A stretch of DNA of 64,000 nt, taken from positions 16,532-80,531 of the forward strand of contig CAILLM010000004.1 in assembly GCA_903835075.1 (NCBI GenBank). Reading direction: 5' to 3'. Position 1 is the stretch's first letter; each line of letters begins with the position of its first letter. This DNA comes from Candidatus Staskawiczbacteria bacterium (GTDB lineage: Bacteria; Patescibacteriota; Minisyncoccia; Minisyncoccales; Staskawiczbacteraceae). The notes beneath the pieces are model-generated. The model made no database searches. It worked only from the letters and a program-made list of their open reading frames with translations, and was not told the DNA's origin. A program made the position numbers and the translations under genes. Shown here in pieces: positions 1 to 64,000 of the stretch.

Positions 1-1166
1 TTACAGAAATATTATTTTTTATAGTTAGTAAATTTTTTATTATTTTTTTACCTGAAGGGGGAAATATAATAAGCGAAAATTTAATATTTTTTGCTTTGGC
101 CATTTTTATAAGTTCTCTGGCAAGTTATATGTTAGCTCATTATACGTCCTCTAGAATGGCGGGCATTTATGCAAAGTTCCAAATGGCCCGAACTGTTATG
201 TATTGTTTTTTAGCAGGATTATTTGTGTATCTAGGAGCGGGAATAATGGGTGTATTCTATTCTTTTATAATTTCATATTTAATAGTTACTATTGTTTTCA
301 TTGTGAAAGAGAAAGATATCATTTCTCATAATTATTTTCATAAAGATATTGCTAAAGACCTTTTTCTTTATGGCGCCCCCTTAATGTTTTATGGAATTTT
401 GGGCGTAATGGTCACATATTTCAGCCGATTACTTATGGGTATATATGGAGATTTGCTAACACTAGGCGTTTATAGCTTTTTTTTCACTTTAAATTTGCAA
501 ATTAATGGGCTGTGGAGTAGTTTTAATCGGGCGTGGGGGCCGGAGGTGTTTTTCGTATTTTCTGAGGATAAAAATAGAGCCATGAAGAACATGGAAATGA
601 TGGCTTTCTTCATAAGCTTTCTATATTTAATTGGGATAATAATATTAATGATATTTGGTGAATTATTTTTATTCAAAATTATACTGAAAGATGTATATTT
701 TATAAATCGTGAGCTTTTTTATATTTTATTAATTCAGCCACTATTTACAGGTATTTATACAGCATATTATCCGGCCTATTATTATCCCAAAAAAACAAAT
801 GTTGTTTTATATGTTTCTATATTTGTCTCATTTGTAGATATTGTGGTGACAATATTTTTGGTCAAATTTTTCGGTTCACTGGGCGCTTCAATTTCTTATC
901 TATTTATTACAATCTTCACGCTTTTTGTTTATCTTTTTGTGTTTAAAAAAATAATGAATATCCCCCAGAAAAATATAGATAAATTATTAATTATTTCATT
1001 TTTGATTGTATTAAGTACGGCAGTATTAATTATTACATCTTCTTATTGGTTATTCATAATCTTGCTTATTATAGATGCAATTTTTATTTTTATAATTGGA
1101 AAGTTACATGAAAAAATATATTTAGTTGTAAATTTTTTAAATGTAGTTAAAAAAAAATTATTATAA
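1..1166 (+). CDS. Polysaccharide/O-unit flippase-like membrane protein (Wzx/MOP superfamily), 5' partial
   Basis: The frame of listed ORF 96..1166 stays open back to the window edge (from pos 3), so the TTG start in the track is probably an artefact. The product is hydrophobic throughout, with many TM helices and short loops. It is the first gene of the glycan cluster. Confidence 0.55.
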   Translation, partial: TEILFFIVSKFFIIFLPEGGNIISENLIFFALAIFISSLASYMLAHYTSSRMAGIYAKFQMARTVMYCFLAGLFVYLGAGIMGVFYSFIISYLIVTIVFIVKEKDIISHNYFHKDIAKDLFLYGAPLMFYGILGVMVTYFSRLLMGIYGDLLTLGVYSFFFTLNLQINGLWSSFNRAWGPEVFFVFSEDKNRAMKNMEMMAFFISFLYLIGIIILMIFGELFLFKIILKDVYFINRELFYILLIQPLFTGIYTAYYPAYYYPKKTNVVLYVSIFVSFVDIVVTIFLVKFFGSLGASISYLFITIFTLFVYLFVFKKIMNIPQKNIDKLLIISFLIVLSTAVLIITSSYWLFIILLIIDAIFIFIIGKLHEKIYLVVNFLNVVKKKLL

Positions 1167-1173
1167 AAATATT

Positions 1174-2490
1174 GTGAAAATATTATTTTATACAAGTGCA
1201 CCACGGGCGTTCAAAAGTTCATTAATAGGGAATTTATACGAAATTTCTCAGGTTTTTTCGGTCGTTTTAGTTTCAGAAAAGCTTGATTCAAATACGGAAA
1301 AATTTTTAAATAATAAAAATTTATTTCCTAAACTAGAAGAAATTATACCGATTAATCAGTATTTAAAAAAATCGAAAAGTATTTTTTTGAATCTATTATT
1401 AACAAACAGGGAACTTTGCCATTCAGCTAAAAGTATTATAAAAAAATATAAACCAGAGATTGTTATTGTTGAAAATGATTTAACAATTTTCGAAATGTAT
1501 CTTTTGAGGTCCGCTAAAAAAGTAAATGCTAAAACATTTTGTTTTCAGAGCGGTATAAGATTTGAGACTAATAAACTGGCAAGTTGGGTATATTTAATGG
1601 GGGCTAAAAATAATTTTCCCAACTTCATTCCGGGTTTTTTAAGAATATTTTTAGAAAAAATAAGAAGAAGAATTTCCCATTTTTTTTATTATTGGATATT
1701 GCCTATGATGGTTTTTCAGAAACCTTTTTTAGGTAAATCTAGTGTGTTTTTGTGGAAGTGGGTTTCTGGTTTAAGAGATGCAGACTATTCTATTGTTTTT
1801 TCTCAAAGAGATCGTGATATTAGTATTGAAAGTGGGGTGCCAGCCAAGAAAATATATATTTTAGGTCATCCCATAAATGGCGTAGAAGCAAAAAAGTTTT
1901 TTAAGGTTTTCTATCCTCAAATAAATTTAAAAAAACATAAAAAAAACAAAATAGTTCTTATCGCCCTGCCTAACAAAACTTCAGCGGTGAAAGATGATTT
2001 AAGCGTTATATCTGCAGACCTTGTTAGAGAAGGTGAAATAAATATAATAAAAAAAATAGTTGAAGAATTAGCAGGGTGGGAAATATACGTAAAACCTCAT
2101 CCGGCAATTTCTGATTTAGAATATGTTACAGGGAGAATTAATGAACTCTCTAGAAAAATTAATATATTAGATCACGATGATGTCTTTGATAGATATATCG
2201 GCGAAGCAGATTTAATTATTGGTCTCTCGCCAAGTACTGTGCTTTATGCAGCATCTTTGCAGTTCCCTGAAAAACCAATTTTATCTTTAAATTTTGATAA
2301 AGATTTTAGGGGGAAATTATATAAAGATTTTGAGAGTATAGAGTATATTGAAACAGAAGAAGAATTGATTAAATTTATTGGCCTAATCAAAAATGGCACT
2401 TATCAGAAGATGAAAGTAAATAATAATTTATCCGATACTAAAGATATTTTGGGTTCAGCCGAATTATTAATAAATATTTTAAATAAATAA
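1174..2490 (+). CDS. Uncharacterised glycan-cluster protein, possibly a GT-B-fold glycosyl/glycerophospho-transferase
   Basis: 438 aa ORF with a GTG start 8 nt after the flippase stop. The C-terminal half has a Rossmann-like pattern (KIVLIALPNK ... YVKPHP ... ADLIIGLSPSTVLYAA). I recognise no definitive motif. Confidence 0.3.
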   Translation: MKILFYTSAPRAFKSSLIGNLYEISQVFSVVLVSEKLDSNTEKFLNNKNLFPKLEEIIPINQYLKKSKSIFLNLLLTNRELCHSAKSIIKKYKPEIVIVENDLTIFEMYLLRSAKKVNAKTFCFQSGIRFETNKLASWVYLMGAKNNFPNFIPGFLRIFLEKIRRRISHFFYYWILPMMVFQKPFLGKSSVFLWKWVSGLRDADYSIVFSQRDRDISIESGVPAKKIYILGHPINGVEAKKFFKVFYPQINLKKHKKNKIVLIALPNKTSAVKDDLSVISADLVREGEINIIKKIVEELAGWEIYVKPHPAISDLEYVTGRINELSRKINILDHDDVFDRYIGEADLIIGLSPSTVLYAASLQFPEKPILSLNFDKDFRGKLYKDFESIEYIETEEELIKFIGLIKNGTYQKMKVNNNLSDTKDILGSAELLINILNK

Positions 2491-2494
2491 AAAT

Positions 2495-3529
2495 ATGGAT
2501 ATAGCAATTGCGGTTAGAATAGGTAGCACAAAAACAACTCTTCATTCAATTAAAAAAATGGTAGAATCAATTGAAAAAAATATAGGAGATTGCTCTTATC
2601 GTTTTATTTTGTCTATAGATCCAAAGATTAGTTTTGATATTAAAGAATATATAAAAAATAAAAAAAATAATCATCCAGAAAGATTTGAACTTTTACCTGA
2701 AGAAACTATTTATTGGGCGGAATTTATTAATAAGGCTATAGAAAAAGCAGAGGGATTTTCTTATTTTATAAAGGCTCACGATGATATTGTTTTACAAACA
2801 GAAGATTTTTTTCCGAAAGTAAAAAATATTTTGGATTCACTTCATGGAAAAATTGCATGGGTTAGTTTTAATGAAACGTCATATTTAGATGGTCATTGGA
2901 ATCCCTCAACTCGTTCCGGATATCATAGAGACTATTTAGAACATGATGCTTGGAATAAGAGAAAAATGTTTCAATTTCATAATTTGCCAGAAAATTGGTG
3001 GGTATCAAATTTTATTAGTCGATTACTTTATATATTTCAAATCAAGGTTATTTCTAAAATTTTTAAGAAGCTAGTTATCTTTAAATATCCAATCAAAAAA
3101 ATGGATGAAAAAAATATAAAGCTTCTTGACTTTCCTTCTGGGCCCGTAAGGTGTCACGCTCCGTGGAATACTTTTGTGCTTATAAAAATGTCTGTGCTTA
3201 AAGAATTAGGTCTATGTGAAAATTGGCAAACGTATAATGCACTTTTTGTTGACGAAGATTGGGGGCTAAGAGCCCTAGAAAAAAAATATTGGAATATCTG
3301 GATTCCAGAAATAGAATATTTGCATTTGAAGCCATTGATAGGGGGGGATAGATCACAGTTTCAGATAAAAAATGATTCAAAGAGGGTTGGGAGGCTTTTC
3401 GAAAAAAAATGGGGTTTTTCACCTAAGCCAAATGATAATCAACTAGAATTAATAAGAATAAAGCATTATAATGATTATATTCCTTGGAGTATAGGAAGAG
3501 ATTCTTTTGATTGGGATTATGCAAAATAA
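2495..3529 (+). CDS. Putative GT-A-fold glycosyltransferase
   Basis: 344 aa ORF with acidic DxD-like motifs (AHDDIVL, FVDEDWG). It is tightly packed within the glycan cluster. Confidence 0.35.
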   Translation: MDIAIAVRIGSTKTTLHSIKKMVESIEKNIGDCSYRFILSIDPKISFDIKEYIKNKKNNHPERFELLPEETIYWAEFINKAIEKAEGFSYFIKAHDDIVLQTEDFFPKVKNILDSLHGKIAWVSFNETSYLDGHWNPSTRSGYHRDYLEHDAWNKRKMFQFHNLPENWWVSNFISRLLYIFQIKVISKIFKKLVIFKYPIKKMDEKNIKLLDFPSGPVRCHAPWNTFVLIKMSVLKELGLCENWQTYNALFVDEDWGLRALEKKYWNIWIPEIEYLHLKPLIGGDRSQFQIKNDSKRVGRLFEKKWGFSPKPNDNQLELIRIKHYNDYIPWSIGRDSFDWDYAK

Positions 3530-3555
3530 TAAATTTAATATTAATTTTAAGTAAT

Positions 3556-4512
3556 ATGGCAAAAGTTTTAATTACAGGCAATAAGGGGGTTTTAGGATCT
3601 TACCTTACAAAAATGTTGTTAGATAGGGGGCATGATGTATTTGGTTTGGACTTAAGTCATGCCGAGGGGGAAATTGGCTGGGAGCATGAAATGTCTAAAG
3701 CGAAGTTTGCCTACTCAAGGTGTGATATTTCTGATTTTAGACAGCTTGAAAGAATATTTGAAAATGCTGGTCCGTTTGATTTTGTTTATAACGCAGCGGC
3801 TGAATTTGGCCGTTGGAATGGAGAGGATTTTTATGAGCAAGTATGGAAATCAAATGCAATTGGAACTAAAAATATGATTAGGCTGCAGGAAAAATATGGA
3901 TTTAAAATGATACATTTTTCTTCATCTGAAGTTTATGGAGATTTTGATGATGTAATGAAAGAAGATGTTATGGAAAATATTGAAGTTAAGCAAATGAATG
4001 ATTATGCAATGTCAAAGTGGGTAAATGAAATGCAGATTAAAAATTCTGAAATAAAAAATAAAACTAAGACAGTTATAATAAGAATTTTTAATACTTATGG
4101 CCCAGGTGAGTGGTATCATCCGTATCGTAGTGTAAATTGTAAGCTTTGTTATCATGCCTTAAAAGGGTTACCTGTTGTTGTATATAAGAATTATTTTAGA
4201 ACGTCTACATATCTAGAAGACAGTTGTCGTACAATTTGTAATATCATGGATAATTTTAAAGCTGGTGAAATTTATAATATAGGGGGTTTAGAATATCATA
4301 GTATTGAAAAATTGGTTGATATAATTTGGGATTATACTAAAGCAGATAAATCGTTGATATATTATGAAGATTCAGAAATACTAACAACGAGATCAAAAAA
4401 AGTAGATATTGATAAAGCTGTAAAAGATTTAGATCATAAATTAACAGTTAAGTTGGAAGATGGGGTTAAAAAAACAATTGATTGGATGAAAAAATATTAT
4501 GACATTAAATAA
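3556..4512 (+). CDS. NAD-dependent sugar epimerase/dehydratase (extended SDR)
   Basis: N-terminal Rossmann motif VLITGNKGVLGSYL and catalytic YxxxK (YAMSK). I moved the start to ATG 3556 (MAKVLITG), because the track start at 3511 overlaps the upstream gene. Confidence 0.8.
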   Translation: MAKVLITGNKGVLGSYLTKMLLDRGHDVFGLDLSHAEGEIGWEHEMSKAKFAYSRCDISDFRQLERIFENAGPFDFVYNAAAEFGRWNGEDFYEQVWKSNAIGTKNMIRLQEKYGFKMIHFSSSEVYGDFDDVMKEDVMENIEVKQMNDYAMSKWVNEMQIKNSEIKNKTKTVIIRIFNTYGPGEWYHPYRSVNCKLCYHALKGLPVVVYKNYFRTSTYLEDSCRTICNIMDNFKAGEIYNIGGLEYHSIEKLVDIIWDYTKADKSLIYYEDSEILTTRSKKVDIDKAVKDLDHKLTVKLEDGVKKTIDWMKKYYDIK

Positions 4513-5608
4513 AGTTAGGATAGCTGTAATACTTGGAGCTAGGCCAAATTTTGTTAAAGCCGCAGCATTTTTTAAGGAGGCTAAAAGTCATCCTACTTTT
4601 GATTTTTTTATTATTCATACAGGGCAACACTTTGATAAAGAAATGTCTGAGATTTTCTTTAATGAAATGGGTATTCCAAAGCCAGATATAAATTTAGAGC
4701 CTAAAGAAGGACTGCACACAGAAAAAATTGGTAAGATTTTTAGTGAACTAAGAGAATTATTTGCGAAAGAAAAATTTGATGCTGTTATTGTTTTTGGAGA
4801 TGTTAATTCAACTTTAGCTGGTGGAATTGCATCAGTTAAAAATGGGACAACTTTAATTCATATTGAGTCTGGATTAAGAAGCCACGACAGAAGAATGCCA
4901 GAAGAAATAAATAGAGTTATAGTGGACCATTTATCAGATTTACTTTTTACTACAGAGCCATCTGCAAATGAAAATCTTTTAAAGGAAGGTATTAGTAATG
5001 AAAAAATTAAATATGTAGGTAATATATTAACCGAAAATATTGATATTTTTTGGGAAAAGATTAATTTATCTACTATTTTAAAAAAAATAAACATCGAAAG
5101 AAAAAAATTTATCCTTGCTACTTTTCATAGGCAAGAAAATATAGACAGTGTAGATAAAATAAAAGGAATCATAGATATTTTAAATGAAATAAATAAAAAT
5201 ATCATGGTTGTTTTGCCTCTTCACCCTGGAACAAAAAAGAAATTAATAGAATATGGGTTGGGTGATTCTTTAAATAACCTAAAGATAATTGAACCTTTGG
5301 GCTATTTTGATTTTTTAATGCTCATAAGTGAGAGTAGGGGGGTTATTACCGATTCCGGTGGCATTCAAGAGGAAACCAGTTATCTTGGAATTCCATGTGC
5401 AACAATCAGGGATAACACGGAGCGCCCCATTACGGTTGAGAAGGGATCTAATAGGCTTTTTCCGATTAATCTAAATGAAGTATCTGAGATAATAAAACAT
5501 TTAAATTCAACTGATTTTAAGCCAAGAAATATTCCTTTATGGGATAAAGATGTTACTAAGAGAATTTTTGAGGAATTGAATAAATTTTTTATTAATTATG
5601 GTAAATAA
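4499..5608 (+). CDS. wecB: UDP-N-acetylglucosamine 2-epimerase (non-hydrolysing)
   Basis: Characteristic blocks: ILGARPNFVKAAAFF, HTGQHFDKEMS, VFGDVNSTLAG, DHLSDLLFTTE, TDSGGIQEE. The start overlaps the upstream gene by 14 nt. Confidence 0.85.
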   Translation: MTLNKVRIAVILGARPNFVKAAAFFKEAKSHPTFDFFIIHTGQHFDKEMSEIFFNEMGIPKPDINLEPKEGLHTEKIGKIFSELRELFAKEKFDAVIVFGDVNSTLAGGIASVKNGTTLIHIESGLRSHDRRMPEEINRVIVDHLSDLLFTTEPSANENLLKEGISNEKIKYVGNILTENIDIFWEKINLSTILKKINIERKKFILATFHRQENIDSVDKIKGIIDILNEINKNIMVVLPLHPGTKKKLIEYGLGDSLNNLKIIEPLGYFDFLMLISESRGVITDSGGIQEETSYLGIPCATIRDNTERPITVEKGSNRLFPINLNEVSEIIKHLNSTDFKPRNIPLWDKDVTKRIFEELNKFFINYGK

Positions 5609-6317
5609 TTTAAAGCCAGATTTAACCTATTACGATAACTACAAAGAAGTTTATCAAAGACCTGAAGGATATTTTGATTTTCTTGCTAATGAAATTATAG
5701 GTGTATTTGGAAATAAGAATTTGACTATATTAGACATTGGTTGTGGGTTCGGCGACTTTTTGAAGTCTTTTGAGAAAAATTTAAAAGAAAGGGGACAATA
5801 TTACGGTTTAACAATAGCTAAGCACGAATATGACTATGTGTATGAAAAGTTAAAATTTATCGAAATTAAACTAGGAAAACAACAAGATATTATATCAATG
5901 TATCCCAACAAGAGATTTGATATAATAATTAGTTTTCATACACTATCATATATTCCTCAAAATCTTCAAGAACAAGTTGTAAATTCAATGAGTAACCTGT
6001 TAAATAAAAATGGAATTATAGTACTAGGATTGATTGATGATTGGATAAAATTTAGTAATAAGGTAAGCCAGTGTGGCAATGGGTGCGTGCAATTTTACTA
6101 TTCGCCATTGATTTTCAAAGAATTAAATTATTGCAACTTATTGTCTTCTCCTAAAAGTGATAAAAATTATCGTATTCAAATTTGGGGAAAAGATGAGAGA
6201 TATAAAGACAATATTTATTTAATTTTATTTTATACAATAAGAAACAATATATTTTTTGTACCATTACTCACAAAAATTATGAGAAGAATTTTTAGATTAT
6301 TAAAAGTAAAAAAATAA
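5598..6317 (+). CDS. Class I SAM-dependent methyltransferase
   Basis: SAM-binding motif I, ILDIGCGFGDF, followed by FDIIISFHTLSYI (motif II/III region). Confidence 0.75.
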   Translation: MVNNLKPDLTYYDNYKEVYQRPEGYFDFLANEIIGVFGNKNLTILDIGCGFGDFLKSFEKNLKERGQYYGLTIAKHEYDYVYEKLKFIEIKLGKQQDIISMYPNKRFDIIISFHTLSYIPQNLQEQVVNSMSNLLNKNGIIVLGLIDDWIKFSNKVSQCGNGCVQFYYSPLIFKELNYCNLLSSPKSDKNYRIQIWGKDERYKDNIYLILFYTIRNNIFFVPLLTKIMRRIFRLLKVKK

Positions 6318-6321
6318 TTAT

Positions 6322-7236
6322 ATGCAATGGGAATACAATAAAGAAGATTTTGTTGTTGACGGTGATGCTCTTTTTGGTGAGGGGGCAAGAACTGAAGACA
6401 GTAAAATAACTAAGTCGGGGGATAATTATTATATGGCAGTTTCTAGCGGGATAGATGGAAATCATATGGATATCTATTTGCTAAAATCAAAATCTTTGCA
6501 TGGGCCATGGGAAAAGGTTCAAGATAAACCAATAATTTCGAGGGGTAATTTTTATGATTTTGATTTTAGGTATTTAAGGCTGGGAGGTATCAATTTCGAC
6601 AATGGAACTTGGTTTATATATTATTCTGGCCAGAATCTCCTTAGGCAAGATTCCGTAGGATTAGCTATTACATCAGCTAAAGATTTTCCATTTGGATGGA
6701 AGAAGTATAATAAAAATCCAATTTTAGAAAAGAATGGTGATAGCTGGGAATCGACATCAATATTGACCCTGTCTGTTAAAAAAATAGGGTCAGTTGGTAA
6801 GGAATGGTATGGCCACTATACTGGAAAGGGTAAAGATAAAAAATATCATTTAGGCGCTTGTTATAGCAACAGTCCCTATGGACCATTCTTTAGATGTGAA
6901 AATAATCCAATTTTAGGTCGTGGAGATTGGGATTTTAATGGACCTGCGCGGGCAGATATAATAAAATTTGAAGATAAAATATATGGAGCCTACGAGAGCG
7001 CTAAGTCTGGGCCAGTTTTTCAAATAGGCGGATACTCGGGGGATACTACAGGCGGCCCTTTTGAAAAAATATTTTCCGATTTACCATTTTTATCCGGCCT
7101 AGACAAGGGGTTGCAGTTTGCTAATCCTTGTTTTTGGCAAGAGGATGGGAAATTATATTTATTTGTGGGAAGAAAGATAACCTCTAATCAAACTCCTTGT
7201 TGGCGATATATTGATTTTTTAACTTTAAAATATTAA
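6322..7236 (+). CDS. Beta-propeller glycosidase/phosphorylase-like protein (GH43/GH130-like), uncertain
   Basis: 304 aa soluble protein with repeated W/G/Y-rich beta-strand blocks (WFIYYSG, WYGHYTG, LYLFVGR). No signal peptide. The assignment rests on general resemblance only. Confidence 0.3.
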   Translation: MQWEYNKEDFVVDGDALFGEGARTEDSKITKSGDNYYMAVSSGIDGNHMDIYLLKSKSLHGPWEKVQDKPIISRGNFYDFDFRYLRLGGINFDNGTWFIYYSGQNLLRQDSVGLAITSAKDFPFGWKKYNKNPILEKNGDSWESTSILTLSVKKIGSVGKEWYGHYTGKGKDKKYHLGACYSNSPYGPFFRCENNPILGRGDWDFNGPARADIIKFEDKIYGAYESAKSGPVFQIGGYSGDTTGGPFEKIFSDLPFLSGLDKGLQFANPCFWQEDGKLYLFVGRKITSNQTPCWRYIDFLTLKY

Positions 7237-7238
7237 TT

Positions 7239-8162
7239 ATGGATTTAACAGATAAAAAAATACTTGTTACTGGCGGAGCCGGTTTTATCGGCAGTTATAC
7301 GGTTAACGCCCTAATCGAAAGGGGTGCAAGAGTTGTTGTGGTTGATAATTTGTCTACCGGTCGAAGAGAAAATATAAATCCTAGCGCTACATTTTATGAT
7401 ATGAATATTGCAGATAACAATATTAGAAATGTCTTTGATAACGAACGGCCAGAAATAGTTTATCATTTTGCTTTCAATGTATTGGTGCCAAATTCAGTTA
7501 AAGACCCTTTAATAGATATGGACAGCATAGCTGGTTCTATTAATATTCTAAAAAATTCAAAGGATCTCGGCGTTAAAAAGTTTATTTTTGCTTCTTCTGG
7601 TTTTGTGTATGGCAACACATTAAATTTACCAACTAAAGAAGATGAGCCCATAGATCCAGTTTCTCCGTATGTAGTTGCAAAAAACACCGTAGAAAACTAC
7701 GTCAAATTTTTTTATAAAGCCTATAAGTTAAATTATGTTATTTTAAGATACGCAACTGTCTATGGTGCTGGCCAGACTATGGGTGCTATGTCTGATTATA
7801 TAAGAAAATTATCAATGGGAGATCAGGCTGAAATTTGGGGAGATGGCAGTAAGACTAGAGATTATTTGTATATAGACGATGTGGTGAGCGCTAATTTAAA
7901 AATATTAGACCTCGAAGAAAGTCTGATTAATTCAATTTATAATGTTGGAACAGGTAAAGAAACTACTTTAAATGAATTATATTTTAAAATTGCAGATTGT
8001 ATTGGTAAGGATGCGATGCCCAAATATAGAGAAGATAGAGAGGGAGAGCTGATGAGATTTTGTTTGGATTGTTCAAAAATAAAAAAAGTTCTAAATTGGG
8101 AGCCTGAATATGATTTAAACAAAGGACTTAGGGGTCGTTTAAATATAGAAGGATTAATATGA
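7239..8162 (+). CDS. NAD-dependent epimerase (UDP-glucose 4-epimerase-like SDR)
   Basis: ILVTGGAGFIGS Rossmann motif, catalytic SPYVVAK (YxxxK), and the typical RYATVYG block. Confidence 0.8.
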   Translation: MDLTDKKILVTGGAGFIGSYTVNALIERGARVVVVDNLSTGRRENINPSATFYDMNIADNNIRNVFDNERPEIVYHFAFNVLVPNSVKDPLIDMDSIAGSINILKNSKDLGVKKFIFASSGFVYGNTLNLPTKEDEPIDPVSPYVVAKNTVENYVKFFYKAYKLNYVILRYATVYGAGQTMGAMSDYIRKLSMGDQAEIWGDGSKTRDYLYIDDVVSANLKILDLEESLINSIYNVGTGKETTLNELYFKIADCIGKDAMPKYREDREGELMRFCLDCSKIKKVLNWEPEYDLNKGLRGRLNIEGLI

Positions 8163-9013
8163 TCACACTTTTTTCAACACCAAGACCATTTAGGGGGCCT
8201 TTTGATATAATTCAGAGAAACGCTATAAAAAGCTGGATAAATACTTGTCCTGATTGCAATATTATTTTATTTGAGGATGAAGAAAGAACAACCTCAGCAG
8301 TTGCCCAAGAATTAGGTATAGAATGCGTGACAGATGCAAATTGCGATGAATTTGGCACGCCCCTATTTGACGATGTTGTAAAAAAAACACTAAAATTATC
8401 AAATTCTAAAATTATTATCCAAATAAATACAGATATCATTTTAACAGATAGTTTTTTAGGTGCAATTAATAAAGTTTTGGATATTATGAAAGGTAAGCCA
8501 TTTTTTATGTCCGGTAGGAGGTGGGATTTAGACGTAGTGGACCAGCTTGATTTTAATGACAATTGGCAGGAAAAAATTATTGAAAAAGCACATAGTGAGG
8601 GTAAGTTGCATGCTTTATCGGGTATGGATTATTGGGTTTTACCGGCTAATATTCCATTTATAATCCCGTCTTTTATTGTTGGCAGGCCGGGAATGGATAG
8701 TTGGTTAGTTTATAAATCAAGATCACTAAAAATTCCAGTTATAGATTCTACGGCGGTAGTAGACATTATACATCAAAACCACAATTATCCTCAAAAGAAA
8801 AAATATTTTTTTGAGATTGAAAAAAAGAGAAACGTTGAACTATCTGGAGGAATTATGAATATGTTTACCTTGCGTGAAGCTAGCCTAGTCTTAACAGAAA
8901 AGGGATTAGAAAATCCTAAATTTCCAAGAATAATTTTTTCAAAGTTAGCTCTTTTTTATCCTTGGAGATTCCTTTTATTAATTAAGAGAAAAATAAGATA
9001 TTTAATAGGATAA
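8159..9013 (+). CDS. Hypothetical glycan-cluster protein (possible glycosyltransferase)
   Basis: 284 aa ORF with an ATGA overlap to the upstream gene. The only basis is its position in the cluster plus an acidic INTDIILTD block. Confidence 0.25.
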   Translation: MITLFSTPRPFRGPFDIIQRNAIKSWINTCPDCNIILFEDEERTTSAVAQELGIECVTDANCDEFGTPLFDDVVKKTLKLSNSKIIIQINTDIILTDSFLGAINKVLDIMKGKPFFMSGRRWDLDVVDQLDFNDNWQEKIIEKAHSEGKLHALSGMDYWVLPANIPFIIPSFIVGRPGMDSWLVYKSRSLKIPVIDSTAVVDIIHQNHNYPQKKKYFFEIEKKRNVELSGGIMNMFTLREASLVLTEKGLENPKFPRIIFSKLALFYPWRFLLLIKRKIRYLIG

Positions 9014-9021
9014 ATATATAT

Positions 9022-10017
9022 ATGTTTAAATTGTTGCCAGTATCAATAATTATTCCTTGTAGAAACGAAAAACATTTTATTGCAAAATGTTTAGAATCTG
9101 TCTTGGAAAATGACTATCCTAAAGAATATTTGGAGATTTTTGTTGTAGACGGAATGAGCCAAGATAAGACAAAGGAAATTGTTGCAGAATATATCAGAAA
9201 ATACCCATTTATAAAATTATTAGATAATCCAAAGTTTATTGCTGCTACTGCTTTGAATATTGGGATTAAAGAAGCTAGAGGAGATTTAATTATAAGGCTT
9301 GATGCCCATACAACTTATGACAAAAGTTATATATCAAAGTGCGTAAGTTATTCACAAAATTATGATGCTGAAAATGTTGGTGGGGTAATATCAATAATTT
9401 CAAGAGACGATAAAATGATGGGTAGAGGCATTGCAAAGGCAATGTCATCATTTTTGGGAGCCGGAGGGGCAAAATACAAAGGTGTTTCTGAAAAATTCGA
9501 AGAAGTTGATACGGTGCCATTTGGGTGTTTTAAAAAAGAAGTATTTGATAAGGTGGGACTTTTTAATGAAAATCTTCAAAGAAGTCAGGACATGGAATTT
9601 AATGTAAGAATAAAAAAAGCAGGCGGGAAAATTTATTTGTTTCCAGACATAGTTAGTTATTATTATGTCAGGTCAGATTTAAAGAGTTTCCTTAAGCATA
9701 ATTTCATAGATGGGGTTTGGGCTATTTATCCCTTTAAGTTTACAAAGATATTATTTAAATTGAGGCACTATTTACCACTTATATTTGTTTCTGGCTTATT
9801 GGGTTTATTGTTGCTTGGAATATTTTTTAGTCCTTTTATGTATGTTTTTCTGGTATTTTTAATTGCATATGCGTTTGTTATTATTTATTCAGCAGTAAAC
9901 GTGTCTTTAACTGAGAAAAATATTCTTTACATGTTCTATTTACCGATTGCATTAGTTGTAAGACACCTTTCTTATGGTTTTGGGTCTATTTTTGGTATAA
10001 TAAAATTGTTTTTATAA
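9022..10017 (+). CDS. Family 2 glycosyltransferase with C-terminal TM helices
   Basis: VSIIIPCRNEKHFIAKCLESVL, VVDGMSQDKT and RLDAHT motifs typical of GT2. The C-terminal part is hydrophobic. Confidence 0.8.
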   Translation: MFKLLPVSIIIPCRNEKHFIAKCLESVLENDYPKEYLEIFVVDGMSQDKTKEIVAEYIRKYPFIKLLDNPKFIAATALNIGIKEARGDLIIRLDAHTTYDKSYISKCVSYSQNYDAENVGGVISIISRDDKMMGRGIAKAMSSFLGAGGAKYKGVSEKFEEVDTVPFGCFKKEVFDKVGLFNENLQRSQDMEFNVRIKKAGGKIYLFPDIVSYYYVRSDLKSFLKHNFIDGVWAIYPFKFTKILFKLRHYLPLIFVSGLLGLLLLGIFFSPFMYVFLVFLIAYAFVIIYSAVNVSLTEKNILYMFYLPIALVVRHLSYGFGSIFGIIKLFL

Positions 10018-10026
10018 AAAATAGTT

Positions 10027-10620
10027 ATGATAAAAAGATTATTTGATATAATTTCTTCAGCAATTGGGTTGATTATTACATCTCCCTTATTTTTGTATGT
10101 AGTTTTTTTAATAAAAAAAGAATCACCTGGCCCAATTTTTTATAAGGCCCAAAGAATTGGTAAAAATGGCAAACCTTTTACTATGTATAAATTTAGGACA
10201 ATGGTTGTTGATGCTGATAAAATAGGAGGCCCTTCTACGGCGGCGGACGACCCTAGGCTCACAAAAATTGGTTTATTTTTAAAGAAATACCAGTTAGATG
10301 AATTGCCTCAGCTTATAAATGTTTTAAGGGGTGATATGAGCGTAGTAGGCCCAAGGCCCGAGGTAAAAGTTTATGTTGATATGATGACAGACCTAGAAAA
10401 AAGTGTTATTCTTTCAGTGCATCCAGGCATCACAGATTTGGCGTCTTTATGGAACTTTCATGAGGCGGAATTATTAAAAGGGAGTGCTGACCCAGAAAAA
10501 ACATACATGGAAGAAATTAGGCCAGAAAAGTTAAGGCTTCAGCAAGCATATGTTAAAAAAGCTTCTTTCTTTTTTGACATAAAGATTATTTTCCAGACAA
10601 TATCTAAATTATTTAAATAA
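10027..10620 (+). CDS. Undecaprenyl-phosphate sugar phosphotransferase (small PglC/WbaP-C-type 'bacterial sugar transferase')
   Basis: KRLFDIISSAIGLIITSPLF re-entrant helix, YKFRTM, DELPQLINVLRGDMSVVGPRP. Confidence 0.85.
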   Translation: MIKRLFDIISSAIGLIITSPLFLYVVFLIKKESPGPIFYKAQRIGKNGKPFTMYKFRTMVVDADKIGGPSTAADDPRLTKIGLFLKKYQLDELPQLINVLRGDMSVVGPRPEVKVYVDMMTDLEKSVILSVHPGITDLASLWNFHEAELLKGSADPEKTYMEEIRPEKLRLQQAYVKKASFFFDIKIIFQTISKLFK

Positions 10621-11420
10621 TGAAGGCTCAAATAAAAAATTACAATGAAGTTGCCAGAATCGCCAGAATAAAGGTGCTTGATTTGATTTACAAGGCTCAA
10701 ACAAGCCATATGGGGTCAAATTTCTCAGCAATAGACATACTTACTGTTTTATATAATACTGCTAATATGGATAAGGATATGAAGCCTGACAGGGATAGAA
10801 TAGTTATATCAAAAGGATGGGTTGCAGCTTCGGTGTATTATTTTTTATCAGAAAAAGGCATAATCCCAAAAGAAGATTTAGAAACCTTCTGTCAAAACGG
10901 AAGCAAATATGTTGGATTGGTTGAACCAGAAGTAAGGGGCATAGAAGCAGCAGGAGGGTCCATGGGTTTTGGTCTGCCATTTGGCGTAGGGTTTGCACTT
11001 GCTAAAAAAATTAAAAAAGAAAGGGGTATGGTTTTTGTTTTAATGGGGGACGGAGAAGTTGCCATAGGAACAACCTGGGAGTCTGCTCTAATAGCAGCTC
11101 AACAAAAACTTGATAATTTAACAGTAATTATTGATGCAAATGGATTGCAGGCAATGGGAAAGGTTAATGATGTTTTAAGAATTGAACCATTGAAAGATAA
11201 ATGGAAGGCTTTTGGTTGGGATGTTGAAATAATTGATGGGCATAATTATAAAGCCATAGAAAAAGCAATTGCTACAAAGGGTAATAAGTGTCCTAAAGTT
11301 ATTATTGCCAAAACAATAAAGGGTAAAGGAATTAGTTTTATGGAAGGGGACAATATTTATCATTATAAGGCTCCGTCAAATGAAGAATATCAAGCCGCGT
11401 TAAAAGAACTATCAAAATAA
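10620..11420 (+). CDS. Transketolase, N-terminal (TPP-binding) subunit
   Basis: SHMGSNFSAIDILTVLY and the TPP motif LMGDGEVAIGTTWE. 266 aa, typical of split transketolases. Confidence 0.85.
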   Translation: MKAQIKNYNEVARIARIKVLDLIYKAQTSHMGSNFSAIDILTVLYNTANMDKDMKPDRDRIVISKGWVAASVYYFLSEKGIIPKEDLETFCQNGSKYVGLVEPEVRGIEAAGGSMGFGLPFGVGFALAKKIKKERGMVFVLMGDGEVAIGTTWESALIAAQQKLDNLTVIIDANGLQAMGKVNDVLRIEPLKDKWKAFGWDVEIIDGHNYKAIEKAIATKGNKCPKVIIAKTIKGKGISFMEGDNIYHYKAPSNEEYQAALKELSK

Positions 11421-11446
11421 AAAATATCGCTACGCTACGTAAACTT

Positions 11447-11953
11447 ATGGCAGAAATCATTAAACAACAAGACACAAGAAGGGAATTTATAAGTACCCTT
11501 ATAGAACTTGCCGAAAAAGATGACAAGATAGTTTTGATTATCCCAGATGTAGGATTTAATTATTTAGAAGAATTCCAAACAAAATTTCCTGATAGGTTTT
11601 TTAATTTTGGAGTAACCGAACAAAGTACAATGATAATTGCGGCAGGCTTGGCTCTTTCTGGATACAAGCCCTATGTATACAGTATGATAAATTTTATGGT
11701 TTTTAGACCATATGAAATGGTAAGAAACGCTATTTGCATGCATAACGCTAATGTGAAAATTATTGGAGTTAAGGGGAGTGAAAAATATAAATTTCTAGGA
11801 TTTAGCCACAATCTTCTTGTTGAAAATGAAGACATAAAGGTCTTAGAAAATTTACCAAATCTTAAGTCATTTGTTATAACGGATCCAAAAGAAGTTAGAA
11901 AAACTATATTAGATACATATAAAAGTAATTCACCTTGTTATATAAGAATTTAA
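11447..11953 (+). CDS. Transketolase-family pyrimidine-binding (Pyr) domain subunit, lacking the usual C-terminal domain
   Basis: FNFGVTEQSTMIIAAGLALSGYKPYVYS block, ending at ...SPCYIRI, which normally marks the end of the Pyr domain. Only 168 aa. Confidence 0.7.
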   Translation: MAEIIKQQDTRREFISTLIELAEKDDKIVLIIPDVGFNYLEEFQTKFPDRFFNFGVTEQSTMIIAAGLALSGYKPYVYSMINFMVFRPYEMVRNAICMHNANVKIIGVKGSEKYKFLGFSHNLLVENEDIKVLENLPNLKSFVITDPKEVRKTILDTYKSNSPCYIRI

Positions 11954-11963
11954 AAAATAAATT

Positions 11964-13064
11964 ATGAGTAAAGTCCCATTTGTTGGTTACAAATTACAAT
12001 ATCAGAATTTAAAGAATGAAATTGATTTTGCAATGCAGGATGTTTTGGCTAGGGGAGATTTAATTATGCGAAAAGACAACGATGAATTTGAAGCCAAATT
12101 AGCAGAATTTGTTGGTACAAAATATGCAATTGGATTAAATAGCGGGACAGACGCATTGTTTTTATCTTTATTAGCCTTAGGCATTGGAAAGGGTGATGAA
12201 GTAATTACTGTTTCTCATACATTTGTTGCCTCTATCGCTGTTATTGTTCAAGCAGGGGCTACTCCAGTGTTAATTGAAGTAGGCGAAGATTTCGAAATGG
12301 ATGTTGATAGCCTTGAAAAAGCTATTACAGAAAAAACAAAAGCGATTATTCCAGTACACTATAACGGCAGAATGGCTGACATGGATAAAATTATGGAAAT
12401 TGCAAAAAAGCATAATTTACATGTTATTGAGGACGCTGCTCAGGGGTTGGGTTCTAGCTTAAATGGGAAAAGAGCAGGCTCAATTGGAATAACTGGATGT
12501 TATAGCTTTTACCCTGCAAAAATATTAGGATGTTTTGGGGACGGCGGGGCACTAACAACAAATGACGAATCAATAATAGAAAAAATTAAATTGTTTCGCG
12601 ACCATGGCCAAAAAACAAAAACAGAATTAGTTTGTTTTGGTTGGAATTCAAGACTAGACAACCTTCAGGCAGCTGTTTTGAATGTAAAAATGAAACATTT
12701 GACCCAATGGCTTGAGAGAAGAAGAGAAATTGCCAAAATATATAATAAAGGCTTGGCTAATGTGGCACAAGTAAAAACACCTTTTGGATTTGAATCTGAA
12801 AACAGGTATGATGTTTTTCAAAATTATGTTTTAAGAGCAGAAAGAAGAAATGAATTATATGAATTTTTAAAATCACGAGAAATAGAAACCTTAATAAAAG
12901 ATCCTGTAGCAAACCATATTCAAGCTGGGTTAAATTTATCGCAATTTAATCTTCCTTTTAGTGTACAACTTGCCAAAGAAGTTATTTCTTTGCCTATGTA
13001 CCCAGAATTAACTGACGAACAGATAAATTTAGTTATAGAAAAAGTTAAGGAATTTTACAGATAG
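11964..13064 (+). CDS. DegT/DnrJ/EryC1/StrS-family PLP-dependent sugar aminotransferase
   Basis: GDEVITVSHTFVAS, HVIEDAAQGLGS and SFYPAKILG (PLP lysine region). Confidence 0.85.
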   Translation: MSKVPFVGYKLQYQNLKNEIDFAMQDVLARGDLIMRKDNDEFEAKLAEFVGTKYAIGLNSGTDALFLSLLALGIGKGDEVITVSHTFVASIAVIVQAGATPVLIEVGEDFEMDVDSLEKAITEKTKAIIPVHYNGRMADMDKIMEIAKKHNLHVIEDAAQGLGSSLNGKRAGSIGITGCYSFYPAKILGCFGDGGALTTNDESIIEKIKLFRDHGQKTKTELVCFGWNSRLDNLQAAVLNVKMKHLTQWLERRREIAKIYNKGLANVAQVKTPFGFESENRYDVFQNYVLRAERRNELYEFLKSREIETLIKDPVANHIQAGLNLSQFNLPFSVQLAKEVISLPMYPELTDEQINLVIEKVKEFYR

Positions 13065-13069
13065 AAAAT

Positions 13070-14944
13070 ATGTCATTTATAAAAAAAACATCAACAACAA
13101 GATTTATATTTTTCTTGATTTTTGATGTAATTTTAATATCAATTTCTATTTATATTTCATTTCTTCTAAGATTTGATGGAACAATCCCTGCAGAATATTT
13201 AGTTAATCAAGGTATCCAGAAAGTAATATTTTGGACATTATTAATTTGTTTACCTATTTTTTATTTTTTTAAATTATATTCTTTTTCATGGTCTTATGTG
13301 AGCACGCAAGAGCTAGTATCATTGTTCAAAGCAACAACACTCGGGTTTATTTTTTTGGGAATTATTATATTTTTTTCTAAGGAGTTCCCGTTATTTACTG
13401 GGTTTCCTAGGTCGGTTTTTATTATTAGTTATTTTTTAATTTTTATATCTTGTGGTGCTTTAAGATTATCAAAAAGAATCTATCTAATGATAACCAGTGA
13501 CACCAAGAGCACAGAAAAAGAAAAAACTATAATTGTTGGAGCTGGTGATGCTGGAGAGCAAATATTGAGAAGTATAATTTCTTCTACTGAGAATTTGTAT
13601 TCTCCTGTTGGGTTTGTTGATGACGGAAATATAAAACAAGGCATAACAATCCACGGGCTAAAGGTAATGGGCAGGGTTAAAGATATCCCAGAAATTGTAA
13701 AAGAAAATAATATTAAGCAAATAATAATCGCATTACCATCTGCTGGTAGTAGCAAAATAAGAGAAGCCGTTGAGCTAGCCAGAAAGTCAGGTGTAATTAA
13801 AATAAAAATAGCTCCAGCCCTATCAGAGATTATAGCAGGATCAGTGTCTTTTAAAAATTTGAAAAATGTGGGGGTAGAAGATTTGCTTGGACGGGAGGAG
13901 GTTTTATTAGACACAAAACAAATAGAATCCTTTGTAAAAGATAAAGTAGTTTTAATAACTGGGGCCGCTGGTTCAATTGGGTCAGAATTATCTAGGCAAA
14001 TAGCGAAATTCAAACCATCAACACTTATATTATTAGATCAAGATGAAACGGGTATTTTTAATATTTCCAAAGAATTGGATAATAATTTTTCAGGTTTAAA
14101 AATGGAGAGGATAGTCGCAGATGTAACGGATAAAGAAAAAATAAATAAAATTTTAAATAAATTAAAACCAGAAATTGTTTTTCATGCCGCGGCTTACAAG
14201 CACGTCCCCTTAATGGAAGAAAATGCAACTGAAGCAGTAAAGAATAATATTTTTGGTACAAAAAATTTAGTTGAAGCATCTATTGCCTCGGGTGTGGAAA
14301 AGTTTATTTTTATTTCAACTGATAAAGCTATAAATCCAACATCTATAATGGGTTGCACGAAAAGAGTTGGGGAAATGATCTGCCAGTTATTTAATAAAAA
14401 AGAAGCCACGAAATTTATTTCCGTAAGATTTGGTAATGTGTTAAATAGTAGGGGAAGTGTTATCCCAATTTTCAGAGAGCAAATCAAAAGAGGCGGGCCG
14501 ATAGAGGTCACTCACCCCGATATGAAAAGATATTTTATGCTAACGTCCGAGGCGTGCCTTTTGGTGTTAGAAGCAGCTGCCATGGGGCAAGGTGGCGAGG
14601 TTTTTGTTTTGGATATGGGCGAACCAGTTAAAATATTAGATTTAGCTAAAGAAATGGTTAAATTGTCCGGGCTTCAGCTCGATAAAGATATAGCTATTGT
14701 TTTTACGGGTATAAGACCTGGGGAAAAATTATTTGAAGAAATTCTTTCTGCAGAAGAGGGGACTGCTACAACTAAAAATAAAAAAATATTTATAGCAAAA
14801 CTTTCTAATATTAATTTTGAAAACTTTGATCAAAAAATTAATGAATTGCATAACGATTTTATAAAAATGGAACGAAAAGATATAGGAAATTCCCTAAAGA
14901 GAATTATTCCATCTTTTAGTCCCGACACCTCGTCTGATTTTTAA
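13070..14944 (+). CDS. Membrane-anchored nucleotide-sugar 4,6-dehydratase (CapD/PglF/WbpM family)
   Basis: N-terminal TM helices, IVGAGDAGEQ and VLITGAAGSIGSEL Rossmann motifs, AAYKHVPLME, FISTDKAINPTSIMGCTKR. Confidence 0.85.
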   Translation: MSFIKKTSTTRFIFFLIFDVILISISIYISFLLRFDGTIPAEYLVNQGIQKVIFWTLLICLPIFYFFKLYSFSWSYVSTQELVSLFKATTLGFIFLGIIIFFSKEFPLFTGFPRSVFIISYFLIFISCGALRLSKRIYLMITSDTKSTEKEKTIIVGAGDAGEQILRSIISSTENLYSPVGFVDDGNIKQGITIHGLKVMGRVKDIPEIVKENNIKQIIIALPSAGSSKIREAVELARKSGVIKIKIAPALSEIIAGSVSFKNLKNVGVEDLLGREEVLLDTKQIESFVKDKVVLITGAAGSIGSELSRQIAKFKPSTLILLDQDETGIFNISKELDNNFSGLKMERIVADVTDKEKINKILNKLKPEIVFHAAAYKHVPLMEENATEAVKNNIFGTKNLVEASIASGVEKFIFISTDKAINPTSIMGCTKRVGEMICQLFNKKEATKFISVRFGNVLNSRGSVIPIFREQIKRGGPIEVTHPDMKRYFMLTSEACLLVLEAAAMGQGGEVFVLDMGEPVKILDLAKEMVKLSGLQLDKDIAIVFTGIRPGEKLFEEILSAEEGTATTKNKKIFIAKLSNINFENFDQKINELHNDFIKMERKDIGNSLKRIIPSFSPDTSSDF

Positions 14945-14949
14945 TTTTA

Positions 14950-14958
14950 TGATAGAAT
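14950..14958 (+). promoter_or_regulatory. Extended -10 promoter element TGATAGAAT
   Basis: TGnTAGAAT lies 14 nt upstream of ATG 14973. An identical 9-mer recurs at 55406. Confidence 0.35.
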
Positions 14959-14972
14959 AAAATATCAAGATA

Positions 14973-16658
14973 ATGAAATTTAGCAATTGTAAAAAATTAA
15001 TTTTTCTGGCTGGAGTATTTTTGTCTTTGTTGGCTGGGAGTGTTTCTGCTACCAGCGTTGGTGACACGGTCAGTTTTAATGTAGATAAAAGTTTTGATAT
15101 TAGTGCTAGAACGCAATTATCAGCAACCTTAATTAAAACTAGCTCTAAGCTATATTTTTACATAGACAAAATTTGGTGGGAGGCACAAACAACAATAAGG
15201 CAAAATCAGATTTTATCCAATTTAGATAATTTATCGTCTGAATTCGATGCTAATATTTATCCTAGGTTAACTTCTTCTTTTGGTTCAGAATGGAGCCCAG
15301 GCATAGATGGTGATTCTAAAATTACTATTTTGTTAGAACCAATGAACAGTGCTGAGGGCGGTTATTTTAGAGAAGCCGATGAATATGAAAAAATCCAAAT
15401 GCCAGTTTCTAACGAAAGGGAAATGTTGTATTTGGCAGTTTCTAGTATTGATAACCAAAATGCAAAAGTAGTTTTGGCTCATGAATTTACCCATTTAATA
15501 ACTTTTAATCAAAAGAACAAGATTTATGGAGTTGAGGAAGAAACATGGCTGAATGAAGCAAGGGCTGACTATTCGTCAACAATTTTAGGTTACGACGACA
15601 ATTATGAGGGCAGTAATTTGCAACAAAGAGTCAAAGACTTTGTAGAAAACTCTTCAGACTCTATAACCGATTGGACTGGCACAAAATATGATTATGCTAG
15701 CGTTAGTTTGTTTATGCATTATTTGGTTGATCATTATGGTATTAATATTCTAAATAATTCTTTGAAATCTAGGGCAGTTGGTACAGAAAGCATAAATCAA
15801 GCTCTTTTGAGTGGTGGTTTCCAGCAAAATTTTTCACAAATTTTTACTGATTGGACTATAGCATTGGTAGTAAATGATTGTTCTCAAAATTCAAAGTATT
15901 GTTACACTAATCAAAATTTAAAAAATTTAAGAATTAATCCAGCCCTTATATTTTTGCCTTTAAGTGGAGATAGTTCATTGTCTTCTACTAGCACTACTAA
16001 AAATTGGACGGGTAATTGGCAAAAAATTATTGGAGGCAATGGAAGTTTAAAGTTAAATTTTTCAAATTCTTCAGGTCTTAATTTCCAGGTTCCATATATA
16101 GCCTATGATAAAAATAATAATTATTCAGTAAAGTTTTTAACATTCGATCAAGATAAAAAAGGTGAAATTAGTATCGCAGATTTTGGGACAAAATATAATG
16201 CTGTGATTATTATTCCTTCATTACAGGTTAATTTTCCCGTGGTTGATGGTGCTGGTGTCACTTACCGTTACAGTTTTACAGTTTCAATAGCAGGTAATAA
16301 TCCAATTGCACCAGACCAGTCAGTTATACAAAAACTTTTGGCGCAAATAGATTCTTTGAAAAAACAAATAGCAATTATTTTAGCTCAAAAACAGGGTGGA
16401 GCAACAACCCCTGGCGCGTCTTGCCAAATAACAGGAAATCTTTATTATGGTATGTATAGCAACAGTAATGTAAGGTGCTTGCAGCTATTTTTGAAAACCC
16501 AGGGATCGTCCATGTATTCTGGTTTGGTAACAGGATATTTTGGTCCGTTAACAAAATCTGCAGTAATAAAATTTCAAACAAAATATTCTTTATCAACCAC
16601 AGGAAATGTGGATGAGCCAACAAGAATAAAAATAAATCAAATGTTAAATGGCGGATAA
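14973..16658 (+). CDS. Secreted HExxH-motif protein with a C-terminal coiled segment and peptidoglycan-binding-like domain
   Basis: Signal peptide (MKFSNCKKLIFLAGVFLSLLAGSVSA), HEFTH zinc-protease-like motif, and a C-terminal YFGPLTKSAVIKFQTKYSL...TGNVDEPT pattern (PG_binding_1-like). Confidence 0.5.
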   Translation: MKFSNCKKLIFLAGVFLSLLAGSVSATSVGDTVSFNVDKSFDISARTQLSATLIKTSSKLYFYIDKIWWEAQTTIRQNQILSNLDNLSSEFDANIYPRLTSSFGSEWSPGIDGDSKITILLEPMNSAEGGYFREADEYEKIQMPVSNEREMLYLAVSSIDNQNAKVVLAHEFTHLITFNQKNKIYGVEEETWLNEARADYSSTILGYDDNYEGSNLQQRVKDFVENSSDSITDWTGTKYDYASVSLFMHYLVDHYGINILNNSLKSRAVGTESINQALLSGGFQQNFSQIFTDWTIALVVNDCSQNSKYCYTNQNLKNLRINPALIFLPLSGDSSLSSTSTTKNWTGNWQKIIGGNGSLKLNFSNSSGLNFQVPYIAYDKNNNYSVKFLTFDQDKKGEISIADFGTKYNAVIIIPSLQVNFPVVDGAGVTYRYSFTVSIAGNNPIAPDQSVIQKLLAQIDSLKKQIAIILAQKQGGATTPGASCQITGNLYYGMYSNSNVRCLQLFLKTQGSSMYSGLVTGYFGPLTKSAVIKFQTKYSLSTTGNVDEPTRIKINQMLNGG

Positions 16659-17625
16659 AATATTTGAACAACTTAAGAAAGAATTGCACGGAGTTGAAAA
16701 AAACTTAGTGTTAAAAAATCATACTACTTATAAAATTGGCGGGCCAGCCAAGTATTTTTTTCTTGCCAAAAATAAAGAAAATCTGGTTAAAGCATTAAAT
16801 ATATCTAAAAAATTAAAACTACCAATTTTTATTCTTGGAGGAGGTAGCAATTTATTGATTTCAGATAAAGGGTTTTTTGGCATGGTCATTAAAATAGACA
16901 TTTTAGGGGAACAATTTAATGGAAATAAATTGATAGTAGGAGCTGGGGAGAAATTAACAAAATTATCTTATACATTAGCTGATAAAGGTTTGTCTGGTTT
17001 AGAGTGGGCTACTGGAATTCCTGGGGCTGCGGTTGGTGGGTCAATTTATGGTCATGCTCAAGCATTTGGTACCAAAATTTCAGAAATAATAGAGAGTGTT
17101 GAAGTGATAAATTCAAAAACCTTAGAAATTAAAACATTGACAAAAGAGCAATGTAATTTTTCTTTGAAAAATAGCATTTTCAAAAAAAATAAGAATTTAA
17201 TTATCATTTCAGCTGTTTTAAAATTTAAAGAAAAAAATCCAGAAGAAATAAGAGCGCAGATTAAAGAATTTTTAGAATATAGGCGAACTAAGCACCCAAC
17301 AAATTTCCCCTCTGCTGGCTCGGCTTTTGTAAATCCAGAAAAGAAAATTACAAACAAAAAATTATTAGAAAGGTTCCCAGAGTTAAATGATTTTAATATA
17401 AAGGGGACTATTCCAGCAGGCTACTTAATTGCTAAATCAGGTTTAGCTGGTAAAAAAATAGGTAATGCCCAAATATCTGAAAAACACTCTAATTTTATAA
17501 TTAATCTTGGCGGGGCTTCAGCAAAATGCGTTATGGGATTAATTAATCTGGCAAAGAGAAAAGTGAAGAAAAACTTTGGGATAAATTTAGAAACAGAAAT
17601 TCAATTCGTGGGCTTTAGTAAATAA
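16648..17625 (+). CDS. murB: UDP-N-acetylenolpyruvoylglucosamine reductase
   Basis: FAD-binding domain pattern (HTTYKIGGPAKYF, LGGGSNLL), WATGIPGAAVGGSIYGHAQAFG, GSAFVNP. Confidence 0.85.
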   Translation: MADKIFEQLKKELHGVEKNLVLKNHTTYKIGGPAKYFFLAKNKENLVKALNISKKLKLPIFILGGGSNLLISDKGFFGMVIKIDILGEQFNGNKLIVGAGEKLTKLSYTLADKGLSGLEWATGIPGAAVGGSIYGHAQAFGTKISEIIESVEVINSKTLEIKTLTKEQCNFSLKNSIFKKNKNLIIISAVLKFKEKNPEEIRAQIKEFLEYRRTKHPTNFPSAGSAFVNPEKKITNKKLLERFPELNDFNIKGTIPAGYLIAKSGLAGKKIGNAQISEKHSNFIINLGGASAKCVMGLINLAKRKVKKNFGINLETEIQFVGFSK

Positions 17626-17646
17626 TGCTATAATTAAACAAAAACA

Positions 17647-17994
17647 ATGAAAATAATAATCAAAACAAAGAATTTAGAACAAAGCGAATCATTAAATAAT
17701 TTTATAGAAAAAAAGTTTGAAACCATCCAAAAGTTTATAGATGACTCTAAAATGTTGGCAGAAGTATTTGTTGAAATAGAAAAAGAGACTAAACATCATA
17801 AGAAGGGTGAAATATTTTTAGTTAAAGCACAAGTGATTATTTCTGGTAAAAATATAATTTCTGAAGTTAGTGGAGAGGATCTATTTGTAACAGTTGGGCA
17901 AGCAAAAGATGAATTGAAAAATGAAATTGAAAAATATTCACAAAAAAAGATTGATATTAACCGCAAAGAAGCCAGAAAATTAAAGGAAAGATAA
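17647..17994 (+). CDS. hpf: Ribosome hibernation-promoting factor (short HPF/RaiA)
   Basis: 115 aa with the typical S30AE pattern (KNLEQSESLNNFIEKKF ... HKKGEIFLVKAQV ... DLFVTVGQAKDEL). Confidence 0.8.
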   Translation: MKIIIKTKNLEQSESLNNFIEKKFETIQKFIDDSKMLAEVFVEIEKETKHHKKGEIFLVKAQVIISGKNIISEVSGEDLFVTVGQAKDELKNEIEKYSQKKIDINRKEARKLKER

Positions 17995-18010
17995 ATTACT
18001 AAAACCATGA

Positions 18011-18036
18011 AACCGCATTGAATTAATGCGGTTTTT
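18011..18036 (+). terminator. Rho-independent terminator after hpf
   Basis: aaccgcatt / aatgcggtt 9-bp stem with a 5-nt loop, followed by a T-run. Confidence 0.7.
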
Positions 18037-18053
18037 CGTATAAAGTTATATAT

Positions 18054-20492
18054 ATGTCAATTCTATCTAAAATTTTTGGAGATCCTAACGAAAAGTTTGT
18101 TAAAAGTCTTCAACCCATAATTGAGAAAATAAATTCTTTTGAGCCAGAATTTGAAAAGTTTTCGGCTGAACAATTAAAAGAAAAAACAAAAGAATTTAAA
18201 GAAAGGCTGGCAAAAGGCGAAACTTTGGATGAAATTTTACCAGAGGCTTTTGCATTGGTGCGTGAAGCTGGGAAAAGAACCTTAAACCAGCGTCATTTTG
18301 ATGTGCAAATGATTGGTGGAATTGTTTTACACCAAGGGAAAATTGCTGAAATGAAAACAGGAGAAGGTAAAACACTATCAGCAACTTTGCCAGCATATTT
18401 AAATGCCTTGGAGGGCAAGGGCGTACACATTGTAACAGTAAATGATTATTTGGCTAAAAGAGATATGGTTTGGATGGGGCAAGTTTTTGGTGCACTGGGT
18501 TTAACTACGGGTTGTATTGTTAATGAATCAGGGTATGTTTATGATGAGAACTACAAAGATGACTCGGTAGACAAAGAAAGAGACACAACTGGTAATTTTA
18601 AAGTAATTCAAAATTATTTAAAACCTGTTTCAAGGAAAGACGCTTACTCAGCAGACATTACTTATGGAACAAACAATGAATTTGGTTTTGATTATTTGCG
18701 TGACAATATGGTTTATGAAAAAAACCAAGAAGCCCAGCGTGGATATAATTTTGTTATTGTTGATGAGGTGGACTCAATTTTAATTGATGAGGCTCGCGTG
18801 CCCTTAATAATTTCTGGTGAAGCTGAAGAGGCAACTGATAAATATTATACCTTCGCAAAAGTAGTATCTGGTTTAGGGAAAGAAGAAGATTATAACCTTG
18901 ATGAAAAAATGAAGTCAGTTGTATTTACCGAACATGGTCAAAATAAAATTGTAAAAAATTTGGGATTTGACCCATGGTTAGACAATGATATTATTACAAC
19001 TCATCAATTAGAGTCTGCGTTAAAAGCAAAAGTTTTATTTTTAAAAGACAGAGATTATACTGTTAAAAATGGTGAGATTTTAATTATAGATGAATTCACT
19101 GGAAGAATTTTGCCTGGGCGTAGATGGTCTGCTGGATTGCATCAAGCTGTTGAAGCAAAAGAAAGTGTTGCTGTAAGGCCTGAGTCAATAACATTGGCTA
19201 CAATTACTTTCCAAAATTATTTTAGAATGTATAAAAAGTTGTCCGGCATGACAGGGACTGCTCTAACCTCCGCTGAAGAGTTTGATAAGGTTTATAAATT
19301 AGAGGTTGTAGCTATTCCCTCACACAGGCCAACAACAAGGCAAGATTTTGCGGATAAAGTTTTTAAAACAGAAGCTGGAAAATTTACAGCAGTTATAAAA
19401 GAAATTGAAGAGCTTCACAAAAAAGGTCAGCCAATTTTGGTTGGCACAAGATCTGTTGAAAGAAACGAATATTTAGGAAAATTATTAGAAGTTAGGGGGA
19501 TACCACATAATATTTTAAATGCTAAAAACCATGAAAGAGAAGGAGAAATTGTAGCCCAGGCCGGTAAAAAAGGGGCTGTAACAATTGCTACTAATATGGC
19601 AGGTCGTGGAGTAGATATTATTCTTGGTGGTAACCCACCAACTTCAGAGGAAACAGAAGAAGTAAAAAATATTGGTGGTTTGCATGTAATTGGAACCGAA
19701 AGGCATGACGCTAGAAGAATTGATAACCAGTTGCGTGGGAGGTCTGGCAGGCAGGGTGATCCGGGCTCTACACAATTTTTCGTTTCTTTAGAGGACGATT
19801 TAATGAGAATTTTTGGTGGTGAAAGAATCAAGAATTTAATGAATGCTCTAAAAATGCCAGAAGACGAACCCATCCAAGCGGGCGTAATTTCTGGTGCAAT
19901 TGAATCTGCTCAAGAAAAAATTGAAGGTTTTAATTTTGATGCCAGACATAATGTTTTGGAGTATGACGATGTTTTAAATAAACACAGAGAAATTATTTAT
20001 AAAAAAAGAAAAGAGTTTTTATCCGCCCAAGGCGGACCCGCCTCGGGCGGGGAAACTTCTAATTTAAAAGAGGTGATTTTAGGAATGTTCAAAAAAGCTG
20101 GGTTGTCGGAAGAAGATTACAATAAAAAACAACAAGAATTGGGTGAAGAAAATATGAAACAAATGGAAAGAGCTATTTGTTTGCGAGTTTTAGATTTGTT
20201 ATGGCAAGAACATTTATCTTACATGGACCACATAAGAGATTCTGTTAGGTTAAGAGCTTATGGTGGACGCGACCCCTTGGTAGAATATAAAAATGAAGGC
20301 CACAAAGCTTTTAGCGAATTATTGGCAACAATTGAAATTGAGATTGCCGAGAATATTTTAAAGGCCGGCATACAAAAAACACAGCCAGTTGCGCAATCGC
20401 ATGCAGTTGAGTCCGGTAAGCAGAAAATTGGTAGGAATGACCCATGCTGGTGTGGTAGTGGTAAAAAGTTTAAGCATTGTCACGGAAAATAA
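18054..20492 (+). CDS. secA: Preprotein translocase ATPase SecA
   Basis: Full-length match to SecA hallmarks: MKTGEGKTL Walker A, VIVDEVDSILIDEARVPLIISG, TNMAGRGVDI, and the C-terminal zinc motif CWCGSGKKFKHCHG. Confidence 0.97.
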   Translation: MSILSKIFGDPNEKFVKSLQPIIEKINSFEPEFEKFSAEQLKEKTKEFKERLAKGETLDEILPEAFALVREAGKRTLNQRHFDVQMIGGIVLHQGKIAEMKTGEGKTLSATLPAYLNALEGKGVHIVTVNDYLAKRDMVWMGQVFGALGLTTGCIVNESGYVYDENYKDDSVDKERDTTGNFKVIQNYLKPVSRKDAYSADITYGTNNEFGFDYLRDNMVYEKNQEAQRGYNFVIVDEVDSILIDEARVPLIISGEAEEATDKYYTFAKVVSGLGKEEDYNLDEKMKSVVFTEHGQNKIVKNLGFDPWLDNDIITTHQLESALKAKVLFLKDRDYTVKNGEILIIDEFTGRILPGRRWSAGLHQAVEAKESVAVRPESITLATITFQNYFRMYKKLSGMTGTALTSAEEFDKVYKLEVVAIPSHRPTTRQDFADKVFKTEAGKFTAVIKEIEELHKKGQPILVGTRSVERNEYLGKLLEVRGIPHNILNAKNHEREGEIVAQAGKKGAVTIATNMAGRGVDIILGGNPPTSEETEEVKNIGGLHVIGTERHDARRIDNQLRGRSGRQGDPGSTQFFVSLEDDLMRIFGGERIKNLMNALKMPEDEPIQAGVISGAIESAQEKIEGFNFDARHNVLEYDDVLNKHREIIYKKRKEFLSAQGGPASGGETSNLKEVILGMFKKAGLSEEDYNKKQQELGEENMKQMERAICLRVLDLLWQEHLSYMDHIRDSVRLRAYGGRDPLVEYKNEGHKAFSELLATIEIEIAENILKAGIQKTQPVAQSHAVESGKQKIGRNDPCWCGSGKKFKHCHGK

Positions 20493-20517
20493 TTTTAAAA
20501 TTAATTAAAAAAATTTT

Positions 20518-20748
20518 ATGATAATTAATCCAGAGAGAAGTGAGACTCAGCCCTCAATAGATAAAAAACAAGCTGAGGTTCAAATTCGTGCAATGTTGCA
20601 ATATATGCATACAATGGGAGCCGTTAGCAATGAATCGTCTGATATACAAAAAATTTTAGAACAACTCAAAGATGACAGTGTCACGCCAGAAGGCGCCGTA
20701 GAAATGGCCAGGCAAGTAGAGATGAGCAGGCAAGAAAACTATCATTAA
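20518..20748 (+). CDS. Hypothetical small protein
   Basis: 76 aa ORF in the gap between secA and the next gene. No recognisable motif. Confidence 0.4.
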   Translation: MIINPERSETQPSIDKKQAEVQIRAMLQYMHTMGAVSNESSDIQKILEQLKDDSVTPEGAVEMARQVEMSRQENYH

Positions 20749-20757
20749 AATTTTTAG

Positions 20758-21633
20758 ATGAAAATATATAAGGTTTTAATTTTTGTTTTGATTGTGTTGG
20801 CGTTTATAGCAGGTGCATATTACAGAGATGACGTTGTAAAATTTTACAATAGTTTAAATAAAAAAGTTCAGGAGGTTAAAACTACAGATATTGGGCAGGT
20901 TTTGAATCAGGCCTCAAAAGAGCTTTCAACTCCGCCACCACTAACTGCTTATAAAAATATAGACTCAGCGGTTTTATTGCAAAGTAAAATTATTTCAGAA
21001 ACAAATTTGCAACGGCAACAAAATGGGAATTTATTACCCCTGAAAGAGAATAAAAATCTTAACGACACAGCTTTCGCAAAAGCCAATGATATATTGTTGA
21101 AACAATATTTTGAACACATTTCTCCCGCGGGAGTAGGACCTGGAGATTTGGCACAAAAATATGGTTATGAGTATATAGTTGAAGGCGAAAATTTAATTTT
21201 AGGAAATTTTTCTTCAGAAGAAGAAGTTGTGCAAGATTGGATGAATAGCCCAGGTCACCGTGCAAATATTTTAAATGTAAGGTACACAGAAATTGGAGTG
21301 GCAATAATAAAAGGAATTTATAAAGGCGAAACAGTTTGGGTTGGCGTGCAAGAATTTGGGTTGCCATTGTCTTCATGCGTTCAGCCGAATGTAAGCTTAA
21401 AAAACCAAATTGATGATAATAATGAGCAATTGAATGTCTTAATTACCCAACTTAATGAAGGCAAAAACCAAATTGATAACACTAATCATGATTCGCCAGC
21501 TTATAGTCAAATGATTGATGACTACAATAAATTAGTTGCACAATATAATTCTTTGGCCGACGAAACAAAATCAATTGTTGCAAAATATAACGTACAAGTT
21601 AATAATTTTAATAATTGTGTGGCAGGAACATGA
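20758..21633 (+). CDS. Membrane-anchored CAP/SCP (PR-1-like) domain protein
   Basis: N-terminal TM helix, then the CAP-domain signature WMNSPGHRANILNVRYTEIGVA. Confidence 0.75.
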   Translation: MKIYKVLIFVLIVLAFIAGAYYRDDVVKFYNSLNKKVQEVKTTDIGQVLNQASKELSTPPPLTAYKNIDSAVLLQSKIISETNLQRQQNGNLLPLKENKNLNDTAFAKANDILLKQYFEHISPAGVGPGDLAQKYGYEYIVEGENLILGNFSSEEEVVQDWMNSPGHRANILNVRYTEIGVAIIKGIYKGETVWVGVQEFGLPLSSCVQPNVSLKNQIDDNNEQLNVLITQLNEGKNQIDNTNHDSPAYSQMIDDYNKLVAQYNSLADETKSIVAKYNVQVNNFNNCVAGT

Positions 21634-21851
21634 TAAAAATTGGTAAATATAAACATTTTAAGGGTGATTTAGTGGAAGTGGTAGGCAAGGCACGTCATAG
21701 TGAAACTTTAGAAGAGTTTGTAGTTTATAAGCATATAACAGGCAAACATGCAGGCGAAGAAGATTATTGGGTTCGACCAGTAAAAATGTTTCTAGAAGAA
21801 GTGGAAATTAATAGTGAAAAAGTTTTACGATTTAAATTTATAAAAAAATGA
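21630..21851 (+). CDS. DUF1653-like small protein
   Basis: YKHFKGDLVEVVGKARHSETLEEFVVYKH ... YWVRPVKMF pattern. I moved the start to ATG 21630 (ATGA overlap with the upstream stop). Confidence 0.6.
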   Translation: MIKIGKYKHFKGDLVEVVGKARHSETLEEFVVYKHITGKHAGEEDYWVRPVKMFLEEVEINSEKVLRFKFIKK

Positions 21852-22306
21852 AAATTGCAATTGTAGCAGATACACATAATAATTGGGCAAATTTTGAAAA
21901 GGCTATTAAGTGGATTAAAAGTCAAGAAATCCAGTTAATTTTGCATTGCGGAGATGTTTGTAATCAAAGAACAGTTGATGACGCTTTAAAATTATTTGGT
22001 GCAGACATAGAGTTTGTAAAAGGAAATGGCGACTGGGATTTGGAGTTTCCAGATAAAATGGAAATAGAGGTGGAGGGCAAAGAAATTGCATTTACTCATT
22101 TTCCAGATATTGCAAAAAAATTAGCGCAATCAAAAAAATATGATTTGGTTTTTTATGGTCATACACATAGGCCTTGGGATGAAAAAATTGGAAAAACCCA
22201 TATGATAAATCCCGGTGAATTGGCGGGTCAGTTTTATAAAGCTTCTTTTGCGGTTTATGATACGGAAACAGAAAAGTTAGAACTAAAAATATTAGAAAAA
22301 TTGTAG
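21848..22306 (+). CDS. YfcE/MJ0936-family metallophosphoesterase
   Basis: IAIVADTHNN, HCGDV, GNGDWD, GHTHRPW metal-ligand motifs. Confidence 0.8.
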   Translation: MKIAIVADTHNNWANFEKAIKWIKSQEIQLILHCGDVCNQRTVDDALKLFGADIEFVKGNGDWDLEFPDKMEIEVEGKEIAFTHFPDIAKKLAQSKKYDLVFYGHTHRPWDEKIGKTHMINPGELAGQFYKASFAVYDTETEKLELKILEKL

Positions 22307-22326
22307 TCAGATTTGTAGGGTAATGT

Positions 22327-22355
22327 TTGACTATTTTGGCAGTTAGAGATATAAT
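22327..22355 (+). promoter_or_regulatory. Sigma70-type promoter for secD (TTGACT-N17-TATAAT)
   Basis: -35 ttgact at 22327-22332, a 17-nt spacer, and -10 tataat at 22350-22355. Confidence 0.55.
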
Positions 22356-22381
22356 ATCATTATTAAAAAGTAATACTTAAT

Positions 22382-23803
22382 ATGCAACAGAAACACTATA
22401 TTTTTATTGGAGTTTTAATCTTGGCAGTATTAGCCGGGATTTTTTCATATCCAAATTATTATAACAAAGGGACAGATTTTTTAAATAAAAAATTATCCTG
22501 GACTCTTCCTCATTTTCCTGAAAAACCATATGTTTTAGGGTTAGATTTGCAGGGCGGAGTAAGTTTGGTTTACCAAGCAGATTTAAGCACAATTTCTGAT
22601 AAAGCAACAGCTATGTCTGGGTTAAGAGATATAATTGAAAGAAGAGTCAATATGTTTGGAGTTTCCGAGCCAGTTGTCCAAATTCAAGGAACCGACAGAT
22701 TATTGGTAGAGTTGCCAGGAGTCACAAATGTTCAGCAAGCAATTCAAATGATAGGAGAAACTCCCTATTTAGAATTTGATGAACAAAGAACAGCTGATGA
22801 AGCAAAGGTAATTACAGATAAAATAAAAGAAGTCCAAGACGCAATAACAAAAAAAGCAGATTATACAAAAATTAAAGATTGGCAGTTGGCTTTGCAAAAT
22901 CCAAATTTTAAACCAACTGAATTAACAGGTAAATATCTAACAAAAGCTATTGTTCAATTTGACCAAACAACTTATAAGCCACAAATTCAATTGCAGTTTA
23001 ATGATGCAGGAGCTCAACTTTTTGCTGACATAACAGCTAGAAACATCAAGAAACCAATAGAAATTCTTTTAGATGGAGCTTCTATCATAGATACAAATGG
23101 AGATGGAAAAATTGATATTCAAGACCAATATGCCCCAATTGTTCAAGATAAAATAACAGGTGGAAAAGCAATAATTACAGGAGATATGACAAACCAAGTT
23201 GCTAATTCTTTGGCTTCAAGGTTAAATTCAGGAGCTTTGCCCGTAAAGATTGGTTCTCCTATTTCTCAAGAAACAGTTGGGCCTACTTTAGGCTCAGTGT
23301 CTCTTCAGAAGTCGCTCGTAGCGGCCCTATACGGCCTACTGGCAGTTGTTATTTTTATGGTGGTATTTTATAGGTTTCCGGGGTTACTAGCCAGCTTGGC
23401 CCTTGTAATCTACGTAGCAATAACCTTGGCCTTATTTAAGCTGATTCCTGTAACAATGACATTGTCGGGTATAGGAGGGTTTATTCTTTCTATAGGTATG
23501 GCAGTTGATGCTAATATTCTTATTTTCGCCAGAATGAAAGAAGAAATAAATTTAGGCAAAGGATTAGAGCAAGCAATAGAAGAGGGCTTTAGAAGAGCTT
23601 GGCCATCTATTCGCGATTCAAACCTCAATTCCTTAATTGTTTGTTTAATTTTATTTATTGTTGCAACTTCGTTTATCAAAGGATTTGCATTTACTTTAGC
23701 ATTGGGTATAATTGTAAGTTTATTCTCGGCAATATTCATAACAAGAATTTTCTTAATGGTTTTTGTCGGCAAGTGGGCTGAAAAAGCTAAATGGATTCTT
23801 TAA
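22382..23803 (+). CDS. secD: Protein translocase subunit SecD
   Basis: LGLDLQGGVSLVYQAD, RVNMFGVSEPVVQIQG, C-terminal six-TM block with ILSIGMAVDANILIFARMKEE. Confidence 0.92.
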   Translation: MQQKHYIFIGVLILAVLAGIFSYPNYYNKGTDFLNKKLSWTLPHFPEKPYVLGLDLQGGVSLVYQADLSTISDKATAMSGLRDIIERRVNMFGVSEPVVQIQGTDRLLVELPGVTNVQQAIQMIGETPYLEFDEQRTADEAKVITDKIKEVQDAITKKADYTKIKDWQLALQNPNFKPTELTGKYLTKAIVQFDQTTYKPQIQLQFNDAGAQLFADITARNIKKPIEILLDGASIIDTNGDGKIDIQDQYAPIVQDKITGGKAIITGDMTNQVANSLASRLNSGALPVKIGSPISQETVGPTLGSVSLQKSLVAALYGLLAVVIFMVVFYRFPGLLASLALVIYVAITLALFKLIPVTMTLSGIGGFILSIGMAVDANILIFARMKEEINLGKGLEQAIEEGFRRAWPSIRDSNLNSLIVCLILFIVATSFIKGFAFTLALGIIVSLFSAIFITRIFLMVFVGKWAEKAKWIL

Positions 23804-23943
23804 ATTACGCTCGGTAATAAACTTTTTTCTTCGCTCGCCAAATCAAATTTTTGCTCGTCGGGGGAATGTCCCAAGGGCGATTACTCCTTCTCCAAAAATT
23901 TATTTGCCTCGCTTAAAAGTTTATTGTCTCGCTTCATTATTAT
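23804..23943 (+). repeat. Intergenic repeat element, copy A (CGCTCGG...CTTTTTTCTTCG ... TTATTGCCTCGCTT family)
   Basis: Both of its ends match the 56570-56663 spacer. It also contains an internal tandem of tatttgcctcgctt (23901-23914) and ttattgtctcgctt (23921-23934). Confidence 0.5.
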
Positions 23944-24849
23944 ATGCAATTTAATTTTACAAAGTATTCAAAAATATATTATATTATCTCAGGGATTTTA
24001 ATAGTTGGTGCAATTGTTTCACTGTCTATGTTTGGTTTGAAATTTGGAATTGAATTTGTTGGCGGAAGCAACATGGAAGTGAGTTTCCAAAATGCCAGAC
24101 CTTCAAATGAAGCAATCCAAAATGCAATAAAAGGTTTTGACTTAGGTGGAGTTACAGTCCAACCAACAGGAGCAAGTGGTGCTATTTTGCAATTTAAGGG
24201 TGTAGATGAAGCCACTCATCAGCAAATATTGGCCATGTTAAATAACCTAGCCCCAGTTACAGAAAAAAGCTTTCAATACATCGGGCCTTCAATTGGTCAG
24301 GAATTAAGAAACAAAACAGAAGTGGCAATTGCGTTAGCGTTGTTAGCAATTACCTTATATATAGCTTTTGCTTTTAGAAAAGTTTCTAGACCTGTTAATT
24401 CTTGGAAATATGGAGTAGCTTCATTGGTGGCATTATTTCATGATGTGTTAATACCAATTGGTGTTTTCTCTATTTTAGGAAAACTTTATAATGTTGAAAT
24501 CACAATTCCAATTGTTGCTGCATTGCTAACAATTTTGGGTTTCTCGGTACACGATACGATTGTTATTTTTGATAGAATTAGAGAAAACATTTTAAGAAGG
24601 GGAATGGGACAATTTGAAGAAACAGTAAACTTAAGCTTGTCTCAAACTTTAGGCAGATCTATTAGTACAGTTCTAACAGTTGAGTTTGTGCTTTTATCGC
24701 TTTATTTTTTTGGCGGAGAAACTTTAAAATACTTTGCCTTAGCCCTTATAATTGGTATTACTTCAGGGGCATATTCTTCTATATTTATTGCTAGCCCCGT
24801 GCTTGTGTCGTGGTATAAAAGAGCTGCTAAAAAAGAGGCAAAAAAATAG
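23944..24849 (+). CDS. secF: Protein translocase subunit SecF
   Basis: GIEFVGGS, SIGQELRNK, HDVLIPIGVFSI, GFSVHDTIVIFDRIREN. Confidence 0.92.
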   Translation: MQFNFTKYSKIYYIISGILIVGAIVSLSMFGLKFGIEFVGGSNMEVSFQNARPSNEAIQNAIKGFDLGGVTVQPTGASGAILQFKGVDEATHQQILAMLNNLAPVTEKSFQYIGPSIGQELRNKTEVAIALALLAITLYIAFAFRKVSRPVNSWKYGVASLVALFHDVLIPIGVFSILGKLYNVEITIPIVAALLTILGFSVHDTIVIFDRIRENILRRGMGQFEETVNLSLSQTLGRSISTVLTVEFVLLSLYFFGGETLKYFALALIIGITSGAYSSIFIASPVLVSWYKRAAKKEAKK

Positions 24850-24873
24850 TGCTTCTGGGCTGATAGCCCACTA

Positions 24874-24902
24874 TTGACATTGTTTGATTAATATGATAAA
24901 CT
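24874..24902 (+). promoter_or_regulatory. Promoter TTGACA-N17-TAAACT with TG extension
   Basis: ttgaca at 24874-24879 and tgataaact at 24894-24902, about 28 nt upstream of ATG 24931. Confidence 0.45.
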
Positions 24903-24930
24903 AATTAAATAGATTAAATAACCTTAAGAA

Positions 24931-25959
24931 ATGAACAAAACTAACTATTCGCAAATATATCAAAAGCTTACCAAAGGTCTTAGCCCAAAAACTAAGGACA
25001 TTTTTGATGCCAGATTTGGTGTTAAGGGTGCAGAGCCAGAAACCTTAGACTCAATTGGTAAAAAATTGGGTATCACCCGTGAAAGAGTTCGTCAAATAGA
25101 GGAAGTTGGTTTTAATTATGTAAGAAAGAATAATAAAGATACTTTAGATGCTATTTATGCTGAGTTTGCAGATTACTTTAAACAGCATGGAGGATTTAAA
25201 AAAGAAGATAAGGTTTTGGAAGAATTAGGTGGTAAAAATCAAAAACCATATGTTTTATTTTTATTAACTTTAGGTGAGCAATTTTCAAAAGTCTGTGAGA
25301 AAAAAGATTACCATTATTTTTGGTCTAATATTCCAGATGCTCAAGTAAAAGTTAAGGCTATGTTGGCTTCTTTGGTTTCACAAATGCAAAAAATTGGGAA
25401 ACCAATTTCTGAGAAATCTTTTTATACGGAAGTTGCCTCAAAACAAGGTATTTCTCAACCAGCTACATTTTCCAGTTTAGAGGTTTCAAAAAGAATTCAG
25501 CCTAATAAAGAAAATGGTTTAGGGTTGGTAGAATGGCCAGAAATAAAACCAAGAGGCGTAAAAGACAAAGCATTTTTGGTTTTTAAAAAACATGCAAAAC
25601 CTTTGCATTTCACTGAAGTTGCAAAATTGATTGATACTTCTGACTACAACATGCCAAACAAAAAAACCTATCCACAAACAGTTCATAATGAATTAATTAA
25701 AGATGCAAGATTTGTTTTGGTGGGGCGTGGAACTTACGCATTGTCAGAATGGGGATATGTTCCTGGAACCATAAAAGACATAATCACAAAAGTGTTAAAA
25801 GATAAAAATACACCAACCCATAAAGACGAAGTTGTAAAAGCGGTATTAGCTCAAAGATTGGTTGCAAAAAATACAGTGTTGATGAATCTAAACAATAAAA
25901 AACATTTTGATAAAGATGCAGGTGATAATTATTTCTTAAAAGGAGTAAAACAAAGTTAA
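24931..25959 (+). CDS. DNA-binding protein with a sigma-70 region-4-like HTH plus a C-terminal HARE-HTH-like domain
   Basis: LDSIGKKLGITRERVRQIEE is a classic sigma region 4.2 HTH. The C-terminal PLHFTEVAKLI ... VHNELIKDARFVLVGRGTYALSEWGY resembles the HARE-HTH / RNAP delta N-terminal fold. Confidence 0.55.
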   Translation: MNKTNYSQIYQKLTKGLSPKTKDIFDARFGVKGAEPETLDSIGKKLGITRERVRQIEEVGFNYVRKNNKDTLDAIYAEFADYFKQHGGFKKEDKVLEELGGKNQKPYVLFLLTLGEQFSKVCEKKDYHYFWSNIPDAQVKVKAMLASLVSQMQKIGKPISEKSFYTEVASKQGISQPATFSSLEVSKRIQPNKENGLGLVEWPEIKPRGVKDKAFLVFKKHAKPLHFTEVAKLIDTSDYNMPNKKTYPQTVHNELIKDARFVLVGRGTYALSEWGYVPGTIKDIITKVLKDKNTPTHKDEVVKAVLAQRLVAKNTVLMNLNNKKHFDKDAGDNYFLKGVKQS

Positions 25960-25962
25960 ATC

Positions 25963-25989
25963 AAAAACCACCCCCTTGGGTGGTTTTTT
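25963..25989 (+). terminator. Rho-independent terminator
   Basis: aaaaaccaccc / gggtggttttt stem with loop cctt, followed by a T-run. Confidence 0.75.
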
Positions 25990-26006
25990 GTTGTATGCTT
26001 CTGGGG

Positions 26007-26035
26007 TTGCTTGCGCTATTTTATTAAGATATAAT
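26007..26035 (+). promoter_or_regulatory. Promoter TTGCTT-N17-TATAAT in front of the 26-38 kb locus
   Basis: ttgctt at 26007-26012, a 17-nt spacer, and tataat at 26030-26035, 20 nt before ATG 26056. Confidence 0.5.
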
Positions 26036-26055
26036 AATATAATAAATAAAATAAT

Positions 26056-26280
26056 ATGAGCTTACTTGTTATTGGCCTAACCACTTTGCTTGTTTCAACA
26101 GCAGTATTCTATATTGTTTTGTTTTCATTTATATATTATTGGCATTTAACAAAAATTACTTTTGTTGTTGTGCCACTTATTTTTACTTTTGAATTTTTTA
26201 TTACAGGATTTTTTGTTGTGGCAATAGTTTCCATTATTCTTAATTACTTACCAGACTTAATAAAAGTCATAGGATTATAA
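26056..26280 (+). CDS. Small polytopic membrane protein (about 3 TM), function unknown
   Basis: 74 aa and almost entirely hydrophobic. Its stop overlaps the next start (TAATG), which suggests translational coupling. Confidence 0.6.
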   Translation: MSLLVIGLTTLLVSTAVFYIVLFSFIYYWHLTKITFVVVPLIFTFEFFITGFFVVAIVSIILNYLPDLIKVIGL

Positions 26281-27662
26281 TGGCATTACCTAAATATTTA
26301 TTTTGGTGGGATTGGGTTAAAAAGATTATTTGGGATCCATTTTGGTGGGTGATTTTATTTGTGTTTATTTTATGGGTTCCATTTTTAAGAGTATGGTGGT
26401 GGATTTTTTTGCCATGGATGCTTATGGCACAATTAAAAGTTTTGTATATCTGGTGGGTTAGCTGGGATTATGATTATCAAAAACAGAAGTGGGTTTTATT
26501 GGAAATCACTCCAATGGAATCAATGCTGATGCCACTTAAAGCTATGGAAGATGTTTTTGCTGCTATTTGGCCACTTATGGACTCGGCTAATTTTAGAGAA
26601 TTGTGGTGTGACGGAGAATTAGGTTGGGGGCCATATTGGTGTTCATGGGAAATTACTAGTATAGAAGGGCAAATCCATTTTTATGTAAGGTGCTTAGATC
26701 AACATAGAACAAGCATAGAATCTGCACTTTGGGGTCATTACCCAGACATTGAGATTAAAGCAGTGCCTGACTATGTAAAATTAGTTCCTCCAACAGTACC
26801 TAACGAAGAATGGGACATGTATGGAGAAGACTGGGATTTTGATAGGGAAAACCAATATCCAATAAAAACATATTCAACATTTTTTGAGCCACAAGGCGAA
26901 AGAATTTCAGCTGAAGAAAAAAGAATTGACCCTATTATTTCTTTATTAGAGGCTATGTCTAAACTAGGGCCAGGTGAGCATTATTGGATGCAGTTCATCT
27001 CAGTGCCGGTTGGAGAGCGCGATGAGCCAAACTTTATAAAAGAAGGACAAAAAATCATTGATAAAATAGCTAAGCGTCCCGAGAAAAAAGAAATAAGCTT
27101 TTTTCAAATGCTGTCTCACACTATGAATGAGTTGGCTTCTGGACCAAAAAAAGATGGTGAAAAATATAGTTGGGTTCCGTTAGAAAGAGATGAAGAAACA
27201 GATGAGTTGAGAGTGTCGTTAACTGCTGGTGAAAGAGAAATTATTACTGAAATTGAAAATAAAATTAAGAAGCCAGTTTTTAGAACAAGTATTAGGGGAG
27301 TTTACGTTGCTAAAAGAGAATCATGGAGAGCGCCAAATAGGGTTATTAGTCGTACTTACATGGGTCATTTTACTCATGTGCACATGAATGGATTAAGGTT
27401 TAAGGCAGAAACAAGACCAAGAGTCCACTTTTTTATGCGTAAAAGAAGAGTATTCTTAAGAGCAAGAAAAATGTTTAGAAATACTGTTTTAAGATTCCCT
27501 CCAATGTATCCTGATAGGCAAAAATTAGTACCAATTATGAGTACAGAAGAAATGGCCTCATTATGGCATTTTCCATTAAGGGTTTCTGGTGGAAGTTTGG
27601 CTATGGGTAAAATTGAATCTAAAAAAGCAGGAGCGCCACCAAATTTGCCAATCAGCGAATAA
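26280..27662 (+). CDS. Trp-rich N-terminally membrane-anchored protein, function unknown (partner of the downstream ATPase)
   Basis: 460 aa. The N-terminus has two W/F-rich TM helices (FWWDWVKKIIWDPFWWVILFVFILWVPFLRVWWWIFLPWML). A soluble domain follows (LLEITPME...PLKAMEDVFAAIWPL ... WEITSIEGQIHFYVRC ... YPDIEIKAVPDY). No catalytic motif recognised. Confidence 0.75.
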   Translation: MALPKYLFWWDWVKKIIWDPFWWVILFVFILWVPFLRVWWWIFLPWMLMAQLKVLYIWWVSWDYDYQKQKWVLLEITPMESMLMPLKAMEDVFAAIWPLMDSANFRELWCDGELGWGPYWCSWEITSIEGQIHFYVRCLDQHRTSIESALWGHYPDIEIKAVPDYVKLVPPTVPNEEWDMYGEDWDFDRENQYPIKTYSTFFEPQGERISAEEKRIDPIISLLEAMSKLGPGEHYWMQFISVPVGERDEPNFIKEGQKIIDKIAKRPEKKEISFFQMLSHTMNELASGPKKDGEKYSWVPLERDEETDELRVSLTAGEREIITEIENKIKKPVFRTSIRGVYVAKRESWRAPNRVISRTYMGHFTHVHMNGLRFKAETRPRVHFFMRKRRVFLRARKMFRNTVLRFPPMYPDRQKLVPIMSTEEMASLWHFPLRVSGGSLAMGKIESKKAGAPPNLPISE

Positions 27663-27674
27663 CATTAAAATTTT

Positions 27675-29678
27675 ATGTCAAAAGATTTAACTTATATAGC
27701 TAAAACAAATTTCCGAAATAAGGAGCAAATATTTGGAATCAAAAGAAAAGACCGCCGTCAACACATGTATGTGATTGGTAAAACTGGTGCTGGTAAAACA
27801 GCTTTCTTAAAGAATATGGCCTTGCAGGATATTGAAAATGGCCAAGGTCTTGCTATTATTGATCCTCACGGAGAATTTGTTGAAGAAGTTTTAGATAATA
27901 TTCCGCCTCATAGAATTAATGATGTGGTTTATTTTAATCCTGCGGACATGGAGTTTCCCATTAGTTTTAATATTATGGATGTGCAAGATCCAAAGTATAA
28001 ACACTTAATTGCTTCGGGATTAATTGGTATTTTTACAAAAATTTGGGCAAATGTTTGGTCTGCTCGTATGGAATATATTTTAGCTAATTGTATTTTAGCT
28101 TTACTAGATACCCCCGGTACAACGCTTTTGGGTATTCCAAGAATGTTGGTTGATAGAGATTACCGTCAAAAAATTATTAATAATTTAAAAGACCCGGTGG
28201 TGAAATCATTTTGGGTTAATGAATACGAAGAGTGGGAACCAAGATATAGAAATGAAGCTATTGCTCCAGTTCAAAATAAGGTAGGGCAATTTTTAAATGT
28301 TTCTTTTGTAAGAAACATTGTTGGTCAGGCTAAAAATACCATTGATGTTGAGGAAATAATGAACAACCAAAAAATTCTTTTGGTTAATGTTTCCAAAGGA
28401 AGAATTGGTGAAGATAACTCAGCTATTTTGGGTGCTATGATAATTACTAAAATTCAGTTGTGTGCCATGGAGCGTGTTAGAATACCAGAAGACGACAGAA
28501 AAGACTTTTATTTATACGTTGACGAGTTCCAAAATTTTGCTACAGATTCTTTTGTAAATATTTTGTCTGAGGCTAGAAAATATAGGCTCGACTTAACTAT
28601 TGCTCACCAGTACATTGGGCAATTAACTACTGACACTAGCACAGCTGTAAGAGATGCAGTTTTTGGTAACGTGGGAACAATGATCACTTTTCGCGTGGGT
28701 GCAGCTGACGCAGAGTTTTTGGAGCAGGAATATATGCCAGAGTTTTTACAAAATGATTTAATTCGTTTACCAAATTATAATATTTACTTAAAATTAATGA
28801 TTGATGGCATTACTTCTAGGCCTTTTTCTGCCAAAACAATTGCTCCTGCTCCAGTGGCTGAAGATGATAAAAAGCGTGCAGAAATAATTAGAATTTCTAG
28901 GTCAAAATATGCTCATACTGTAAAGTATGTTGAAGATGAAATAAACAATTGGGCATCAAATCAAGAAGTTCCTATGGGTAGCGGACAAGGCCCAACGGAT
29001 TTTTCTAACCCAAATTCAAAAAGCTCTCAAAGCTTCCAAAATAATGCAAAACGTCCCAGCCAATCAAATAATTCTAGGCCCTCTGACCAGCCAAAATTAT
29101 ATGATGTTAAATGTTCAAATTGTGGTAAAGACACTAAGGTTATTTTTCCTCCCGAGCCAGGAAGAGCTGTATATTGTAAAAATTGTTTGAAAAAAATGTC
29201 TCCCTCCGGGAGATCGCCCGCAGGGGGAAAAGAACAACAGGGTGGTGGGGTTCAGCAGAAATCAAATTCCCAGCCAAAAGAGTCTCCTGTTATAACTAAA
29301 CAGGTTGAGCAATCCAGAATGTCAGGAAATAATTCGGCTTTAGCTGATATGGGCATAGAATTTACCCCGCCGTCAGACCAACCACCTAGTCGTCCTGTTA
29401 TGCGACGGGATTCAATGACCGAACGACCAAAGCCATCTCAGCAAAAAGAAAAATCATTTTCTTTAAATGAAATAATGGAAAAAGGAGAGGTTGTATCGTT
29501 TAGTAATAGCAAAAAAGACAAGCAAGCCCAAAAAACACCCAGAAAATCAGTTGATTTAGATGATTTAAGAAAAACATTAGAGGAGTCGTTGGCAAGTAAA
29601 TCCAAAAGTTCAGAAGAGGAGCTCGAAGAAAGGATTGAAGAGGAAAAAGATGCAGACAAGGTGTCGGGAGACGAGTAA
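27675..29678 (+). CDS. VirD4/TraD(TraG)-family coupling-protein-like P-loop ATPase (FtsK/HerA superfamily), with a long disordered C-terminal tail carrying a CxxC-x17-CxxC zinc ribbon
   Basis: Walker A is VIGKTGAGKTAF and Walker B is FYLYVDEFQNF, followed by LTIAHQYIGQL and GNVGTMITFRVG blocks. No TM segment. The tail is S/Q/P/N-rich and contains CSNCGKDTKVIFPPEPGRAVYCKNC (29112-29186), ending in an acidic stretch. Confidence 0.8.
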   Translation: MSKDLTYIAKTNFRNKEQIFGIKRKDRRQHMYVIGKTGAGKTAFLKNMALQDIENGQGLAIIDPHGEFVEEVLDNIPPHRINDVVYFNPADMEFPISFNIMDVQDPKYKHLIASGLIGIFTKIWANVWSARMEYILANCILALLDTPGTTLLGIPRMLVDRDYRQKIINNLKDPVVKSFWVNEYEEWEPRYRNEAIAPVQNKVGQFLNVSFVRNIVGQAKNTIDVEEIMNNQKILLVNVSKGRIGEDNSAILGAMIITKIQLCAMERVRIPEDDRKDFYLYVDEFQNFATDSFVNILSEARKYRLDLTIAHQYIGQLTTDTSTAVRDAVFGNVGTMITFRVGAADAEFLEQEYMPEFLQNDLIRLPNYNIYLKLMIDGITSRPFSAKTIAPAPVAEDDKKRAEIIRISRSKYAHTVKYVEDEINNWASNQEVPMGSGQGPTDFSNPNSKSSQSFQNNAKRPSQSNNSRPSDQPKLYDVKCSNCGKDTKVIFPPEPGRAVYCKNCLKKMSPSGRSPAGGKEQQGGGVQQKSNSQPKESPVITKQVEQSRMSGNNSALADMGIEFTPPSDQPPSRPVMRRDSMTERPKPSQQKEKSFSLNEIMEKGEVVSFSNSKKDKQAQKTPRKSVDLDDLRKTLEESLASKSKSSEEELEERIEEEKDADKVSGDE

Positions 29679-29693
29679 CCAAAAAAACATAAT

Positions 29694-29721
29694 AACCATC
29701 TTTTAATTAGGATGGTTTTTT
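29694..29721 (+). terminator. Weak rho-independent terminator after ATPase 1
   Basis: aaccatc / gatggtt 7-bp stem followed by a T5 run. Confidence 0.45.
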
Positions 29722-29729
29722 GTTAGGAT
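29721..29729 (+). promoter_or_regulatory. Extended -10-like element TGTTAGGAT
   Basis: TGnTAGGAT lies 15 nt upstream of ATG 29745, directly after the terminator. Confidence 0.3.
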
Positions 29730-29744
29730 AAGATAATAAAGAAT

Positions 29745-31520
29745 ATGAATCAGGAAATAAAAAACACTTCGGCAAGCTCAGTGCAGGCTTGTCAAAATTG
29801 CAAAAACGACTTTACTATCGAGCCCGAGGATTTTCATTTTTACGAAAAAATAAAAGTGCCAGCACCAACTTGGTGTCCCGAATGTCGATTGCAAAGAAAG
29901 CTTGCGTTTAGAAATGAGAGAACTTTATATAAGAATAGATGTAGAAAATGCGGAAAAGATTTAATTTCAATGTATCGCGCAGATGGTCCGATGACAGTAT
30001 ATTGTAATGATTGTTGGTATTCTGATTCATGGAATCCAATGGATTATGCTCAAGAAATAGATTTTTCAAGACCTTTTTTATCTCAATTTCAAGAGTTATT
30101 TTATTCAATTCCAGTTGTGAATCTATGGCACCCGCAAGCAGTAGATTCTGAATACACAAATTTTGCTGCTAAAAATAAAAATTGCTATCTAGCATTCGGT
30201 GGGAAAGAAAGTGAAAATATTAGATATGCAAGCAACTCTTCATTTACACAAGATTCTCAAGACCTTTCTAACTGTAATAATTTAGAGCTTTCTTACGAAG
30301 ATATCCAATGCCAAAACTCACAGAAGCTATTTTTTAGTAAATATTCTGATAATTGCTCAAACTCTTATTTTTTATATAGATGCAGAAATTGTGTCGATTG
30401 TTTTGGCTGCGCGAATTTAAGAAATAAACAAAATTGTTTTTTTAATGAACAGCTCACAAAGGAAGAATATGAAAAAAGATTAAAAGAATTTGATTTGGGG
30501 AGTTTTGAAAATATTAATCAGGGTTGGGATAAATTCCATAAAATGTATGACCAGGCAATTCATAAATACGCTCAATTAACTAATACCGTAAACTGTACGG
30601 GTGACAACATAAGAAATGCCCGAGGATGTAAGGATTGTTTTGATATAACTGGTAATGACTCTGAAAATTCAAAGCATATAATATATGCCGTGCAAGGAGT
30701 TAAGGATTCATATGATAGTTATGGTATGCCAAAAGTTGAAAGAATTTACGAAGCTCTTTCTTCTGGCTTTGATATGATGGAAAACTCAGATTATGCTTTT
30801 ACTATTTTTGCTAGAGGAAGTAAAAATATTCAGTATTCAATTAATTGTTCCGTGTCTAGTGATTTATTTGGTTGTGTCAGTTTAGATAAAAAAGAGTATT
30901 GTATTTTAAATAAACAATACTCTAAAGAAGAGTATGAAGCGCTTAGGGGTAGGATTATTGAGCATATGAATGCAATGCCATATGTTGATAAAAATGGTAT
31001 GGTTTATAAATATGGAGAATTTTTTCCCGCAGAATTTTCTCCTTTTGCATATAACGAAACAATAGCCCAAGAATATTTTTCTTTAAATAAAGAACAGGCG
31101 CTAGAAAACGGTTATATATGGCGGGATGATGACGTTAAAAATTATAAAATTGATTTAACATCAGAAAATTTACCCGATCACATAAAAGATGTCGACGAGT
31201 CAATTGTGGGTAAAGTTATTGAGTGTGCTCACAACGGGGGGTGTAATCACCAATGCACAAAAGCATTTAAAATTATTAAGGAGGAATTTTTATTTTATAA
31301 AAATTTGAATCTTCCATTGCCACGTTTTTGTCCTAATTGTAGACACCACCAGCGCCTAAGCCAGAGGAATCCGTTTAAGCTTTGGCATAGAAAATGTATG
31401 TGTAGCCAGGAAGCGCATGCTCATAAAGGAGAATGCCAAAATGAATTTGAGACATCCTATGCGCCAGACAGGTCAGAAATAGTTTATTGCGAGGAATGTT
31501 ACCAAAAAGAAGTATATTAA
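29745..31520 (+). CDS. Cysteine-rich zinc-ribbon / solenoid-repeat protein, paralog 1 of 4 (function unknown)
   Basis: 591 aa with 33 Cys by hand count. Order of elements: N-terminal ribbon CQNC-x24-CPEC with FxIExEDFxFYEKIKVPAPT; then CRKC-x17-CNDC; two Cys/Asn/Ser-rich repeat blocks ending in CRNCVDCFGC..LRNK and FGCVSLDKKEYCILNKQY; then GEFFP..SPFAYNET; and a C-terminal duplicate FY..LPLPR.CP.CR ribbon plus C-x17-CEEC. Confidence 0.9.
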   Translation: MNQEIKNTSASSVQACQNCKNDFTIEPEDFHFYEKIKVPAPTWCPECRLQRKLAFRNERTLYKNRCRKCGKDLISMYRADGPMTVYCNDCWYSDSWNPMDYAQEIDFSRPFLSQFQELFYSIPVVNLWHPQAVDSEYTNFAAKNKNCYLAFGGKESENIRYASNSSFTQDSQDLSNCNNLELSYEDIQCQNSQKLFFSKYSDNCSNSYFLYRCRNCVDCFGCANLRNKQNCFFNEQLTKEEYEKRLKEFDLGSFENINQGWDKFHKMYDQAIHKYAQLTNTVNCTGDNIRNARGCKDCFDITGNDSENSKHIIYAVQGVKDSYDSYGMPKVERIYEALSSGFDMMENSDYAFTIFARGSKNIQYSINCSVSSDLFGCVSLDKKEYCILNKQYSKEEYEALRGRIIEHMNAMPYVDKNGMVYKYGEFFPAEFSPFAYNETIAQEYFSLNKEQALENGYIWRDDDVKNYKIDLTSENLPDHIKDVDESIVGKVIECAHNGGCNHQCTKAFKIIKEEFLFYKNLNLPLPRFCPNCRHHQRLSQRNPFKLWHRKCMCSQEAHAHKGECQNEFETSYAPDRSEIVYCEECYQKEVY

Positions 31521-31526
31521 ATATAT

Positions 31527-33191
31527 ATGCAAAAAGAAAATAAAAAATGTATAAAGTGTCAAAATAATTTTGTAGTTGAGGCAGATGATTTTGCATTTTA
31601 TGAAAAGCTGGATTTGCCTTCACCAAAAATGTGTCCTTATTGTAGGTGGAAATACCTTTTGGCCTTTTGGATATTTGGAAGACTTAGAATTGCTAAGTCA
31701 GCTTTAAGCGGTAAGACCATTATAACTGTTATTCCAGAATCAGCCCCCTTTCCTATTTACGATCATGCAGAATTTATATCTGATGCATGGGACCCCTTAA
31801 CATATGGTGCTGATTATGATTCATCTAGGCCATTTTTAGACCAGATTTTTGAATTACAATCAAAAGTTCCTCATCCCCATAATGTGGGAACTAAAAATAT
31901 AAATTGTGACTGGGCAGACGACGCATGGGAATCAAAAGATGCATATCTTACACGTTCTGGTGTGCATATGGATAATGTGATTTACGGATATAGATTAATT
32001 AATTGCAAAAATTCAGTTGATTTAACCTTTTGTTTTGATTTGGAGCGTTCTTATGACTGTCTTAACTGTTTTGCAAGCTATAATCTTAAGTATTCTTTTA
32101 ACTCGCGAGACTGCATGGACAGCTCATTTTTGTATGATTGCCGAAATTGTCAGAATTGTTTTATGTCTTGGAATCTAAGAAATAAAAAATATTGCATATT
32201 AAACCAACAATATGCAAAAGAAGATTATTTTAAAAAGATTGAAGAATACAACTTGCAATCTCGTGATTCAATAGAAAAACTAAAAAAAGAATTGTGGCAA
32301 CACACACAGCAAGATGCTGTACACAGGCAAGATTATAACGTTAAGGTGGCTAACTCTTCTGGCAATTTTTTGGATAACAATAAAGGTTGTTTTGAGTCAT
32401 ATTTTTTACAAGAATCAGAAAATTGTAGATATATTTATAGAGGGTTCGGTAATAAAGAAACCGTAGATTCGGTAGGTGTTTTTAGAACAGAAAAGTGTGG
32501 GATGTGTACAATGGACCAGTTTGGCAGTTATGGCAACATTTGTAACCTGTATACTACTTCATGTCGATATTCTGCATACTTAGATGCTTGTGAGGAATGT
32601 GAATATTGTTTTGGGTGCGTCGGTTTGCGCAATAAAAAATATTGTATTTTAAATAAACAATACACAAAAGAAGTCTATGATATTTTAGTTGAAAAAATTA
32701 AAAAGGATATGAAAGAAAGGGGCGAATGGGGACAGTTTTGGTTACCTTCTTGTGCATATGCTGGATACAACCTCTCATTGGCACAAATGGCTTTTCCAAT
32801 GGCAAAAGAAGAGGCGTTAAAATTCGGCGTAAAATGGGAAGAGACAGTTGAACCTAATTATGAAAATATAATTAGTGCTAATGATTTGCCTGACACAATT
32901 GATCAGGTTAGCGACGAGATAGTAAGGCAGCGAATTTTATGTCCAGAAACTAAACTTAGCTATAATATTACTAAAGAAGAATTAGCTTTTTATAAAGAAC
33001 ACAAAATTCCGCTTCCAAGAAGGCATTTTGATTGGCGTACTTTAGAACGCTTTAAACCCTTCAGCTCAATGGTGGTTGCACAAAAAGGAAAATGTCATTT
33101 TTGCGAAAAAGAAATTGAACATTATTATGGTCCAGAGCTTGGCTTCCAAAAATTTGCTTGTTTAGAATGCTATCAACGAGAAGTTGCATAA
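31527..33191 (+). CDS. Cysteine-rich zinc-ribbon / solenoid-repeat protein, paralog 2 of 4
   Basis: 554 aa with the same architecture (CIKC...FYEKLDLPSPKMCPYCR; CRNCQNCF; CEECEYCFGCVGLRNKKYCILNKQY; C-terminal CHFC-x18-CLEC). It lacks the second N-proximal x17 ribbon. Confidence 0.9.
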   Translation: MQKENKKCIKCQNNFVVEADDFAFYEKLDLPSPKMCPYCRWKYLLAFWIFGRLRIAKSALSGKTIITVIPESAPFPIYDHAEFISDAWDPLTYGADYDSSRPFLDQIFELQSKVPHPHNVGTKNINCDWADDAWESKDAYLTRSGVHMDNVIYGYRLINCKNSVDLTFCFDLERSYDCLNCFASYNLKYSFNSRDCMDSSFLYDCRNCQNCFMSWNLRNKKYCILNQQYAKEDYFKKIEEYNLQSRDSIEKLKKELWQHTQQDAVHRQDYNVKVANSSGNFLDNNKGCFESYFLQESENCRYIYRGFGNKETVDSVGVFRTEKCGMCTMDQFGSYGNICNLYTTSCRYSAYLDACEECEYCFGCVGLRNKKYCILNKQYTKEVYDILVEKIKKDMKERGEWGQFWLPSCAYAGYNLSLAQMAFPMAKEEALKFGVKWEETVEPNYENIISANDLPDTIDQVSDEIVRQRILCPETKLSYNITKEELAFYKEHKIPLPRRHFDWRTLERFKPFSSMVVAQKGKCHFCEKEIEHYYGPELGFQKFACLECYQREVA

Positions 33192-33198
33192 AAAATAT

Positions 33199-34884
33199 AT
33201 GAATAGTGAAACAAAACAATGTAAAAATTGTAAGCAAGACTTTGTTATAGAGTCCGAAGATTTTGATTTCTACGAAAAAATAAAAGTGCCAGCACCAACA
33301 TTTTGTCCAAATTGTAGGTACCAACGAAGGCTAACAAATCGCAACGAGTGGATTTTTTATGCTAGAGAATGTGACTTGTGCAAGACACAAATGGTTACAA
33401 TACATAATCCTGAATATGTGGGGAAAGTCTATTGTCAGCCATGTTTTTGGTCTGACAAGTGGGATGCATTTGATTGTGGTGCTGAGTTTGATTTTTCAAG
33501 GCCATTTTTTGAGCAGTTTAATGAATTGCGTTTACGGACTCCGCGAATTGCTATGGCAAATGCGCATAGCGTGAATTCTGAATATACCAATCAGTCAGAG
33601 AATAATAAAAATTGTTATTTATGTGTTTCATCAGGAAATTCTGAAAATTGTTTATATGGGTATTGGAATATATATAGTAGAGACTGCGTTGATTCATATT
33701 CAGTAGAAAAATGTGAAAGAGGTTATGAACTAATAAACTGTACAAAATGTAGTCGTGGTGCTTATTTAGAAAATTGTGCTGATTGTACAGACAGCTATTT
33801 TTTAAAAGATTGCCGAGGGTGTATAAATTGTTTTGGTTCATATGGACTTAGGAGCAAGTCATATTATTGGTTAAATGAACAATTAACTGTTGAAGAATAC
33901 AAAAAAAGGTTTAAGGAATTTATATTCAGTAACAGCAATATACAAAATTTTATTTTAAAACTTAAAGAAATTGAACTTACTAAACCACATAAGTACTATA
34001 ATGGACAAAAAGTTTTAATTTCAACTGGTGATTATTTGGAAGAAGCGAAATTTGCTAGAGACGCTTTTCATTGTCGTCATGTAGAAAACATTAAACATTG
34101 CCAAGACACTTGGTTTGCAAAAGATGTTTGTGACGCAACAGAAGCATACGGGGAGCTAAGCTTTGAAATTGAGGGGACAACTGCAGTCCGTTCTGCCTTT
34201 ATTGCAAAAATGTTGAATGTATCTGACTCTTATTATCTTGATTTGTGTGGCGAAGTGCATAATTTATTTGGTTGTGTGGGGTTGCAAAAGAAACAATATT
34301 GTATTTTAAATAAACAATATACAAAAGAAGAATATAATATATTAGTGCTAAAAATTACTGAACATATGAAAAAAAATGGGGAGTGGGGACAATTTTTTCC
34401 AGCTTCAATTTCTTCATTTGCTTATAATGAAACTGTTGCTCAAGATTATTTCCCATTGACCCGCGAGCAAGTGCTAGAGCAAGGTTATAAATGGTACACA
34501 CGTAAAGATAGGGAATATAAAATTGATTTAAAGCCCGATGAGTTGCCAAAAACAATTATAGAAGTGGGCGACTCAATTTTAGAAAAAACAATTTTATGTA
34601 AAACTCAGTTGTCAGAAAATGACAAGCAAAAATATTATAATTGCACAACTGCATTTAAAATTACAAAAGCGGAGCTAGATTTTTATAGAAGTATGGGATT
34701 GCCTCTGCCGGAAAGATGTTTTCATGACCGCCGCCAAGACCGCATGGCAAAACGTAATTCGCGAAAACTTTGGCACAGACATTGCATGAAAGAAGGCTGC
34801 ACTAATGAGTTTGAAACTTCTTACACACCCGACAGGCCAGAAATAGTTTATTGTGAACAATGTTATAACAACGAAGTTGCATAA
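33199..34884 (+). CDS. Cysteine-rich zinc-ribbon / solenoid-repeat protein, paralog 3 of 4
   Basis: Same architecture, including CDLC-x17-CQPC. I preferred ATG 33199 (MNSETKQCKNC) over the TTG at 33184, which overlaps paralog 2. Confidence 0.9.
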   Translation: MNSETKQCKNCKQDFVIESEDFDFYEKIKVPAPTFCPNCRYQRRLTNRNEWIFYARECDLCKTQMVTIHNPEYVGKVYCQPCFWSDKWDAFDCGAEFDFSRPFFEQFNELRLRTPRIAMANAHSVNSEYTNQSENNKNCYLCVSSGNSENCLYGYWNIYSRDCVDSYSVEKCERGYELINCTKCSRGAYLENCADCTDSYFLKDCRGCINCFGSYGLRSKSYYWLNEQLTVEEYKKRFKEFIFSNSNIQNFILKLKEIELTKPHKYYNGQKVLISTGDYLEEAKFARDAFHCRHVENIKHCQDTWFAKDVCDATEAYGELSFEIEGTTAVRSAFIAKMLNVSDSYYLDLCGEVHNLFGCVGLQKKQYCILNKQYTKEEYNILVLKITEHMKKNGEWGQFFPASISSFAYNETVAQDYFPLTREQVLEQGYKWYTRKDREYKIDLKPDELPKTIIEVGDSILEKTILCKTQLSENDKQKYYNCTTAFKITKAELDFYRSMGLPLPERCFHDRRQDRMAKRNSRKLWHRHCMKEGCTNEFETSYTPDRPEIVYCEQCYNNEVA

Positions 34885-34891
34885 AATAGTC

Positions 34892-34911
34892 AGGTTAACC
34901 ATGGTTAACCT
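34892..34911. repeat. Perfect 20-bp palindrome aggttaaccatggttaacct between paralogs 3 and 4
   Basis: The sequence equals its own reverse complement. It sits 7 nt after the paralog 3 stop and 12 nt before the paralog 4 ATG. Confidence 0.9.
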
Positions 34912-34923
34912 AAAAAATAAACC

Positions 34924-36633
34924 ATGCAGGATAAACGTGAAATAAAAAATTGTCAAAATTGCAAAAAGGATTTTATTGTAGAGCCTGAGGATTTTGATTT
35001 CTATGAAAAAATGAAAGTGCCAGCACCAACTTTTTGTTGGAAGTGTAGATTTCAAAGAAGGATGTCTTATAGAAATGAGCGCAAGGCATTTTTTAATACT
35101 AGCTTGAAAACAGAAAGTAAAGTTTTCTCTTTATATTCAAAGCAATCAAAAATTCCTATTTATAGTGATGTAGAATGGAATGAAGATGATTGGGATGCAA
35201 CGCAATATGGGGTTGATTATGATTTTTCGAAATCATTTTTTGAACAATTTCATGATCTAACTATGACCGTGCCTCACTGGGGAAGTTCTTGTGATGTTAG
35301 TAATTTAAGGTCAGATTTTGTGGCTAATTCTGATTACTCAAAAGATTCTTATCTTATTTTTAATACAAGCCACATGGAGTCTTGCGCTTATTGTAATTCT
35401 GCCACTCATTGTAGCGAATGTTTTGACTCTACTAGCATAGATTATTGTGAAAGAAGTTATGAGATATTTTGGTCTAACAAATGTTATCGTACTTATTTTT
35501 CATCTCAGTGTGATGATTGCACGAATGTTATATTTTCAAAAAATTGTAAGGGATGTATAGATTGTTTTGGGTGCGTGAATCTACGTAATAAGTCATATCA
35601 TATTTTTAATGTTGCCTATTCTAAAGAAGAGTATGAAAAGAAAATCAAATATTTTTTAATTAATACGTGGAACGGTTTCATAGATACAAAGAAAAAAGTA
35701 CAAGAATTTTGGTTAGAGTCTCCTGTAAAGTATATACAGGGAACAAACAATATGAATGTTGTTGGAGAGTATGTCTCACATTCACGCAATGTTTATATGG
35801 GTTATCTTATCCATGGAGGTGATAACCTTAAATATTGCCAGCACCATCCAGTCCCTGGAGTAAAAGACTCTATGGATGTGTCTGTCTGGGGAACCGTCAA
35901 TGAATTGTGTTATGAGAATTCAATTTGTGGGTATGGGTGCTTTAATTCTAAATTCTGCGTGGAATGCTGGCCACAAAATACAAATCTTGAGTACTGTATG
36001 TTTATGAAAAATTGTTCAGATTGTTTTGGCTGCATTGGTTTAAAAAACAAAAAATATTGTATATTTAATAAACAATATTCTGAAATAGAATATCGAGAGA
36101 TTATTGAAAAGATAAAAGAACAAATGGATAAAATGCCATATATTGATAAAAAGGGCAGGGTTTATAAATATGGAGAGTTTTTTCCAACAGAACTTTCTCC
36201 ATTTGAATATAACACCTCTGTGGTAAATGAATATTTTCCATTAACTCGTGAGCAGGCGTTTGAAGAGGGTTATGCTTGGGATGACACGGCAAAGACAGAA
36301 TATGAAGTAAATATAACTGCCAGCGAATTACCAGACTCTATAAAAGATGCCGAAGATAATATTGTTTCAAAATTAATTGCTTGTAATAAATGCAAAAAAG
36401 CATATCGCATTATAAAGTCAGAATTAGATTTTTTAAGAAAAGAAGAATTGCCCTTGCCTAGATTGTGTGTTGACTGCAGGTACGCTGAAAGAATATCGCA
36501 AAGGAATGAAGCCTTTCTATTTCATAGACACTGCATGAAAGAAGGTTGCACCAACGAATTTGAAACATCTTATGCACCCGATAGGCCAGAAATTGTTTAC
36601 TGTGAAAATTGCTACAGCAACGAGGTAGCCTAA
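34924..36633 (+). CDS. Cysteine-rich zinc-ribbon / solenoid-repeat protein, paralog 4 of 4
   Basis: 569 aa with the same architecture (CQNC...FYEKMKVPAPTFCWKCR; CKGCIDCFGCVNLRNK; CSDCFGCIGLKNKKYCIFNKQY; C-terminal CMKEGC-x17-CENC). Confidence 0.9.
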   Translation: MQDKREIKNCQNCKKDFIVEPEDFDFYEKMKVPAPTFCWKCRFQRRMSYRNERKAFFNTSLKTESKVFSLYSKQSKIPIYSDVEWNEDDWDATQYGVDYDFSKSFFEQFHDLTMTVPHWGSSCDVSNLRSDFVANSDYSKDSYLIFNTSHMESCAYCNSATHCSECFDSTSIDYCERSYEIFWSNKCYRTYFSSQCDDCTNVIFSKNCKGCIDCFGCVNLRNKSYHIFNVAYSKEEYEKKIKYFLINTWNGFIDTKKKVQEFWLESPVKYIQGTNNMNVVGEYVSHSRNVYMGYLIHGGDNLKYCQHHPVPGVKDSMDVSVWGTVNELCYENSICGYGCFNSKFCVECWPQNTNLEYCMFMKNCSDCFGCIGLKNKKYCIFNKQYSEIEYREIIEKIKEQMDKMPYIDKKGRVYKYGEFFPTELSPFEYNTSVVNEYFPLTREQAFEEGYAWDDTAKTEYEVNITASELPDSIKDAEDNIVSKLIACNKCKKAYRIIKSELDFLRKEELPLPRLCVDCRYAERISQRNEAFLFHRHCMKEGCTNEFETSYAPDRPEIVYCENCYSNEVA

Positions 36634-36693
36634 TAAGTACGTATTAATAAAAAAGGTCGCGTTTAAATAATATTTATTATTAATTTAAATCAT

Positions 36694-36999
36694 ATGATCT
36701 TTATTTATGTGCCATGTCAGAACCTTGATACGGCAAAAACCATAGCTAAAATTTTGGTAGAAAAAAGATTAGCAGGCAAGGTAGACATTATGCCCACCAA
36801 CTCATTTTCGCGGGAAAATGAAGGTGTAGCCGAAGTTGCAGGGGCAACCATGATAATTATGACCATAGATAAGCATGTTCAAGACATAGAGGACATTGTT
36901 AGAGAATATTACCAAGATGGCGTTCCCTGTATGGCTACAATTTCGCTATATCGCCTTAACCGTGATTTTAAGGATTGGCTTATAGACGTTACTAGCTAG
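36694..36999 (+). CDS. cutA: CutA1-like divalent-cation tolerance protein
   Basis: 101 aa. IFIYVPCQNLDTAKTIAKILVEKRLAGKVDIMP ... MIIMTIDKHVQDIEDIVREYY...VPCMATISL matches the CutA beta-alpha-beta pattern. Confidence 0.6.
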   Translation: MIFIYVPCQNLDTAKTIAKILVEKRLAGKVDIMPTNSFSRENEGVAEVAGATMIIMTIDKHVQDIEDIVREYYQDGVPCMATISLYRLNRDFKDWLIDVTS

Positions 37000-37007
37000 T
37001 GATTTTC

Positions 37008-37039
37008 TTGATAAAATCGTTTCAAAAAGCTATTATAAT
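37008..37039 (+). promoter_or_regulatory. Possible promoter for ATPase 2 (TTGATA-N17-TATTAT, overlapping TATAAT)
   Basis: ttgata at 37008-37013, tattat at 37031-36, tataat at 37034-39. It overlaps a 7-bp hairpin, agctatt/aatagct. Confidence 0.35.
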
Positions 37040-37071
37040 ACAATAGCTAAGTAATTTAATTAGAAATTTTT

Positions 37072-38538
37072 ATGGCAGAAAATAATAGAATTAGAAGGTT
37101 CAAATTGGCGCCTCCACCACCAGAGTTGCCTATTTATGGTACGGTAAATCCTGAAGATTGTTCTTTTATTGGCAAAACCAATTATGAAGCAGCACTTCAA
37201 GAGCAAAAATTTATTTTTGGCGTAAAACGCGTTGACAGACGAAGGCACTTATATATTGTAGGAAAGTCGGGCGTGGGAAAGTCAAAACTTTTGGAACTTT
37301 TTGTTAGGCAAGACATTGGGTACGGTCACGGACTTTGCTTTATAGATCCGCACGGAGATGTTATTGAAGATATTTTGCCGTTTATTCCAGAAGATAGAAT
37401 TGACGACGTTGTACTTATTGACCCTTCTGACGCTAAATTTCCAATTTCTTTTAATCCTTTAGCAAACATTGATGTTAATTTTAAGCACCAATTAACTCAA
37501 GGATTAATTGAGGTTTTGGAAAAGCAATTTGGAGCCAACTGGACGCCAAGGTTAGAGCACGTATTTAGGTTTACTTGTTTGGCGCTTTTGGATTATCCGC
37601 ACGGCACAATGCGTGGAATGATTTCCATGTTAACTGACAGAAATTATCGTCAGCTTGTTGTTGAATACATTCAAGATGACATGGTGAAAAGATTTTGGGC
37701 AATTGAATTTGCTGATTGGTCAGAAAAATATGACACAGAAGCTATTATTCCTTTGGTTAACAAACTTGCTCAATTTTTGTCTGATCCAATGTTGCGCGGA
37801 ATTTTTGGTCAAGAAGAAAACAAAATTGATTTAGAAAAAATGATGAATGAGGGAAAGATTATTTTGATAAATTTATCTAAGGGAAAATTGGGTGAAGAAA
37901 ATTCTAGCTTTTTTGGTTCAATGTTTATTACTAAATTAAAACAAGCTGGAATGGCACGTCAGTCTATACCAGAAAAAGATAGAGTTGATTTCTATTTGTA
38001 CGTTGACGAGTTCCACAACTTAATGACTGAAACTTTTGAAAATATATTATCTGAAGCTAGAAAATATGGCATGTGTCTTACAGTTGCTCATCAGTACATG
38101 GGTCAGCTTTTGCCGAAAGTCCAACAAGCAGTTTTGGGAAATACAGGAACAATTATTGTCTTTAGAGTTGGTGGAGAGGACGCTGTAAAATTGGAGCCCG
38201 AAATGGCACCAGTATTTGGAGCCAAAGATATGGTAAACTTGGGCGTGCAAAATTTTTACATAAAAGAAACAATTGATGGTGAAGCTTATGATCCTTTTTC
38301 TGCACAAACTCTTAAAGTTATGCCACCAACTCACAGATCTTTCAGAGAAGAAATTGTTGCAATGTCTCGCGAAAAATATGCTGTTTCAGCTGAAGCCGCG
38401 CAAAAACTTATGGCTTCTGAAGAGTCTAAAATTATGAGAAGTTCCCATGAAAAATCTATTATTCAGGGCAAAGGTAAGGGGCCAGAAGTACAAGAAGCTA
38501 AAAAAACCGAGGAAAAACCAGAGGAACCCCTTATTTAA
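37072..38538 (+). CDS. VirD4/TraD(TraG)-family coupling-protein-like P-loop ATPase, paralog of 27675..29678, with a short charged tail and no zinc ribbon
   Basis: Collinear with ATPase 1 throughout the core: KRVDRRRHLYIVGKSGVGKS vs KRKDRRQHMYVIGKTGAGKT; FYLYVDEFHNL; LTVAHQYMGQL; GNTGTIIVFRVG. Confidence 0.8.
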   Translation: MAENNRIRRFKLAPPPPELPIYGTVNPEDCSFIGKTNYEAALQEQKFIFGVKRVDRRRHLYIVGKSGVGKSKLLELFVRQDIGYGHGLCFIDPHGDVIEDILPFIPEDRIDDVVLIDPSDAKFPISFNPLANIDVNFKHQLTQGLIEVLEKQFGANWTPRLEHVFRFTCLALLDYPHGTMRGMISMLTDRNYRQLVVEYIQDDMVKRFWAIEFADWSEKYDTEAIIPLVNKLAQFLSDPMLRGIFGQEENKIDLEKMMNEGKIILINLSKGKLGEENSSFFGSMFITKLKQAGMARQSIPEKDRVDFYLYVDEFHNLMTETFENILSEARKYGMCLTVAHQYMGQLLPKVQQAVLGNTGTIIVFRVGGEDAVKLEPEMAPVFGAKDMVNLGVQNFYIKETIDGEAYDPFSAQTLKVMPPTHRSFREEIVAMSREKYAVSAEAAQKLMASEESKIMRSSHEKSIIQGKGKGPEVQEAKKTEEKPEEPLI

Positions 38539-38551
38539 AAATAAAGTATAA

Positions 38552-38607
38552 ACCCGCCGCCCTTAAAAGAGGGCGAGCCTCGCCCAGAAAAAGATTCTGG
38601 GCGGGAA
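38552..38607 (+). other. GC-rich multi-hairpin intergenic element (terminator-like or REP-like)
   Basis: Contains cgccct/agggcg (38558-38575) and cgcccagaa/ttctgggcg (38581-38603) stems, plus outer cccgcc...ggcggg arms. No T-run follows. Confidence 0.5.
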
Positions 38608-38627
38608 GAACCATTAATTTAAATAAA

Positions 38628-39683
38628 ATGTTTAAAACTATTAAAAATTTTGATTTAATTGATAAACGTGTTTTAGTAAGGTGTGATTTTAATGTTCCGT
38701 TAGATGAAAGCGGAGAAATCACTGATGACTTCAGGATTAAACAGACAATCCCTACAATTCAATATCTAATTGATCAAAACTCAAAGATAATTTTAATGAG
38801 CCATTTAGGTGAACCCAACGGCGTTGTTTCTCTCAATTTAAAATTAGATAAAGTTGCAGAAAAATTAGCAGAATATCTTGGTGTGGCTATTGGCAAGGAA
38901 GATGATTGCGTAGGCGTGGAAGTAGAAGGGCAAAGTACTAGTTTAAAGTCAGGAAAAATTTTATTATTGGAAAATTTGAGGTTTCACAAGGAAGAAACAG
39001 AATTAGTGGATGGGGGTGTTAATTTAGATTTTTCAAAAAAGCTTTCCTATTTGGGGGATATTTATGTAAATGATGCTTTTGGGGTTTGCCACAGGGACAA
39101 TGCGTCGGTTTCTGGTGTGCCAAAATTTTTGCCTCATTGCGGCGGTTTGTTATTGGAAAAAGAAGTCACATCACTAGATAAAATTATAAAAAATCCCGAA
39201 AAGCCGTTAATAGCAATTGTTGGTGGGAAAAAAGTTGAAACAAAAACTAAGTTTATAAATAATATTTCTAAATTTGCTGACTATGTTTTAGTGAGTGGCT
39301 TAATAGCTAAGGAAATTATAGACAAAAATATCAAGTTTGATTTTCCTGAGAAAATAATTGTACCAGTTGGTAAATTAGATGGTCCAGACATTGATGACGA
39401 ATCAATAAGAATATTTGAAGATAAAATATCACAAGCAGCTACAATTGTGTGGAATGGTCCTTTTGGAAAGTTTGAAGACAACCAATATGCTAAGGGGACA
39501 TTGGCAATTGCTAATGCAATAATAAATAGTAAGGCATTTTCAGTTGTTGGAGGTGGGGAAACTGTTGAATTTTTAAATAAACAAGGTATGATTGATAAGT
39601 TCAGCCACGTATCAACTGGCGGCGGGGCAATGCTTAGTTATTTAGCAGGAGATCCAATGCCTGGATTAGAAGCACTAGAATAA
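38628..39683 (+). CDS. pgk: Phosphoglycerate kinase (compact, 351 aa)
   Basis: RVLVRCDFNVPLDESGEITDDFRIKQTIPTIQYL, MSHLGEP, LENLRFHKEE, VNDAFGVCHR, GGGETV, STGGGAML. Confidence 0.9.
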   Translation: MFKTIKNFDLIDKRVLVRCDFNVPLDESGEITDDFRIKQTIPTIQYLIDQNSKIILMSHLGEPNGVVSLNLKLDKVAEKLAEYLGVAIGKEDDCVGVEVEGQSTSLKSGKILLLENLRFHKEETELVDGGVNLDFSKKLSYLGDIYVNDAFGVCHRDNASVSGVPKFLPHCGGLLLEKEVTSLDKIIKNPEKPLIAIVGGKKVETKTKFINNISKFADYVLVSGLIAKEIIDKNIKFDFPEKIIVPVGKLDGPDIDDESIRIFEDKISQAATIVWNGPFGKFEDNQYAKGTLAIANAIINSKAFSVVGGGETVEFLNKQGMIDKFSHVSTGGGAMLSYLAGDPMPGLEALE

Positions 39684-39693
39684 AATTTATTAT

Positions 39694-40842
39694 ATGCAAA
39701 AGATAAAAAATATTGAAAAAGCCGCAGAAAGGATCAAAAAAGCCGTTCAAAATAAAGAACGGATTATTTTGTATGGAGATTCTGACATGGATGGAATTAC
39801 TTCGGTTGTTATTGTTGAAGAAGCAATAAAAAATTTAGGAGGGCATGTTGAACATTGTTTTTTTCCAGACAGGGAAACAGATGGCTATGGTATCAACTTA
39901 AAAGCATTGGACATGCTTAAAGATAAGGTCCCCGCTCTTTTAATAACTTTAGATTTAGGAATTGGGAACATAGAAGAAGTTGATATAGCAAATAAAATGG
40001 GTTTTGAAGTTATAATTATTGATCATCATGAAGTTTTGTTTGGCGTGCCAAATGCTTCCATAATTGTAGACCCAAAACAAAAAGATGACGACTACCCTTT
40101 TAAGGGCTTGGCCAATGTTGGCATTGCATATAACCTTTGCATGGAATTAGTTGGCCAAGAAACTTCTCAGAGTTTAAAAAATAGCTTTTTAGAATTAGCA
40201 GCTCTTGGTACTATTGCTGACATGGTTCCGCAAATTGAACAAAATCAAAAAATTATTGAAGAAGGTTTAAGGTCTTTAAAAAATACTTTTAGGCCAGCAT
40301 TAAGAGTGTTTTTAGACATTTTAGGGGATGGAAGCGTATTCGTAGATTCTTTGCCAAAAATTATTTCAGCGCTAAACACTGCTGAGTCAGTAAATTTTGA
40401 GAATGAATCATATAAATTATTAGTTTGTTCAGACAAGAAGAAATGTAAAGATTTTGCGGAAGACTTGTTGGGAAGAAGCCAATACAAACAAGTTCAAATT
40501 AAAAATATTGTTCAGGATGTTGAGCAACGGATGTCAAGAAAGAAAAATAGCGTAATTATTTTTGAGGGGGATCCTTCTTGGAAATTAACATTAGCTGGTT
40601 CAGCCGCATCTATACTTTGCAATAAGTACAACAAGCCTGCTTTTATTTTTAAAAAAATGGATAAAGAATCTTGCGGTTCAGTAAGAAACCCCCATATTAC
40701 AGATTCTGTGGCGGCAATGAAGTCATGTAAAGACATATTAATAACCTATGGCGGGCATACAATGGCCTCGGGGTTCCGCATTAAAAATGAAAACCTAAAA
40801 GATTTTGAAGCTCGTTTGCAGGATTATTTTAAAGAGAGCTAA
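39694..40842 (+). CDS. DHH/DHHA1 phosphoesterase (RecJ-core / NrnA-like)
   Basis: ILYGDSDMDGITS (DHH motif I/II), IIIDHHE (DHH), C-terminal GGHTMASGF (DHHA1 GGGH-like). Confidence 0.75.
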   Translation: MQKIKNIEKAAERIKKAVQNKERIILYGDSDMDGITSVVIVEEAIKNLGGHVEHCFFPDRETDGYGINLKALDMLKDKVPALLITLDLGIGNIEEVDIANKMGFEVIIIDHHEVLFGVPNASIIVDPKQKDDDYPFKGLANVGIAYNLCMELVGQETSQSLKNSFLELAALGTIADMVPQIEQNQKIIEEGLRSLKNTFRPALRVFLDILGDGSVFVDSLPKIISALNTAESVNFENESYKLLVCSDKKKCKDFAEDLLGRSQYKQVQIKNIVQDVEQRMSRKKNSVIIFEGDPSWKLTLAGSAASILCNKYNKPAFIFKKMDKESCGSVRNPHITDSVAAMKSCKDILITYGGHTMASGFRIKNENLKDFEARLQDYFKES

Positions 40843-40903
40843 TAAATGATATAATTATATAAAGGTCATTAATCAATAATTTAAATAAATTGTAAATAAA
40901 AAT

Positions 40904-41122
40904 ATGGAAAATATGCAAGAAGAAAAAAAGTGTTGTGGTAACTGCAGTTGCAAATGCCCACATCATAGCATGGTGCCTTGGTGTATAATTTTAATTGGTT
41001 TAACGTTTTTGTTAGGTCAAATGAACATATTCACACTAAGTGCCGTTAGTATGATTTGGCCACTTTTGTTAATTGTAATAGGAGTAGTGAAATTGAGAGG
41101 AAAAAACTGCAAGTGTTGCTAA
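40904..41122 (+). CDS. Small Cys-rich two-TM membrane protein
   Basis: 72 aa. CCGNCSCKCPHH at the N-terminus, two hydrophobic helices, and a C-terminal NCKCC. Confidence 0.5.
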   Translation: MENMQEEKKCCGNCSCKCPHHSMVPWCIILIGLTFLLGQMNIFTLSAVSMIWPLLLIVIGVVKLRGKNCKCC

Positions 41123-41145
41123 GCAAGCTTTATGGAAATGTAAAT

Positions 41146-41173
41146 AAAAAATCCCGCTTTAGCGGGATTTTTT
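41146..41173. terminator. Bidirectional rho-independent terminator
   Basis: aaaaaatcccgc-ttta-gcgggatttttt: A-run, stem, then T-run. It serves the + strand small gene and, together with the adjacent 41177-41198 hairpin (acctgcctg/caggcaggt), the - strand rnpB. Confidence 0.75.
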
Positions 41174-41196
41174 ATTACCTGCCTGATGGCAGGCAG

Positions 41197-41597
41197 GTCT
41201 TAGTAAGACTATAAGCCGAATTCTGTATTACCCCGTAAAACGGGGGAACTGTGATTATCTGTCTGCCCATTCAATTACTCTCAGGGTCAAGCGAACTACT
41301 TTTCTCCGTCAACAAGTTTTAAAATCCATGAATGAATTTTTTAGGCTTTAAGCCCATGCTTGTCGAAGGGTTTGTTCTTGCGCCCAATAAGGATTTAGCC
41401 GTTTCAGCCCAACATTGCTGCTGAGATATACCCGTAGGGTATGCCAGGCGTTTCCACCTTTGCCGTTTCTGTTCGCACCTCGCACATTACTGTGGACGGC
41501 CGTTAGCCGCTATTATTTTAACTCCCGTTAGGGGCGTTGGTGTTCGGACTTTCCTCTCCAAACTTGCGTTTAGAGCAATCACTTATCTTGCTAAGAC
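41197..41597 (-). ncRNA. rnpB: RNase P RNA (bacterial)
   Basis: The - strand reads ...GGAGAGGAAAGUCCGAAC... (universal CR-I) and ...ACAGAAUUCGGCUUAU... (CR-V/P4 3' strand). The 5' GUCUUAG pairs with the 3' CUAAGAC as P1. It lies in an ORF-free, GC-richer stretch of about 400 nt. Confidence 0.9.
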
Positions 41598-41603
41598 ATC
41601 TTT

Positions 41604-41631
41604 ATAATAACAAAATACGTCCATTTGTCAA
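41604..41631 (-). promoter_or_regulatory. rnpB promoter TTGACA-N16-TATTAT
   Basis: On the - strand, ttgaca is at 41631-41626 and tattat at 41609-41604. The predicted start falls about 7 nt downstream, at the P1 5' end (41597). Confidence 0.65.
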
Positions 41632-41697
41632 GTTTAAAATAAATTGTAAAAACACGTAAAAAATAGTAAGATAAAACATTATTTAACTCAATCAACT

Positions 41698-42372
41698 ATG
41701 AATCCAATTAAAGAGGTTAATGGTATAATTTTTGAGCGCAAGGCAATAAAAACCCGTTTGTTTAATTTTGGAGATGATTTACTAAAAGCAGTAGAAGATT
41801 ATGTTTTGCCTCAAAAGCAGGAAGGAGATTGGTTGGCAATATCTGAAAAAGTTGTTTCCGTTTGTCAAAATAATGTAAGGCATATAGACACAGTAAAAGC
41901 TGGATTTTTAGCAAAAACAATTGTTAAGTTTGTTAAAAAATATCCAAATGATATTGGTTATTCTCGTGCTGAAAAAATGCAGGTGGCCGTGGAAATGGCT
42001 GGACGCATAAGAATGGTTCTAGCAATAATTTTAGGATCACTTGCTAAGGTTGTTGGAATTAAAGGAGTTTTTTGGATGGTGGCAGGTAATAGAGTTTCAG
42101 AAATTGATGGGTTTAACCCAGATGCAATGTGGCCATATACAGAGTATGCAATTTTACCACCAAAAAATCCTGAACAGCTTTGTAATGAAATTGAGCAAAA
42201 ATTAAAGTTGCCAACAGTTATTATAGATGGCAATAATATAAACGTAAAAATTATTTCAATGAGCAAAAGTGTGCCTGTTGATGAAAAATTAGCTAGATTA
42301 TCTTTGTTGGATAACCCAATGGGGCAAGATGATGAAATGACTCCATTTATTTTAGTTCACAAAAATGTTTAA
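41698..42372 (+). CDS. Hypothetical protein, possibly of the F420-0:gamma-glutamyl ligase (CofE)-like fold family
   Basis: 224 aa. GDWLAISEKVVSVCQNN and the overall size resemble CofE-like proteins. This is a weak, memory-based assignment. Confidence 0.3.
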   Translation: MNPIKEVNGIIFERKAIKTRLFNFGDDLLKAVEDYVLPQKQEGDWLAISEKVVSVCQNNVRHIDTVKAGFLAKTIVKFVKKYPNDIGYSRAEKMQVAVEMAGRIRMVLAIILGSLAKVVGIKGVFWMVAGNRVSEIDGFNPDAMWPYTEYAILPPKNPEQLCNEIEQKLKLPTVIIDGNNINVKIISMSKSVPVDEKLARLSLLDNPMGQDDEMTPFILVHKNV

Positions 42373-44011
42373 AAAAATTCTTAATTCTCAATCAAAAAGT
42401 ATAAGCTCAGCTTCTTTAATTCTAGCTGTTTCATCTTTAATGTCAGCTGTTTTGGGTTTGTTACGAGACCGTCTTTTGGCTGGGACATTCGGTGCAGGTG
42501 ATAAGCTAGATGTCTATTATTCTGCTTTTACGGTGCCAGATTTTATTGCCTTAATTTTAATTTTTGGTGCTATATCAGCGGCAGTTATTCCAATATTTAG
42601 CGGGTATTTAATTAAATCAAAAGACGAAGCTTGGAAATATTTTTCAACTCTTTTAAATGTTTTTTTAGGGTTTTTAATTATTATTTCATTTATTTTAATA
42701 ATTTTTGCCCCATCAATTATTTCAGTGACAGCTCCTGGATTTTCGGGACAAAAAAAAGAACTGGCAATTTTGTTAATGCGTATTATGTTTTTAAGTCCAA
42801 TTATTTTGGGGGCCTCAAATATGATAAGTGGGGTTTTGCAAATTTTCCATAGATTTTTAGTGACAGCTTTGGCGCCATTATTATATAATTTGGGAATAAT
42901 AATTGGAATTGTATTTTTTGTACCAACATTTGGTTTGCAGGGTTTGGCGTGGGGGGTTGTTTTGGGTGGGGTTTTACACTTGTTAATTCAATTGCCTTCA
43001 TTATTTTTTTCTGGTTTTAGATACAAAGCAAGTTTTAATTACAAAGATCCAGGAGTGGTAAAAACAGTTAAGCTTATGGCGCCGAGGTCTTTGGGACTGG
43101 GGGCAGGGCAGTTAAACACAATTGCTACCACATCTATTGCTTCTACATTAATGGCAGGGTCTATTGCTGTTTTTAATTTGGCAAATAATTTATCATCAAT
43201 TTTGGTTAATGCCATTGCAGCTTCTGTTTCAACAGCTTCTTTCCCATCGATGTCTATGGCGTTCTTGAAAAATGAGAATGATGAATTTTTAAATAAATTT
43301 TCAAGCATATTTCGTCAAATAATTTTTTTAACAATTCCAATTAGTTTGTTGCTTTTAACTTTAAGGGCTCAAATAGTTAGAGTGGTTTTAGGTGTGGGTA
43401 AGTTTGGTTGGGCTGATACTAGATTAACAACAGCCTGCCTTGGAATACTGGCCCTAAATTTAATAGCTCAATCTATTATTCTATTTTTATCAAAGACTTT
43501 TTATGCAGCCCATAACACAAAAATTCCTGCAGTGGTTAGCGGATTGACTGTTGCATTTAATATTATTTTAAGTCTTTTGCTTGTATGGCTTGTAAGATTT
43601 TCAGCAGGATTTAGTCTGTATTTACAAAATCTTTTAAGGTTGGGAGGAGTAGCTAATGTGGGCGTAATTGCCTTATCTTTGGCTTATACAATAACAGCTG
43701 TAATTGAATGTTCTTTGCTTTTATATTTATTTAATAAAAAATTTCCAAAATTAAAAACTAAGCAAATTTTAAGTTCTTTCTATAAAATAATAACAGCTAG
43801 TTTGATAATGTTTCTTATAACTTTTGCAACAAGACAATTTTTAGGTTCTATTATAAGTTTACAAACATTTTGGGGAATATTTTTTCAATTGGTGATTTCT
43901 GGTACTGTTGGTGTTGCAGTATATGCTGTTACTACATATTTATTAAAATCTCCAGAAAACAAAGCTATTATAGATTCATTCTTAAAAAAGTTTTTATCCC
44001 AGAATAAATAA
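42365..44011 (+). CDS. murJ: Lipid II flippase MurJ (MviN)
   Basis: 14-TM MOP-family protein. SRVLGLLRDRLLAGTFGAG-type N-terminus (LGLLRDRLLAGTFGAGDKLDVYYSAF), plus PSLFFSGFRYK and MAPRSLGLGAGQLN. Confidence 0.88.
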   Translation: MFKKILNSQSKSISSASLILAVSSLMSAVLGLLRDRLLAGTFGAGDKLDVYYSAFTVPDFIALILIFGAISAAVIPIFSGYLIKSKDEAWKYFSTLLNVFLGFLIIISFILIIFAPSIISVTAPGFSGQKKELAILLMRIMFLSPIILGASNMISGVLQIFHRFLVTALAPLLYNLGIIIGIVFFVPTFGLQGLAWGVVLGGVLHLLIQLPSLFFSGFRYKASFNYKDPGVVKTVKLMAPRSLGLGAGQLNTIATTSIASTLMAGSIAVFNLANNLSSILVNAIAASVSTASFPSMSMAFLKNENDEFLNKFSSIFRQIIFLTIPISLLLLTLRAQIVRVVLGVGKFGWADTRLTTACLGILALNLIAQSIILFLSKTFYAAHNTKIPAVVSGLTVAFNIILSLLLVWLVRFSAGFSLYLQNLLRLGGVANVGVIALSLAYTITAVIECSLLLYLFNKKFPKLKTKQILSSFYKIITASLIMFLITFATRQFLGSIISLQTFWGIFFQLVISGTVGVAVYAVTTYLLKSPENKAIIDSFLKKFLSQNK

Positions 44012-44012
44012 T

Positions 44013-45815
44013 ATGCAAGAAAACATAAGAAACTTTTCAATAATTGCTCACATTGACCATGGAAAATCAACTTTAGCTGATAGGCTTTTGGAGTTGACTA
44101 ATACAATAGATAAAAAGAAAATGATGCCACAGTTTTTAGATTCAATGGATTTGGAAAGAGAAAAGGGGATTACCATAAAACTAAAAGCCATAAGAATGAA
44201 TTATAATTTTGAAGGGCAAGAGTATATCTTAAATTTAGTTGATACTCCTGGTCATGTAGATTTTTCTTATGAAGTTTCTAGATCTATGGAAGCTGTAGAG
44301 GGTGCAGTTTTATTGGTTGATGCAACCCAAGGAGTCCAAGCACAGACATTGGCGAATTTAGAATTAGCAAAGCAACAAAATTTAAAAATTATTCCAGTTA
44401 TAAACAAAATAGACAGCCCAATTGCCAATGTTGAAGAGACAGTTGAAGAGCTTTCTAATTTATTACAAATTTCTGGTGACGAAATTTTAAAAATTTCTGC
44501 CAAAAGTGGATTAAATGTGGAGCAAGTTTTAAAAACCGTTATTAAAGAAGTCCCTGCTCCAAAAGAATCAGCTATTAATGATTTCAGGGCCTTAATTTTT
44601 GATTCAGAATATGATTCTTTTAAGGGTGTTATAGCTTATGTAAGAGTTATTGATGGAGAAATTTCTAGTGGCGAAAAAATTGAATTAATGGCGACAGGTG
44701 CTTTGGCTGAGGCAAAAGAAGTAGGATATTTAAACCCTACATTTTCATCACATGGTAAAATTAAAGCAGGAGACATTGGGTATATAGCAACGGGTATAAA
44801 AGAACCTGGTAAAGTTACTGCCGGAGACACAATTATAAAAATGCAAACAGCAGCAACAAAAGGCACTGTTTCAGCTTTGCCAGGATATCAAAAACCAAAA
44901 CCAATGGTTTTTGCCAGTCTATATCCCGAAAGTCCTGATGACTTTGATTTATTAAAAGTTGCATTATCTAAATTAAAGCTTTCTGATCCTGCGCTTGTTT
45001 ATGAGCAAGAAATGAAAGAAGCTTTGGGGAGGGGTTTTAATTGTGGATTTTTAGGAACTCTTCATATAGAAATAATTTCAGAAAGATTGCAAAGAGAATT
45101 TGGTTTGGAATTAGTAATTTCCATACCATCAGTTGTTTATAAAATTTTTGATTTAAAAGGGAAAGAAACAATGATTTATTCTGCTTCAGATTGGCCAGAA
45201 AATCCTTCCTCTATAAAACACACCGAAGAGCCTTGGGTTTCTTTAGAGGTCATTGCCCCAGCAAGTCAAATGGGTAAGTTAATGGAAATTTTAAAAAGTT
45301 TAAGAGGAAATTATGTTACAACAAATTATTTAAGTGCCGAAAGAGTTATTATTGTTTTTGAAACTCCCTTGCGTGGAATAATTGCTAACCTTTACGATAA
45401 GATAAAAACAGCCAGTCAGGGCTATGCTTCAATGAGTTATAATATTTTAGGATATAGGCCAGCAAAATTAGTAAAAATGGAAATTTGGGTTGCTGGTAAA
45501 AAAGAAGAGGCTTTTTCAAGAATTGTTGCAGAAGATGAAGCTTATTTTGAAGGTAAAAAAATGGTTGAAAAACTAAAAGATGTTTTACCTCCAGAGCAAT
45601 TTTCTGTTGCCTTACAGGCAGTGATAGGGGGAAAGGTTATTGCACGAGAAACAATTAAGGCATACATGAAAGATGTGGCAGGATATTTATATGGCGGGGA
45701 TGTAACCAGAAAAAACAAACTTAGAGACAAGCAGAAAAAAGGTAAAAAATTAATGAAGCAAAAAGGAAAGGTCAATGTTCCCACGAAAGCGTTTTTAGAA
45801 GTATTTAGAGCATAA
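44013..45815 (+). CDS. lepA: Elongation factor 4 (LepA)
   Basis: IRNFSIIAHIDHGKSTLADRLL, DTPGHVDF, NKID GTPase motifs, and a LepA-specific C-terminus (KAYMKDVAGYLYGGDVTRKNKLRDKQKKGKK). Confidence 0.95.
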   Translation: MQENIRNFSIIAHIDHGKSTLADRLLELTNTIDKKKMMPQFLDSMDLEREKGITIKLKAIRMNYNFEGQEYILNLVDTPGHVDFSYEVSRSMEAVEGAVLLVDATQGVQAQTLANLELAKQQNLKIIPVINKIDSPIANVEETVEELSNLLQISGDEILKISAKSGLNVEQVLKTVIKEVPAPKESAINDFRALIFDSEYDSFKGVIAYVRVIDGEISSGEKIELMATGALAEAKEVGYLNPTFSSHGKIKAGDIGYIATGIKEPGKVTAGDTIIKMQTAATKGTVSALPGYQKPKPMVFASLYPESPDDFDLLKVALSKLKLSDPALVYEQEMKEALGRGFNCGFLGTLHIEIISERLQREFGLELVISIPSVVYKIFDLKGKETMIYSASDWPENPSSIKHTEEPWVSLEVIAPASQMGKLMEILKSLRGNYVTTNYLSAERVIIVFETPLRGIIANLYDKIKTASQGYASMSYNILGYRPAKLVKMEIWVAGKKEEAFSRIVAEDEAYFEGKKMVEKLKDVLPPEQFSVALQAVIGGKVIARETIKAYMKDVAGYLYGGDVTRKNKLRDKQKKGKKLMKQKGKVNVPTKAFLEVFRA

Positions 45816-45825
45816 AAAATTAAAA

Positions 45826-45853
45826 GCCCGCCAAAATGTTGGCGGGCTTTTTT
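45826..45853 (+). terminator. Rho-independent terminator after lepA
   Basis: gcccgccaa / ttggcgggc 9-bp stem, loop aatg, T6 run. Confidence 0.8.
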
Positions 45854-45867
45854 ATATGTAGTATAAT
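45839..45867 (+). promoter_or_regulatory. Possible promoter TTGGCG-N17-TATAAT
   Basis: -35-like ttggcg (inside the terminator 3' arm), a 17-nt spacer, and tataat at 45862-45867, 26 nt before ATG 45894. Confidence 0.35.
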
Positions 45868-45893
45868 AATAGAATATAAATAATTTTTTAAAA

Positions 45894-47249
45894 ATGAAAA
45901 TAAAAATATTTTTAATTGGAATGTTACTAATCGTGATTTTGGCTATTTCGTCTGTTGTGTCTGCGCAGGTAATGACAGAGGCACAACGTCAATCATTTAT
46001 TGCACAACTTCAAGCACAGATAGCTCAATTAACTCAGCAAATAGCTAATATTATAGCACAAAGACAAGCTAGCGATGTTGCTTGGTGTTATACTTTTAAT
46101 AATAATTTGGGGTTTGCAGATTCTGGCTCATCAGAAGTTTTAAATTTGCATACAGCTTTGCAAAAATCTGGGTTTTCTTATGTTCCTGATGGTGTAACAA
46201 CTTATTCAACGGGAACTTCTGAGGCAGTCAAACAGTTTCAAACGAAATACAAGATTAAGGCAACAACAATAGGATATTTTGGAGAAACAACTAGAACAAA
46301 ATTAAATTCACTCTATGGATGTAAATGTACTTCTTCTTGGCAGTCTGGTCCATGGAGTATTTGTGCAAATAGCATACAAACAAGAACAGTTGTTGATTTA
46401 AATAATTGCGGAACAACAACAAATAAGCCAGCAGAAAAGCAATCTTGTACAGTTAAGCCTATTGATGTTTCAGTTAATGCTTCTGATGGTCCTGTAGATA
46501 TTTTTTTAACACTGGGGACAGGGGCTAGCGTGATTAATACGGGCATTCATTTATCTACAAGTGTAAATCTGCAATGGTCTGGGCCAAGTGTTTCTTCTTG
46601 CACAGCTTCTGACTCTTTAACTCCAACATTTTTTTCAGGGTACGTGTCTGCCAGCGGTTCACAAGTGGTTAATTTATCCGGAAATATAGCAGGAGATTCA
46701 AGTACTAATAAGGTTTCTGATACTTTTAAAATAAGTTGTATTTCAACTTTAACTGGTGCTAAGGTCAATGACAGTATAACAGTAAACGTCTTTTATACTG
46801 CAAGTTCAAATTGTACCACAAGCTGGAATTGCACTGCTTGGAGTAATTGTGCTAGCGGAAAACATTCTAGAACCTGCACAGACTCTAACGGCTGTGGGTC
46901 TTTGGTAAACAAGCCTGCAGTTTCTGAGTCTTGCACAGTTGTTGCTTGCAAACCTTCTTGGCAACCTGGCTCATGGAGTGATTGTGTGGGCGGCAAACAA
47001 ACTCGAACTGTCATTGATACAAACAATTGTGGCACAACAACAGGAAAATTATCAACCAGCCAAACTTGTTGTGTAGCTAAATGCTTAGATCAGTCTGGTG
47101 ATATATGGGCCATAAGTTGTTCGGGGACTCCAACAAAATGTGCTACAGGTAAAACGTGTGAAGAAACTTATAGCACTAGCAACGTTTATGTGGATGGGGT
47201 AGTCCAAACAACAAAAACTCTAACAGGAACGCATTGCATAACCCCGTAA
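45894..47249 (+). CDS. Secreted protein with a Q-rich coiled segment, a PG-binding-like domain, three thrombospondin-type-1-like Cys/Trp repeats and an Ig-like middle region
   Basis: Signal peptide ending SVVSAQV, then AQLQAQIAQLTQQIANIIAQRQ and AVKQFQTKY...GYFGETT. Three repeats, C..SW..G.WS.C.....QTRTV.D.N.CG....K......C, lie at 46320-46448, 46812-46934 and 46947-47072. Confidence 0.8.
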   Translation: MKIKIFLIGMLLIVILAISSVVSAQVMTEAQRQSFIAQLQAQIAQLTQQIANIIAQRQASDVAWCYTFNNNLGFADSGSSEVLNLHTALQKSGFSYVPDGVTTYSTGTSEAVKQFQTKYKIKATTIGYFGETTRTKLNSLYGCKCTSSWQSGPWSICANSIQTRTVVDLNNCGTTTNKPAEKQSCTVKPIDVSVNASDGPVDIFLTLGTGASVINTGIHLSTSVNLQWSGPSVSSCTASDSLTPTFFSGYVSASGSQVVNLSGNIAGDSSTNKVSDTFKISCISTLTGAKVNDSITVNVFYTASSNCTTSWNCTAWSNCASGKHSRTCTDSNGCGSLVNKPAVSESCTVVACKPSWQPGSWSDCVGGKQTRTVIDTNNCGTTTGKLSTSQTCCVAKCLDQSGDIWAISCSGTPTKCATGKTCEETYSTSNVYVDGVVQTTKTLTGTHCITP

Positions 47250-47264
47250 ATAAATTTACAGTTT

Positions 47265-47298
47265 AAAAAAGTCCAAGATTATTTCTTGGATTTTTTTT
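47265..47298. terminator. Bidirectional terminator between convergent genes
   Basis: A6, then tccaaga-ttatt-tcttgga, then T8. Confidence 0.7.
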
Positions 47299-47317
47299 GT
47301 ATTTTCCATTTAAAAAA

Positions 47318-48745
47318 TTATACTTCGAAAGATTGGCCCATTGTGGGAATTTCTATGGGCAAGCCTGGATGAGACTTTTCCATTAAATCTTTAAAAATTG
47401 TTGCTTGGGGAAGCTCTGTATGAACTAAAAATAGTTTTTGCAAATTTTTGACGTGAGAAATATATGAAGACAAATCATTTTGGTCAGCATGAGCTGAAAA
47501 TTCATGAAGAGTCTTTACTTGAGCTCTAATATTATATTCTTTGCCATAAATTTTTATTGGCGAAACATTTTCTTGAATTTTTCTACCTAAAGTATTTTCC
47601 GCCTGATAGCCTGTAATTAAGATTATATTCTGTGGATTCTCTATGTTATTTTTTAAGTGGTGCAAAACTCTTCCGCCTTCACACATCCCAGAAGCGGAAA
47701 TTATCATCATAGGGCCAGGCTTATTGTTTAAAGATTTTGATTCTTCTATTGTGCGTACATAGGTTATATTATTTAGCAAAAATGGGGAAGCTCCGCGGTA
47801 ACCAAAATCTTTTTGAAAATTACCATTAAAGTCTGTAACATATTTGGGGAAAATGTCTGTAATTTTTTCAGCTAGTGGGCTGTCTATATAAATTGGAATT
47901 GTGGGGATTGCTTTTTGGTTTATAAGTTTATGTAAAATATAAATAATATCTTGCGTTCTGCCCAATGAAAAAGCAGGAACAATAATTTTGCCTTTATTTT
48001 TTATCACTGTTGTAATTGCCCCTCTGAAGTTACCGGTTGCATCAGAAATTGGGTTGTGATTTTTATCACCATAGGTACATTCTGTAATAAGTGTATGGAC
48101 ATCTTCTTCAATATATTGTGGAGCTGGTAAAATGGGCGAGTTATCTCTACCTAAATCTCCAGTGAAAGCTAGGGTTTTTATTACTTGCCCTGAGCTTGCC
48201 GAAGGGTCGCCCTCTTTTATCTCTACATATATTATTGCAGACCCTAAAATATGACCTGCATCATAAAGTTTAAATCGTAAATTATCATTTAAAACAGTCC
48301 ACTGGTTGCTGTGTTTAAAATAATCAATTGTTTCAAAATGTTTTACTGCATTTAAAACATCTTGTTCACTATATATCGGATAAATTTGGTCAGCAGGATT
48401 TTCTACGTGCTTGTTAAAATATAGGGCATCTTGTTTTTGAATTTCAGCAGCGTCTAGCATAATATATTTTGCTATTTCAGCTGTAGCTGGTGTGCAATAA
48501 ATTTTTCCCTCAAAGCCATTTTTTACTAAAATGGGCAAGGTACCACAGTGGTCTAAGTGCGCATGGGAAAGTATAACAGCGTTTATGTCTTTAGCTTCAA
48601 AAGGGAGGGTGCTATTAAGCTTGTTTGAATCAGCTCTTTTCCCCTGATAGAACCCACAATCTAAGAGTAAATTATAGCCATTAGTTTGTATTAAGTGTTT
48701 AGAGCCTGTTACATTCTGGTCTGCTCCCAAAAAATTTATTTTCAT
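47318..48745 (-). CDS. MBL-fold beta-CASP family hydrolase (RNase J / CPSF-like ribonuclease)
   Basis: HAHLDHCG metallo-beta-lactamase motif, beta-CASP region, and a C-terminal H (FSAHAD). It contains a GC-rich in-frame insert encoding GDPSASSGQV. Confidence 0.8.
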   Translation of the reverse strand: MKINFLGADQNVTGSKHLIQTNGYNLLLDCGFYQGKRADSNKLNSTLPFEAKDINAVILSHAHLDHCGTLPILVKNGFEGKIYCTPATAEIAKYIMLDAAEIQKQDALYFNKHVENPADQIYPIYSEQDVLNAVKHFETIDYFKHSNQWTVLNDNLRFKLYDAGHILGSAIIYVEIKEGDPSASSGQVIKTLAFTGDLGRDNSPILPAPQYIEEDVHTLITECTYGDKNHNPISDATGNFRGAITTVIKNKGKIIVPAFSLGRTQDIIYILHKLINQKAIPTIPIYIDSPLAEKITDIFPKYVTDFNGNFQKDFGYRGASPFLLNNITYVRTIEESKSLNNKPGPMMIISASGMCEGGRVLHHLKNNIENPQNIILITGYQAENTLGRKIQENVSPIKIYGKEYNIRAQVKTLHEFSAHADQNDLSSYISHVKNLQKLFLVHTELPQATIFKDLMEKSHPGLPIEIPTMGQSFEV

Positions 48746-48871
48746 TTATTTAGTAATTTAATTATCTTAAGCCATTTTAACATAGTGGAGCATAATATGC
48801 GAAACGAAATGTATCTTGATTGGATTAAATTTTTGTGTTAGAGTAATACTATTACGAATTAACGTAATTCG

Positions 48872-48942
48872 TGGGCCGTGGAGGAGTAGTACCTCGGCAG
48901 TCTCATAAGCTGCAGGCCCCCGTGCAATTCGGGGCGGCCCAA
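48872..48942 (+). tRNA. Atypical tRNA-like gene with anticodon CAU (Met/Ile2 class); no encoded CCA
   Basis: Hand-folded cloverleaf. Acceptor tgggccg/cggccca, D stem gagg/cctc, anticodon stem gcagt/gctgc with loop cuCAUaa, T stem ccccg/cgggg. The D-loop (aguagua) lacks GG and the T-loop reads ugcaauu instead of uuc..., so it may be a degenerate tRNA or tRNA-like element. Confidence 0.5.
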
Positions 48943-49032
48943 CACTTCGACTCGCTTCGCTCGTTCAGTGCAGGCATTTGTCTATTCATTAATTATTTGT
49001 TATTAAAAGTAAATACTTAATGAGTCGAAGTG
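48943..49032. repeat. 11-bp perfect inverted repeat cacttcgactc / gagtcgaagtg flanking an AT-rich 68-nt spacer
   Basis: The arms at 48943-48953 and 49022-49032 are exact reverse complements. The repeat lies between the tRNA-like gene and the GIY-YIG ORF. Confidence 0.8.
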
Positions 49033-49059
49033 CCCTGAGCTTGTCGAAGGGCGTTCATT

Positions 49060-49320
49060 ATGGAAAAATGGTTTACATATATTATTGAATGTGAGGATAA
49101 AAGTTTGTATACTGGATGTACAAATAATTTACAACGTAGGTTTGAGAATCACCGATCGGGAAATGGCGGCAGGTATACTGCTTCGCATAAAGTAGTAAAA
49201 ATTTTATTTTTTGAAGAATGTCAAAGTAGAAGTGAAGCGTTAAAGAGAGAATCACAAATAAAGGGATGGCCACGAAGTAAAAAATTGCAGCTTATTGAGA
49301 GTCATAAAATGCCGGGGTAG
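49060..49320 (+). CDS. Stand-alone GIY-YIG nuclease domain protein (UPF0213/YhbQ-like)
   Basis: WFTYIIECEDKSLYTGCTNNLQRRFENH ... SRSEALKRESQIKGW: GIY-YIG motifs (YIIE / YTG), conserved R, and E. The stop codon lies inside the first 10 nt of the next tRNA. Confidence 0.8.
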   Translation: MEKWFTYIIECEDKSLYTGCTNNLQRRFENHRSGNGGRYTASHKVVKILFFEECQSRSEALKRESQIKGWPRSKKLQLIESHKMPG

Positions 49321-49384
49321 CTCAGTTGGTGAGAGCGCAACACTCATAACGTTGAGGTCGTGGGTTCGACTCCCACCCTCGGCA
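49311..49384 (+). tRNA. tRNA with anticodon CAU (elongator Met or Ile2/lysidine type); no encoded CCA
   Basis: Canonical cloverleaf. Acceptor gccgggg/cctcggc, D arm gctc-agttggtga-gagc, anticodon loop cuCAUaa, T arm gtggg-ttcgact-cccac. It lacks the initiator hallmarks (no C1xA72, no 3 G-C pairs in the anticodon stem). Confidence 0.85.
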
Positions 49385-49469
49385 CAAATAAGATTGAAAA
49401 TTTATCGCCTGTCGCCTACGCGAATTTGCGGGCTTTGCCTCGCCGAAGGTTCGCTATGGCGAACCACAG

Positions 49470-49548
49470 GCGGGCATAGTCCAGCCTGGTTTAAGACGCC
49501 TCCCTGTCACGGAGGAGATCGGGGGTTCAAATCCCCCTGCCCGCGCCA
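49470..49548 (+). tRNA. tRNA-Asp (GUC) with encoded CCA
   Basis: Acceptor gcgggca/tgcccgc, anticodon stem cctcc/ggagg with loop cuGUCac, T arm ggggg-ttcaaat-ccccc, 3' gCCA. The D-loop is long (11 nt). Confidence 0.85.
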
Positions 49549-49583
49549 TCAGTTTTAGTATCTAGTGATGCTGAGACCGTAGA

Positions 49584-49611
49584 AAAACCACCTTTTAATA
49601 GAGGTGGTTTT
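49584..49611 (+). terminator. Rho-independent terminator after the tRNA cluster
   Basis: aaaaccacc / ggtggtttt stem with a 10-nt loop and trailing Ts. Confidence 0.6.
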
Positions 49612-49699
49612 AGTTTGACTTTTATTTAATTTCGTTGTAATCTCTACATACCCACAACGTGGTGTTTTGGGCGAACTTTGAAAGAACAATAACGATGAA

Positions 49700-50000
49700 A
49701 AAGAATATTGTAATTTTTTCAATAACGGTATTAACGTATATAGCTAATGTAGGAGCAACTTCGACCATTTTTGATAGAGGCAAGCAACGCGGCGGTGTTC
49801 TTCGTAGAGCCCTTCTTGGACTCACCTTCGATGGCGGCGGATGTGGTGGCGATGGGCGCGATCAGCGCCCATGACTGGTATTTTCTCATGGCCGTTGTAT
49901 TTTATTGTTTGGCGCTGGTCCACCTGGACTTCCTACGAGGAATCAGTGGTCGCAACCATAAAGTCCTAAAATACTTAGAACCTTGTGGTTGCGACCAGTA
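49700..50000. other. GC-richer unassigned segment with mutually overlapping short ORFs; possible gene remnant
   Basis: Three track ORFs in different frames and strands overlap here, and none is recognisable. An unlisted 56-codon - strand ORF (start 49889) begins MRKYQSWALIAPIATTSAA (signal-peptide-like). The segment contains a 12-bp inverted repeat. Confidence 0.3.
49947..49997. repeat. 12-bp perfect inverted repeat tggtcgcaacca / tggttgcgacca
   Basis: Arms at 49947-49958 and 49986-49997, with a 27-nt loop. Confidence 0.8.
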
Positions 50001-50106
50001 AGAGATTGTTGTTAATGAACTATGCTAAACATTATATTAAGTCTATAAAAAACAAAATAACATGTCAAGAGTTGTCGGCCCAAAAATTATTTGGTAGAAT
50101 AAAAAT

Positions 50107-50745
50107 ATGAAAAAAGAAACTTTAATAACAATTGTTGCAATAATTATAATTATTGCATGCATAATTGTTGGAGTAGTATATGTGGTAAAGCCCAACCAGC
50201 AACCTACAAATACTGCCACGCCAACAACAAATAATCAGCCAGCAAATAATTCAACAACAAAAAATATGCAACACACAATAACAATAAAAACAAATATGGG
50301 TGACATAAGTTTTGTAACTTACGACGGTGACGCCCCAAACACAGTTAAAAATTTTATAACTTTAGCAGAAAAAGGTTTTTATAATGGCTTAACATTCCAC
50401 AGGGTTATTCCAGGTTTTATGATTCAGGGCGGTGACCCCGTAGGCAATGGTACTGGCGGTCCAGGGTATAAATTTGATGATGAATTAAATCCACAAACAG
50501 ATTCTTATAAAGCAGGGTATAAAAAAGGAGTTGTGGCAATGGCTAACGCCGGACCAAACACCAACGGTAGTCAGTTTTTCATAATGGTGTCTGATTATCC
50601 TTTACCAAATAATTATACAATTTTTGGTAAAGTAGTTTTGGGGCAAGATGTGGCAGACGCAATTTCAAAAGTGCAGACTGGGTCAAATGATATGCCAGCT
50701 TCAAAAGTCACAATGGAAAAAGTCACAGTAACCGAAAATAAATAA
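50107..50745 (+). CDS. ppiB: Membrane-anchored cyclophilin-type peptidyl-prolyl cis-trans isomerase
   Basis: N-terminal TM helix, a T/N/P-rich linker, then FHRVIPGFMIQGGDP, GGPGYKFDDE, MANAGPNTNGSQFFI. Confidence 0.9.
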   Translation: MKKETLITIVAIIIIIACIIVGVVYVVKPNQQPTNTATPTTNNQPANNSTTKNMQHTITIKTNMGDISFVTYDGDAPNTVKNFITLAEKGFYNGLTFHRVIPGFMIQGGDPVGNGTGGPGYKFDDELNPQTDSYKAGYKKGVVAMANAGPNTNGSQFFIMVSDYPLPNNYTIFGKVVLGQDVADAISKVQTGSNDMPASKVTMEKVTVTENK

Positions 50746-50776
50746 AAAAATGTCCGGCGATTTGCGGTCGCCGGAC
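50744..50776 (-). terminator. Rho-independent terminator of the GH16 gene (- strand)
   Basis: gtccggcga / tcgccggac 9-bp GC stem. On the - strand it is followed by a T-run (the complement of the aaaaaaa at 50744-50750). Confidence 0.7.
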
Positions 50777-50797
50777 CTGTTAGGAGTTTGAAGTACG

Positions 50798-52471
50798 TTA
50801 TCGTACCACAGCCGTTGCTTTTGCCACGGCTTTTGGATTGGTGGTAGCAGTAGCGGTAATTGTTGCTTTGCCAACAGATTTTGGCCAAACTCGGCCATCT
50901 GAATCAACATAGGCAATTGCCGGATTGCTAGACGCCCAAATGACGCCCGCAGTGATTGGATATCTTTCCATATCAACTGCGCTGGGGACTAATTGTTGGG
51001 GCGTGCCTGATGTCAATGACAAGTAGAATTTGGTTGGCGACAGTGTGATTGTTTTCAACACGGGCGATGTTCCCGAACCTGTCCTGAAGACATCATCAAA
51101 CAAATAGCCGTTGAGTGATGCTGGTAATCCGCCACCAGAACTCAGTGGAATGTTTATGCTGGCTGGTACCAAATAAGCACGAACTTCTTCTGCATCCACA
51201 TCCGAACCCCCGGTGGTCATGTAGGCGGTCCATGTGCCGCCTTTTTTGATGTCTGTTAACGGAGCAGCAAAGGTGGGTTTTGTCCACCAACCGCCGAAGA
51301 CATTGATGTAAACAGCAATTTTCCAGTTTTTGTAATCAGCACCAATTCCATTAACGATGCCCGAGGCATAGCCCTGGGTACCAAGAGCTGGCGTTTTTTG
51401 GATAACAACATTGATTGGTGATTTCACTGTAAGCGCGGCTGGATCACTTGTTATGCCGTTGGCCGACGCAGTTATATTTGTGGTACCCGGGCTTATGGTT
51501 GTTATTAAACCGGTTGAACTAATTTTCGCAACCGCCGGATTACTGGAAGTCCACGTTAATTTAATGGGTGTAACAATGGTGTTTTGGTTTTGGTCAATTG
51601 CCGACGCAAGGAACTGTTGCTGTTTGTTTGCGCCATAAGATAGCGGTCCAGCAGGGTCGATTTCTATGGTTGTTAAAACCTGGGGACTTACTTGTGAGAC
51701 ACTAACAGAATCAACGCTCATAGACCAAACTTGATATTTTCCGAAGACGAAGCTGGAGTCATATGCATCGGTCCACGAAGAATCGGGAACCCATCCATTG
51801 AAATGGATGTACATAGGGCCCTTTGGTATGGGTGATTGGTTTGTGACTGTTCGCGCCAATATGCCATCAACATACCATGATACTTGGTTGGGTAACCAGA
51901 CAATTTGATATGTATGATATCCTGAAGTGTTGCCACCTGCAGAATATTTAACAAATTGTGGGTTTCCAACTCCGAGCACTTCGTTGCCGTAGGTGTTGGT
52001 GTAGAAGCCTTCCGGGTGGTTTCCCATAAATTCAAAGTCAATTTCATCATGGCGTGTGTCGCTATACGAAACCGGCGGACTGTACAAAAAGAATGCAAAA
52101 ACAGTTCCGCGACGGATAGTGTCCACTTTGAGTCGGGCTGTGATTGTAAGTCCGTTGCCCACAAAGAGCGGGCCGTTGCTGATGAGGTCGGTTCCGTCAA
52201 ACCATGAACCTTCGCTATAACTATAGGAATCGATGGTGATATTTACGGTGCTGTTCCCAACAATTGGTAGATCTCCTGGGGCGGTGTTGAGAAAGGTGCG
52301 TCCAATATAGAAACCCTCATTCAAGCTTGGGATGTGCCAAAAGTTTGTATTGACTACCGGGTATTTTGCCCCGGGAGCGGCTGTGAAGTGGTCGGAGAAA
52401 ATGGTGGTATCCCCGAATACAGTGGTTGTAAGAATTAATGCAATGGCGGTGGCGAAGGCGGTGGTTTTCAT
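50798..52471 (-). CDS. Secreted family 16 glycoside hydrolase (laminarinase/licheninase-like) with two Big_2 Ig-like domains
   Basis: GH16 catalytic motif HDEIDFEFMG. Big_2 patterns LTWTSSNPAVAKISSTGLITTISPGTTNITA and VIWASSNPAIAYVDSDGRVWPKSVGKATITATA. I placed the start at the MKTTAFATAIALILTTTVFG signal peptide (ATG 52471) rather than 52510. Confidence 0.85.
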   Translation of the reverse strand: MKTTAFATAIALILTTTVFGDTTIFSDHFTAAPGAKYPVVNTNFWHIPSLNEGFYIGRTFLNTAPGDLPIVGNSTVNITIDSYSYSEGSWFDGTDLISNGPLFVGNGLTITARLKVDTIRRGTVFAFFLYSPPVSYSDTRHDEIDFEFMGNHPEGFYTNTYGNEVLGVGNPQFVKYSAGGNTSGYHTYQIVWLPNQVSWYVDGILARTVTNQSPIPKGPMYIHFNGWVPDSSWTDAYDSSFVFGKYQVWSMSVDSVSVSQVSPQVLTTIEIDPAGPLSYGANKQQQFLASAIDQNQNTIVTPIKLTWTSSNPAVAKISSTGLITTISPGTTNITASANGITSDPAALTVKSPINVVIQKTPALGTQGYASGIVNGIGADYKNWKIAVYINVFGGWWTKPTFAAPLTDIKKGGTWTAYMTTGGSDVDAEEVRAYLVPASINIPLSSGGGLPASLNGYLFDDVFRTGSGTSPVLKTITLSPTKFYLSLTSGTPQQLVPSAVDMERYPITAGVIWASSNPAIAYVDSDGRVWPKSVGKATITATATTNPKAVAKATAVVR

Positions 52472-52624
52472 AACTGATTTGTGGTGATTTGAGAAAGCCC
52501 TTAGAAGCAAAAACCCTGTACACTCGTGCAGAGAATAATATTATTTCAAGGAGCCTTTTCGTAATTTAACCATATGAGATATTAGCCTTTTTGTCAACAG
52601 GGTATTTTTTAACTATTCTCGGTG

Positions 52625-52633
52625 TGATATAAT
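52625..52633 (+). promoter_or_regulatory. Perfect extended -10 element TGATATAAT, 9 nt before the ATG (leaderless-type arrangement)
   Basis: tgatataat is at 52625-52633 and the ATG at 52643. A possible -35, ttgtca, lies further upstream. Confidence 0.5.
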
Positions 52634-52642
52634 TTATTCATT

Positions 52643-53551
52643 ATGCAAATAAAAAAAATACCAATAGGTTCAATTCTAATAATAACAGCAGCTTTGTTGT
52701 GGGCAGTTGATGGGGTAATTCGCAGGAATTTATATTCATTACCGCCAATTACAATAATTTTCTTTGAGCATTTAATAGGATTAATTATTTTAACGCCTTT
52801 TGTTTTAAAATATGTTTTGAAAGCCAAGCTAACTGCTCGTGAATGGTGGCTGATAATTTTAATTGCAGTTTTGAGTGGGTTGTTAGGCACGCTGTGGTTT
52901 ACAACAGCGCTTTTGAAAGTTTCATTTATTTCTTTCTCAGTTGTATTTTTATTGCAGAAACTTCAGCCAATTTTTGCTGTAAGTACAGCGTCAGTTTTTT
53001 TAAAAGAAAAACTTGATAAAAGATATATGGTTTGGGCAATCTTAGCTATAGTTTCTGCATATTTTGTTACTTTTCCAAATGGCTATATAAATCTTGCAAC
53101 AGGTAGCGGCACAATAATAGCAGCACTTTATGCCTTAGGGGCAGCTTTTGCCTGGGGGACTTCAACAACATTTTCAAAAATGCTTTTAGGAAAAGTGCGT
53201 GCGGAAGTAAGTACTTTTTATAGGTTTTTATTTACAGCTATTATTGCTTTGCCAATTGTAATATTTTTTGGATACCGTGCTAGTTTGTTTGCTGTCACGC
53301 CACTCCAGTTTGGGTTATTTGTTTTGATAGCTGTTTCAACTGGAATGGTGGCATTGGTTATTTATTACAAGGGGCTAGCTAAGACCCCAGTTCATGTTTC
53401 AACAATTTTGGAACTTACTTTTCCATTTGTGGCAATTTTAATAGATATGACGCTGTATCATAATTTTTTAACTGTTTCGCAATGGGTGGCTGCTTGTTTG
53501 CTTATTTTTAGTATTTATAAAATTGCAAAATTAAGAGAAGTACAAATTTAA
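52643..53551 (+). CDS. EamA/DMT-superfamily transporter
   Basis: 10-TM protein made of two duplicated EamA halves (LLWAVDGV..., AFAWGTSTTFSK...). Confidence 0.8.
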   Translation: MQIKKIPIGSILIITAALLWAVDGVIRRNLYSLPPITIIFFEHLIGLIILTPFVLKYVLKAKLTAREWWLIILIAVLSGLLGTLWFTTALLKVSFISFSVVFLLQKLQPIFAVSTASVFLKEKLDKRYMVWAILAIVSAYFVTFPNGYINLATGSGTIIAALYALGAAFAWGTSTTFSKMLLGKVRAEVSTFYRFLFTAIIALPIVIFFGYRASLFAVTPLQFGLFVLIAVSTGMVALVIYYKGLAKTPVHVSTILELTFPFVAILIDMTLYHNFLTVSQWVAACLLIFSIYKIAKLREVQI

Positions 53552-53552
53552 A

Positions 53553-53900
53553 ATGATAAAAATTATTGGCACAGTAGTACGGGGTAAGCAAAAGGGCCGA
53601 CAGCTTGGGTTTCCTACGGCTAATGTTGAAATAAAAAATATAGATTTGGAGCAAGGAATTTATGCGGGCACAATAATTGTTGGCGGGAAAAAACATGGCT
53701 GCGCAGTTTATTATTCGGGAGAAAAATTTATAGAAGCTTTTATTTTTGATTTTTCTGAAGATCTATATGGTAAAGAAGTAATTGTGGAAGTTTTGGAAAA
53801 AATTAGAGATAAGCAAATTTTTGAAACTAAAGCAGAGGCCATAGAACAAATCACAAAAGACACTACGGCGATTAAAGAGCTGTTACGAAAGTTGGGGTAG
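53553..53900 (+). CDS. Monofunctional riboflavin kinase domain protein
   Basis: GTVVRGKQKGRQLGFPTANV and EAFIFDFSEDLYGKEV match the RibF C-terminal kinase domain. No FAD synthetase domain is present. Confidence 0.8.
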   Translation: MIKIIGTVVRGKQKGRQLGFPTANVEIKNIDLEQGIYAGTIIVGGKKHGCAVYYSGEKFIEAFIFDFSEDLYGKEVIVEVLEKIRDKQIFETKAEAIEQITKDTTAIKELLRKLG

Positions 53901-53932
53901 ATATAGTATAAAAAATATGGTAGTATGTTTCT

Positions 53933-55390
53933 ATGGCAGACGATGAGGTAATACTAAAATTTAGCAACGTCTCCTTTGAGTGGGGCCAGAACAAGCCAAT
54001 TTTAAATGAGGCCAGTTTTTCTGTACGCAGAGGTTCAAAAATTACATTAATGGGGCAAAACGGGGCAGGCAAAAGCACAATTTTTAAACTAATAACTGGT
54101 GAGTCCCATCCGGAATCTGGAGCCATTAACTTAAATAAAAATTTAACAACAGCAACTGCTAAACAAGTAATCCCCAGAGAAGACTTAGAATTAACCGTTA
54201 AAGAGTTCTTTGAAAAATGTTTTACCGAAAAAGTATATGACATTGATAAAAAAATAGATGATATTTTAGAAGTAGTAAATTTTACAAGTCCTCACGACAG
54301 ACTCCTCAAAAATCTTTCTGGCGGGCAACAGGCAAGAGTTCTTTTGGCAGGAGCTTTAATACAAAATCCAGATGTGCTTTTATTAGACGAACCTACAAAT
54401 AATTTAGATAAAGCTGGCATAGAGCATTTAACAAAATTTATTCTTGAATATCCAAAAACTTGTATTGTTATTTCTCACGATGCGGATTTTTTAAATACTT
54501 TTACGCAAGGTGTTTTATATTTAGATATTTTTTCAAAAAAAGTTGAACAATATACTGGAGATTATTTTACCGTAGTAGAAGAAATAAAATTGCGCTTAGA
54601 AAGAGAAAGAATGAAAAACGCCAGATTAGAAAAAGATATTTCTCATAGAAAGGAACAGGCAAACTTTTTTGCACAAAAAGGTGGACACCTAAGAGATGTG
54701 TCTTCAAAAATGAGAAAAAAAATAGAAGAATTAGAGGGTGATATAGTTTCTTTGAGAAGGGAAGATAAAACAATAAAAAATTTCTCTATTCCTGCACAAA
54801 AAGATATTGGTGGAGTAATTTTGCAATTAGATTCTGTAGCAGTTTCAAAGAATCATAAATTTATAAATAAAAAAGTAAACATAACTTTAAATAAAAGAGA
54901 AAGGTTGTTGCTAACTGGCCCAAACGGAATTGGCAAAACAACTTTATTGGAGAAGTTAGCTTCTGGACATGCAAAAGGTGAACACATAAAAGCAGGAGTG
55001 AAAATTGGATATTACAGGCAAGATTTTTCTACCTTAGATTTTAATGCAACAGTATATCAAACTCTTATGAAAGCTCAAGATAGTGATGGAACAGAGCAGG
55101 GGCTAAGGGCTCATGCAGCAGGATTTTTACTGGATGCAGAAATATTAAAAGCTAAAATTGGCTCACTTTCTGAGGGGCAAAAAGGCTTGGTTGCTTTTGC
55201 GACAATAGCATTAGAAAAACCAGGGTTACTAATTTTAGACGAGCCAACAAACCATATTAATTTCAGGCACATTCCCGTAATTGCAAAAGCAATAAATAAC
55301 TTTGAGGGAGCTATGATATTGGTAAGTCATGCGAAAGAATTTGTGGACACCATAAAATTTGATTATATTTTAGACTTAGGCTCTTTATAG
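53933..55390 (+). CDS. ABC-F family ATPase (two tandem ABC domains, no TM domain)
   Basis: Walker A motifs GQNGAGKST and GPNGIGKTT, signatures LSGGQQARV and LSEGQKGLV, and a charged inter-domain linker. Confidence 0.88.
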   Translation: MADDEVILKFSNVSFEWGQNKPILNEASFSVRRGSKITLMGQNGAGKSTIFKLITGESHPESGAINLNKNLTTATAKQVIPREDLELTVKEFFEKCFTEKVYDIDKKIDDILEVVNFTSPHDRLLKNLSGGQQARVLLAGALIQNPDVLLLDEPTNNLDKAGIEHLTKFILEYPKTCIVISHDADFLNTFTQGVLYLDIFSKKVEQYTGDYFTVVEEIKLRLERERMKNARLEKDISHRKEQANFFAQKGGHLRDVSSKMRKKIEELEGDIVSLRREDKTIKNFSIPAQKDIGGVILQLDSVAVSKNHKFINKKVNITLNKRERLLLTGPNGIGKTTLLEKLASGHAKGEHIKAGVKIGYYRQDFSTLDFNATVYQTLMKAQDSDGTEQGLRAHAAGFLLDAEILKAKIGSLSEGQKGLVAFATIALEKPGLLILDEPTNHINFRHIPVIAKAINNFEGAMILVSHAKEFVDTIKFDYILDLGSL

Positions 55391-55404
55391 AAAGAGCCTT
55401 TTTT
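55378..55404 (+). terminator. Rho-independent terminator overlapping the ABC-F stop codon
   Basis: aggctcttt-atag-aaagagcct followed by T5. Confidence 0.7.
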
Positions 55405-55405
55405 G

Positions 55406-55414
55406 TGATAGAAT
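55406..55414 (+). promoter_or_regulatory. Extended -10 element TGATAGAAT, 8 nt before the ATG
   Basis: The same 9-mer as at 14950. The ATG is at 55423, implying a leaderless or near-leaderless mRNA. Confidence 0.45.
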
Positions 55415-55422
55415 AATAAAAT

Positions 55423-56274
55423 ATGGATAATTTAGAAAAAAATAAAAATCATAGAAGTATATTGTGTTGGACAGTGTTTATGGCCGTAGTCTTATCAGTC
55501 ACCATATGTCTTCAACTTTATATTTGGACTGCAGAAAGAGAGATAAATTTACAATCTCTTTCTGTTGTTGCACCCGCGCCAAAGCCTATAAAAGTTGAAA
55601 AAAAAGTGTTTGGTTATTCTGTAAAAGGTAATCTAATAGAAGGCTATGAAATAGGATACGGAAAAGAAGCTATTTTGCTAATGGGCGCTATACACGGGAA
55701 TGAGGTTGGTTCAGCGTATTTGCTTAATCGTTTGGTTTCTGAAATAAAATCTAATGTTAAAATTATTTCTAAAAATAAAAGAATAATTATTATTCCTGTT
55801 GTTAATCCAGATGGATATAATATACAGCAAAAATTTAATGCTAATGGAGTTAATTTAAATTTAAATTTTAATACTACGGGTTGGGCAAATTATGGTCCGC
55901 AGGGGACTTATGCTGGGCCAAAACCATTTTCTGAGCCAGAGAGTCAGATTGTTAAAAAAATTGTTGAAAGGTATAGGCCTATTATGATGATTTCTTATCA
56001 CACTGCGGGAGGGATAGTTTCCCCAGAAGAGGGTGGGCCGTCGGCTATTTTAGGAAAATGGTATGCCCAAAAAACTGGTTACGAGTATTATGATGACGCC
56101 GCTGCTGCCGCTGACAATGTAGATTGGAATTTTCCAGGTACCTCTACAATGTGGTTTACGCGAACCACAGGTAAGCCTGCTATCACAGTAGAGCTTAGCC
56201 AAATAGATCAAGGTGATTGGGATATCAACAAAACAGCCCTAATGGGTATTGTTTCTTCAAGTACAAATATTTAA
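55423..56274 (+). CDS. Membrane-anchored M14-family zinc carboxypeptidase-like protein
   Basis: N-terminal TM helix. GAIHGNEVGS (HxxE zinc ligands), PVVNPDGY, ISYHTAGG. Confidence 0.75.
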   Translation: MDNLEKNKNHRSILCWTVFMAVVLSVTICLQLYIWTAEREINLQSLSVVAPAPKPIKVEKKVFGYSVKGNLIEGYEIGYGKEAILLMGAIHGNEVGSAYLLNRLVSEIKSNVKIISKNKRIIIIPVVNPDGYNIQQKFNANGVNLNLNFNTTGWANYGPQGTYAGPKPFSEPESQIVKKIVERYRPIMMISYHTAGGIVSPEEGGPSAILGKWYAQKTGYEYYDDAAAAADNVDWNFPGTSTMWFTRTTGKPAITVELSQIDQGDWDINKTALMGIVSSSTNI

Positions 56275-56320
56275 TTTTTAATGGTTGTATTGTTTTTGTT
56301 AGTTATGATACAATAAAAAT

Positions 56321-56569
56321 ATGACAGCATTAGAAACATCTCAAATTATATTTAATTTAATTGTATCGCTTGCGGTTGTTTTGCTTACCACGCTTGTTAG
56401 CATAATTGCTTACGACATAATTAAATTAAGTAAGTCTCTTAAAAAATTAGTAGAGAGTATCAATAAGGGCTCTTCAGAAATCTATGAAAAGATAAATAAA
56501 TCTTTAGAGGCGCTTTTCAGTTTATCTTTTATAACGAAATTTTTTAACAAAAAGAAAAAAGGTCGCTAA
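56321..56569 (+). CDS. Small membrane protein, function unknown
   Basis: 82 aa with one N-terminal TM helix and a K-rich tail. Confidence 0.45.
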   Translation: MTALETSQIIFNLIVSLAVVLLTTLVSIIAYDIIKLSKSLKKLVESINKGSSEIYEKINKSLEALFSLSFITKFFNKKKKGR

Positions 56570-56663
56570 AAAATCGCTCGGCAACAATCTTTTCTTCGGT
56601 GGTCAGGCACTTCGTGTCTCTGAGACCTTCGAAAAGCTTATTGCCTCGCTTATAAACAAAATT
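56570..56663 (+). repeat. Intergenic repeat element, copy B (same family as 23804-23943)
   Basis: Shares a left end (cgctcggcaacaatcttttcttcg vs cgctcggtaataaacttttttcttcg) and a right end (ttattgcctcgctt) with copy A. Confidence 0.5.
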
Positions 56664-56984
56664 ATGGCAAAAAATAATGGTGCAATAAAAATGTTAGAAG
56701 GAGCAATTGCCGGACTAGCCTTGGGAGTTGCTGCTAGTATGTTTATGTCTTCAAAAAAAGGCAAAGAATTAAAAAATAACATTGCTGACATTTCTGCTGA
56801 CTTTTATAAATATATTTCTCCAAAATTAAAGAAAGCTCAAAAAATGGGGGAGAAGCAGTACAAAGAATTTATGAAAAATTCAGTGGATCAATATGCAAAA
56901 GCAAAGAAACTTACTACAGCTATGACAGATGAATTGGTAAAAGAAGCCCAGCAAACCTGGAAGCACATCGCAAAACACATCTAG
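56664..56984 (+). CDS. YtxH-domain protein
   Basis: LEGAIAGLALGVAASMFMSSKKGKELKN N-terminal helix followed by a long amphipathic helical region. Confidence 0.7.
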   Translation: MAKNNGAIKMLEGAIAGLALGVAASMFMSSKKGKELKNNIADISADFYKYISPKLKKAQKMGEKQYKEFMKNSVDQYAKAKKLTTAMTDELVKEAQQTWKHIAKHI

Positions 56985-56996
56985 TATCTTCAAAAA

Positions 56997-57026
56997 CCGC
57001 CCCGATGTACATCGGGACGGTTTTTT
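56997..57026 (+). terminator. Rho-independent terminator
   Basis: ccgccccgat-gtac-atcgggacgg (one mismatch) followed by T6. Confidence 0.75.
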
Positions 57027-57040
57027 GGTATATTGATTAC

Positions 57041-57709
57041 ATGGAATATCCAATTAGAATTAATAAATATTTAAGAGATAAGGGCTTGGCCTCGCGACGT
57101 GAGTCTGATAAGCTTGTTGAGAGTGGGCTTGTTTTTATTAATGGAAAGCGCGTTGATAATGGAGCAATGGTTGCTGAAACTGATAAAGTAATGGTGAAAG
57201 AGCAAAAAGGCAAAGATAAAAAACAATATGTATATTTGGCATATTATAAGCCAAGAAATTTGCCAACTCAAGATTTGCCAGGTAAAAAAAGCGTAATTAC
57301 AGAATGGAAGCCAAAAGGGCTTTATCCTGTTGGGAGGCTCGACAAAAGCTCAGAAGGTTTATTGTTGCTTACAAATGATGGCAGGTTTGCTAGAGAAGTT
57401 TTAGATACAAGTTCTAAATATGAAAAAGAATACGTAGTCACAGTAAAAGAGCCTTTAAGGATTGGTGTTGTTAGAATTTTTAACGAAGGTGTGGACACAC
57501 AAGCTTTGGGGAAATTATTGCCTGCGAAAGCTCGGATTATAAATCCTTCAAAAATTCAGGTAGTTTTAAATGAGGGGAAACGCCATCAAATAAGGGTTAT
57601 GTTTAACGAATTAAATTATACAATTTCTTCTTTAAAACGGGTTCGCATTGGTGAAATAAAAATAGGAACTTTAAAACCGGGTGAAACTCGCTCAATAAAG
57701 GGTATTTAA
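57041..57709 (+). CDS. RsuA/RluB-family pseudouridine synthase with an S4 domain
   Basis: S4 domain IRINKYLRDKGLASRRESDKLV, catalytic GRLDKSSEGLLLLTNDG, KRHQIRVM. I moved the start to ATG 57041, because the track start at 57005 lies inside the upstream terminator. Confidence 0.85.
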   Translation: MEYPIRINKYLRDKGLASRRESDKLVESGLVFINGKRVDNGAMVAETDKVMVKEQKGKDKKQYVYLAYYKPRNLPTQDLPGKKSVITEWKPKGLYPVGRLDKSSEGLLLLTNDGRFAREVLDTSSKYEKEYVVTVKEPLRIGVVRIFNEGVDTQALGKLLPAKARIINPSKIQVVLNEGKRHQIRVMFNELNYTISSLKRVRIGEIKIGTLKPGETRSIKGI

Positions 57710-59640
57710 TGAATAGAGATAAAATAATTGACTACATCAAAATTTTATCTTTGCCACTTTTCTTGGTGGTTTTATTTGTAATACAGAATGAAGCATTCAA
57801 CTATTGGCTTAATATTTATTCAAAAACTTATTTTTTTAGATTGCTTTGGGTTACTTTTGGATTAGGGGTTGTTTTCTATGGGCCGGTGTTACTTTTTACT
57901 CCTCTGGGCATAGGAAAAAGAAGATACAAATATTGGTATCTTCTTTTAATTTCTTTTTTAATTTCTGCTATTTTTTTAGCGCAATTTTTGTATTATCGTT
58001 ATTCGCAAAGTTTTTTACAATTTTCAGCAATAAAATATTTAGCACAAGCAGATAGTGTCTCAGGCACTGTTAAGGTTTTACTTACGCCAGAGCTTTTATT
58101 ATTTTTTAGCAATACCATTTTAGTTTTAATTGTTTGGTTAATTTTTGCTAGGAAAAAAACTAAAGAATTATCTCTCCCTAATTGGGAAAAAGTAATTATA
58201 ATTTTTGCAATGATGGCGATAGTATTTTTTGGATATAAATATTTATTGTATACAGAGAAAAAAGAGTGGGGAAGCACTAGCAGGCTTTATACAGATGTGT
58301 ATGATTTAAAGGCTTTAGTTGGAAAAATGGGCATCATGAATTTTTTTCTTGAAGACGGATTTAAATATGCATTGCGAAGTAATTTAGTCGGTGAAGCCGA
58401 TAAGACATTTTTAAAAACATTTGAACAAAATAGGATTGCTTCGCGCGTAGATTTACCAAAACCCGCCTTTGCCAAAGGCTTCGGTGAGGCAAAGGGGAAA
58501 AATTTAATAATTATTCAGGTTGAGTCTTTAGAGGATGCTGTTATCAACCAGACAATTGGTGGGCAAGAAATAACACCTAATTTAAATCAGCTAGCACGAC
58601 AAGGTTTATATTTTAATAATTATTATACGCAAGTTGGCCCGGGTAACACAGCTGATGCCGAATTTTCCACAATGAACTCTTTATATCCATTGCCAGATGA
58701 TGTTGTCTTCATAAACTACGCTAAAAATTCTTATAAAGCTTTGCCCAAAATTTTAGTAAATAATGGCTATCAGACTTTTGCCATGCATGGCGATGTACCA
58801 ACATTTTGGAACAGGTCTAATATTTACCCTGGCTTGGGTTATCAAAAAGCATATGGTCTATCTGATTATAAAATTACAACCCCTGTTGGACAGGGGCCTT
58901 CTGCGCTGGGTGACGAAGATTTGTTTTTTCAATCATTGCCAAGGTTGCAAAGTTTCAAACAACCGTTTATGGCAACTTTAATAACAATGAGTTCCCACAC
59001 GCCGTTTATTTTGCCTGAAAATTTGCAAACTCTAAACATTCCCGAAAAAACAAATTTAAACCAAATTCAGTGGGAATATTTACAAAGTATTCATTATACA
59101 GATAAAGCAATTGGTGAGTTTATAGATGGTTTAAAAAAGGACGGGCTTTATGACAATTCGTTAATTTTAATTTGGGGAGACCACGGCAGTTTTACAAATA
59201 TTTCTTCTGTTGTTGGTGAAAATAAAATGTTGCCAGAATTGAGTAACAGCCAGGTGCCGTTAATTATTTTAAATTCTGGTTTTAAAAATCAAATAATGTC
59301 TGAGCCTGCAAGTCATTTAGATATTTATCCCACAATAACAAATTTATTGGGAATTAATCCACCAAAATCAATTTTGGGACAAGATTTATTAAACACAAAA
59401 ACACCTGTTGAGACCCACTTTGAACTTGTTTCTGGTGGTATAGATGCAATTTTAACTCCAACTTTGTCATACGAGTCTGATGAAACAGGATTATTTTTGA
59501 ATGGTTCATGCAAATCTGCAACAACAAAAAAATCTTTACCAATAACTGATTGCCAAAAAATTTACTCTGAACAATCAAATAATATAAAAGCCTCAAACAT
59601 TATTGTTCGTGGCAACTTGCTATCTGCCATCTCTAAATAA
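57709..59640 (+). CDS. LtaS-like sulfatase-family phosphoglycerol/phosphoethanolamine transferase (5 TM plus an extracellular domain)
   Basis: N-terminal polytopic region, then NLIIIQVESL, NTADAEFSTMNSLYP, FAMHG, and SSHTPF motifs typical of LTA-synthase-family enzymes. Confidence 0.8.
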   Translation: MNRDKIIDYIKILSLPLFLVVLFVIQNEAFNYWLNIYSKTYFFRLLWVTFGLGVVFYGPVLLFTPLGIGKRRYKYWYLLLISFLISAIFLAQFLYYRYSQSFLQFSAIKYLAQADSVSGTVKVLLTPELLLFFSNTILVLIVWLIFARKKTKELSLPNWEKVIIIFAMMAIVFFGYKYLLYTEKKEWGSTSRLYTDVYDLKALVGKMGIMNFFLEDGFKYALRSNLVGEADKTFLKTFEQNRIASRVDLPKPAFAKGFGEAKGKNLIIIQVESLEDAVINQTIGGQEITPNLNQLARQGLYFNNYYTQVGPGNTADAEFSTMNSLYPLPDDVVFINYAKNSYKALPKILVNNGYQTFAMHGDVPTFWNRSNIYPGLGYQKAYGLSDYKITTPVGQGPSALGDEDLFFQSLPRLQSFKQPFMATLITMSSHTPFILPENLQTLNIPEKTNLNQIQWEYLQSIHYTDKAIGEFIDGLKKDGLYDNSLILIWGDHGSFTNISSVVGENKMLPELSNSQVPLIILNSGFKNQIMSEPASHLDIYPTITNLLGINPPKSILGQDLLNTKTPVETHFELVSGGIDAILTPTLSYESDETGLFLNGSCKSATTKKSLPITDCQKIYSEQSNNIKASNIIVRGNLLSAISK

Positions 59641-59734
59641 ATAGGATTTTGATATGGCGCCATCTTGGTACTGTTTTTTTCGTTTATAGCGGGAGTGATG
59701 CAGATGTATAGTTTGGAGATGATTGCCTGAAAAA

Positions 59735-59766
59735 TTGACAGTAGGTTCCGGGGGGGGGGGTATTAT
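59735..59766 (+). promoter_or_regulatory. Promoter-like TTGACA ... TATTAT with a G11 homopolymer in a 20-nt spacer
   Basis: ttgaca at 59735-59740, spacer gtaggttcc + G11 (G-run 59750-59760), and tattat at 59761-59766. The ATG is at 59792. Confidence 0.5.
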
Positions 59767-59791
59767 TAGGTAATATAAATTTTTTTTATTA

Positions 59792-61117
59792 ATGAAAAAT
59801 AAAATATCTATAGCATCTTTTTTGGTGGCATATTGTTTAACGATAATATCCCCTTCTACATTAGCTGTCTCACTTAAGCCGGGTATTATGCCCACCATTC
59901 CGGCTATAATCCCTCAAGTAGTCGATATTTCTAAGGCGAATTTTTTAGCGCCTAATTTTCATGTTAGTAATTTAAATATTAATGAAATATCGGGAAGCGA
60001 AATAAAGGGTAATTTTACGACGACTAATCAAGAAAATTATTATACGGCAGACTTAAATTACGAAATGAAATTGTTTAAAGGCACAGATTTCCAAAGTTTA
60101 AAATTAATTGATCTCGTAGCTATAAGTGATCCATTTTTTATACAACCAAATGGAGAAGTCGCCAAATCTTTTGTATACAATTATCCACAAAATATTGTTA
60201 GCGGAGATTACACCTTAAGAATACAAATAATCACAGGTAGGGGTATGGAGCTCGGTTGGCAAGATAAAGTTATTTTGCTAAAAGGAAATAATAAATTTTT
60301 AGATATAGATTTTTTAACTGCTAAAGTTTTATCTGGAACAATTTCGGGAACTCCTTTAGAGGGCATAAACGTGGCCTCAACAGATGATGTTTCTGGCAGT
60401 TTAAAAGTCCAAAATACAGGTAAGGCAATTACTGTTGTTCCACAAATAAAAATTTACAAAAGGCAAATTAACATGCCCGTAGTAAAAGAATATAATGATT
60501 CGGCAATAACTTTTGCCAAAGGTGAAACAAAAACAGTAACTTTAAAAATGCCAAAATTAGATATACCAGAATCATATTTGGCTGAAGTTAAATTTTTTGA
60601 AAACAATCAGCAAGTTTCTGGTTTACAATATTTTAGATGGGTAGTGGAAGGTGACAGCGGGAAAATAATTTACATAAAAGCAGATAAAGATTTTTATAAA
60701 GCAGGAGACGCAATTAATTTAACAATTCAAACAGTTGGTCCTGCCGATGGCAGCAACGCAGGGACAGGCCAATTGCAAGTAATTGTTTCTGATAAAAACA
60801 AAAAACAAATTGCTAAAATTTTAAAAGATGTGTCGCTAACCGGCGGATTGCTTCCATCAATAATTTCAATTCCTGTTAAATATGATTTAGTTTCTCCAAT
60901 AATTGACGTTAAACTAACTAAAGCAGGAAAAATATTAGATGAGCAGAATATTAATTTACCCGTATTTTCTTCAACAGCTATCCAATTAGAAAAACAGATA
61001 TTGCAAAAAAAATCATCAAACATAAATTATTTAATATATGTGTTTGCGATCTTAGTTATCGTGGCTATTATTTTGATTTTCATATTTTATAAATTGAAAT
61101 TTAGAAAAATTAAATGA
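59792..61117 (+). CDS. Secreted protein with a C-terminal TM anchor (surface protein, function unknown)
   Basis: Signal peptide (ASFLVAYCLTIISPSTLA), a beta-rich body, and a C-terminal hydrophobic helix plus basic tail (YLIYVFAILVIVAIILIFIFYKLKFRK). Confidence 0.75.
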   Translation: MKNKISIASFLVAYCLTIISPSTLAVSLKPGIMPTIPAIIPQVVDISKANFLAPNFHVSNLNINEISGSEIKGNFTTTNQENYYTADLNYEMKLFKGTDFQSLKLIDLVAISDPFFIQPNGEVAKSFVYNYPQNIVSGDYTLRIQIITGRGMELGWQDKVILLKGNNKFLDIDFLTAKVLSGTISGTPLEGINVASTDDVSGSLKVQNTGKAITVVPQIKIYKRQINMPVVKEYNDSAITFAKGETKTVTLKMPKLDIPESYLAEVKFFENNQQVSGLQYFRWVVEGDSGKIIYIKADKDFYKAGDAINLTIQTVGPADGSNAGTGQLQVIVSDKNKKQIAKILKDVSLTGGLLPSIISIPVKYDLVSPIIDVKLTKAGKILDEQNINLPVFSSTAIQLEKQILQKKSSNINYLIYVFAILVIVAIILIFIFYKLKFRKIK

Positions 61118-62901
61118 AAATATCTCGCGCATTATTTTTTGCTATAATCACCTTCGCCTTAGGTTTTGCTGGCGTTGTTTCTGCTGCTCCTCCCGCTCCT
61201 GGGAAGCCTATTTTACAAAATACCAATAATCCAAATGTCACAAGTCTTACAAATCCAACATTTACAGTTTCCTGTGAAACTGGTGATGATGTTTATTTAA
61301 TGTCAGACGGAAATGGTATAGGAGTATCACCAGACTATGTTTTTGGTAGATGTGCAAGCGGGTTGGTAGCCCTTACAGTGCCCAGTGGTAAATTGAGTAC
61401 AGGGGTAGTACACAATATAACTGCCATTCAATACAGGTTGCCATACGATTTTTATGGTTCATATCCTAACAATTTATCTCCAAGTTCGCCAGCTCTTTCA
61501 TTGACTATAAATATAAGCACGGGTACGAGCGGAGGCACATTCCCTGTCAATCCTACTAGTTTTCCTGATATTTGCAGTCTCAAGTCTCTTTATAGCTTAC
61601 CTAATCTATCTGGAGCTTGTAATTCCAGCTGTCCTTACGGGAGTCAGAAATGCACCATGACAGACGCGTATGGTGATTGTACGCTATCTACGCCATGCTG
61701 TACGCCAAATAGATATTGTCCCAATAAAGGTACTATCAACTCTACAAATTGTGGTGGCGTAGAATATACAAACGTGCCACTTTATTATAATGGTTCTTTT
61801 GCTTACTCATATGATTCCTGTGGCGCATATAATAGTGGCACATGGAGTCCCGATAGTACTTATAGTAGTCGCCTTTCACTAGTTATAAACCAAGGGCCAA
61901 CAGCAAATGCTGAATATTGCCCAGGTGATCATATACCTACTAGTGGATCAGCAACAATAACCGCATGTAGCAATTCCGTAGCCCCACTTGTGGAGGTTTG
62001 TTTCGACACCAGTAGTTGCGTTGCTATTACAGGTATCTCTAATAACTTTAATGGAGGGATCACTTGGGATTCATATTGGGCTGTTGGTGGGGGAAGTGGT
62101 GAAGCAGCCTTTGCAGGTTTAAGATATATTGAACCTTTTCAATATAAAACTTCTGGACTCCCGGTAGAAACTGATTTAGGAGATGTCGAGACGCCTATTT
62201 ATATAGGGCACGCTGGTCATTGTGGTACAGCCACAACGGGCGGGGGCACATATTCTTCGGCGCCACCCACTAATACTCTTTGTGACCAAAGCAGAAATTA
62301 TGGAAATACAACTCCTACACACAGTGGTAGTCTATGGAGTTGGACATGTAAGGGAGCTACTGGAAGTTGTGCAGGGCAAGACCAAGCTTGCACAGCACTA
62401 TATCAGTATCAGGCGCCCCTTGTTGCGACCTGTTCGGTTTCTCCAGATTCTGCATGTGCAGGAACCTCGGTAACTTGGACAGCATCTGCTAGCGGAGGCA
62501 CAGGTTCTTATTCTAGCTATTATTGGAGTGGAACGGAGAGTTTTTATGGGCAGAGTGTTAACAAAACTTATTCAATATCTAATGGATTGTCATCAACCAA
62601 AACAGAACATGTCACAGTGACCGACTCTTCGGGTAACTCTGCAACTAGCGCCTCTTGTGTTGCTACAATAAACCCAGCTGTTGTAATTTGTGGAAATGCA
62701 GAGGGTGGTTATTTGGCTGGAGAAGATTTTCCACGAGAACCATGGGATTACCCTTACAACTATTGTGCGATAGGAACTTTCACGCCCTCAGCCTCAACCT
62801 ACACTTATAGAGTGCGTGCAATAAATAAAAATACTCAAACAGGCGCTGATCAAATTGGGAATTGGTCAAATGTTGTTAATGCTACACCGCCTTCACAATA
62901 A
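61114..62901 (+). CDS. Secreted Cys/Gly/Ser/Thr-rich protein (surface/adhesin-like, function unknown) with an FN3-like C-terminal end
   Basis: Signal peptide MKISRALFFAIITFALGFAGVVSA and many Cys. The C-terminus, YTYRVRAINKNTQTGADQIGNWSNVVNATP, resembles the last strands of a fibronectin type III domain. It has an ATGA overlap with the upstream gene. Confidence 0.75.
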   Translation: MKISRALFFAIITFALGFAGVVSAAPPAPGKPILQNTNNPNVTSLTNPTFTVSCETGDDVYLMSDGNGIGVSPDYVFGRCASGLVALTVPSGKLSTGVVHNITAIQYRLPYDFYGSYPNNLSPSSPALSLTINISTGTSGGTFPVNPTSFPDICSLKSLYSLPNLSGACNSSCPYGSQKCTMTDAYGDCTLSTPCCTPNRYCPNKGTINSTNCGGVEYTNVPLYYNGSFAYSYDSCGAYNSGTWSPDSTYSSRLSLVINQGPTANAEYCPGDHIPTSGSATITACSNSVAPLVEVCFDTSSCVAITGISNNFNGGITWDSYWAVGGGSGEAAFAGLRYIEPFQYKTSGLPVETDLGDVETPIYIGHAGHCGTATTGGGTYSSAPPTNTLCDQSRNYGNTTPTHSGSLWSWTCKGATGSCAGQDQACTALYQYQAPLVATCSVSPDSACAGTSVTWTASASGGTGSYSSYYWSGTESFYGQSVNKTYSISNGLSSTKTEHVTVTDSSGNSATSASCVATINPAVVICGNAEGGYLAGEDFPREPWDYPYNYCAIGTFTPSASTYTYRVRAINKNTQTGADQIGNWSNVVNATPPSQ

Positions 62902-62928
62902 AAATACTATTTTAAAATAGTATTTGTG

Positions 62929-62956
62929 AAAATCGGCGCTTGTGCCGATTTTTTGT
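62929..62956 (+). terminator. Rho-independent terminator (preceded by a 24-bp AT palindrome at 62902-62925)
   Basis: aaaatcggc / gccgatttt stem, then a T-run. Upstream, aaatactatttt/aaaatagtattt is a perfect palindrome. Confidence 0.7.
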
Positions 62957-62986
62957 TGTGGTAAAATACAGTGTCACCATACAATT

Positions 62987-64000
62987 ATGATAAATAAAGG
63001 AATTGCCACATTTACTTTAGATTACGGAAAATGCCCGAAGTGGCTTTTTGACCGAATGGTTTTGTTGTCCAAAAGAATGATTTATGCAATTATTGCCGAA
63101 GAAGGGCCAGATGAATTTATTAAAAGAATTTCAGACCCTGTTTGGTTTCAACCTTTGGGTACAGTTTTGGCTTTTGATTGGAACGCTTCTGGTTTAACAA
63201 CAATTTTAACAGCAGCTCTAAAAGAGGCAATACGCGGAAGTAAAAAAGATTTGGGTATTTTTATTTGTGGAGGAAAAGGAAAAACAAGTTTAAAAACACC
63301 AGAACAAATTTTAACTTGGGCTGAAAGAATTTCAATGCCAGAAGAATCAGCCAACGCCTTAGTTTACAATTCAAAAATGGCGGCAAAAGTTGATAGCTCT
63401 CTTGTACAAGATGGTTTTCAAATTTATCACCATTGTTTTTTCTTTTCTAAAAATGGTGCATGGACTGTTGTGCAACAGGGCATGAATGTAGAAGAACAAT
63501 CAGCAAGAAGATATCACTGGTATTCAAAAGATTTAACAGATTTAATTCAAGAGCCGCACTCAGGAATTTCTTCTGAAGTAAAAATTAAAGAAGTTTTAAA
63601 TATGACCTCAAACAAAAGTGAAAAAAATAGGGGACTAAGTACAGAGCTTGTTTCGCAAAGTTTTAATACTTTGATGAAAGACATAACTTTGTTGCGAAAA
63701 TATTTTACGCCATTGTCGCAAATGGTTGCTGTGCAAGACGGGAAGGAGCAATTGACGCTTTTAAACTTGGAAAATAAAGAATTTAATTGGCACCCCGTTG
63801 TTACAGAAGACTTTTCAAAATCAAAATATTTAGAAAAAATTTTATGGAGACTGTGTGACCAACAACCAGAAAATTATGAAAAACTTTTAGCAACTCCAGG
63901 CGTTGGCCCAAAAACTATAAGAGCCTTGGCCTTGGTTTCTGAAGTAATTTATGGAGCAAAACCTTCTTATGAAGATCCTGCTAGGTATTCTTTTGCTCAT
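62987..64000 (+). CDS. DUF763-family protein, 3' partial (runs off the window; absent from the ORF track)
   Basis: My translation from ATG 62987 is open for 338 codons to the window end: MINKGIATFTLDYGKCPKWLFDRMVLLSKRM...ISDPVWFQPLGTVLAFDWNASGLTTILT...TPGVGPKTIRALALVSE. The GK.P.WLF.RM / DP.WFQ / DW..SG.TT blocks match my memory of DUF763. Confidence 0.7.
   Translation, partial: MINKGIATFTLDYGKCPKWLFDRMVLLSKRMIYAIIAEEGPDEFIKRISDPVWFQPLGTVLAFDWNASGLTTILTAALKEAIRGSKKDLGIFICGGKGKTSLKTPEQILTWAERISMPEESANALVYNSKMAAKVDSSLVQDGFQIYHHCFFFSKNGAWTVVQQGMNVEEQSARRYHWYSKDLTDLIQEPHSGISSEVKIKEVLNMTSNKSEKNRGLSTELVSQSFNTLMKDITLLRKYFTPLSQMVAVQDGKEQLTLLNLENKEFNWHPVVTEDFSKSKYLEKILWRLCDQQPENYEKLLATPGVGPKTIRALALVSEVIYGAKPSYEDPARYSFAH

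Follow-up and report, generated by a model that had tools for sequence, protein, structure and literature searches.

The question raised by this locus is how a gene for a secreted glycoside hydrolase of family 16 (GH16), of foreign composition and on the opposite strand to its neighbours, came to reside in its present host. Judged from LepA, which is 90% identical to that of named Candidatus Staskawiczbacteria genomes, the host is Candidatus Staskawiczbacteria (Parcubacteria/Paceibacteria), a bacterium of the candidate phyla radiation (CPR), as the initial annotation had supposed. Taken as a whole, the observations are best explained by a horizontally acquired cassette encoding a secreted endo-beta-glucanase of the ExDxE clade, a reading to which we assign a probability of roughly three in four. 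The window, by which we mean the whole 64-kb stretch of DNA analysed, carries exactly three minus-strand features, the number first reported: the GH16 gene, the RNase P RNA (41196-41594) and a beta-CASP gene (47318-48745). The gene and its immediate surroundings are organized as follows:

50107-50745, plus strand: native flank, membrane-anchored cyclophilin, GC3 0.258 (Pfam and composition; 81% identical to the orthologue in the related locus L019)
50748-52624, no strand: lineage-specific inserted segment of 1877 bp, cyclophilin to EamA (blastn against L019)
50752-50776, minus strand: intrinsic terminator, GTCCGGCGA-CCGCAAA-TCGCCGGAC then ATTTTTTTAT (9-bp stem, 7 G-C pairs)
50798-52471, minus strand: CDS, 557 aa and stop codon, for a secreted protein with the order GH16 - Big_2 - Ig-like domain - Big_2 (ORF, Pfam, public gene calls and composition)
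52569-52597, minus strand: putative sigma-70-like promoter, TTGACA-17-TATGGT (about 100 nt upstream of the ATG; consensus match only)
52643-53551, plus strand: native flank, EamA transporter, GC3 0.238 (Pfam and composition; 80 orthologous loci recovered)

Counted from a TTG start, the open reading frame spans 50798-52510 on the minus strand; the ATG at 52471 is the likely start and yields a 557-aa product beginning MKTTAFATAIALILTTTVFG, the same product that appears in public gene calls. The interval first assigned to the gene, 50777-52560, encloses the CDS and narrowly excludes the terminator and the promoter, while the gene does have a G+C-rich terminator of its own, as had been claimed. 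The putative promoter matches the consensus at 10 of 12 positions, the best match in the region. When the window was compared with L019 by blastn, positions 50098-50747 and 52625-53860 aligned and nothing between them did, so that the putative promoter and the terminator both fall inside the segment without an L019 counterpart. We suggest that 50748-52624 is a self-contained single-gene expression cassette of promoter, CDS and terminator, and that it was probably acquired horizontally by the lineage of this Candidatus Staskawiczbacteria genome, landing in a plastic region that is bounded by beta-CASP, GIY-YIG and tRNA genes on one side and by EamA and ABC-F genes on the other. The insert shows neither an integrase or transposase gene nor direct repeats at its flanks or inverted repeats at its ends, the repeat matches there being short and at chance level only; the tRNA genes are 1.2 kb away, with the native cyclophilin gene between. 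Scanning the whole window with Rfam returned the RNase P RNA and tRNAs only, and a permissive scan of the G+C-rich intergenic stretch 49500-50150 gave nothing credible.

The protein encoded by the cassette can be divided into a signal peptide and four domains:

52412-52471, minus strand: Sec-type signal peptide, residues 1-20 (MKTTAFATAIALILTTTVFG; read from the sequence, cleavage site putative)
51686-52411, minus strand: GH16 beta-jelly-roll catalytic module, residues ~21-262 (Pfam PF00722, Foldseek and phmmer)
52031-52045, minus strand: catalytic motif E143-I-D145-F-E147, with His141-Asp142 just before (sequence; aligns with DEIDIE of Bacillus licheninases)
51443-51685, minus strand: first Big_2 domain, residues ~263-343 (Pfam PF02368, best stretch 267-339)
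51068-51442, minus strand: unannotated Ig-like beta-sandwich, residues ~344-468 (AlphaFold2 model; conserved GGWWTKP...TTGG.D..A.E.RAYLVP)
50801-51067, minus strand: second Big_2 domain, residues ~469-557 (second PF02368 stretch; all-beta in the model)

The description of a secreted GH16 enzyme with an EIDFE motif and two Big_2 domains thus held up. PF00722 matched residues 75-235 (E = 1.7e-26; 93.2 bits, where the curated cutoff is 22), PF02368 scored 61 bits over its two stretches, and EIDFE at residues 143-147 supplies the catalytic E-x-D-x(x)-E motif of the family on one strand. The AlphaFold2 model of the protein had a pLDDT of 86.6, with values below 50 for residues 1-15, and its top Foldseek matches were all GH16 proteins with the beta-jelly-roll fold (E down to 1.6e-13, target-normalised TM-score up to 0.82). 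Read from the sequence, the protein contains no lipobox and no Cys at all. Residues ~344-468, correctly described at the outset as uncharacterised, had no Pfam match, and a Protein Data Bank search with this domain returned nothing significant (best E = 8e-3); it was nevertheless modelled with a pLDDT of 91 and occurs in 1,263 cluster representatives, in up to six copies per protein. It is thus a widespread domain without a Pfam model, and this domain, together with the branch of GH16 to which it is joined here, may be modestly useful for biochemistry.

Foreign composition was the starting point of the initial annotation, and it was borne out. The gene has a G+C content of 0.469 and a GC3 of 0.455, against a mean GC3 of 0.248 for the remaining 51 open reading frames (sd 0.030, maximum 0.370), which places it at z = +6.9. 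The GC3 expected from the amino acids of the GH16 protein and the synonymous codon usage of the host is 0.249, and the per-codon log-likelihood of the gene under host usage lies at z = -5.8. The excess is uniform over all domains of the gene (GC3 0.42-0.55).

Orthologous intervals in relatives do not contain the gene. A GH16 gene was found within 6 kb of the EamA orthologue at none of 80 loci. In L019, three other genes lie between cyclophilin and EamA (GC3 0.28, 0.43 and 0.33), and in the relative P0126 (LepA 91% identical), the gene list from which the interval was read gives cyclophilin, a 163-aa ORF and EamA in that order. Absence from the cyclophilin-EamA interval of relatives, the codon-usage anomaly and the exclusion of a mis-join (see below) together argue for horizontal acquisition, as originally proposed. 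Another Staskawiczbacteria-like genome carries a second, different GH16 gene in this plastic region. Between GIY-YIG/tRNA and ABC-F, two lineages of Staskawiczbacteria have each taken in a GH16 gene, not the same one, an indication of recurrent selection for secreted beta-glucanases. The present locus would be a clean, well-bounded case of streamlined, ultra-small Patescibacteria gaining extracellular carbohydrate degradation by one promoter-to-terminator cassette; as horizontal transfer it is ordinary in kind and does not overturn current understanding.

For an indication of the donor we turned to relatives of the protein. The nearest, at 46-62% identity, are encoded at different loci of other Patescibacteria; among non-conspecific proteins, the closest shares 52-54% identity overall and 59-62% within the GH16 module. 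In a midpoint-rooted neighbour-joining tree without support values, the window protein grouped with that of a Saccharibacteria genome (L008) and with P0002-P0004, the last of which is encoded on a contig (L011) assigned to Paceibacteria by RpoD; on this tree, Paceibacteria and Saccharibacteria occur together in the nearest clade. These relatives, with the second GH16 gene in a Staskawiczbacteria-like genome, weaken the implication that such a gene is alien to the CPR. It had been anticipated that best hits in other Patescibacteria, sharing synteny and composition, would speak against acquisition. The best hits are indeed in Patescibacteria, yet they share neither the synteny nor a host-like composition: GC3 is 0.37 and 0.35 in L008 and L011, against 0.21-0.27 in their neighbouring genes. 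Neighbour genes of L008 and L011-L014 showed no useful similarity to Staskawiczbacteria loci by tblastn.

Since other Patescibacteria supply the nearest relatives sampled, the gene may plausibly have moved within this group, and the donor may itself have been a patescibacterium. We envisage an unsampled, G+C-richer donor (about 47% G+C, with C-rich third positions). A scan of species-representative genomes recovered three loci only (Saccharibacteria, Phycisphaerales and Syntrophobacteraceae), none close enough to be the donor. It is also possible, though we hold this only tentatively, that the donor was from outside the radiation (e.g. Bacteroidota, Planctomycetota or Chloroflexota) and that the other patescibacterial copies are parallel acquisitions from the same reservoir. 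The gene is G+C-richer than its host in all three Patescibacteria contexts, so that in none of them does it look like a long-term resident. Modules of GH16 at 49-52% identity to that of the window protein occur in Phycisphaerales (L009) and in proteins with domains typical of bacteria outside the radiation (dockerin, Por-secretion-tail or DUF4214), and more distant family members lie on contigs that do not look like CPR (P0005, with PurD, IMPDH and an rve integrase; L012, with 43-46% G+C). On the other hand, the patescibacterial clade is at least as close as any protein from outside the radiation, only in that clade have all four domains been seen together, in proteins of 550-565 aa, and most transfers detected into Patescibacteria came from other Patescibacteria (PMC12455944). 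The cassette resembles the horizontally transferred genes and small genomic islands surveyed there in being a single atypical accessory gene in a variable region with its nearest relatives in Patescibacteria, and differs from them in having no mobility gene, no identifiable donor-recipient pair and a closest relative that is only 54% identical.

Whichever donor supplied the cassette, the class of its enzyme can be approached from sequence and model. The beta-bulge-free clade of GH16 is defined by ExDxE, while laminarinases carry an ExDxxE beta-bulge (PMC6827312); EIDFE in the window protein has the former spacing, that of subfamilies 18-21 and related proteins. Among solved structures, phmmer ranked licheninases best (8e-14 to 3e-12; 3o5s at 8e-14), followed by EG16/XTH (5sv8, 8.7e-11; 5dze, 8e-10), with the best laminarinase at only 3e-5 (2vy0). 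Foldseek likewise placed the licheninases 1mac and 1gbg nearest, at a target-normalised TM-score of 0.82; GH16_3 laminarinases share the family and fold but gave weaker structural matches (0.64-0.71). The best fit is therefore to a licheninase/ExoK/XTH-like rather than a laminarinase-like enzyme. Of the earlier proposal of a beta-glucan- or laminarin-type hydrolase, the beta-glucanase part is retained and the laminarin part is not.

The resemblance to GH16_21 licheninases of Bacillus and Paenibacillus (3o5s, 1gbg, 1mac) extends beyond the beta-jelly-roll fold and the bulge-free motif to secretion, to the DEIDxEFxG context and to the preceding FFxY aromatic stretch, in which FFLY of the query aligns with FFTY of 3o5s and 1gbg, the -1 subsite Phe platform (Phe-92, Tyr-94). 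In contrast, identity is only 23-30%; the best phmmer value of 8e-14 does not reach the GH16_21 network threshold of E <= 1e-55, a comparison that is indicative only given the other program and database size. Moreover, the module is ~240 aa long (residues ~21-262), against ~210 with short loops in licheninases (PMC6827312); His141 directly precedes D-E-I-D where licheninases have Trp-103 (1GBG numbering); and the module is fused to three Ig-like domains. A His at this position is the ExoK/XTH state and widens the cleft (PMC8711696). The window protein shares this diagnostic His, within an H-D-E-I-D-F-E-F motif, with ExoK, the alphaproteobacterial succinoglycan depolymerase that loosens biofilm, and with plant EG16/XTH (GH16_20), and differs from both in taxon and domain context. 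It belongs to an uncharacterised branch on the ExDxE (licheninase/ExoK/XTH) side of GH16.

The predicted enzyme would be exported via the Sec pathway and act as a retaining endo-beta-glucanase of the GH16 clade without a beta-bulge, in which E143 is predicted to serve as nucleophile and E147 as acid/base. Its three Ig-like domains may display it at, or extend it from, the cell surface. The substrate, cleaved outside the cell, is most likely mixed-linkage beta-1,3-1,4-glucan or an exopolysaccharide with a beta-glucan backbone, as far as can be judged from relatives that are only 23-30% identical. Glucan cleavage would provide sugars for a cell that lives by fermentation and has few biosynthetic pathways, or would loosen the matrix around it or that of its host. 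A different role is conceivable, although we regard it as unlikely: the four-domain protein (GH16 - Big_2 - 'GGWWTKP' Ig-like - Big_2) might be passed around horizontally among Patescibacteria as a surface glycanase and act, like ExoK, on exopolysaccharide or capsule of the host bacterium or biofilm, serving attachment or matrix loosening for episymbiosis and not simple scavenging. Such circulation would explain why the gene is G+C-rich relative to every host examined.

Acquisition by horizontal transfer must also be weighed against vertical inheritance of a native gene whose codon usage was shaped by selection (e.g. high expression favouring C-ending codons) and lagging-strand mutational bias. 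The shift to C-ending codons and the preference for AAA and GAA do in part look like the product of translational selection and of a lagging-strand bias, more than like the mark of a donor that was simply G+C-richer. Most of the GC3 excess is C3 (0.312, against 0.09-0.16 in native genes), while G3 is host-like (0.143), and the preference for AAA and GAA is even stronger than in the host. The only other minus-strand CDS also has more C3 than G3 (0.162 versus 0.095), and the relatives in two other Patescibacteria genomes are elevated in GC3 too. However, GC3 is normal (0.256) in that native minus-strand gene, so that a strand effect adds only about 0.06 to C3, and a family member in L014 has a GC3 of 0.176, exactly that of its host; the family is therefore not intrinsically C3-rich. 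The GH16 gene is likewise enriched in NCG codons and in the CGN arginine family, an enrichment unlike that of translational selection, and none of the relatives examined has the gene in the orthologous interval. High-expression codon bias was rejected on these grounds, and native inheritance is, in our judgement, very improbable.

An assembly or binning chimera, in which a fragment of another, G+C-richer organism was mis-joined into the contig, might be suggested by the abrupt switch in composition and the flip of strand at the GH16 gene, but a mis-join, named at the outset as grounds for abandoning transfer, is ruled out with near certainty by seven independently assembled contigs (L001-L007) from different samples and pipelines (MEGAHIT k141, BUCK21 scaffolds and Logan) that span both junctions and are 99.85-100% identical to the window. 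The exact protein was found on 19 contigs in total.

The GH16 gene stands out from the rest of the window in both base composition and codon usage. Its G+C content is 0.469 and its GC3 (G+C at third codon positions) is 0.455, while the remaining 51 ORFs have a mean GC3 of 0.248 (sd 0.030, maximum 0.370; z = +6.9 for the GH16 gene). Host synonymous codon usage applied to the amino acids of the GH16 protein predicts a GC3 of 0.249, and the anomaly is therefore synonymous. The excess is even across all five gene segments (0.42-0.55 each), and the per-codon log-likelihood of the gene under host usage is low (z = -5.8). Two native secreted proteins combine a high second-position G+C with a normal GC3. 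A 595-aa secreted protein (61114-62901), rich in Ser, Thr, Gly and Cys and with no Pfam match, has a second-codon-position G+C of 0.574 and a native GC3 of 0.275; as an internal control, it indicates that the amino acid composition of secreted proteins does not raise GC3. These data confirm the initial annotation of a compositionally foreign gene on the opposite strand. Only three features of the window lie on the minus strand:

50798-52471, minus strand, GH16 gene
41196-41594, minus strand, RNase P RNA
47318-48745, minus strand, beta-CASP nuclease gene

The excess lies mainly in C at third positions (0.312, compared with 0.092 for native genes on the plus strand and 0.162 for the native minus-strand gene), with G at third positions host-like. 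The codon signal is partly a lagging-strand effect, and another part could imitate translational selection. The preference for AAA and GAA is even stronger than that of the host. Distant members of the family are found at host composition (GC3 0.176 vs 0.16-0.19 in locus L014; 0.375 vs ~0.38 in L013), so the family is not intrinsically G+C-rich. We attribute the anomaly mainly to transfer, because NCG and CGN codons are enriched in the gene, orthologues are missing at the locus in relatives, and the copy in L014 looks native.

Proteins assigned by name to Candidatus Staskawiczbacteria share 90% identity with the window LepA, which places the host in the Parcubacteria/Paceibacteria, within the candidate phyla radiation (CPR). 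The nearest relative with available data, whose LepA is 91% identical, has cyclophilin, a 163-aa ORF and EamA in that order and on the same strand. In the related locus L019, whose EamA, ABC-F and cyclophilin are 81%, 93% and 81% identical to those of the window, the cyclophilin-EamA interval (L019 3534-5982) is occupied by three unrelated genes, with GC3 above the ~0.20-0.26 of the host:

86 aa, GC3 0.28
222 aa, P-loop kinase-like, GC3 0.43
384 aa, no family, GC3 0.33

Foreign DNA thus seems to have landed in this interval repeatedly. At the nucleotide level, the window and L019 are homologous over 50098-50747 and 52625-53860 but not in between, which delimits a lineage-specific segment of 1877 bp. 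No GH16 gene was found within 6 kb of the EamA orthologue (66-84% identity) in any of 80 metagenomic loci. Horizontal acquisition, as first proposed, is supported by the synonymous codon anomaly and the orthologues missing at this locus. A search around the gene for an integrase, a transposase or a convincing flanking repeat found none. Two putative expression signals fall within the segment that relatives lack:

50776-50752, minus strand, strong intrinsic terminator (9-bp stem with 7 G-C pairs, then ATTTTTTTAT)
52597-52569, minus strand, sigma-70-like site TTGACA-17-TATGGT, the best such match in the region

The wider zone, from beta-CASP/GIY-YIG/tRNAs to ABC-F, is plastic. It holds ~15 different genes in another contig (90.7 kb), which we infer to be Staskawiczbacteria-like from a LepA homologue 85% identical. 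Among them is a second, differently built GH16 protein of 566 aa (P0029; L097 3187-4887), with a C-terminal catalytic module 43% identical to that of the window protein and an N-terminal half without assignment. Its gene is the sole opposite-strand gene there and has a GC3 of 0.37 vs 0.22-0.30.

An assembly mis-join was excluded. The exact GH16 protein is present on 19 contigs, and the seven that were retrieved, which differ in sample and assembly pipeline (MEGAHIT 'k141', 'BUCK21' scaffolds and one Logan assembly), run straight across both junctions with 99.85-100% identity to the window.

The donor search returned no nameable donor. The closest non-conspecific proteins (P0002-P0004) share the four-domain architecture; their identity to the window protein is 52-54% over the full length and 59-62% within the GH16 module. 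Next, at 46% identity, is a homologue from genome L008 of Candidatus Saccharibacteria. Exactly these proteins group with the window protein in a neighbour-joining tree built on the GH16 module, calculated without support values. L011, which carries P0004, belongs to Paceibacteria/Parcubacteria by RpoD. Window synteny is not shared: in L011 the homologue is flanked by RpoD and a UvrD-like gene, and in L008 its neighbours are unrelated genes. The homologues have GC3 of 0.35 (L011) and 0.37 (L008) vs 0.21-0.27 in their neighbours. The suggestion that the gene is foreign to the CPR is thereby weakened; it is G+C-richer than its host, but its nearest relatives lie in Paceibacteria and Saccharibacteria. 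The data fit exchange among Patescibacteria from a G+C-richer member, the commonest route in a published survey (PMC12455944). Independent uptake by each lineage from a non-CPR reservoir that has not been sampled would also fit.

The GH16 ORF, counted from a TTG, spans 50798-52510 on the minus strand; the likelier start is an ATG at 52471, giving a 557-aa product on which public gene calls agree and whose N terminus is a typical Sec signal peptide, MKTTAFATAIALILTTTVFG. Pfam recognises two stretches of Big_2 and a GH16 domain at residues 75-235 (1.7e-26), with no matching model for residues ~344-468. The AlphaFold2 model (43 homologues) is all-beta with a mean pLDDT of 86.6. The catalytic residues form the motif E143-I-D145-F-E147 within the stretch R-H-D-E-I-D-F-E-F-M-G-N. 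GH16 enzymes divide primarily into ExDxxE (beta-bulge; laminarinases, agarases and others) and ExDxE types (licheninases, XTH and CRH; Viborg et al., PMC6827312), and the window protein has ExDxE. The best solved relatives by sequence are Bacillus/Paenibacillus 1,3-1,4-beta-glucanases (3o5s at 8e-14, 1gbg and 1mac), followed by plant EG16 and XTH enzymes (1e-10 to 1e-9); the highest-ranking laminarinase reaches only 3e-5. Licheninases also rank first by fold (target-normalised TM-score 0.82). 'Laminarin-type', the original description, is therefore not the best one. The residue before DEID is His in ExoK/XTH, where it widens the cleft, and Trp in Firmicutes licheninases (Shinohara and Nishitani, PMC8711696); the window protein and its family consensus have His, unlike Firmicutes licheninases. 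We place the enzyme with the licheninases, ExoK and XTH within GH16 but do not assign it to GH16_21, because its module is ~240 aa and only 23-30% identical to members.

The middle domain (residues 344-468; window 51068-51442, minus strand), modelled alone, is an Ig-like beta-sandwich (pLDDT 91). Foldseek found no significant counterpart among solved structures (best E 8e-3, antibody V domains). An exhaustive HMMER search detected it in 1,263 cluster representatives (476 at E <= 1e-10), in up to six tandem copies, within diverse surface proteins alongside GH16, Big_2, Bact_surface_Ig-like domains or nothing annotated. Its conserved motif, GGWWTKP...TTGG.D..A.E.RAYLVP, suggests a carbohydrate-contact or spacer role. 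The domain is a candidate new family or carbohydrate-binding module.

In the proposed scheme, of which the fold, the catalytic motif and the export signal are shown, the cassette would be transcribed from its own promoter and the product exported by Sec, with the signal peptide cut after residue ~20. The enzyme would act extracellularly as a retaining endo-beta-glucanase in which E143 would be the nucleophile, D145 the helper and E147 the acid/base, and the Big_2/Ig-like/Big_2 stalk would hold it at, or project it from, the cell surface. It would probably cleave mixed-linkage beta-glucans or exopolysaccharides built on a beta-glucan backbone. Released oligosaccharides would feed a fermentative cell; matrix loosening is a possible second role.

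Elsewhere in the window, a 304-aa ORF (6322-7236) of native composition, inside a glycosyltransferase/sugar-transferase gene cluster, has a weak partial GH43 match (residues 22-74, 1.1e-9). A 547-bp intergenic stretch (49560-50106) from tRNA-Asp to cyclophilin matched no Rfam family and has no called gene. Its core (49790-49950) is 57-72% G+C vs ~33% for the genome, it holds a GGGCGCGATCAGCGCCC hairpin and a near-perfect ~15-bp hairpin (49947-49997), and its RNA folding gives z of about -3 on both strands. The stretch is 99.8-100% identical in conspecific contigs and absent from related loci; it may be a small RNA or a remnant of foreign DNA that has since been lost. Four tandem paralogues (29745-36633; 554-591 aa, 30-42% mutual identity) have a treble-clef zinc-finger-like N terminus, CxxC...CPxCR, and otherwise no annotated domain; relatives carry similar genes of 550-590 aa at this position. 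The array is flanked by two proteins resembling VirD4/TrwB coupling ATPases of type IV secretion systems (27675-29678 and 37072-38538), one with a treble-clef zinc finger.

What the first reader, a model, noticed from the sequence alone, without database searches (positions are those of the whole stretch)
59735..59766. G11 homopolymer inside a promoter spacer upstream of two surface-protein genes: candidate phase-variation switch
A consensus -35 (TTGACA, 59735) and a -10-like TATTAT (59761) are separated by 20 nt, 11 of which are a pure G run (59750-59760). This is the only long homopolymeric G/C tract I saw in this AT-rich window.

Loss of about 3 G would give the optimal 17-nt spacer. Tract-length changes by slipped-strand mispairing are an established ON/OFF/volume mechanism for surface genes in Neisseria, Haemophilus and other bacteria.

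The downstream genes (59792, 61114; ATGA-coupled) encode a signal-peptide/TM-anchored protein and a large Cys-rich secreted protein. These are the kind of products usually placed under phase variation.
Basis: partly seen in the sequence, partly recalled or inferred. Interest (0 to 1): 0.7.

Follow-up and report, generated by a model that had tools for sequence, protein, structure and literature searches.

The report
G11 tract in surface-operon promoter
An 11-G run sits between two near-perfect promoter boxes in front of a two-gene surface-protein operon of an uncultured Staskawiczbacteria (CPR) bacterium; it looks like the slippage switches that pathogens use on surface proteins, but six assemblies all show 11 G, so switching is not shown.

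Summary
TTGACA (59735-40), a 20-nt spacer ending in G11 (59750-60) and TATTAT (59761-66) lie 25 nt before the ATG of a two-gene operon (59792-62901). G11 is the only G/C run longer than 7 in 64 kb (expected about 0.001). The hexamer pair is unlikely by chance (P about 0.015). It is placed like the window's other promoters, but those have 17-nt spacers; G8 would give 17.

The products are extracellular. One has a signal peptide, three Ig-like domains and a C-terminal membrane anchor. The other is a secreted orphan with 26 Cys.

Four other assemblies with DNA, one inferred from gene spacing, and the window all carry G11. No relative (60% identity or less) or likely paralogue has a tract. There is no clear terminator upstream, so read-through may blunt any switch.

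The cassette is a lineage-specific insertion. The same gene shows other population variation: an A8-to-A9 frameshift that removes the anchor, and a 10-SNP patch identical to the paralogue.

Verdict: a credible but unproven candidate contingency promoter of the Neisseria porA/opc type. It would be a new member of a known kind, in a lineage where I found no such report. Moderate interest.

The parts
59735..59740 (+). -35-like hexamer TTGACA (6/6)
   Evidence: One of only 5 TTGACA sites on the + strand in a window depleted of the motif.
59741..59749 (+). Non-repetitive part of the spacer (GTAGGTTCC)
59750..59760 (+). G11 homopolymer, the candidate hypermutable tract. It fills the 3' part of the 20-nt spacer and abuts the -10.
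   Evidence: Identical in L001-L004 and L053-L055.
59761..59766 (+). -10-like hexamer TATTAT (5/6). Its 3' end is 25 nt before the ATG.
59772..59777 (+). Alternative -10-like TAATAT. A TAATAT lies at the same distance (20 nt) from the ATG in the paralogous cassette (L051). It has no -35 partner, because the G tract lies where a -35 would be.
   Evidence: by inspection.
59655..59681 (+). Weak hairpin followed by T7 after the LtaS-like gene. Not a convincing terminator.
   Evidence: -4.4 kcal/mol, z +0.68. Not found by the scan.
59792..61117 (+). Gene 1, 441 aa: signal peptide, about 30-residue disordered linker, three Ig-like beta-sandwich domains, C-terminal helix with membrane anchor (residues about 408-440).
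61005..61012 (+). A8 tract in gene 1, just before the anchor. It is A9 in one assembly (L060), where the frameshift removes the anchor and uncouples the ATGA overlap.
61114..62901 (+). Gene 2, 595 aa: signal peptide, 26 Cys, no membrane segment, Ig-like C-terminal end inferred from sequence motifs and weak hits to proteins carrying CARDB/PKD Pfam domains. An orphan protein.
62902..62953 (+). Two tandem terminator hairpins that close the operon.
   Evidence: -19.7 kcal/mol, z -6.0.

Best explanation
The 151-nt gap between the LtaS-like gene and the operon holds the operon's own sigma-70-type promoter: TTGACA, 20 nt, TATTAT. Eleven of the 20 spacer bases are a G run.

At the modal length G11 the hexamers are 3 bp too far apart and rotated out of phase, so the promoter should be weak. 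Slipped-strand mispairing during replication would produce G10, G9 and G8 subclones with 19-, 18- and 17-nt spacers and stepwise stronger transcription. G12 and longer would be weaker still.

The result would be heritable, reversible, cell-to-cell differences in the amount of a membrane-anchored three-Ig-domain protein and its co-translated Cys-rich secreted partner. These are probably part of the cell-surface apparatus of this CPR bacterium.

Shown: the tract, the hexamers, their position, the operon structure and the extracellular nature of the products. Inferred: that these hexamers are the operative promoter, that the tract slips at a useful rate, and that spacing controls expression.
For: - G11 is unique in the window and about 1000-fold above expectation.
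- The hexamer pair has P about 0.015 by chance. TTGACA is otherwise selected against in the window.
- The window's other recognisable promoters are TTGNNN-17-TATAAT-like, with the -10 ending 20-35 nt before the ATG. The candidate fits in position (25 nt) and differs only in spacer length. G8 gives 17.
- No alternative well-spaced hexamer pair scoring above 9 of 12 exists in the gap.
- The operon is bounded by a strong double terminator.
- The products are surface or secreted proteins.
- The cassette is a lineage-specific insertion in a variable island.
- The same gene shows other population-level variation: an A8/A9 frameshift, a patch identical to the paralogue, and repeated contig breaks.
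- Established knowledge: G/C tracts of 8-9 or more are hypermutable in all bacteria tested. Tracts in promoter spacers control porA, opc and fetA in Neisseria (fetA C10-14 intergenic, PMC5953494).
Against: - No length variation is seen. The window and four assemblies with DNA (ERZ27313080, ERZ18626419, ERZ18625277, ERZ27313095) are G11, and ERZ1426734 has the same 151-nt gene spacing. One of these is a slightly different strain (11 SNPs).
- The modal state would be near-OFF, three steps from the optimum. This is unusual for known switches, where the common alleles sit at or next to the optimum.
- No relative (60% identity or less) and not the paralogous cassette has a tract. Their promoters look like TTGCTT/TTGTTT-17-TAAAAT, with a conserved TTGAC 8 nt further upstream. 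The window's TTGACA could therefore correspond to that upstream element rather than to a -35.
- No clear terminator after the LtaS-like gene, so read-through may feed the operon.
- No other simple-repeat candidate in 64 kb.
Confidence: 0.45

Rival explanations
1. The tract is incidental and has no regulatory role. The G run arose at the left junction of the inserted cassette or by runaway slippage. Transcription comes from read-through of the rluB/LtaS-like unit, or from a -35-independent promoter using TAATAT (59772). Tract length is then irrelevant to expression.
For: - The cassette 59641 to about 62957 is absent from the closest LtaS relatives, and the tract lies in its left border region.
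- No convincing terminator upstream.
- TAATAT lies 20 nt from the ATG in both the window and the paralogous cassette.
- Relatives have a TTGAC element that is not spaced as a -35.
- Consensus length is invariant.
Against: - A neutral G11 should drift in length between populations, yet six of six are G11, including a strain variant.
- A perfect TTGACA in a genome that avoids it, plus TATTAT at the canonical distance from the ATG, has P about 0.015 by chance.
- No flanking repeats or mobile-element marks explain a junction scar.
Confidence: 0.27
2. The tract is a fixed attenuating spacer. The hexamers are the real promoter, but the G11 is held by selection at one length to keep a consensus promoter weak, or to give the spacer a rigid G/C-rich structure or a protein-binding site. 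There is no biologically meaningful switching.
For: Same promoter evidence as the main explanation. All assemblies have G11, which fits selection on one length.
Against: - A homopolymer is the least stable way to encode a fixed 20-nt spacer. Any mixed sequence would do the job without slippage load.
- No known regulator site or RNA or DNA structure is found there.
Confidence: 0.2
3. Sequencing or assembly artefact, such as poly-G from two-colour Illumina chemistry or a chimeric join.
For: Poly-G artefacts are common in NextSeq and NovaSeq data (own knowledge).
Against: The same G11 with identical flanks on both sides is found inside long contigs of four other assemblies (the scaffold and k141 contig naming points to at least two assembly pipelines; the underlying studies were not checked). 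Such artefacts sit at read and contig ends and are much longer.
Confidence: 0.02

Closest known systems
Neisseria meningitidis porA (poly-G), opc and fetA (poly-C): homopolymer in the -35/-10 spacer
   Same: A G/C homopolymer of about 9-14 nt lies between -35 and -10 of a surface-protein gene. Spacer length sets expression in steps (ON, intermediate, OFF). Slipped-strand mispairing is the engine. fetA C(10-14) is listed as intergenic in PMC5953494; the porA and opc details are from my own knowledge.
   Different: In Neisseria, length variation and its effect on expression are proven, and common alleles sit at or near the 17-nt optimum. Here the only allele seen gives 20 nt. Nothing is measured, and the organism is an uncultured freshwater CPR bacterium.
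Campylobacter jejuni poly-G contingency loci
   Same: A small AT-rich genome in which rare long G tracts (G8-G11) stand out against composition and mark surface-structure genes.
   Different: Most C. jejuni tracts are inside genes (translational switching), there are many per genome, and length heterogeneity is seen within cultures. Here there is one tract in 64 kb, it is in a promoter, and no heterogeneity is seen. Whether this organism lacks mismatch repair is unknown.
Mycoplasma hyorhinis vlp poly-A and Haemophilus influenzae hifA/B TA-repeat promoter spacers; Bordetella pertussis fim poly-C
   Same: A simple repeat in the promoter changes the spacing of promoter elements and thereby the expression of surface lipoproteins or fimbriae. 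Mycoplasma is also a reduced-genome, host-dependent bacterium. (Own knowledge.)
   Different: Different repeat units and gene families. Those systems are verified experimentally.

Membership tests
Simple-sequence-repeat transcriptional phase variation (contingency promoter) | A homopolymeric or short-unit repeat long enough to slip (G/C of about 8-9 or more), far above compositional expectation. | tested here: met
   G11. The next longest run is G7. Expected 0.001 per window.
Simple-sequence-repeat transcriptional phase variation (contingency promoter) | The repeat lies within the promoter of the controlled gene (within 200 bp of the ATG by the PhasomeIt rule; ideally between -35 and -10). | tested here: met
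   The tract ends 31 nt before the ATG and lies between TTGACA and TATTAT. The rule is from PMC5953494. The promoter is predicted by motif only; the transcript start is not mapped.
Simple-sequence-repeat transcriptional phase variation (contingency promoter) | Repeat number differs within or between populations of the same strain. | tested here: inconclusive
   Consensus length is G11 in the window and four assemblies, and gene spacing is the same in a fifth.
Simple-sequence-repeat transcriptional phase variation (contingency promoter) | Expression changes reversibly with repeat number. | not testable with these tools
   Needs reporter assays or paired genotype and transcript data.
Simple-sequence-repeat transcriptional phase variation (contingency promoter) | The controlled genes encode surface-exposed or otherwise environment-facing products. 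| tested here: met
   441 aa: signal peptide, three Ig-like domains, C-terminal anchor (AlphaFold2 pLDDT 86.7; generic MG/FN3 fold matches). 595 aa: signal peptide, 26 Cys, no membrane segment.
Simple-sequence-repeat transcriptional phase variation (contingency promoter) | The tract is present, with different lengths, in homologous loci of related strains or species. | tested here: not met
   None of about 50 related loci (60% aa identity or less) has a G/C run of 7 or more upstream of the homologue (L046's G9 lies about 160 nt upstream but inside the preceding gene). The probable paralogous cassette (L051) has an AT-rich promoter. No relatives between 60% and 100% identity exist in the databases.

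The most novel reading that the evidence does not exclude
This would be the first contingency locus recognised in a Candidate Phyla Radiation (Patescibacteria) bacterium. A recently inserted surface-protein cassette would be varied at three levels: promoter strength through a hypermutable G tract, membrane anchoring through an A8/A9 frameshift just before the anchor, and sequence through gene conversion from a paralogous cassette in the same genome. That would give these ultra-small, probably host-attached cells pathogen-style bet-hedging at their surface.
Probability: 0.25. Interest if true: 0.65.

Novelty: new member of a known kind. Interest (0 to 1): 0.4.

Why it matters
CPR/Patescibacteria are thought to live attached to other microbes, and how they manage their surface proteins is almost unknown. 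Two full-text searches (four term-sharing papers each; I opened one from each search) turned up no report of repeat-mediated promoter switching in them.

If the tract does switch, it would extend a mechanism known from host-adapted pathogens to free-living freshwater episymbionts. It would also mark this Ig-domain/Cys-rich protein pair as a likely host- or phage-facing structure, and it can be tested with existing metagenomic reads.

If the tract does not switch, this is simply an odd spacer in one lineage.

Tried and rejected
- **RNA element or riboswitch in the gap:** no Rfam match above noise and no significant fold.
- **Mobile-element borders around the cassette:** no meaningful direct or inverted repeats.
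- **Other simple repeats in the window:** none.
- **Tract inside a longer ORF or leader peptide:** the ORF starts at the first ATG after a stop. The minus-strand 92-aa ORF across the tract overlaps gene 1 and is spurious.
- **Reiterative transcription from a start inside the G run:** no suitably spaced promoter upstream, by inspection.
- **DnaA-box-like TTATCCACA, seen upstream of relatives' promoters:** not enriched in the window.
- **Contig ends as a proxy for tract heterogeneity:** L005 ends 35 nt before the tract and L059 starts 43 nt after it. Neither sits at the tract edge, so this is not informative.
- **Intermediate relatives for a length comparison:** none between 60% and 100% identity for the 441-aa protein. 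The 595-aa protein is an orphan. The nearest LtaS homologue (78%) has no cassette.
- **Function of the 441-aa protein from fold search:** only generic tandem Ig/MG/FN3 matches with low TM-scores.

Full report
**What is there.** The sequence reads aaaaaTTGACAgtaggttccGGGGGGGGGGGTATTATtaggtaatataaattttttttattaATG.
- TTGACA is at 59735-59740, G11 at 59750-59760 and TATTAT at 59761-59766. The spacer is 20 nt.
- The ATG of a 441-aa ORF is at 59792. The next ORF (595 aa) starts at 61114 inside an ATGA overlap.
- The window is 34% G+C. It has no C run of 6 or more, and its only other G runs of 6 or more are three G6 and one G7. A run of 11 is expected 0.001 times.
- TRF finds no other simple-repeat array.
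- The finding's coordinates and description are exact.

**Is the promoter reading reasonable?**
- The consensus scan does not list the site because it allows spacers of 16-18 nt only.
- I looked at every gap of 55 nt or more upstream of a gene in the window. The clear promoters are at genes 22382, 24931, 26056, 37072 and 45894. They are TTGNNN-17-TATAAT-like, with the -10 ending 20-35 nt before the ATG.
- The candidate scores 11 of 12 and its -10 ends 25 nt before the ATG. It differs from the others only in the 20-nt spacer.
- An 11-of-12 match or better with any spacer of 15-21 nt occurs in 1.45% of random 151-nt sequences of intergenic composition.
- TTGACA is depleted in the window (20 sites against 42 +/- 7 expected). 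Only five are on the gene strand, and two of those sit in intergenic regions directly upstream of genes.
- No other well-spaced pair exists in the gap. The G run itself occupies the place where a -35 for the downstream TAATAT (59772) would be.
- Removing three G gives 17 nt.
- There is no Rfam match and no significant RNA fold in the gap.

**The unit controlled.**
- After the upstream LtaS-like sulfatase gene (57709-59640; Pfam Sulfatase; LtaS_N) there is only a weak hairpin plus T7 (-4.4 kcal/mol, z +0.7). Read-through is therefore possible.
- After the 595-aa gene there are two strong tandem hairpins (-19.7 kcal/mol, z -6.0).
- The 441-aa protein belongs to a family found only in Candidatus Staskawiczbacteria metagenome bins: 54 clusters, the next nearest at 60% identity.
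- AlphaFold2 with 29 homologues gives a confident model (pLDDT 86.7). It has an N-terminal signal helix, a disordered linker, three beta-sandwich domains (56-163, 170-285, 291-388) and a long C-terminal helix holding the membrane segment (hydropathy).
- Foldseek gives only generic macroglobulin-MG/FN3/Ig matches.
- The 595-aa protein has a signal peptide, 26 Cys and no membrane segment. It has no homologues apart from weak hits (15-17% of the query) to proteins that carry CARDB or PKD Pfam domains.

**Does the tract vary?** This is the key test, and I could only do it at consensus level.
- Exact-protein look-ups returned the same locus from ERZ27313080, ERZ18626419, ERZ18625277 and ERZ27313095. 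All have G11 and identical flanks.
- ERZ1426734 has no DNA on file but shows the same 151-nt gene spacing.
- ERZ18626419 is a slightly different strain (11 SNPs in 7.6 kb) and is still G11.
- So the tract is real and its modal length is stable. Minority alleles cannot be seen without reads.
- Contig ends near the tract (L005 ends at 59715, L059 starts at 59803) do not sit at the tract edge and are uninformative.

**Relatives.**
- About 50 loci encoding homologues (60% identity or less) were fetched from GTDB genomes and JGI metagenomes. None has a G/C run of 7 or more in the region upstream of the homologue.
- In most of them the homologue directly follows a Cys-rich secreted-protein gene.
- Where the homologue has its own promoter (L007, L024, L035, L051), the conserved pattern is TTGCTT/TTGTTT-17-TAAAAT, with a conserved TTGAC 8 nt further upstream. 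A TTATCCACA-like box precedes it in L007, L024 and L035; L051 starts at the TTGAC, so its upstream is unseen. L043 (TTGTTT-17-TATAAT behind the box and TTGAC) and L052 (TTGACT-18-TATAAT behind the box) are variants.
- This raises the possibility that the window's TTGACA corresponds to that upstream element and not to a -35.

**Origin of the cassette.**
- In the nearest LtaS relative (78% identity) the LtaS gene is followed directly by the AddA-like helicase gene.
- In the next relative (72%) it is followed by a 208-aa gene, DUF763, a PKD protein and then the helicase.
- In the window it is followed by the 441/595 pair, DUF763, a 297-aa gene, CYTH and the helicase.
- Nucleotide homology with L061 stops at the LtaS stop codon and resumes about 30 nt before DUF763.
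- The whole stretch from 59641 to about 62957, tract included, is therefore a lineage-specific insertion in a variable island. No flanking repeats were found.

**Other variation in the same operon.**
- A second cassette (P0002, 460 aa, followed by 290-aa and 539-aa genes) shares 84% nucleotide identity with 60350-60996 and 90% with 62689-62919.
- P0002, the identical LtaS protein and the identical 595-aa protein all list a longest contig of 208,849 nt. They very probably lie on one contig, which would make P0002 a paralogue in the same genome.
- The ERZ18626419 strain differs from the window at 10 clustered sites (60472-60646). All ten carry the P0002 base, and they are the only ten differences between the two cassettes in 60440-60700. 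This is either gene conversion or an assembler path switch between paralogues.
- L058 is a mosaic with a P0002-type 5' part and a window-type 3' part. Its 5' end is fused to an ABC-ATPase fragment and looks chimeric.
- L060 (ERZ18626337) has A9 in place of A8 at 61005-61012. This shifts the frame just before the membrane anchor and ends the ORF 22 nt before the next ATG.
- Seven assemblies break inside the 441-aa gene at five different places.
- These observations fit a locus under diversifying pressure, but each could also be an assembly effect.

**Mechanism and weighting.**
- The best reading (0.45) is a promoter-spacer slippage switch or volume control of the porA/opc/fetA type, with the population mode in the weak (20-nt) state.
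- Against it: invariant consensus length, a mode three steps from the optimum, absence from relatives, possible read-through, and ambiguity about which hexamers are used.
- The rivals are an incidental junction tract with transcription from elsewhere (0.27), a fixed attenuating spacer (0.20) and an artefact (0.02).

**Literature and novelty.**
- Two full-text searches for phase variation or homopolymeric tracts in CPR/Patescibacteria returned four papers each. I opened one from each search. The only related item is a hypervariable coding repeat in a Gracilibacterium (PMC6851277), which is a different mechanism.
- The bioinformatic criteria used for Neisseria phasomes (a simple repeat within 200 bp of the ATG; fetA C10-14 intergenic) are met here (PMC5953494).
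- The finding would thus be a new member of a known kind in an unexplored lineage. It is credible, cheaply testable with existing reads, and unproven.

Noticed in passing
window 61005-61012; L060 82-94: The A8 tract in the 441-aa gene is A9 in assembly ERZ18626337. The contig is otherwise 100% identical. The frameshift deletes the C-terminal membrane anchor and ends the ORF 22 nt before the 595-aa start. It is either a real slippage variant or an assembly error.
   Followed up: partly
window 60472-60646; L003/L054: The strain in ERZ18626419 has 10 clustered SNPs here and only 1 elsewhere in 7.6 kb. All ten equal the sequence of the P0002 cassette (L051). This is either gene conversion between paralogous surface-protein cassettes or an assembler path switch.
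   Followed up: partly
L051 (P0002 cassette); window 60350-60996 and 62689-62919: A second cassette (460-aa, 290-aa and 539-aa genes) is 84-90% identical to parts of the window operon. It is probably on the same 208,849-nt contig as the window locus, because P0002, P0055 and P0175 list the same longest-contig length. Its promoter has no G tract.
   Followed up: partly
L058 1-1000: A mosaic contig: an ABC-ATPase fragment, then a P0002-type 5' half of the gene (100% to L051), then a window-type 3' half. Probably chimeric.
   Followed up: partly
L059; window 59803-63232: A contig from ERZ27313081 is 100% identical across the cassette (59803-63052) and then about 85% identical in the start of DUF763 (27 mismatches in 180 nt). 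Either the cassette is shared between diverged strains or the join is chimeric.
   Followed up: no
window 59641-62957 compared with L061-L063 and the P0056 place: The interval between the LtaS-like gene and the AddA-like helicase gene is a variable island in Staskawiczbacteria. Its content differs in each of the three closest genomes.
   Followed up: partly
L007, L024, L035, L043, L052 upstream of the 441-aa homologues: A conserved TTATCCACA/TTATTCACA (DnaA-box-like) motif followed by a TTGAC-containing promoter region; in L007, L024, L035 and L043 the TTGAC lies about 8 nt upstream of a TTGCTT/TTGTTT-17 promoter, in L052 it is itself spaced 18 nt from TATAAT. L052 carries the box twice. The motif is not enriched in the window.
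   Followed up: partly
L046 1089-1097; L022 5544-5551: A G9 and a G8 run lie inside coding regions of Cys-rich or secreted-protein genes of the homologous clusters in two relatives. These are possible translational slippage sites.
   Followed up: no
window, whole: TTGACA is about two-fold depleted (20 sites against 42 expected, fewer than in all 100 shuffles). 54 of 56 long ORFs are on the + strand, and GC skew is positive throughout.
   Followed up: partly
window 23901-23934 and 56638-56651: The motif TTATTGCCTCGCTT occurs twice in tandem before the gene at 23944 and once before the YtxH-like gene at 56664, always within 45 nt of the ATG. There are 3 matches against 0.86 expected.
   Followed up: no
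window 41196-41594 (-), 48872-49548 (+), 49000-52600: RNase P RNA is on the minus strand. There are three tRNA genes (Met, Met, Asp). A local G+C rise to 0.44-0.46 coincides with the only two long minus-strand ORFs (47318-48745 and 50798-52471). Not examined.
   Followed up: no
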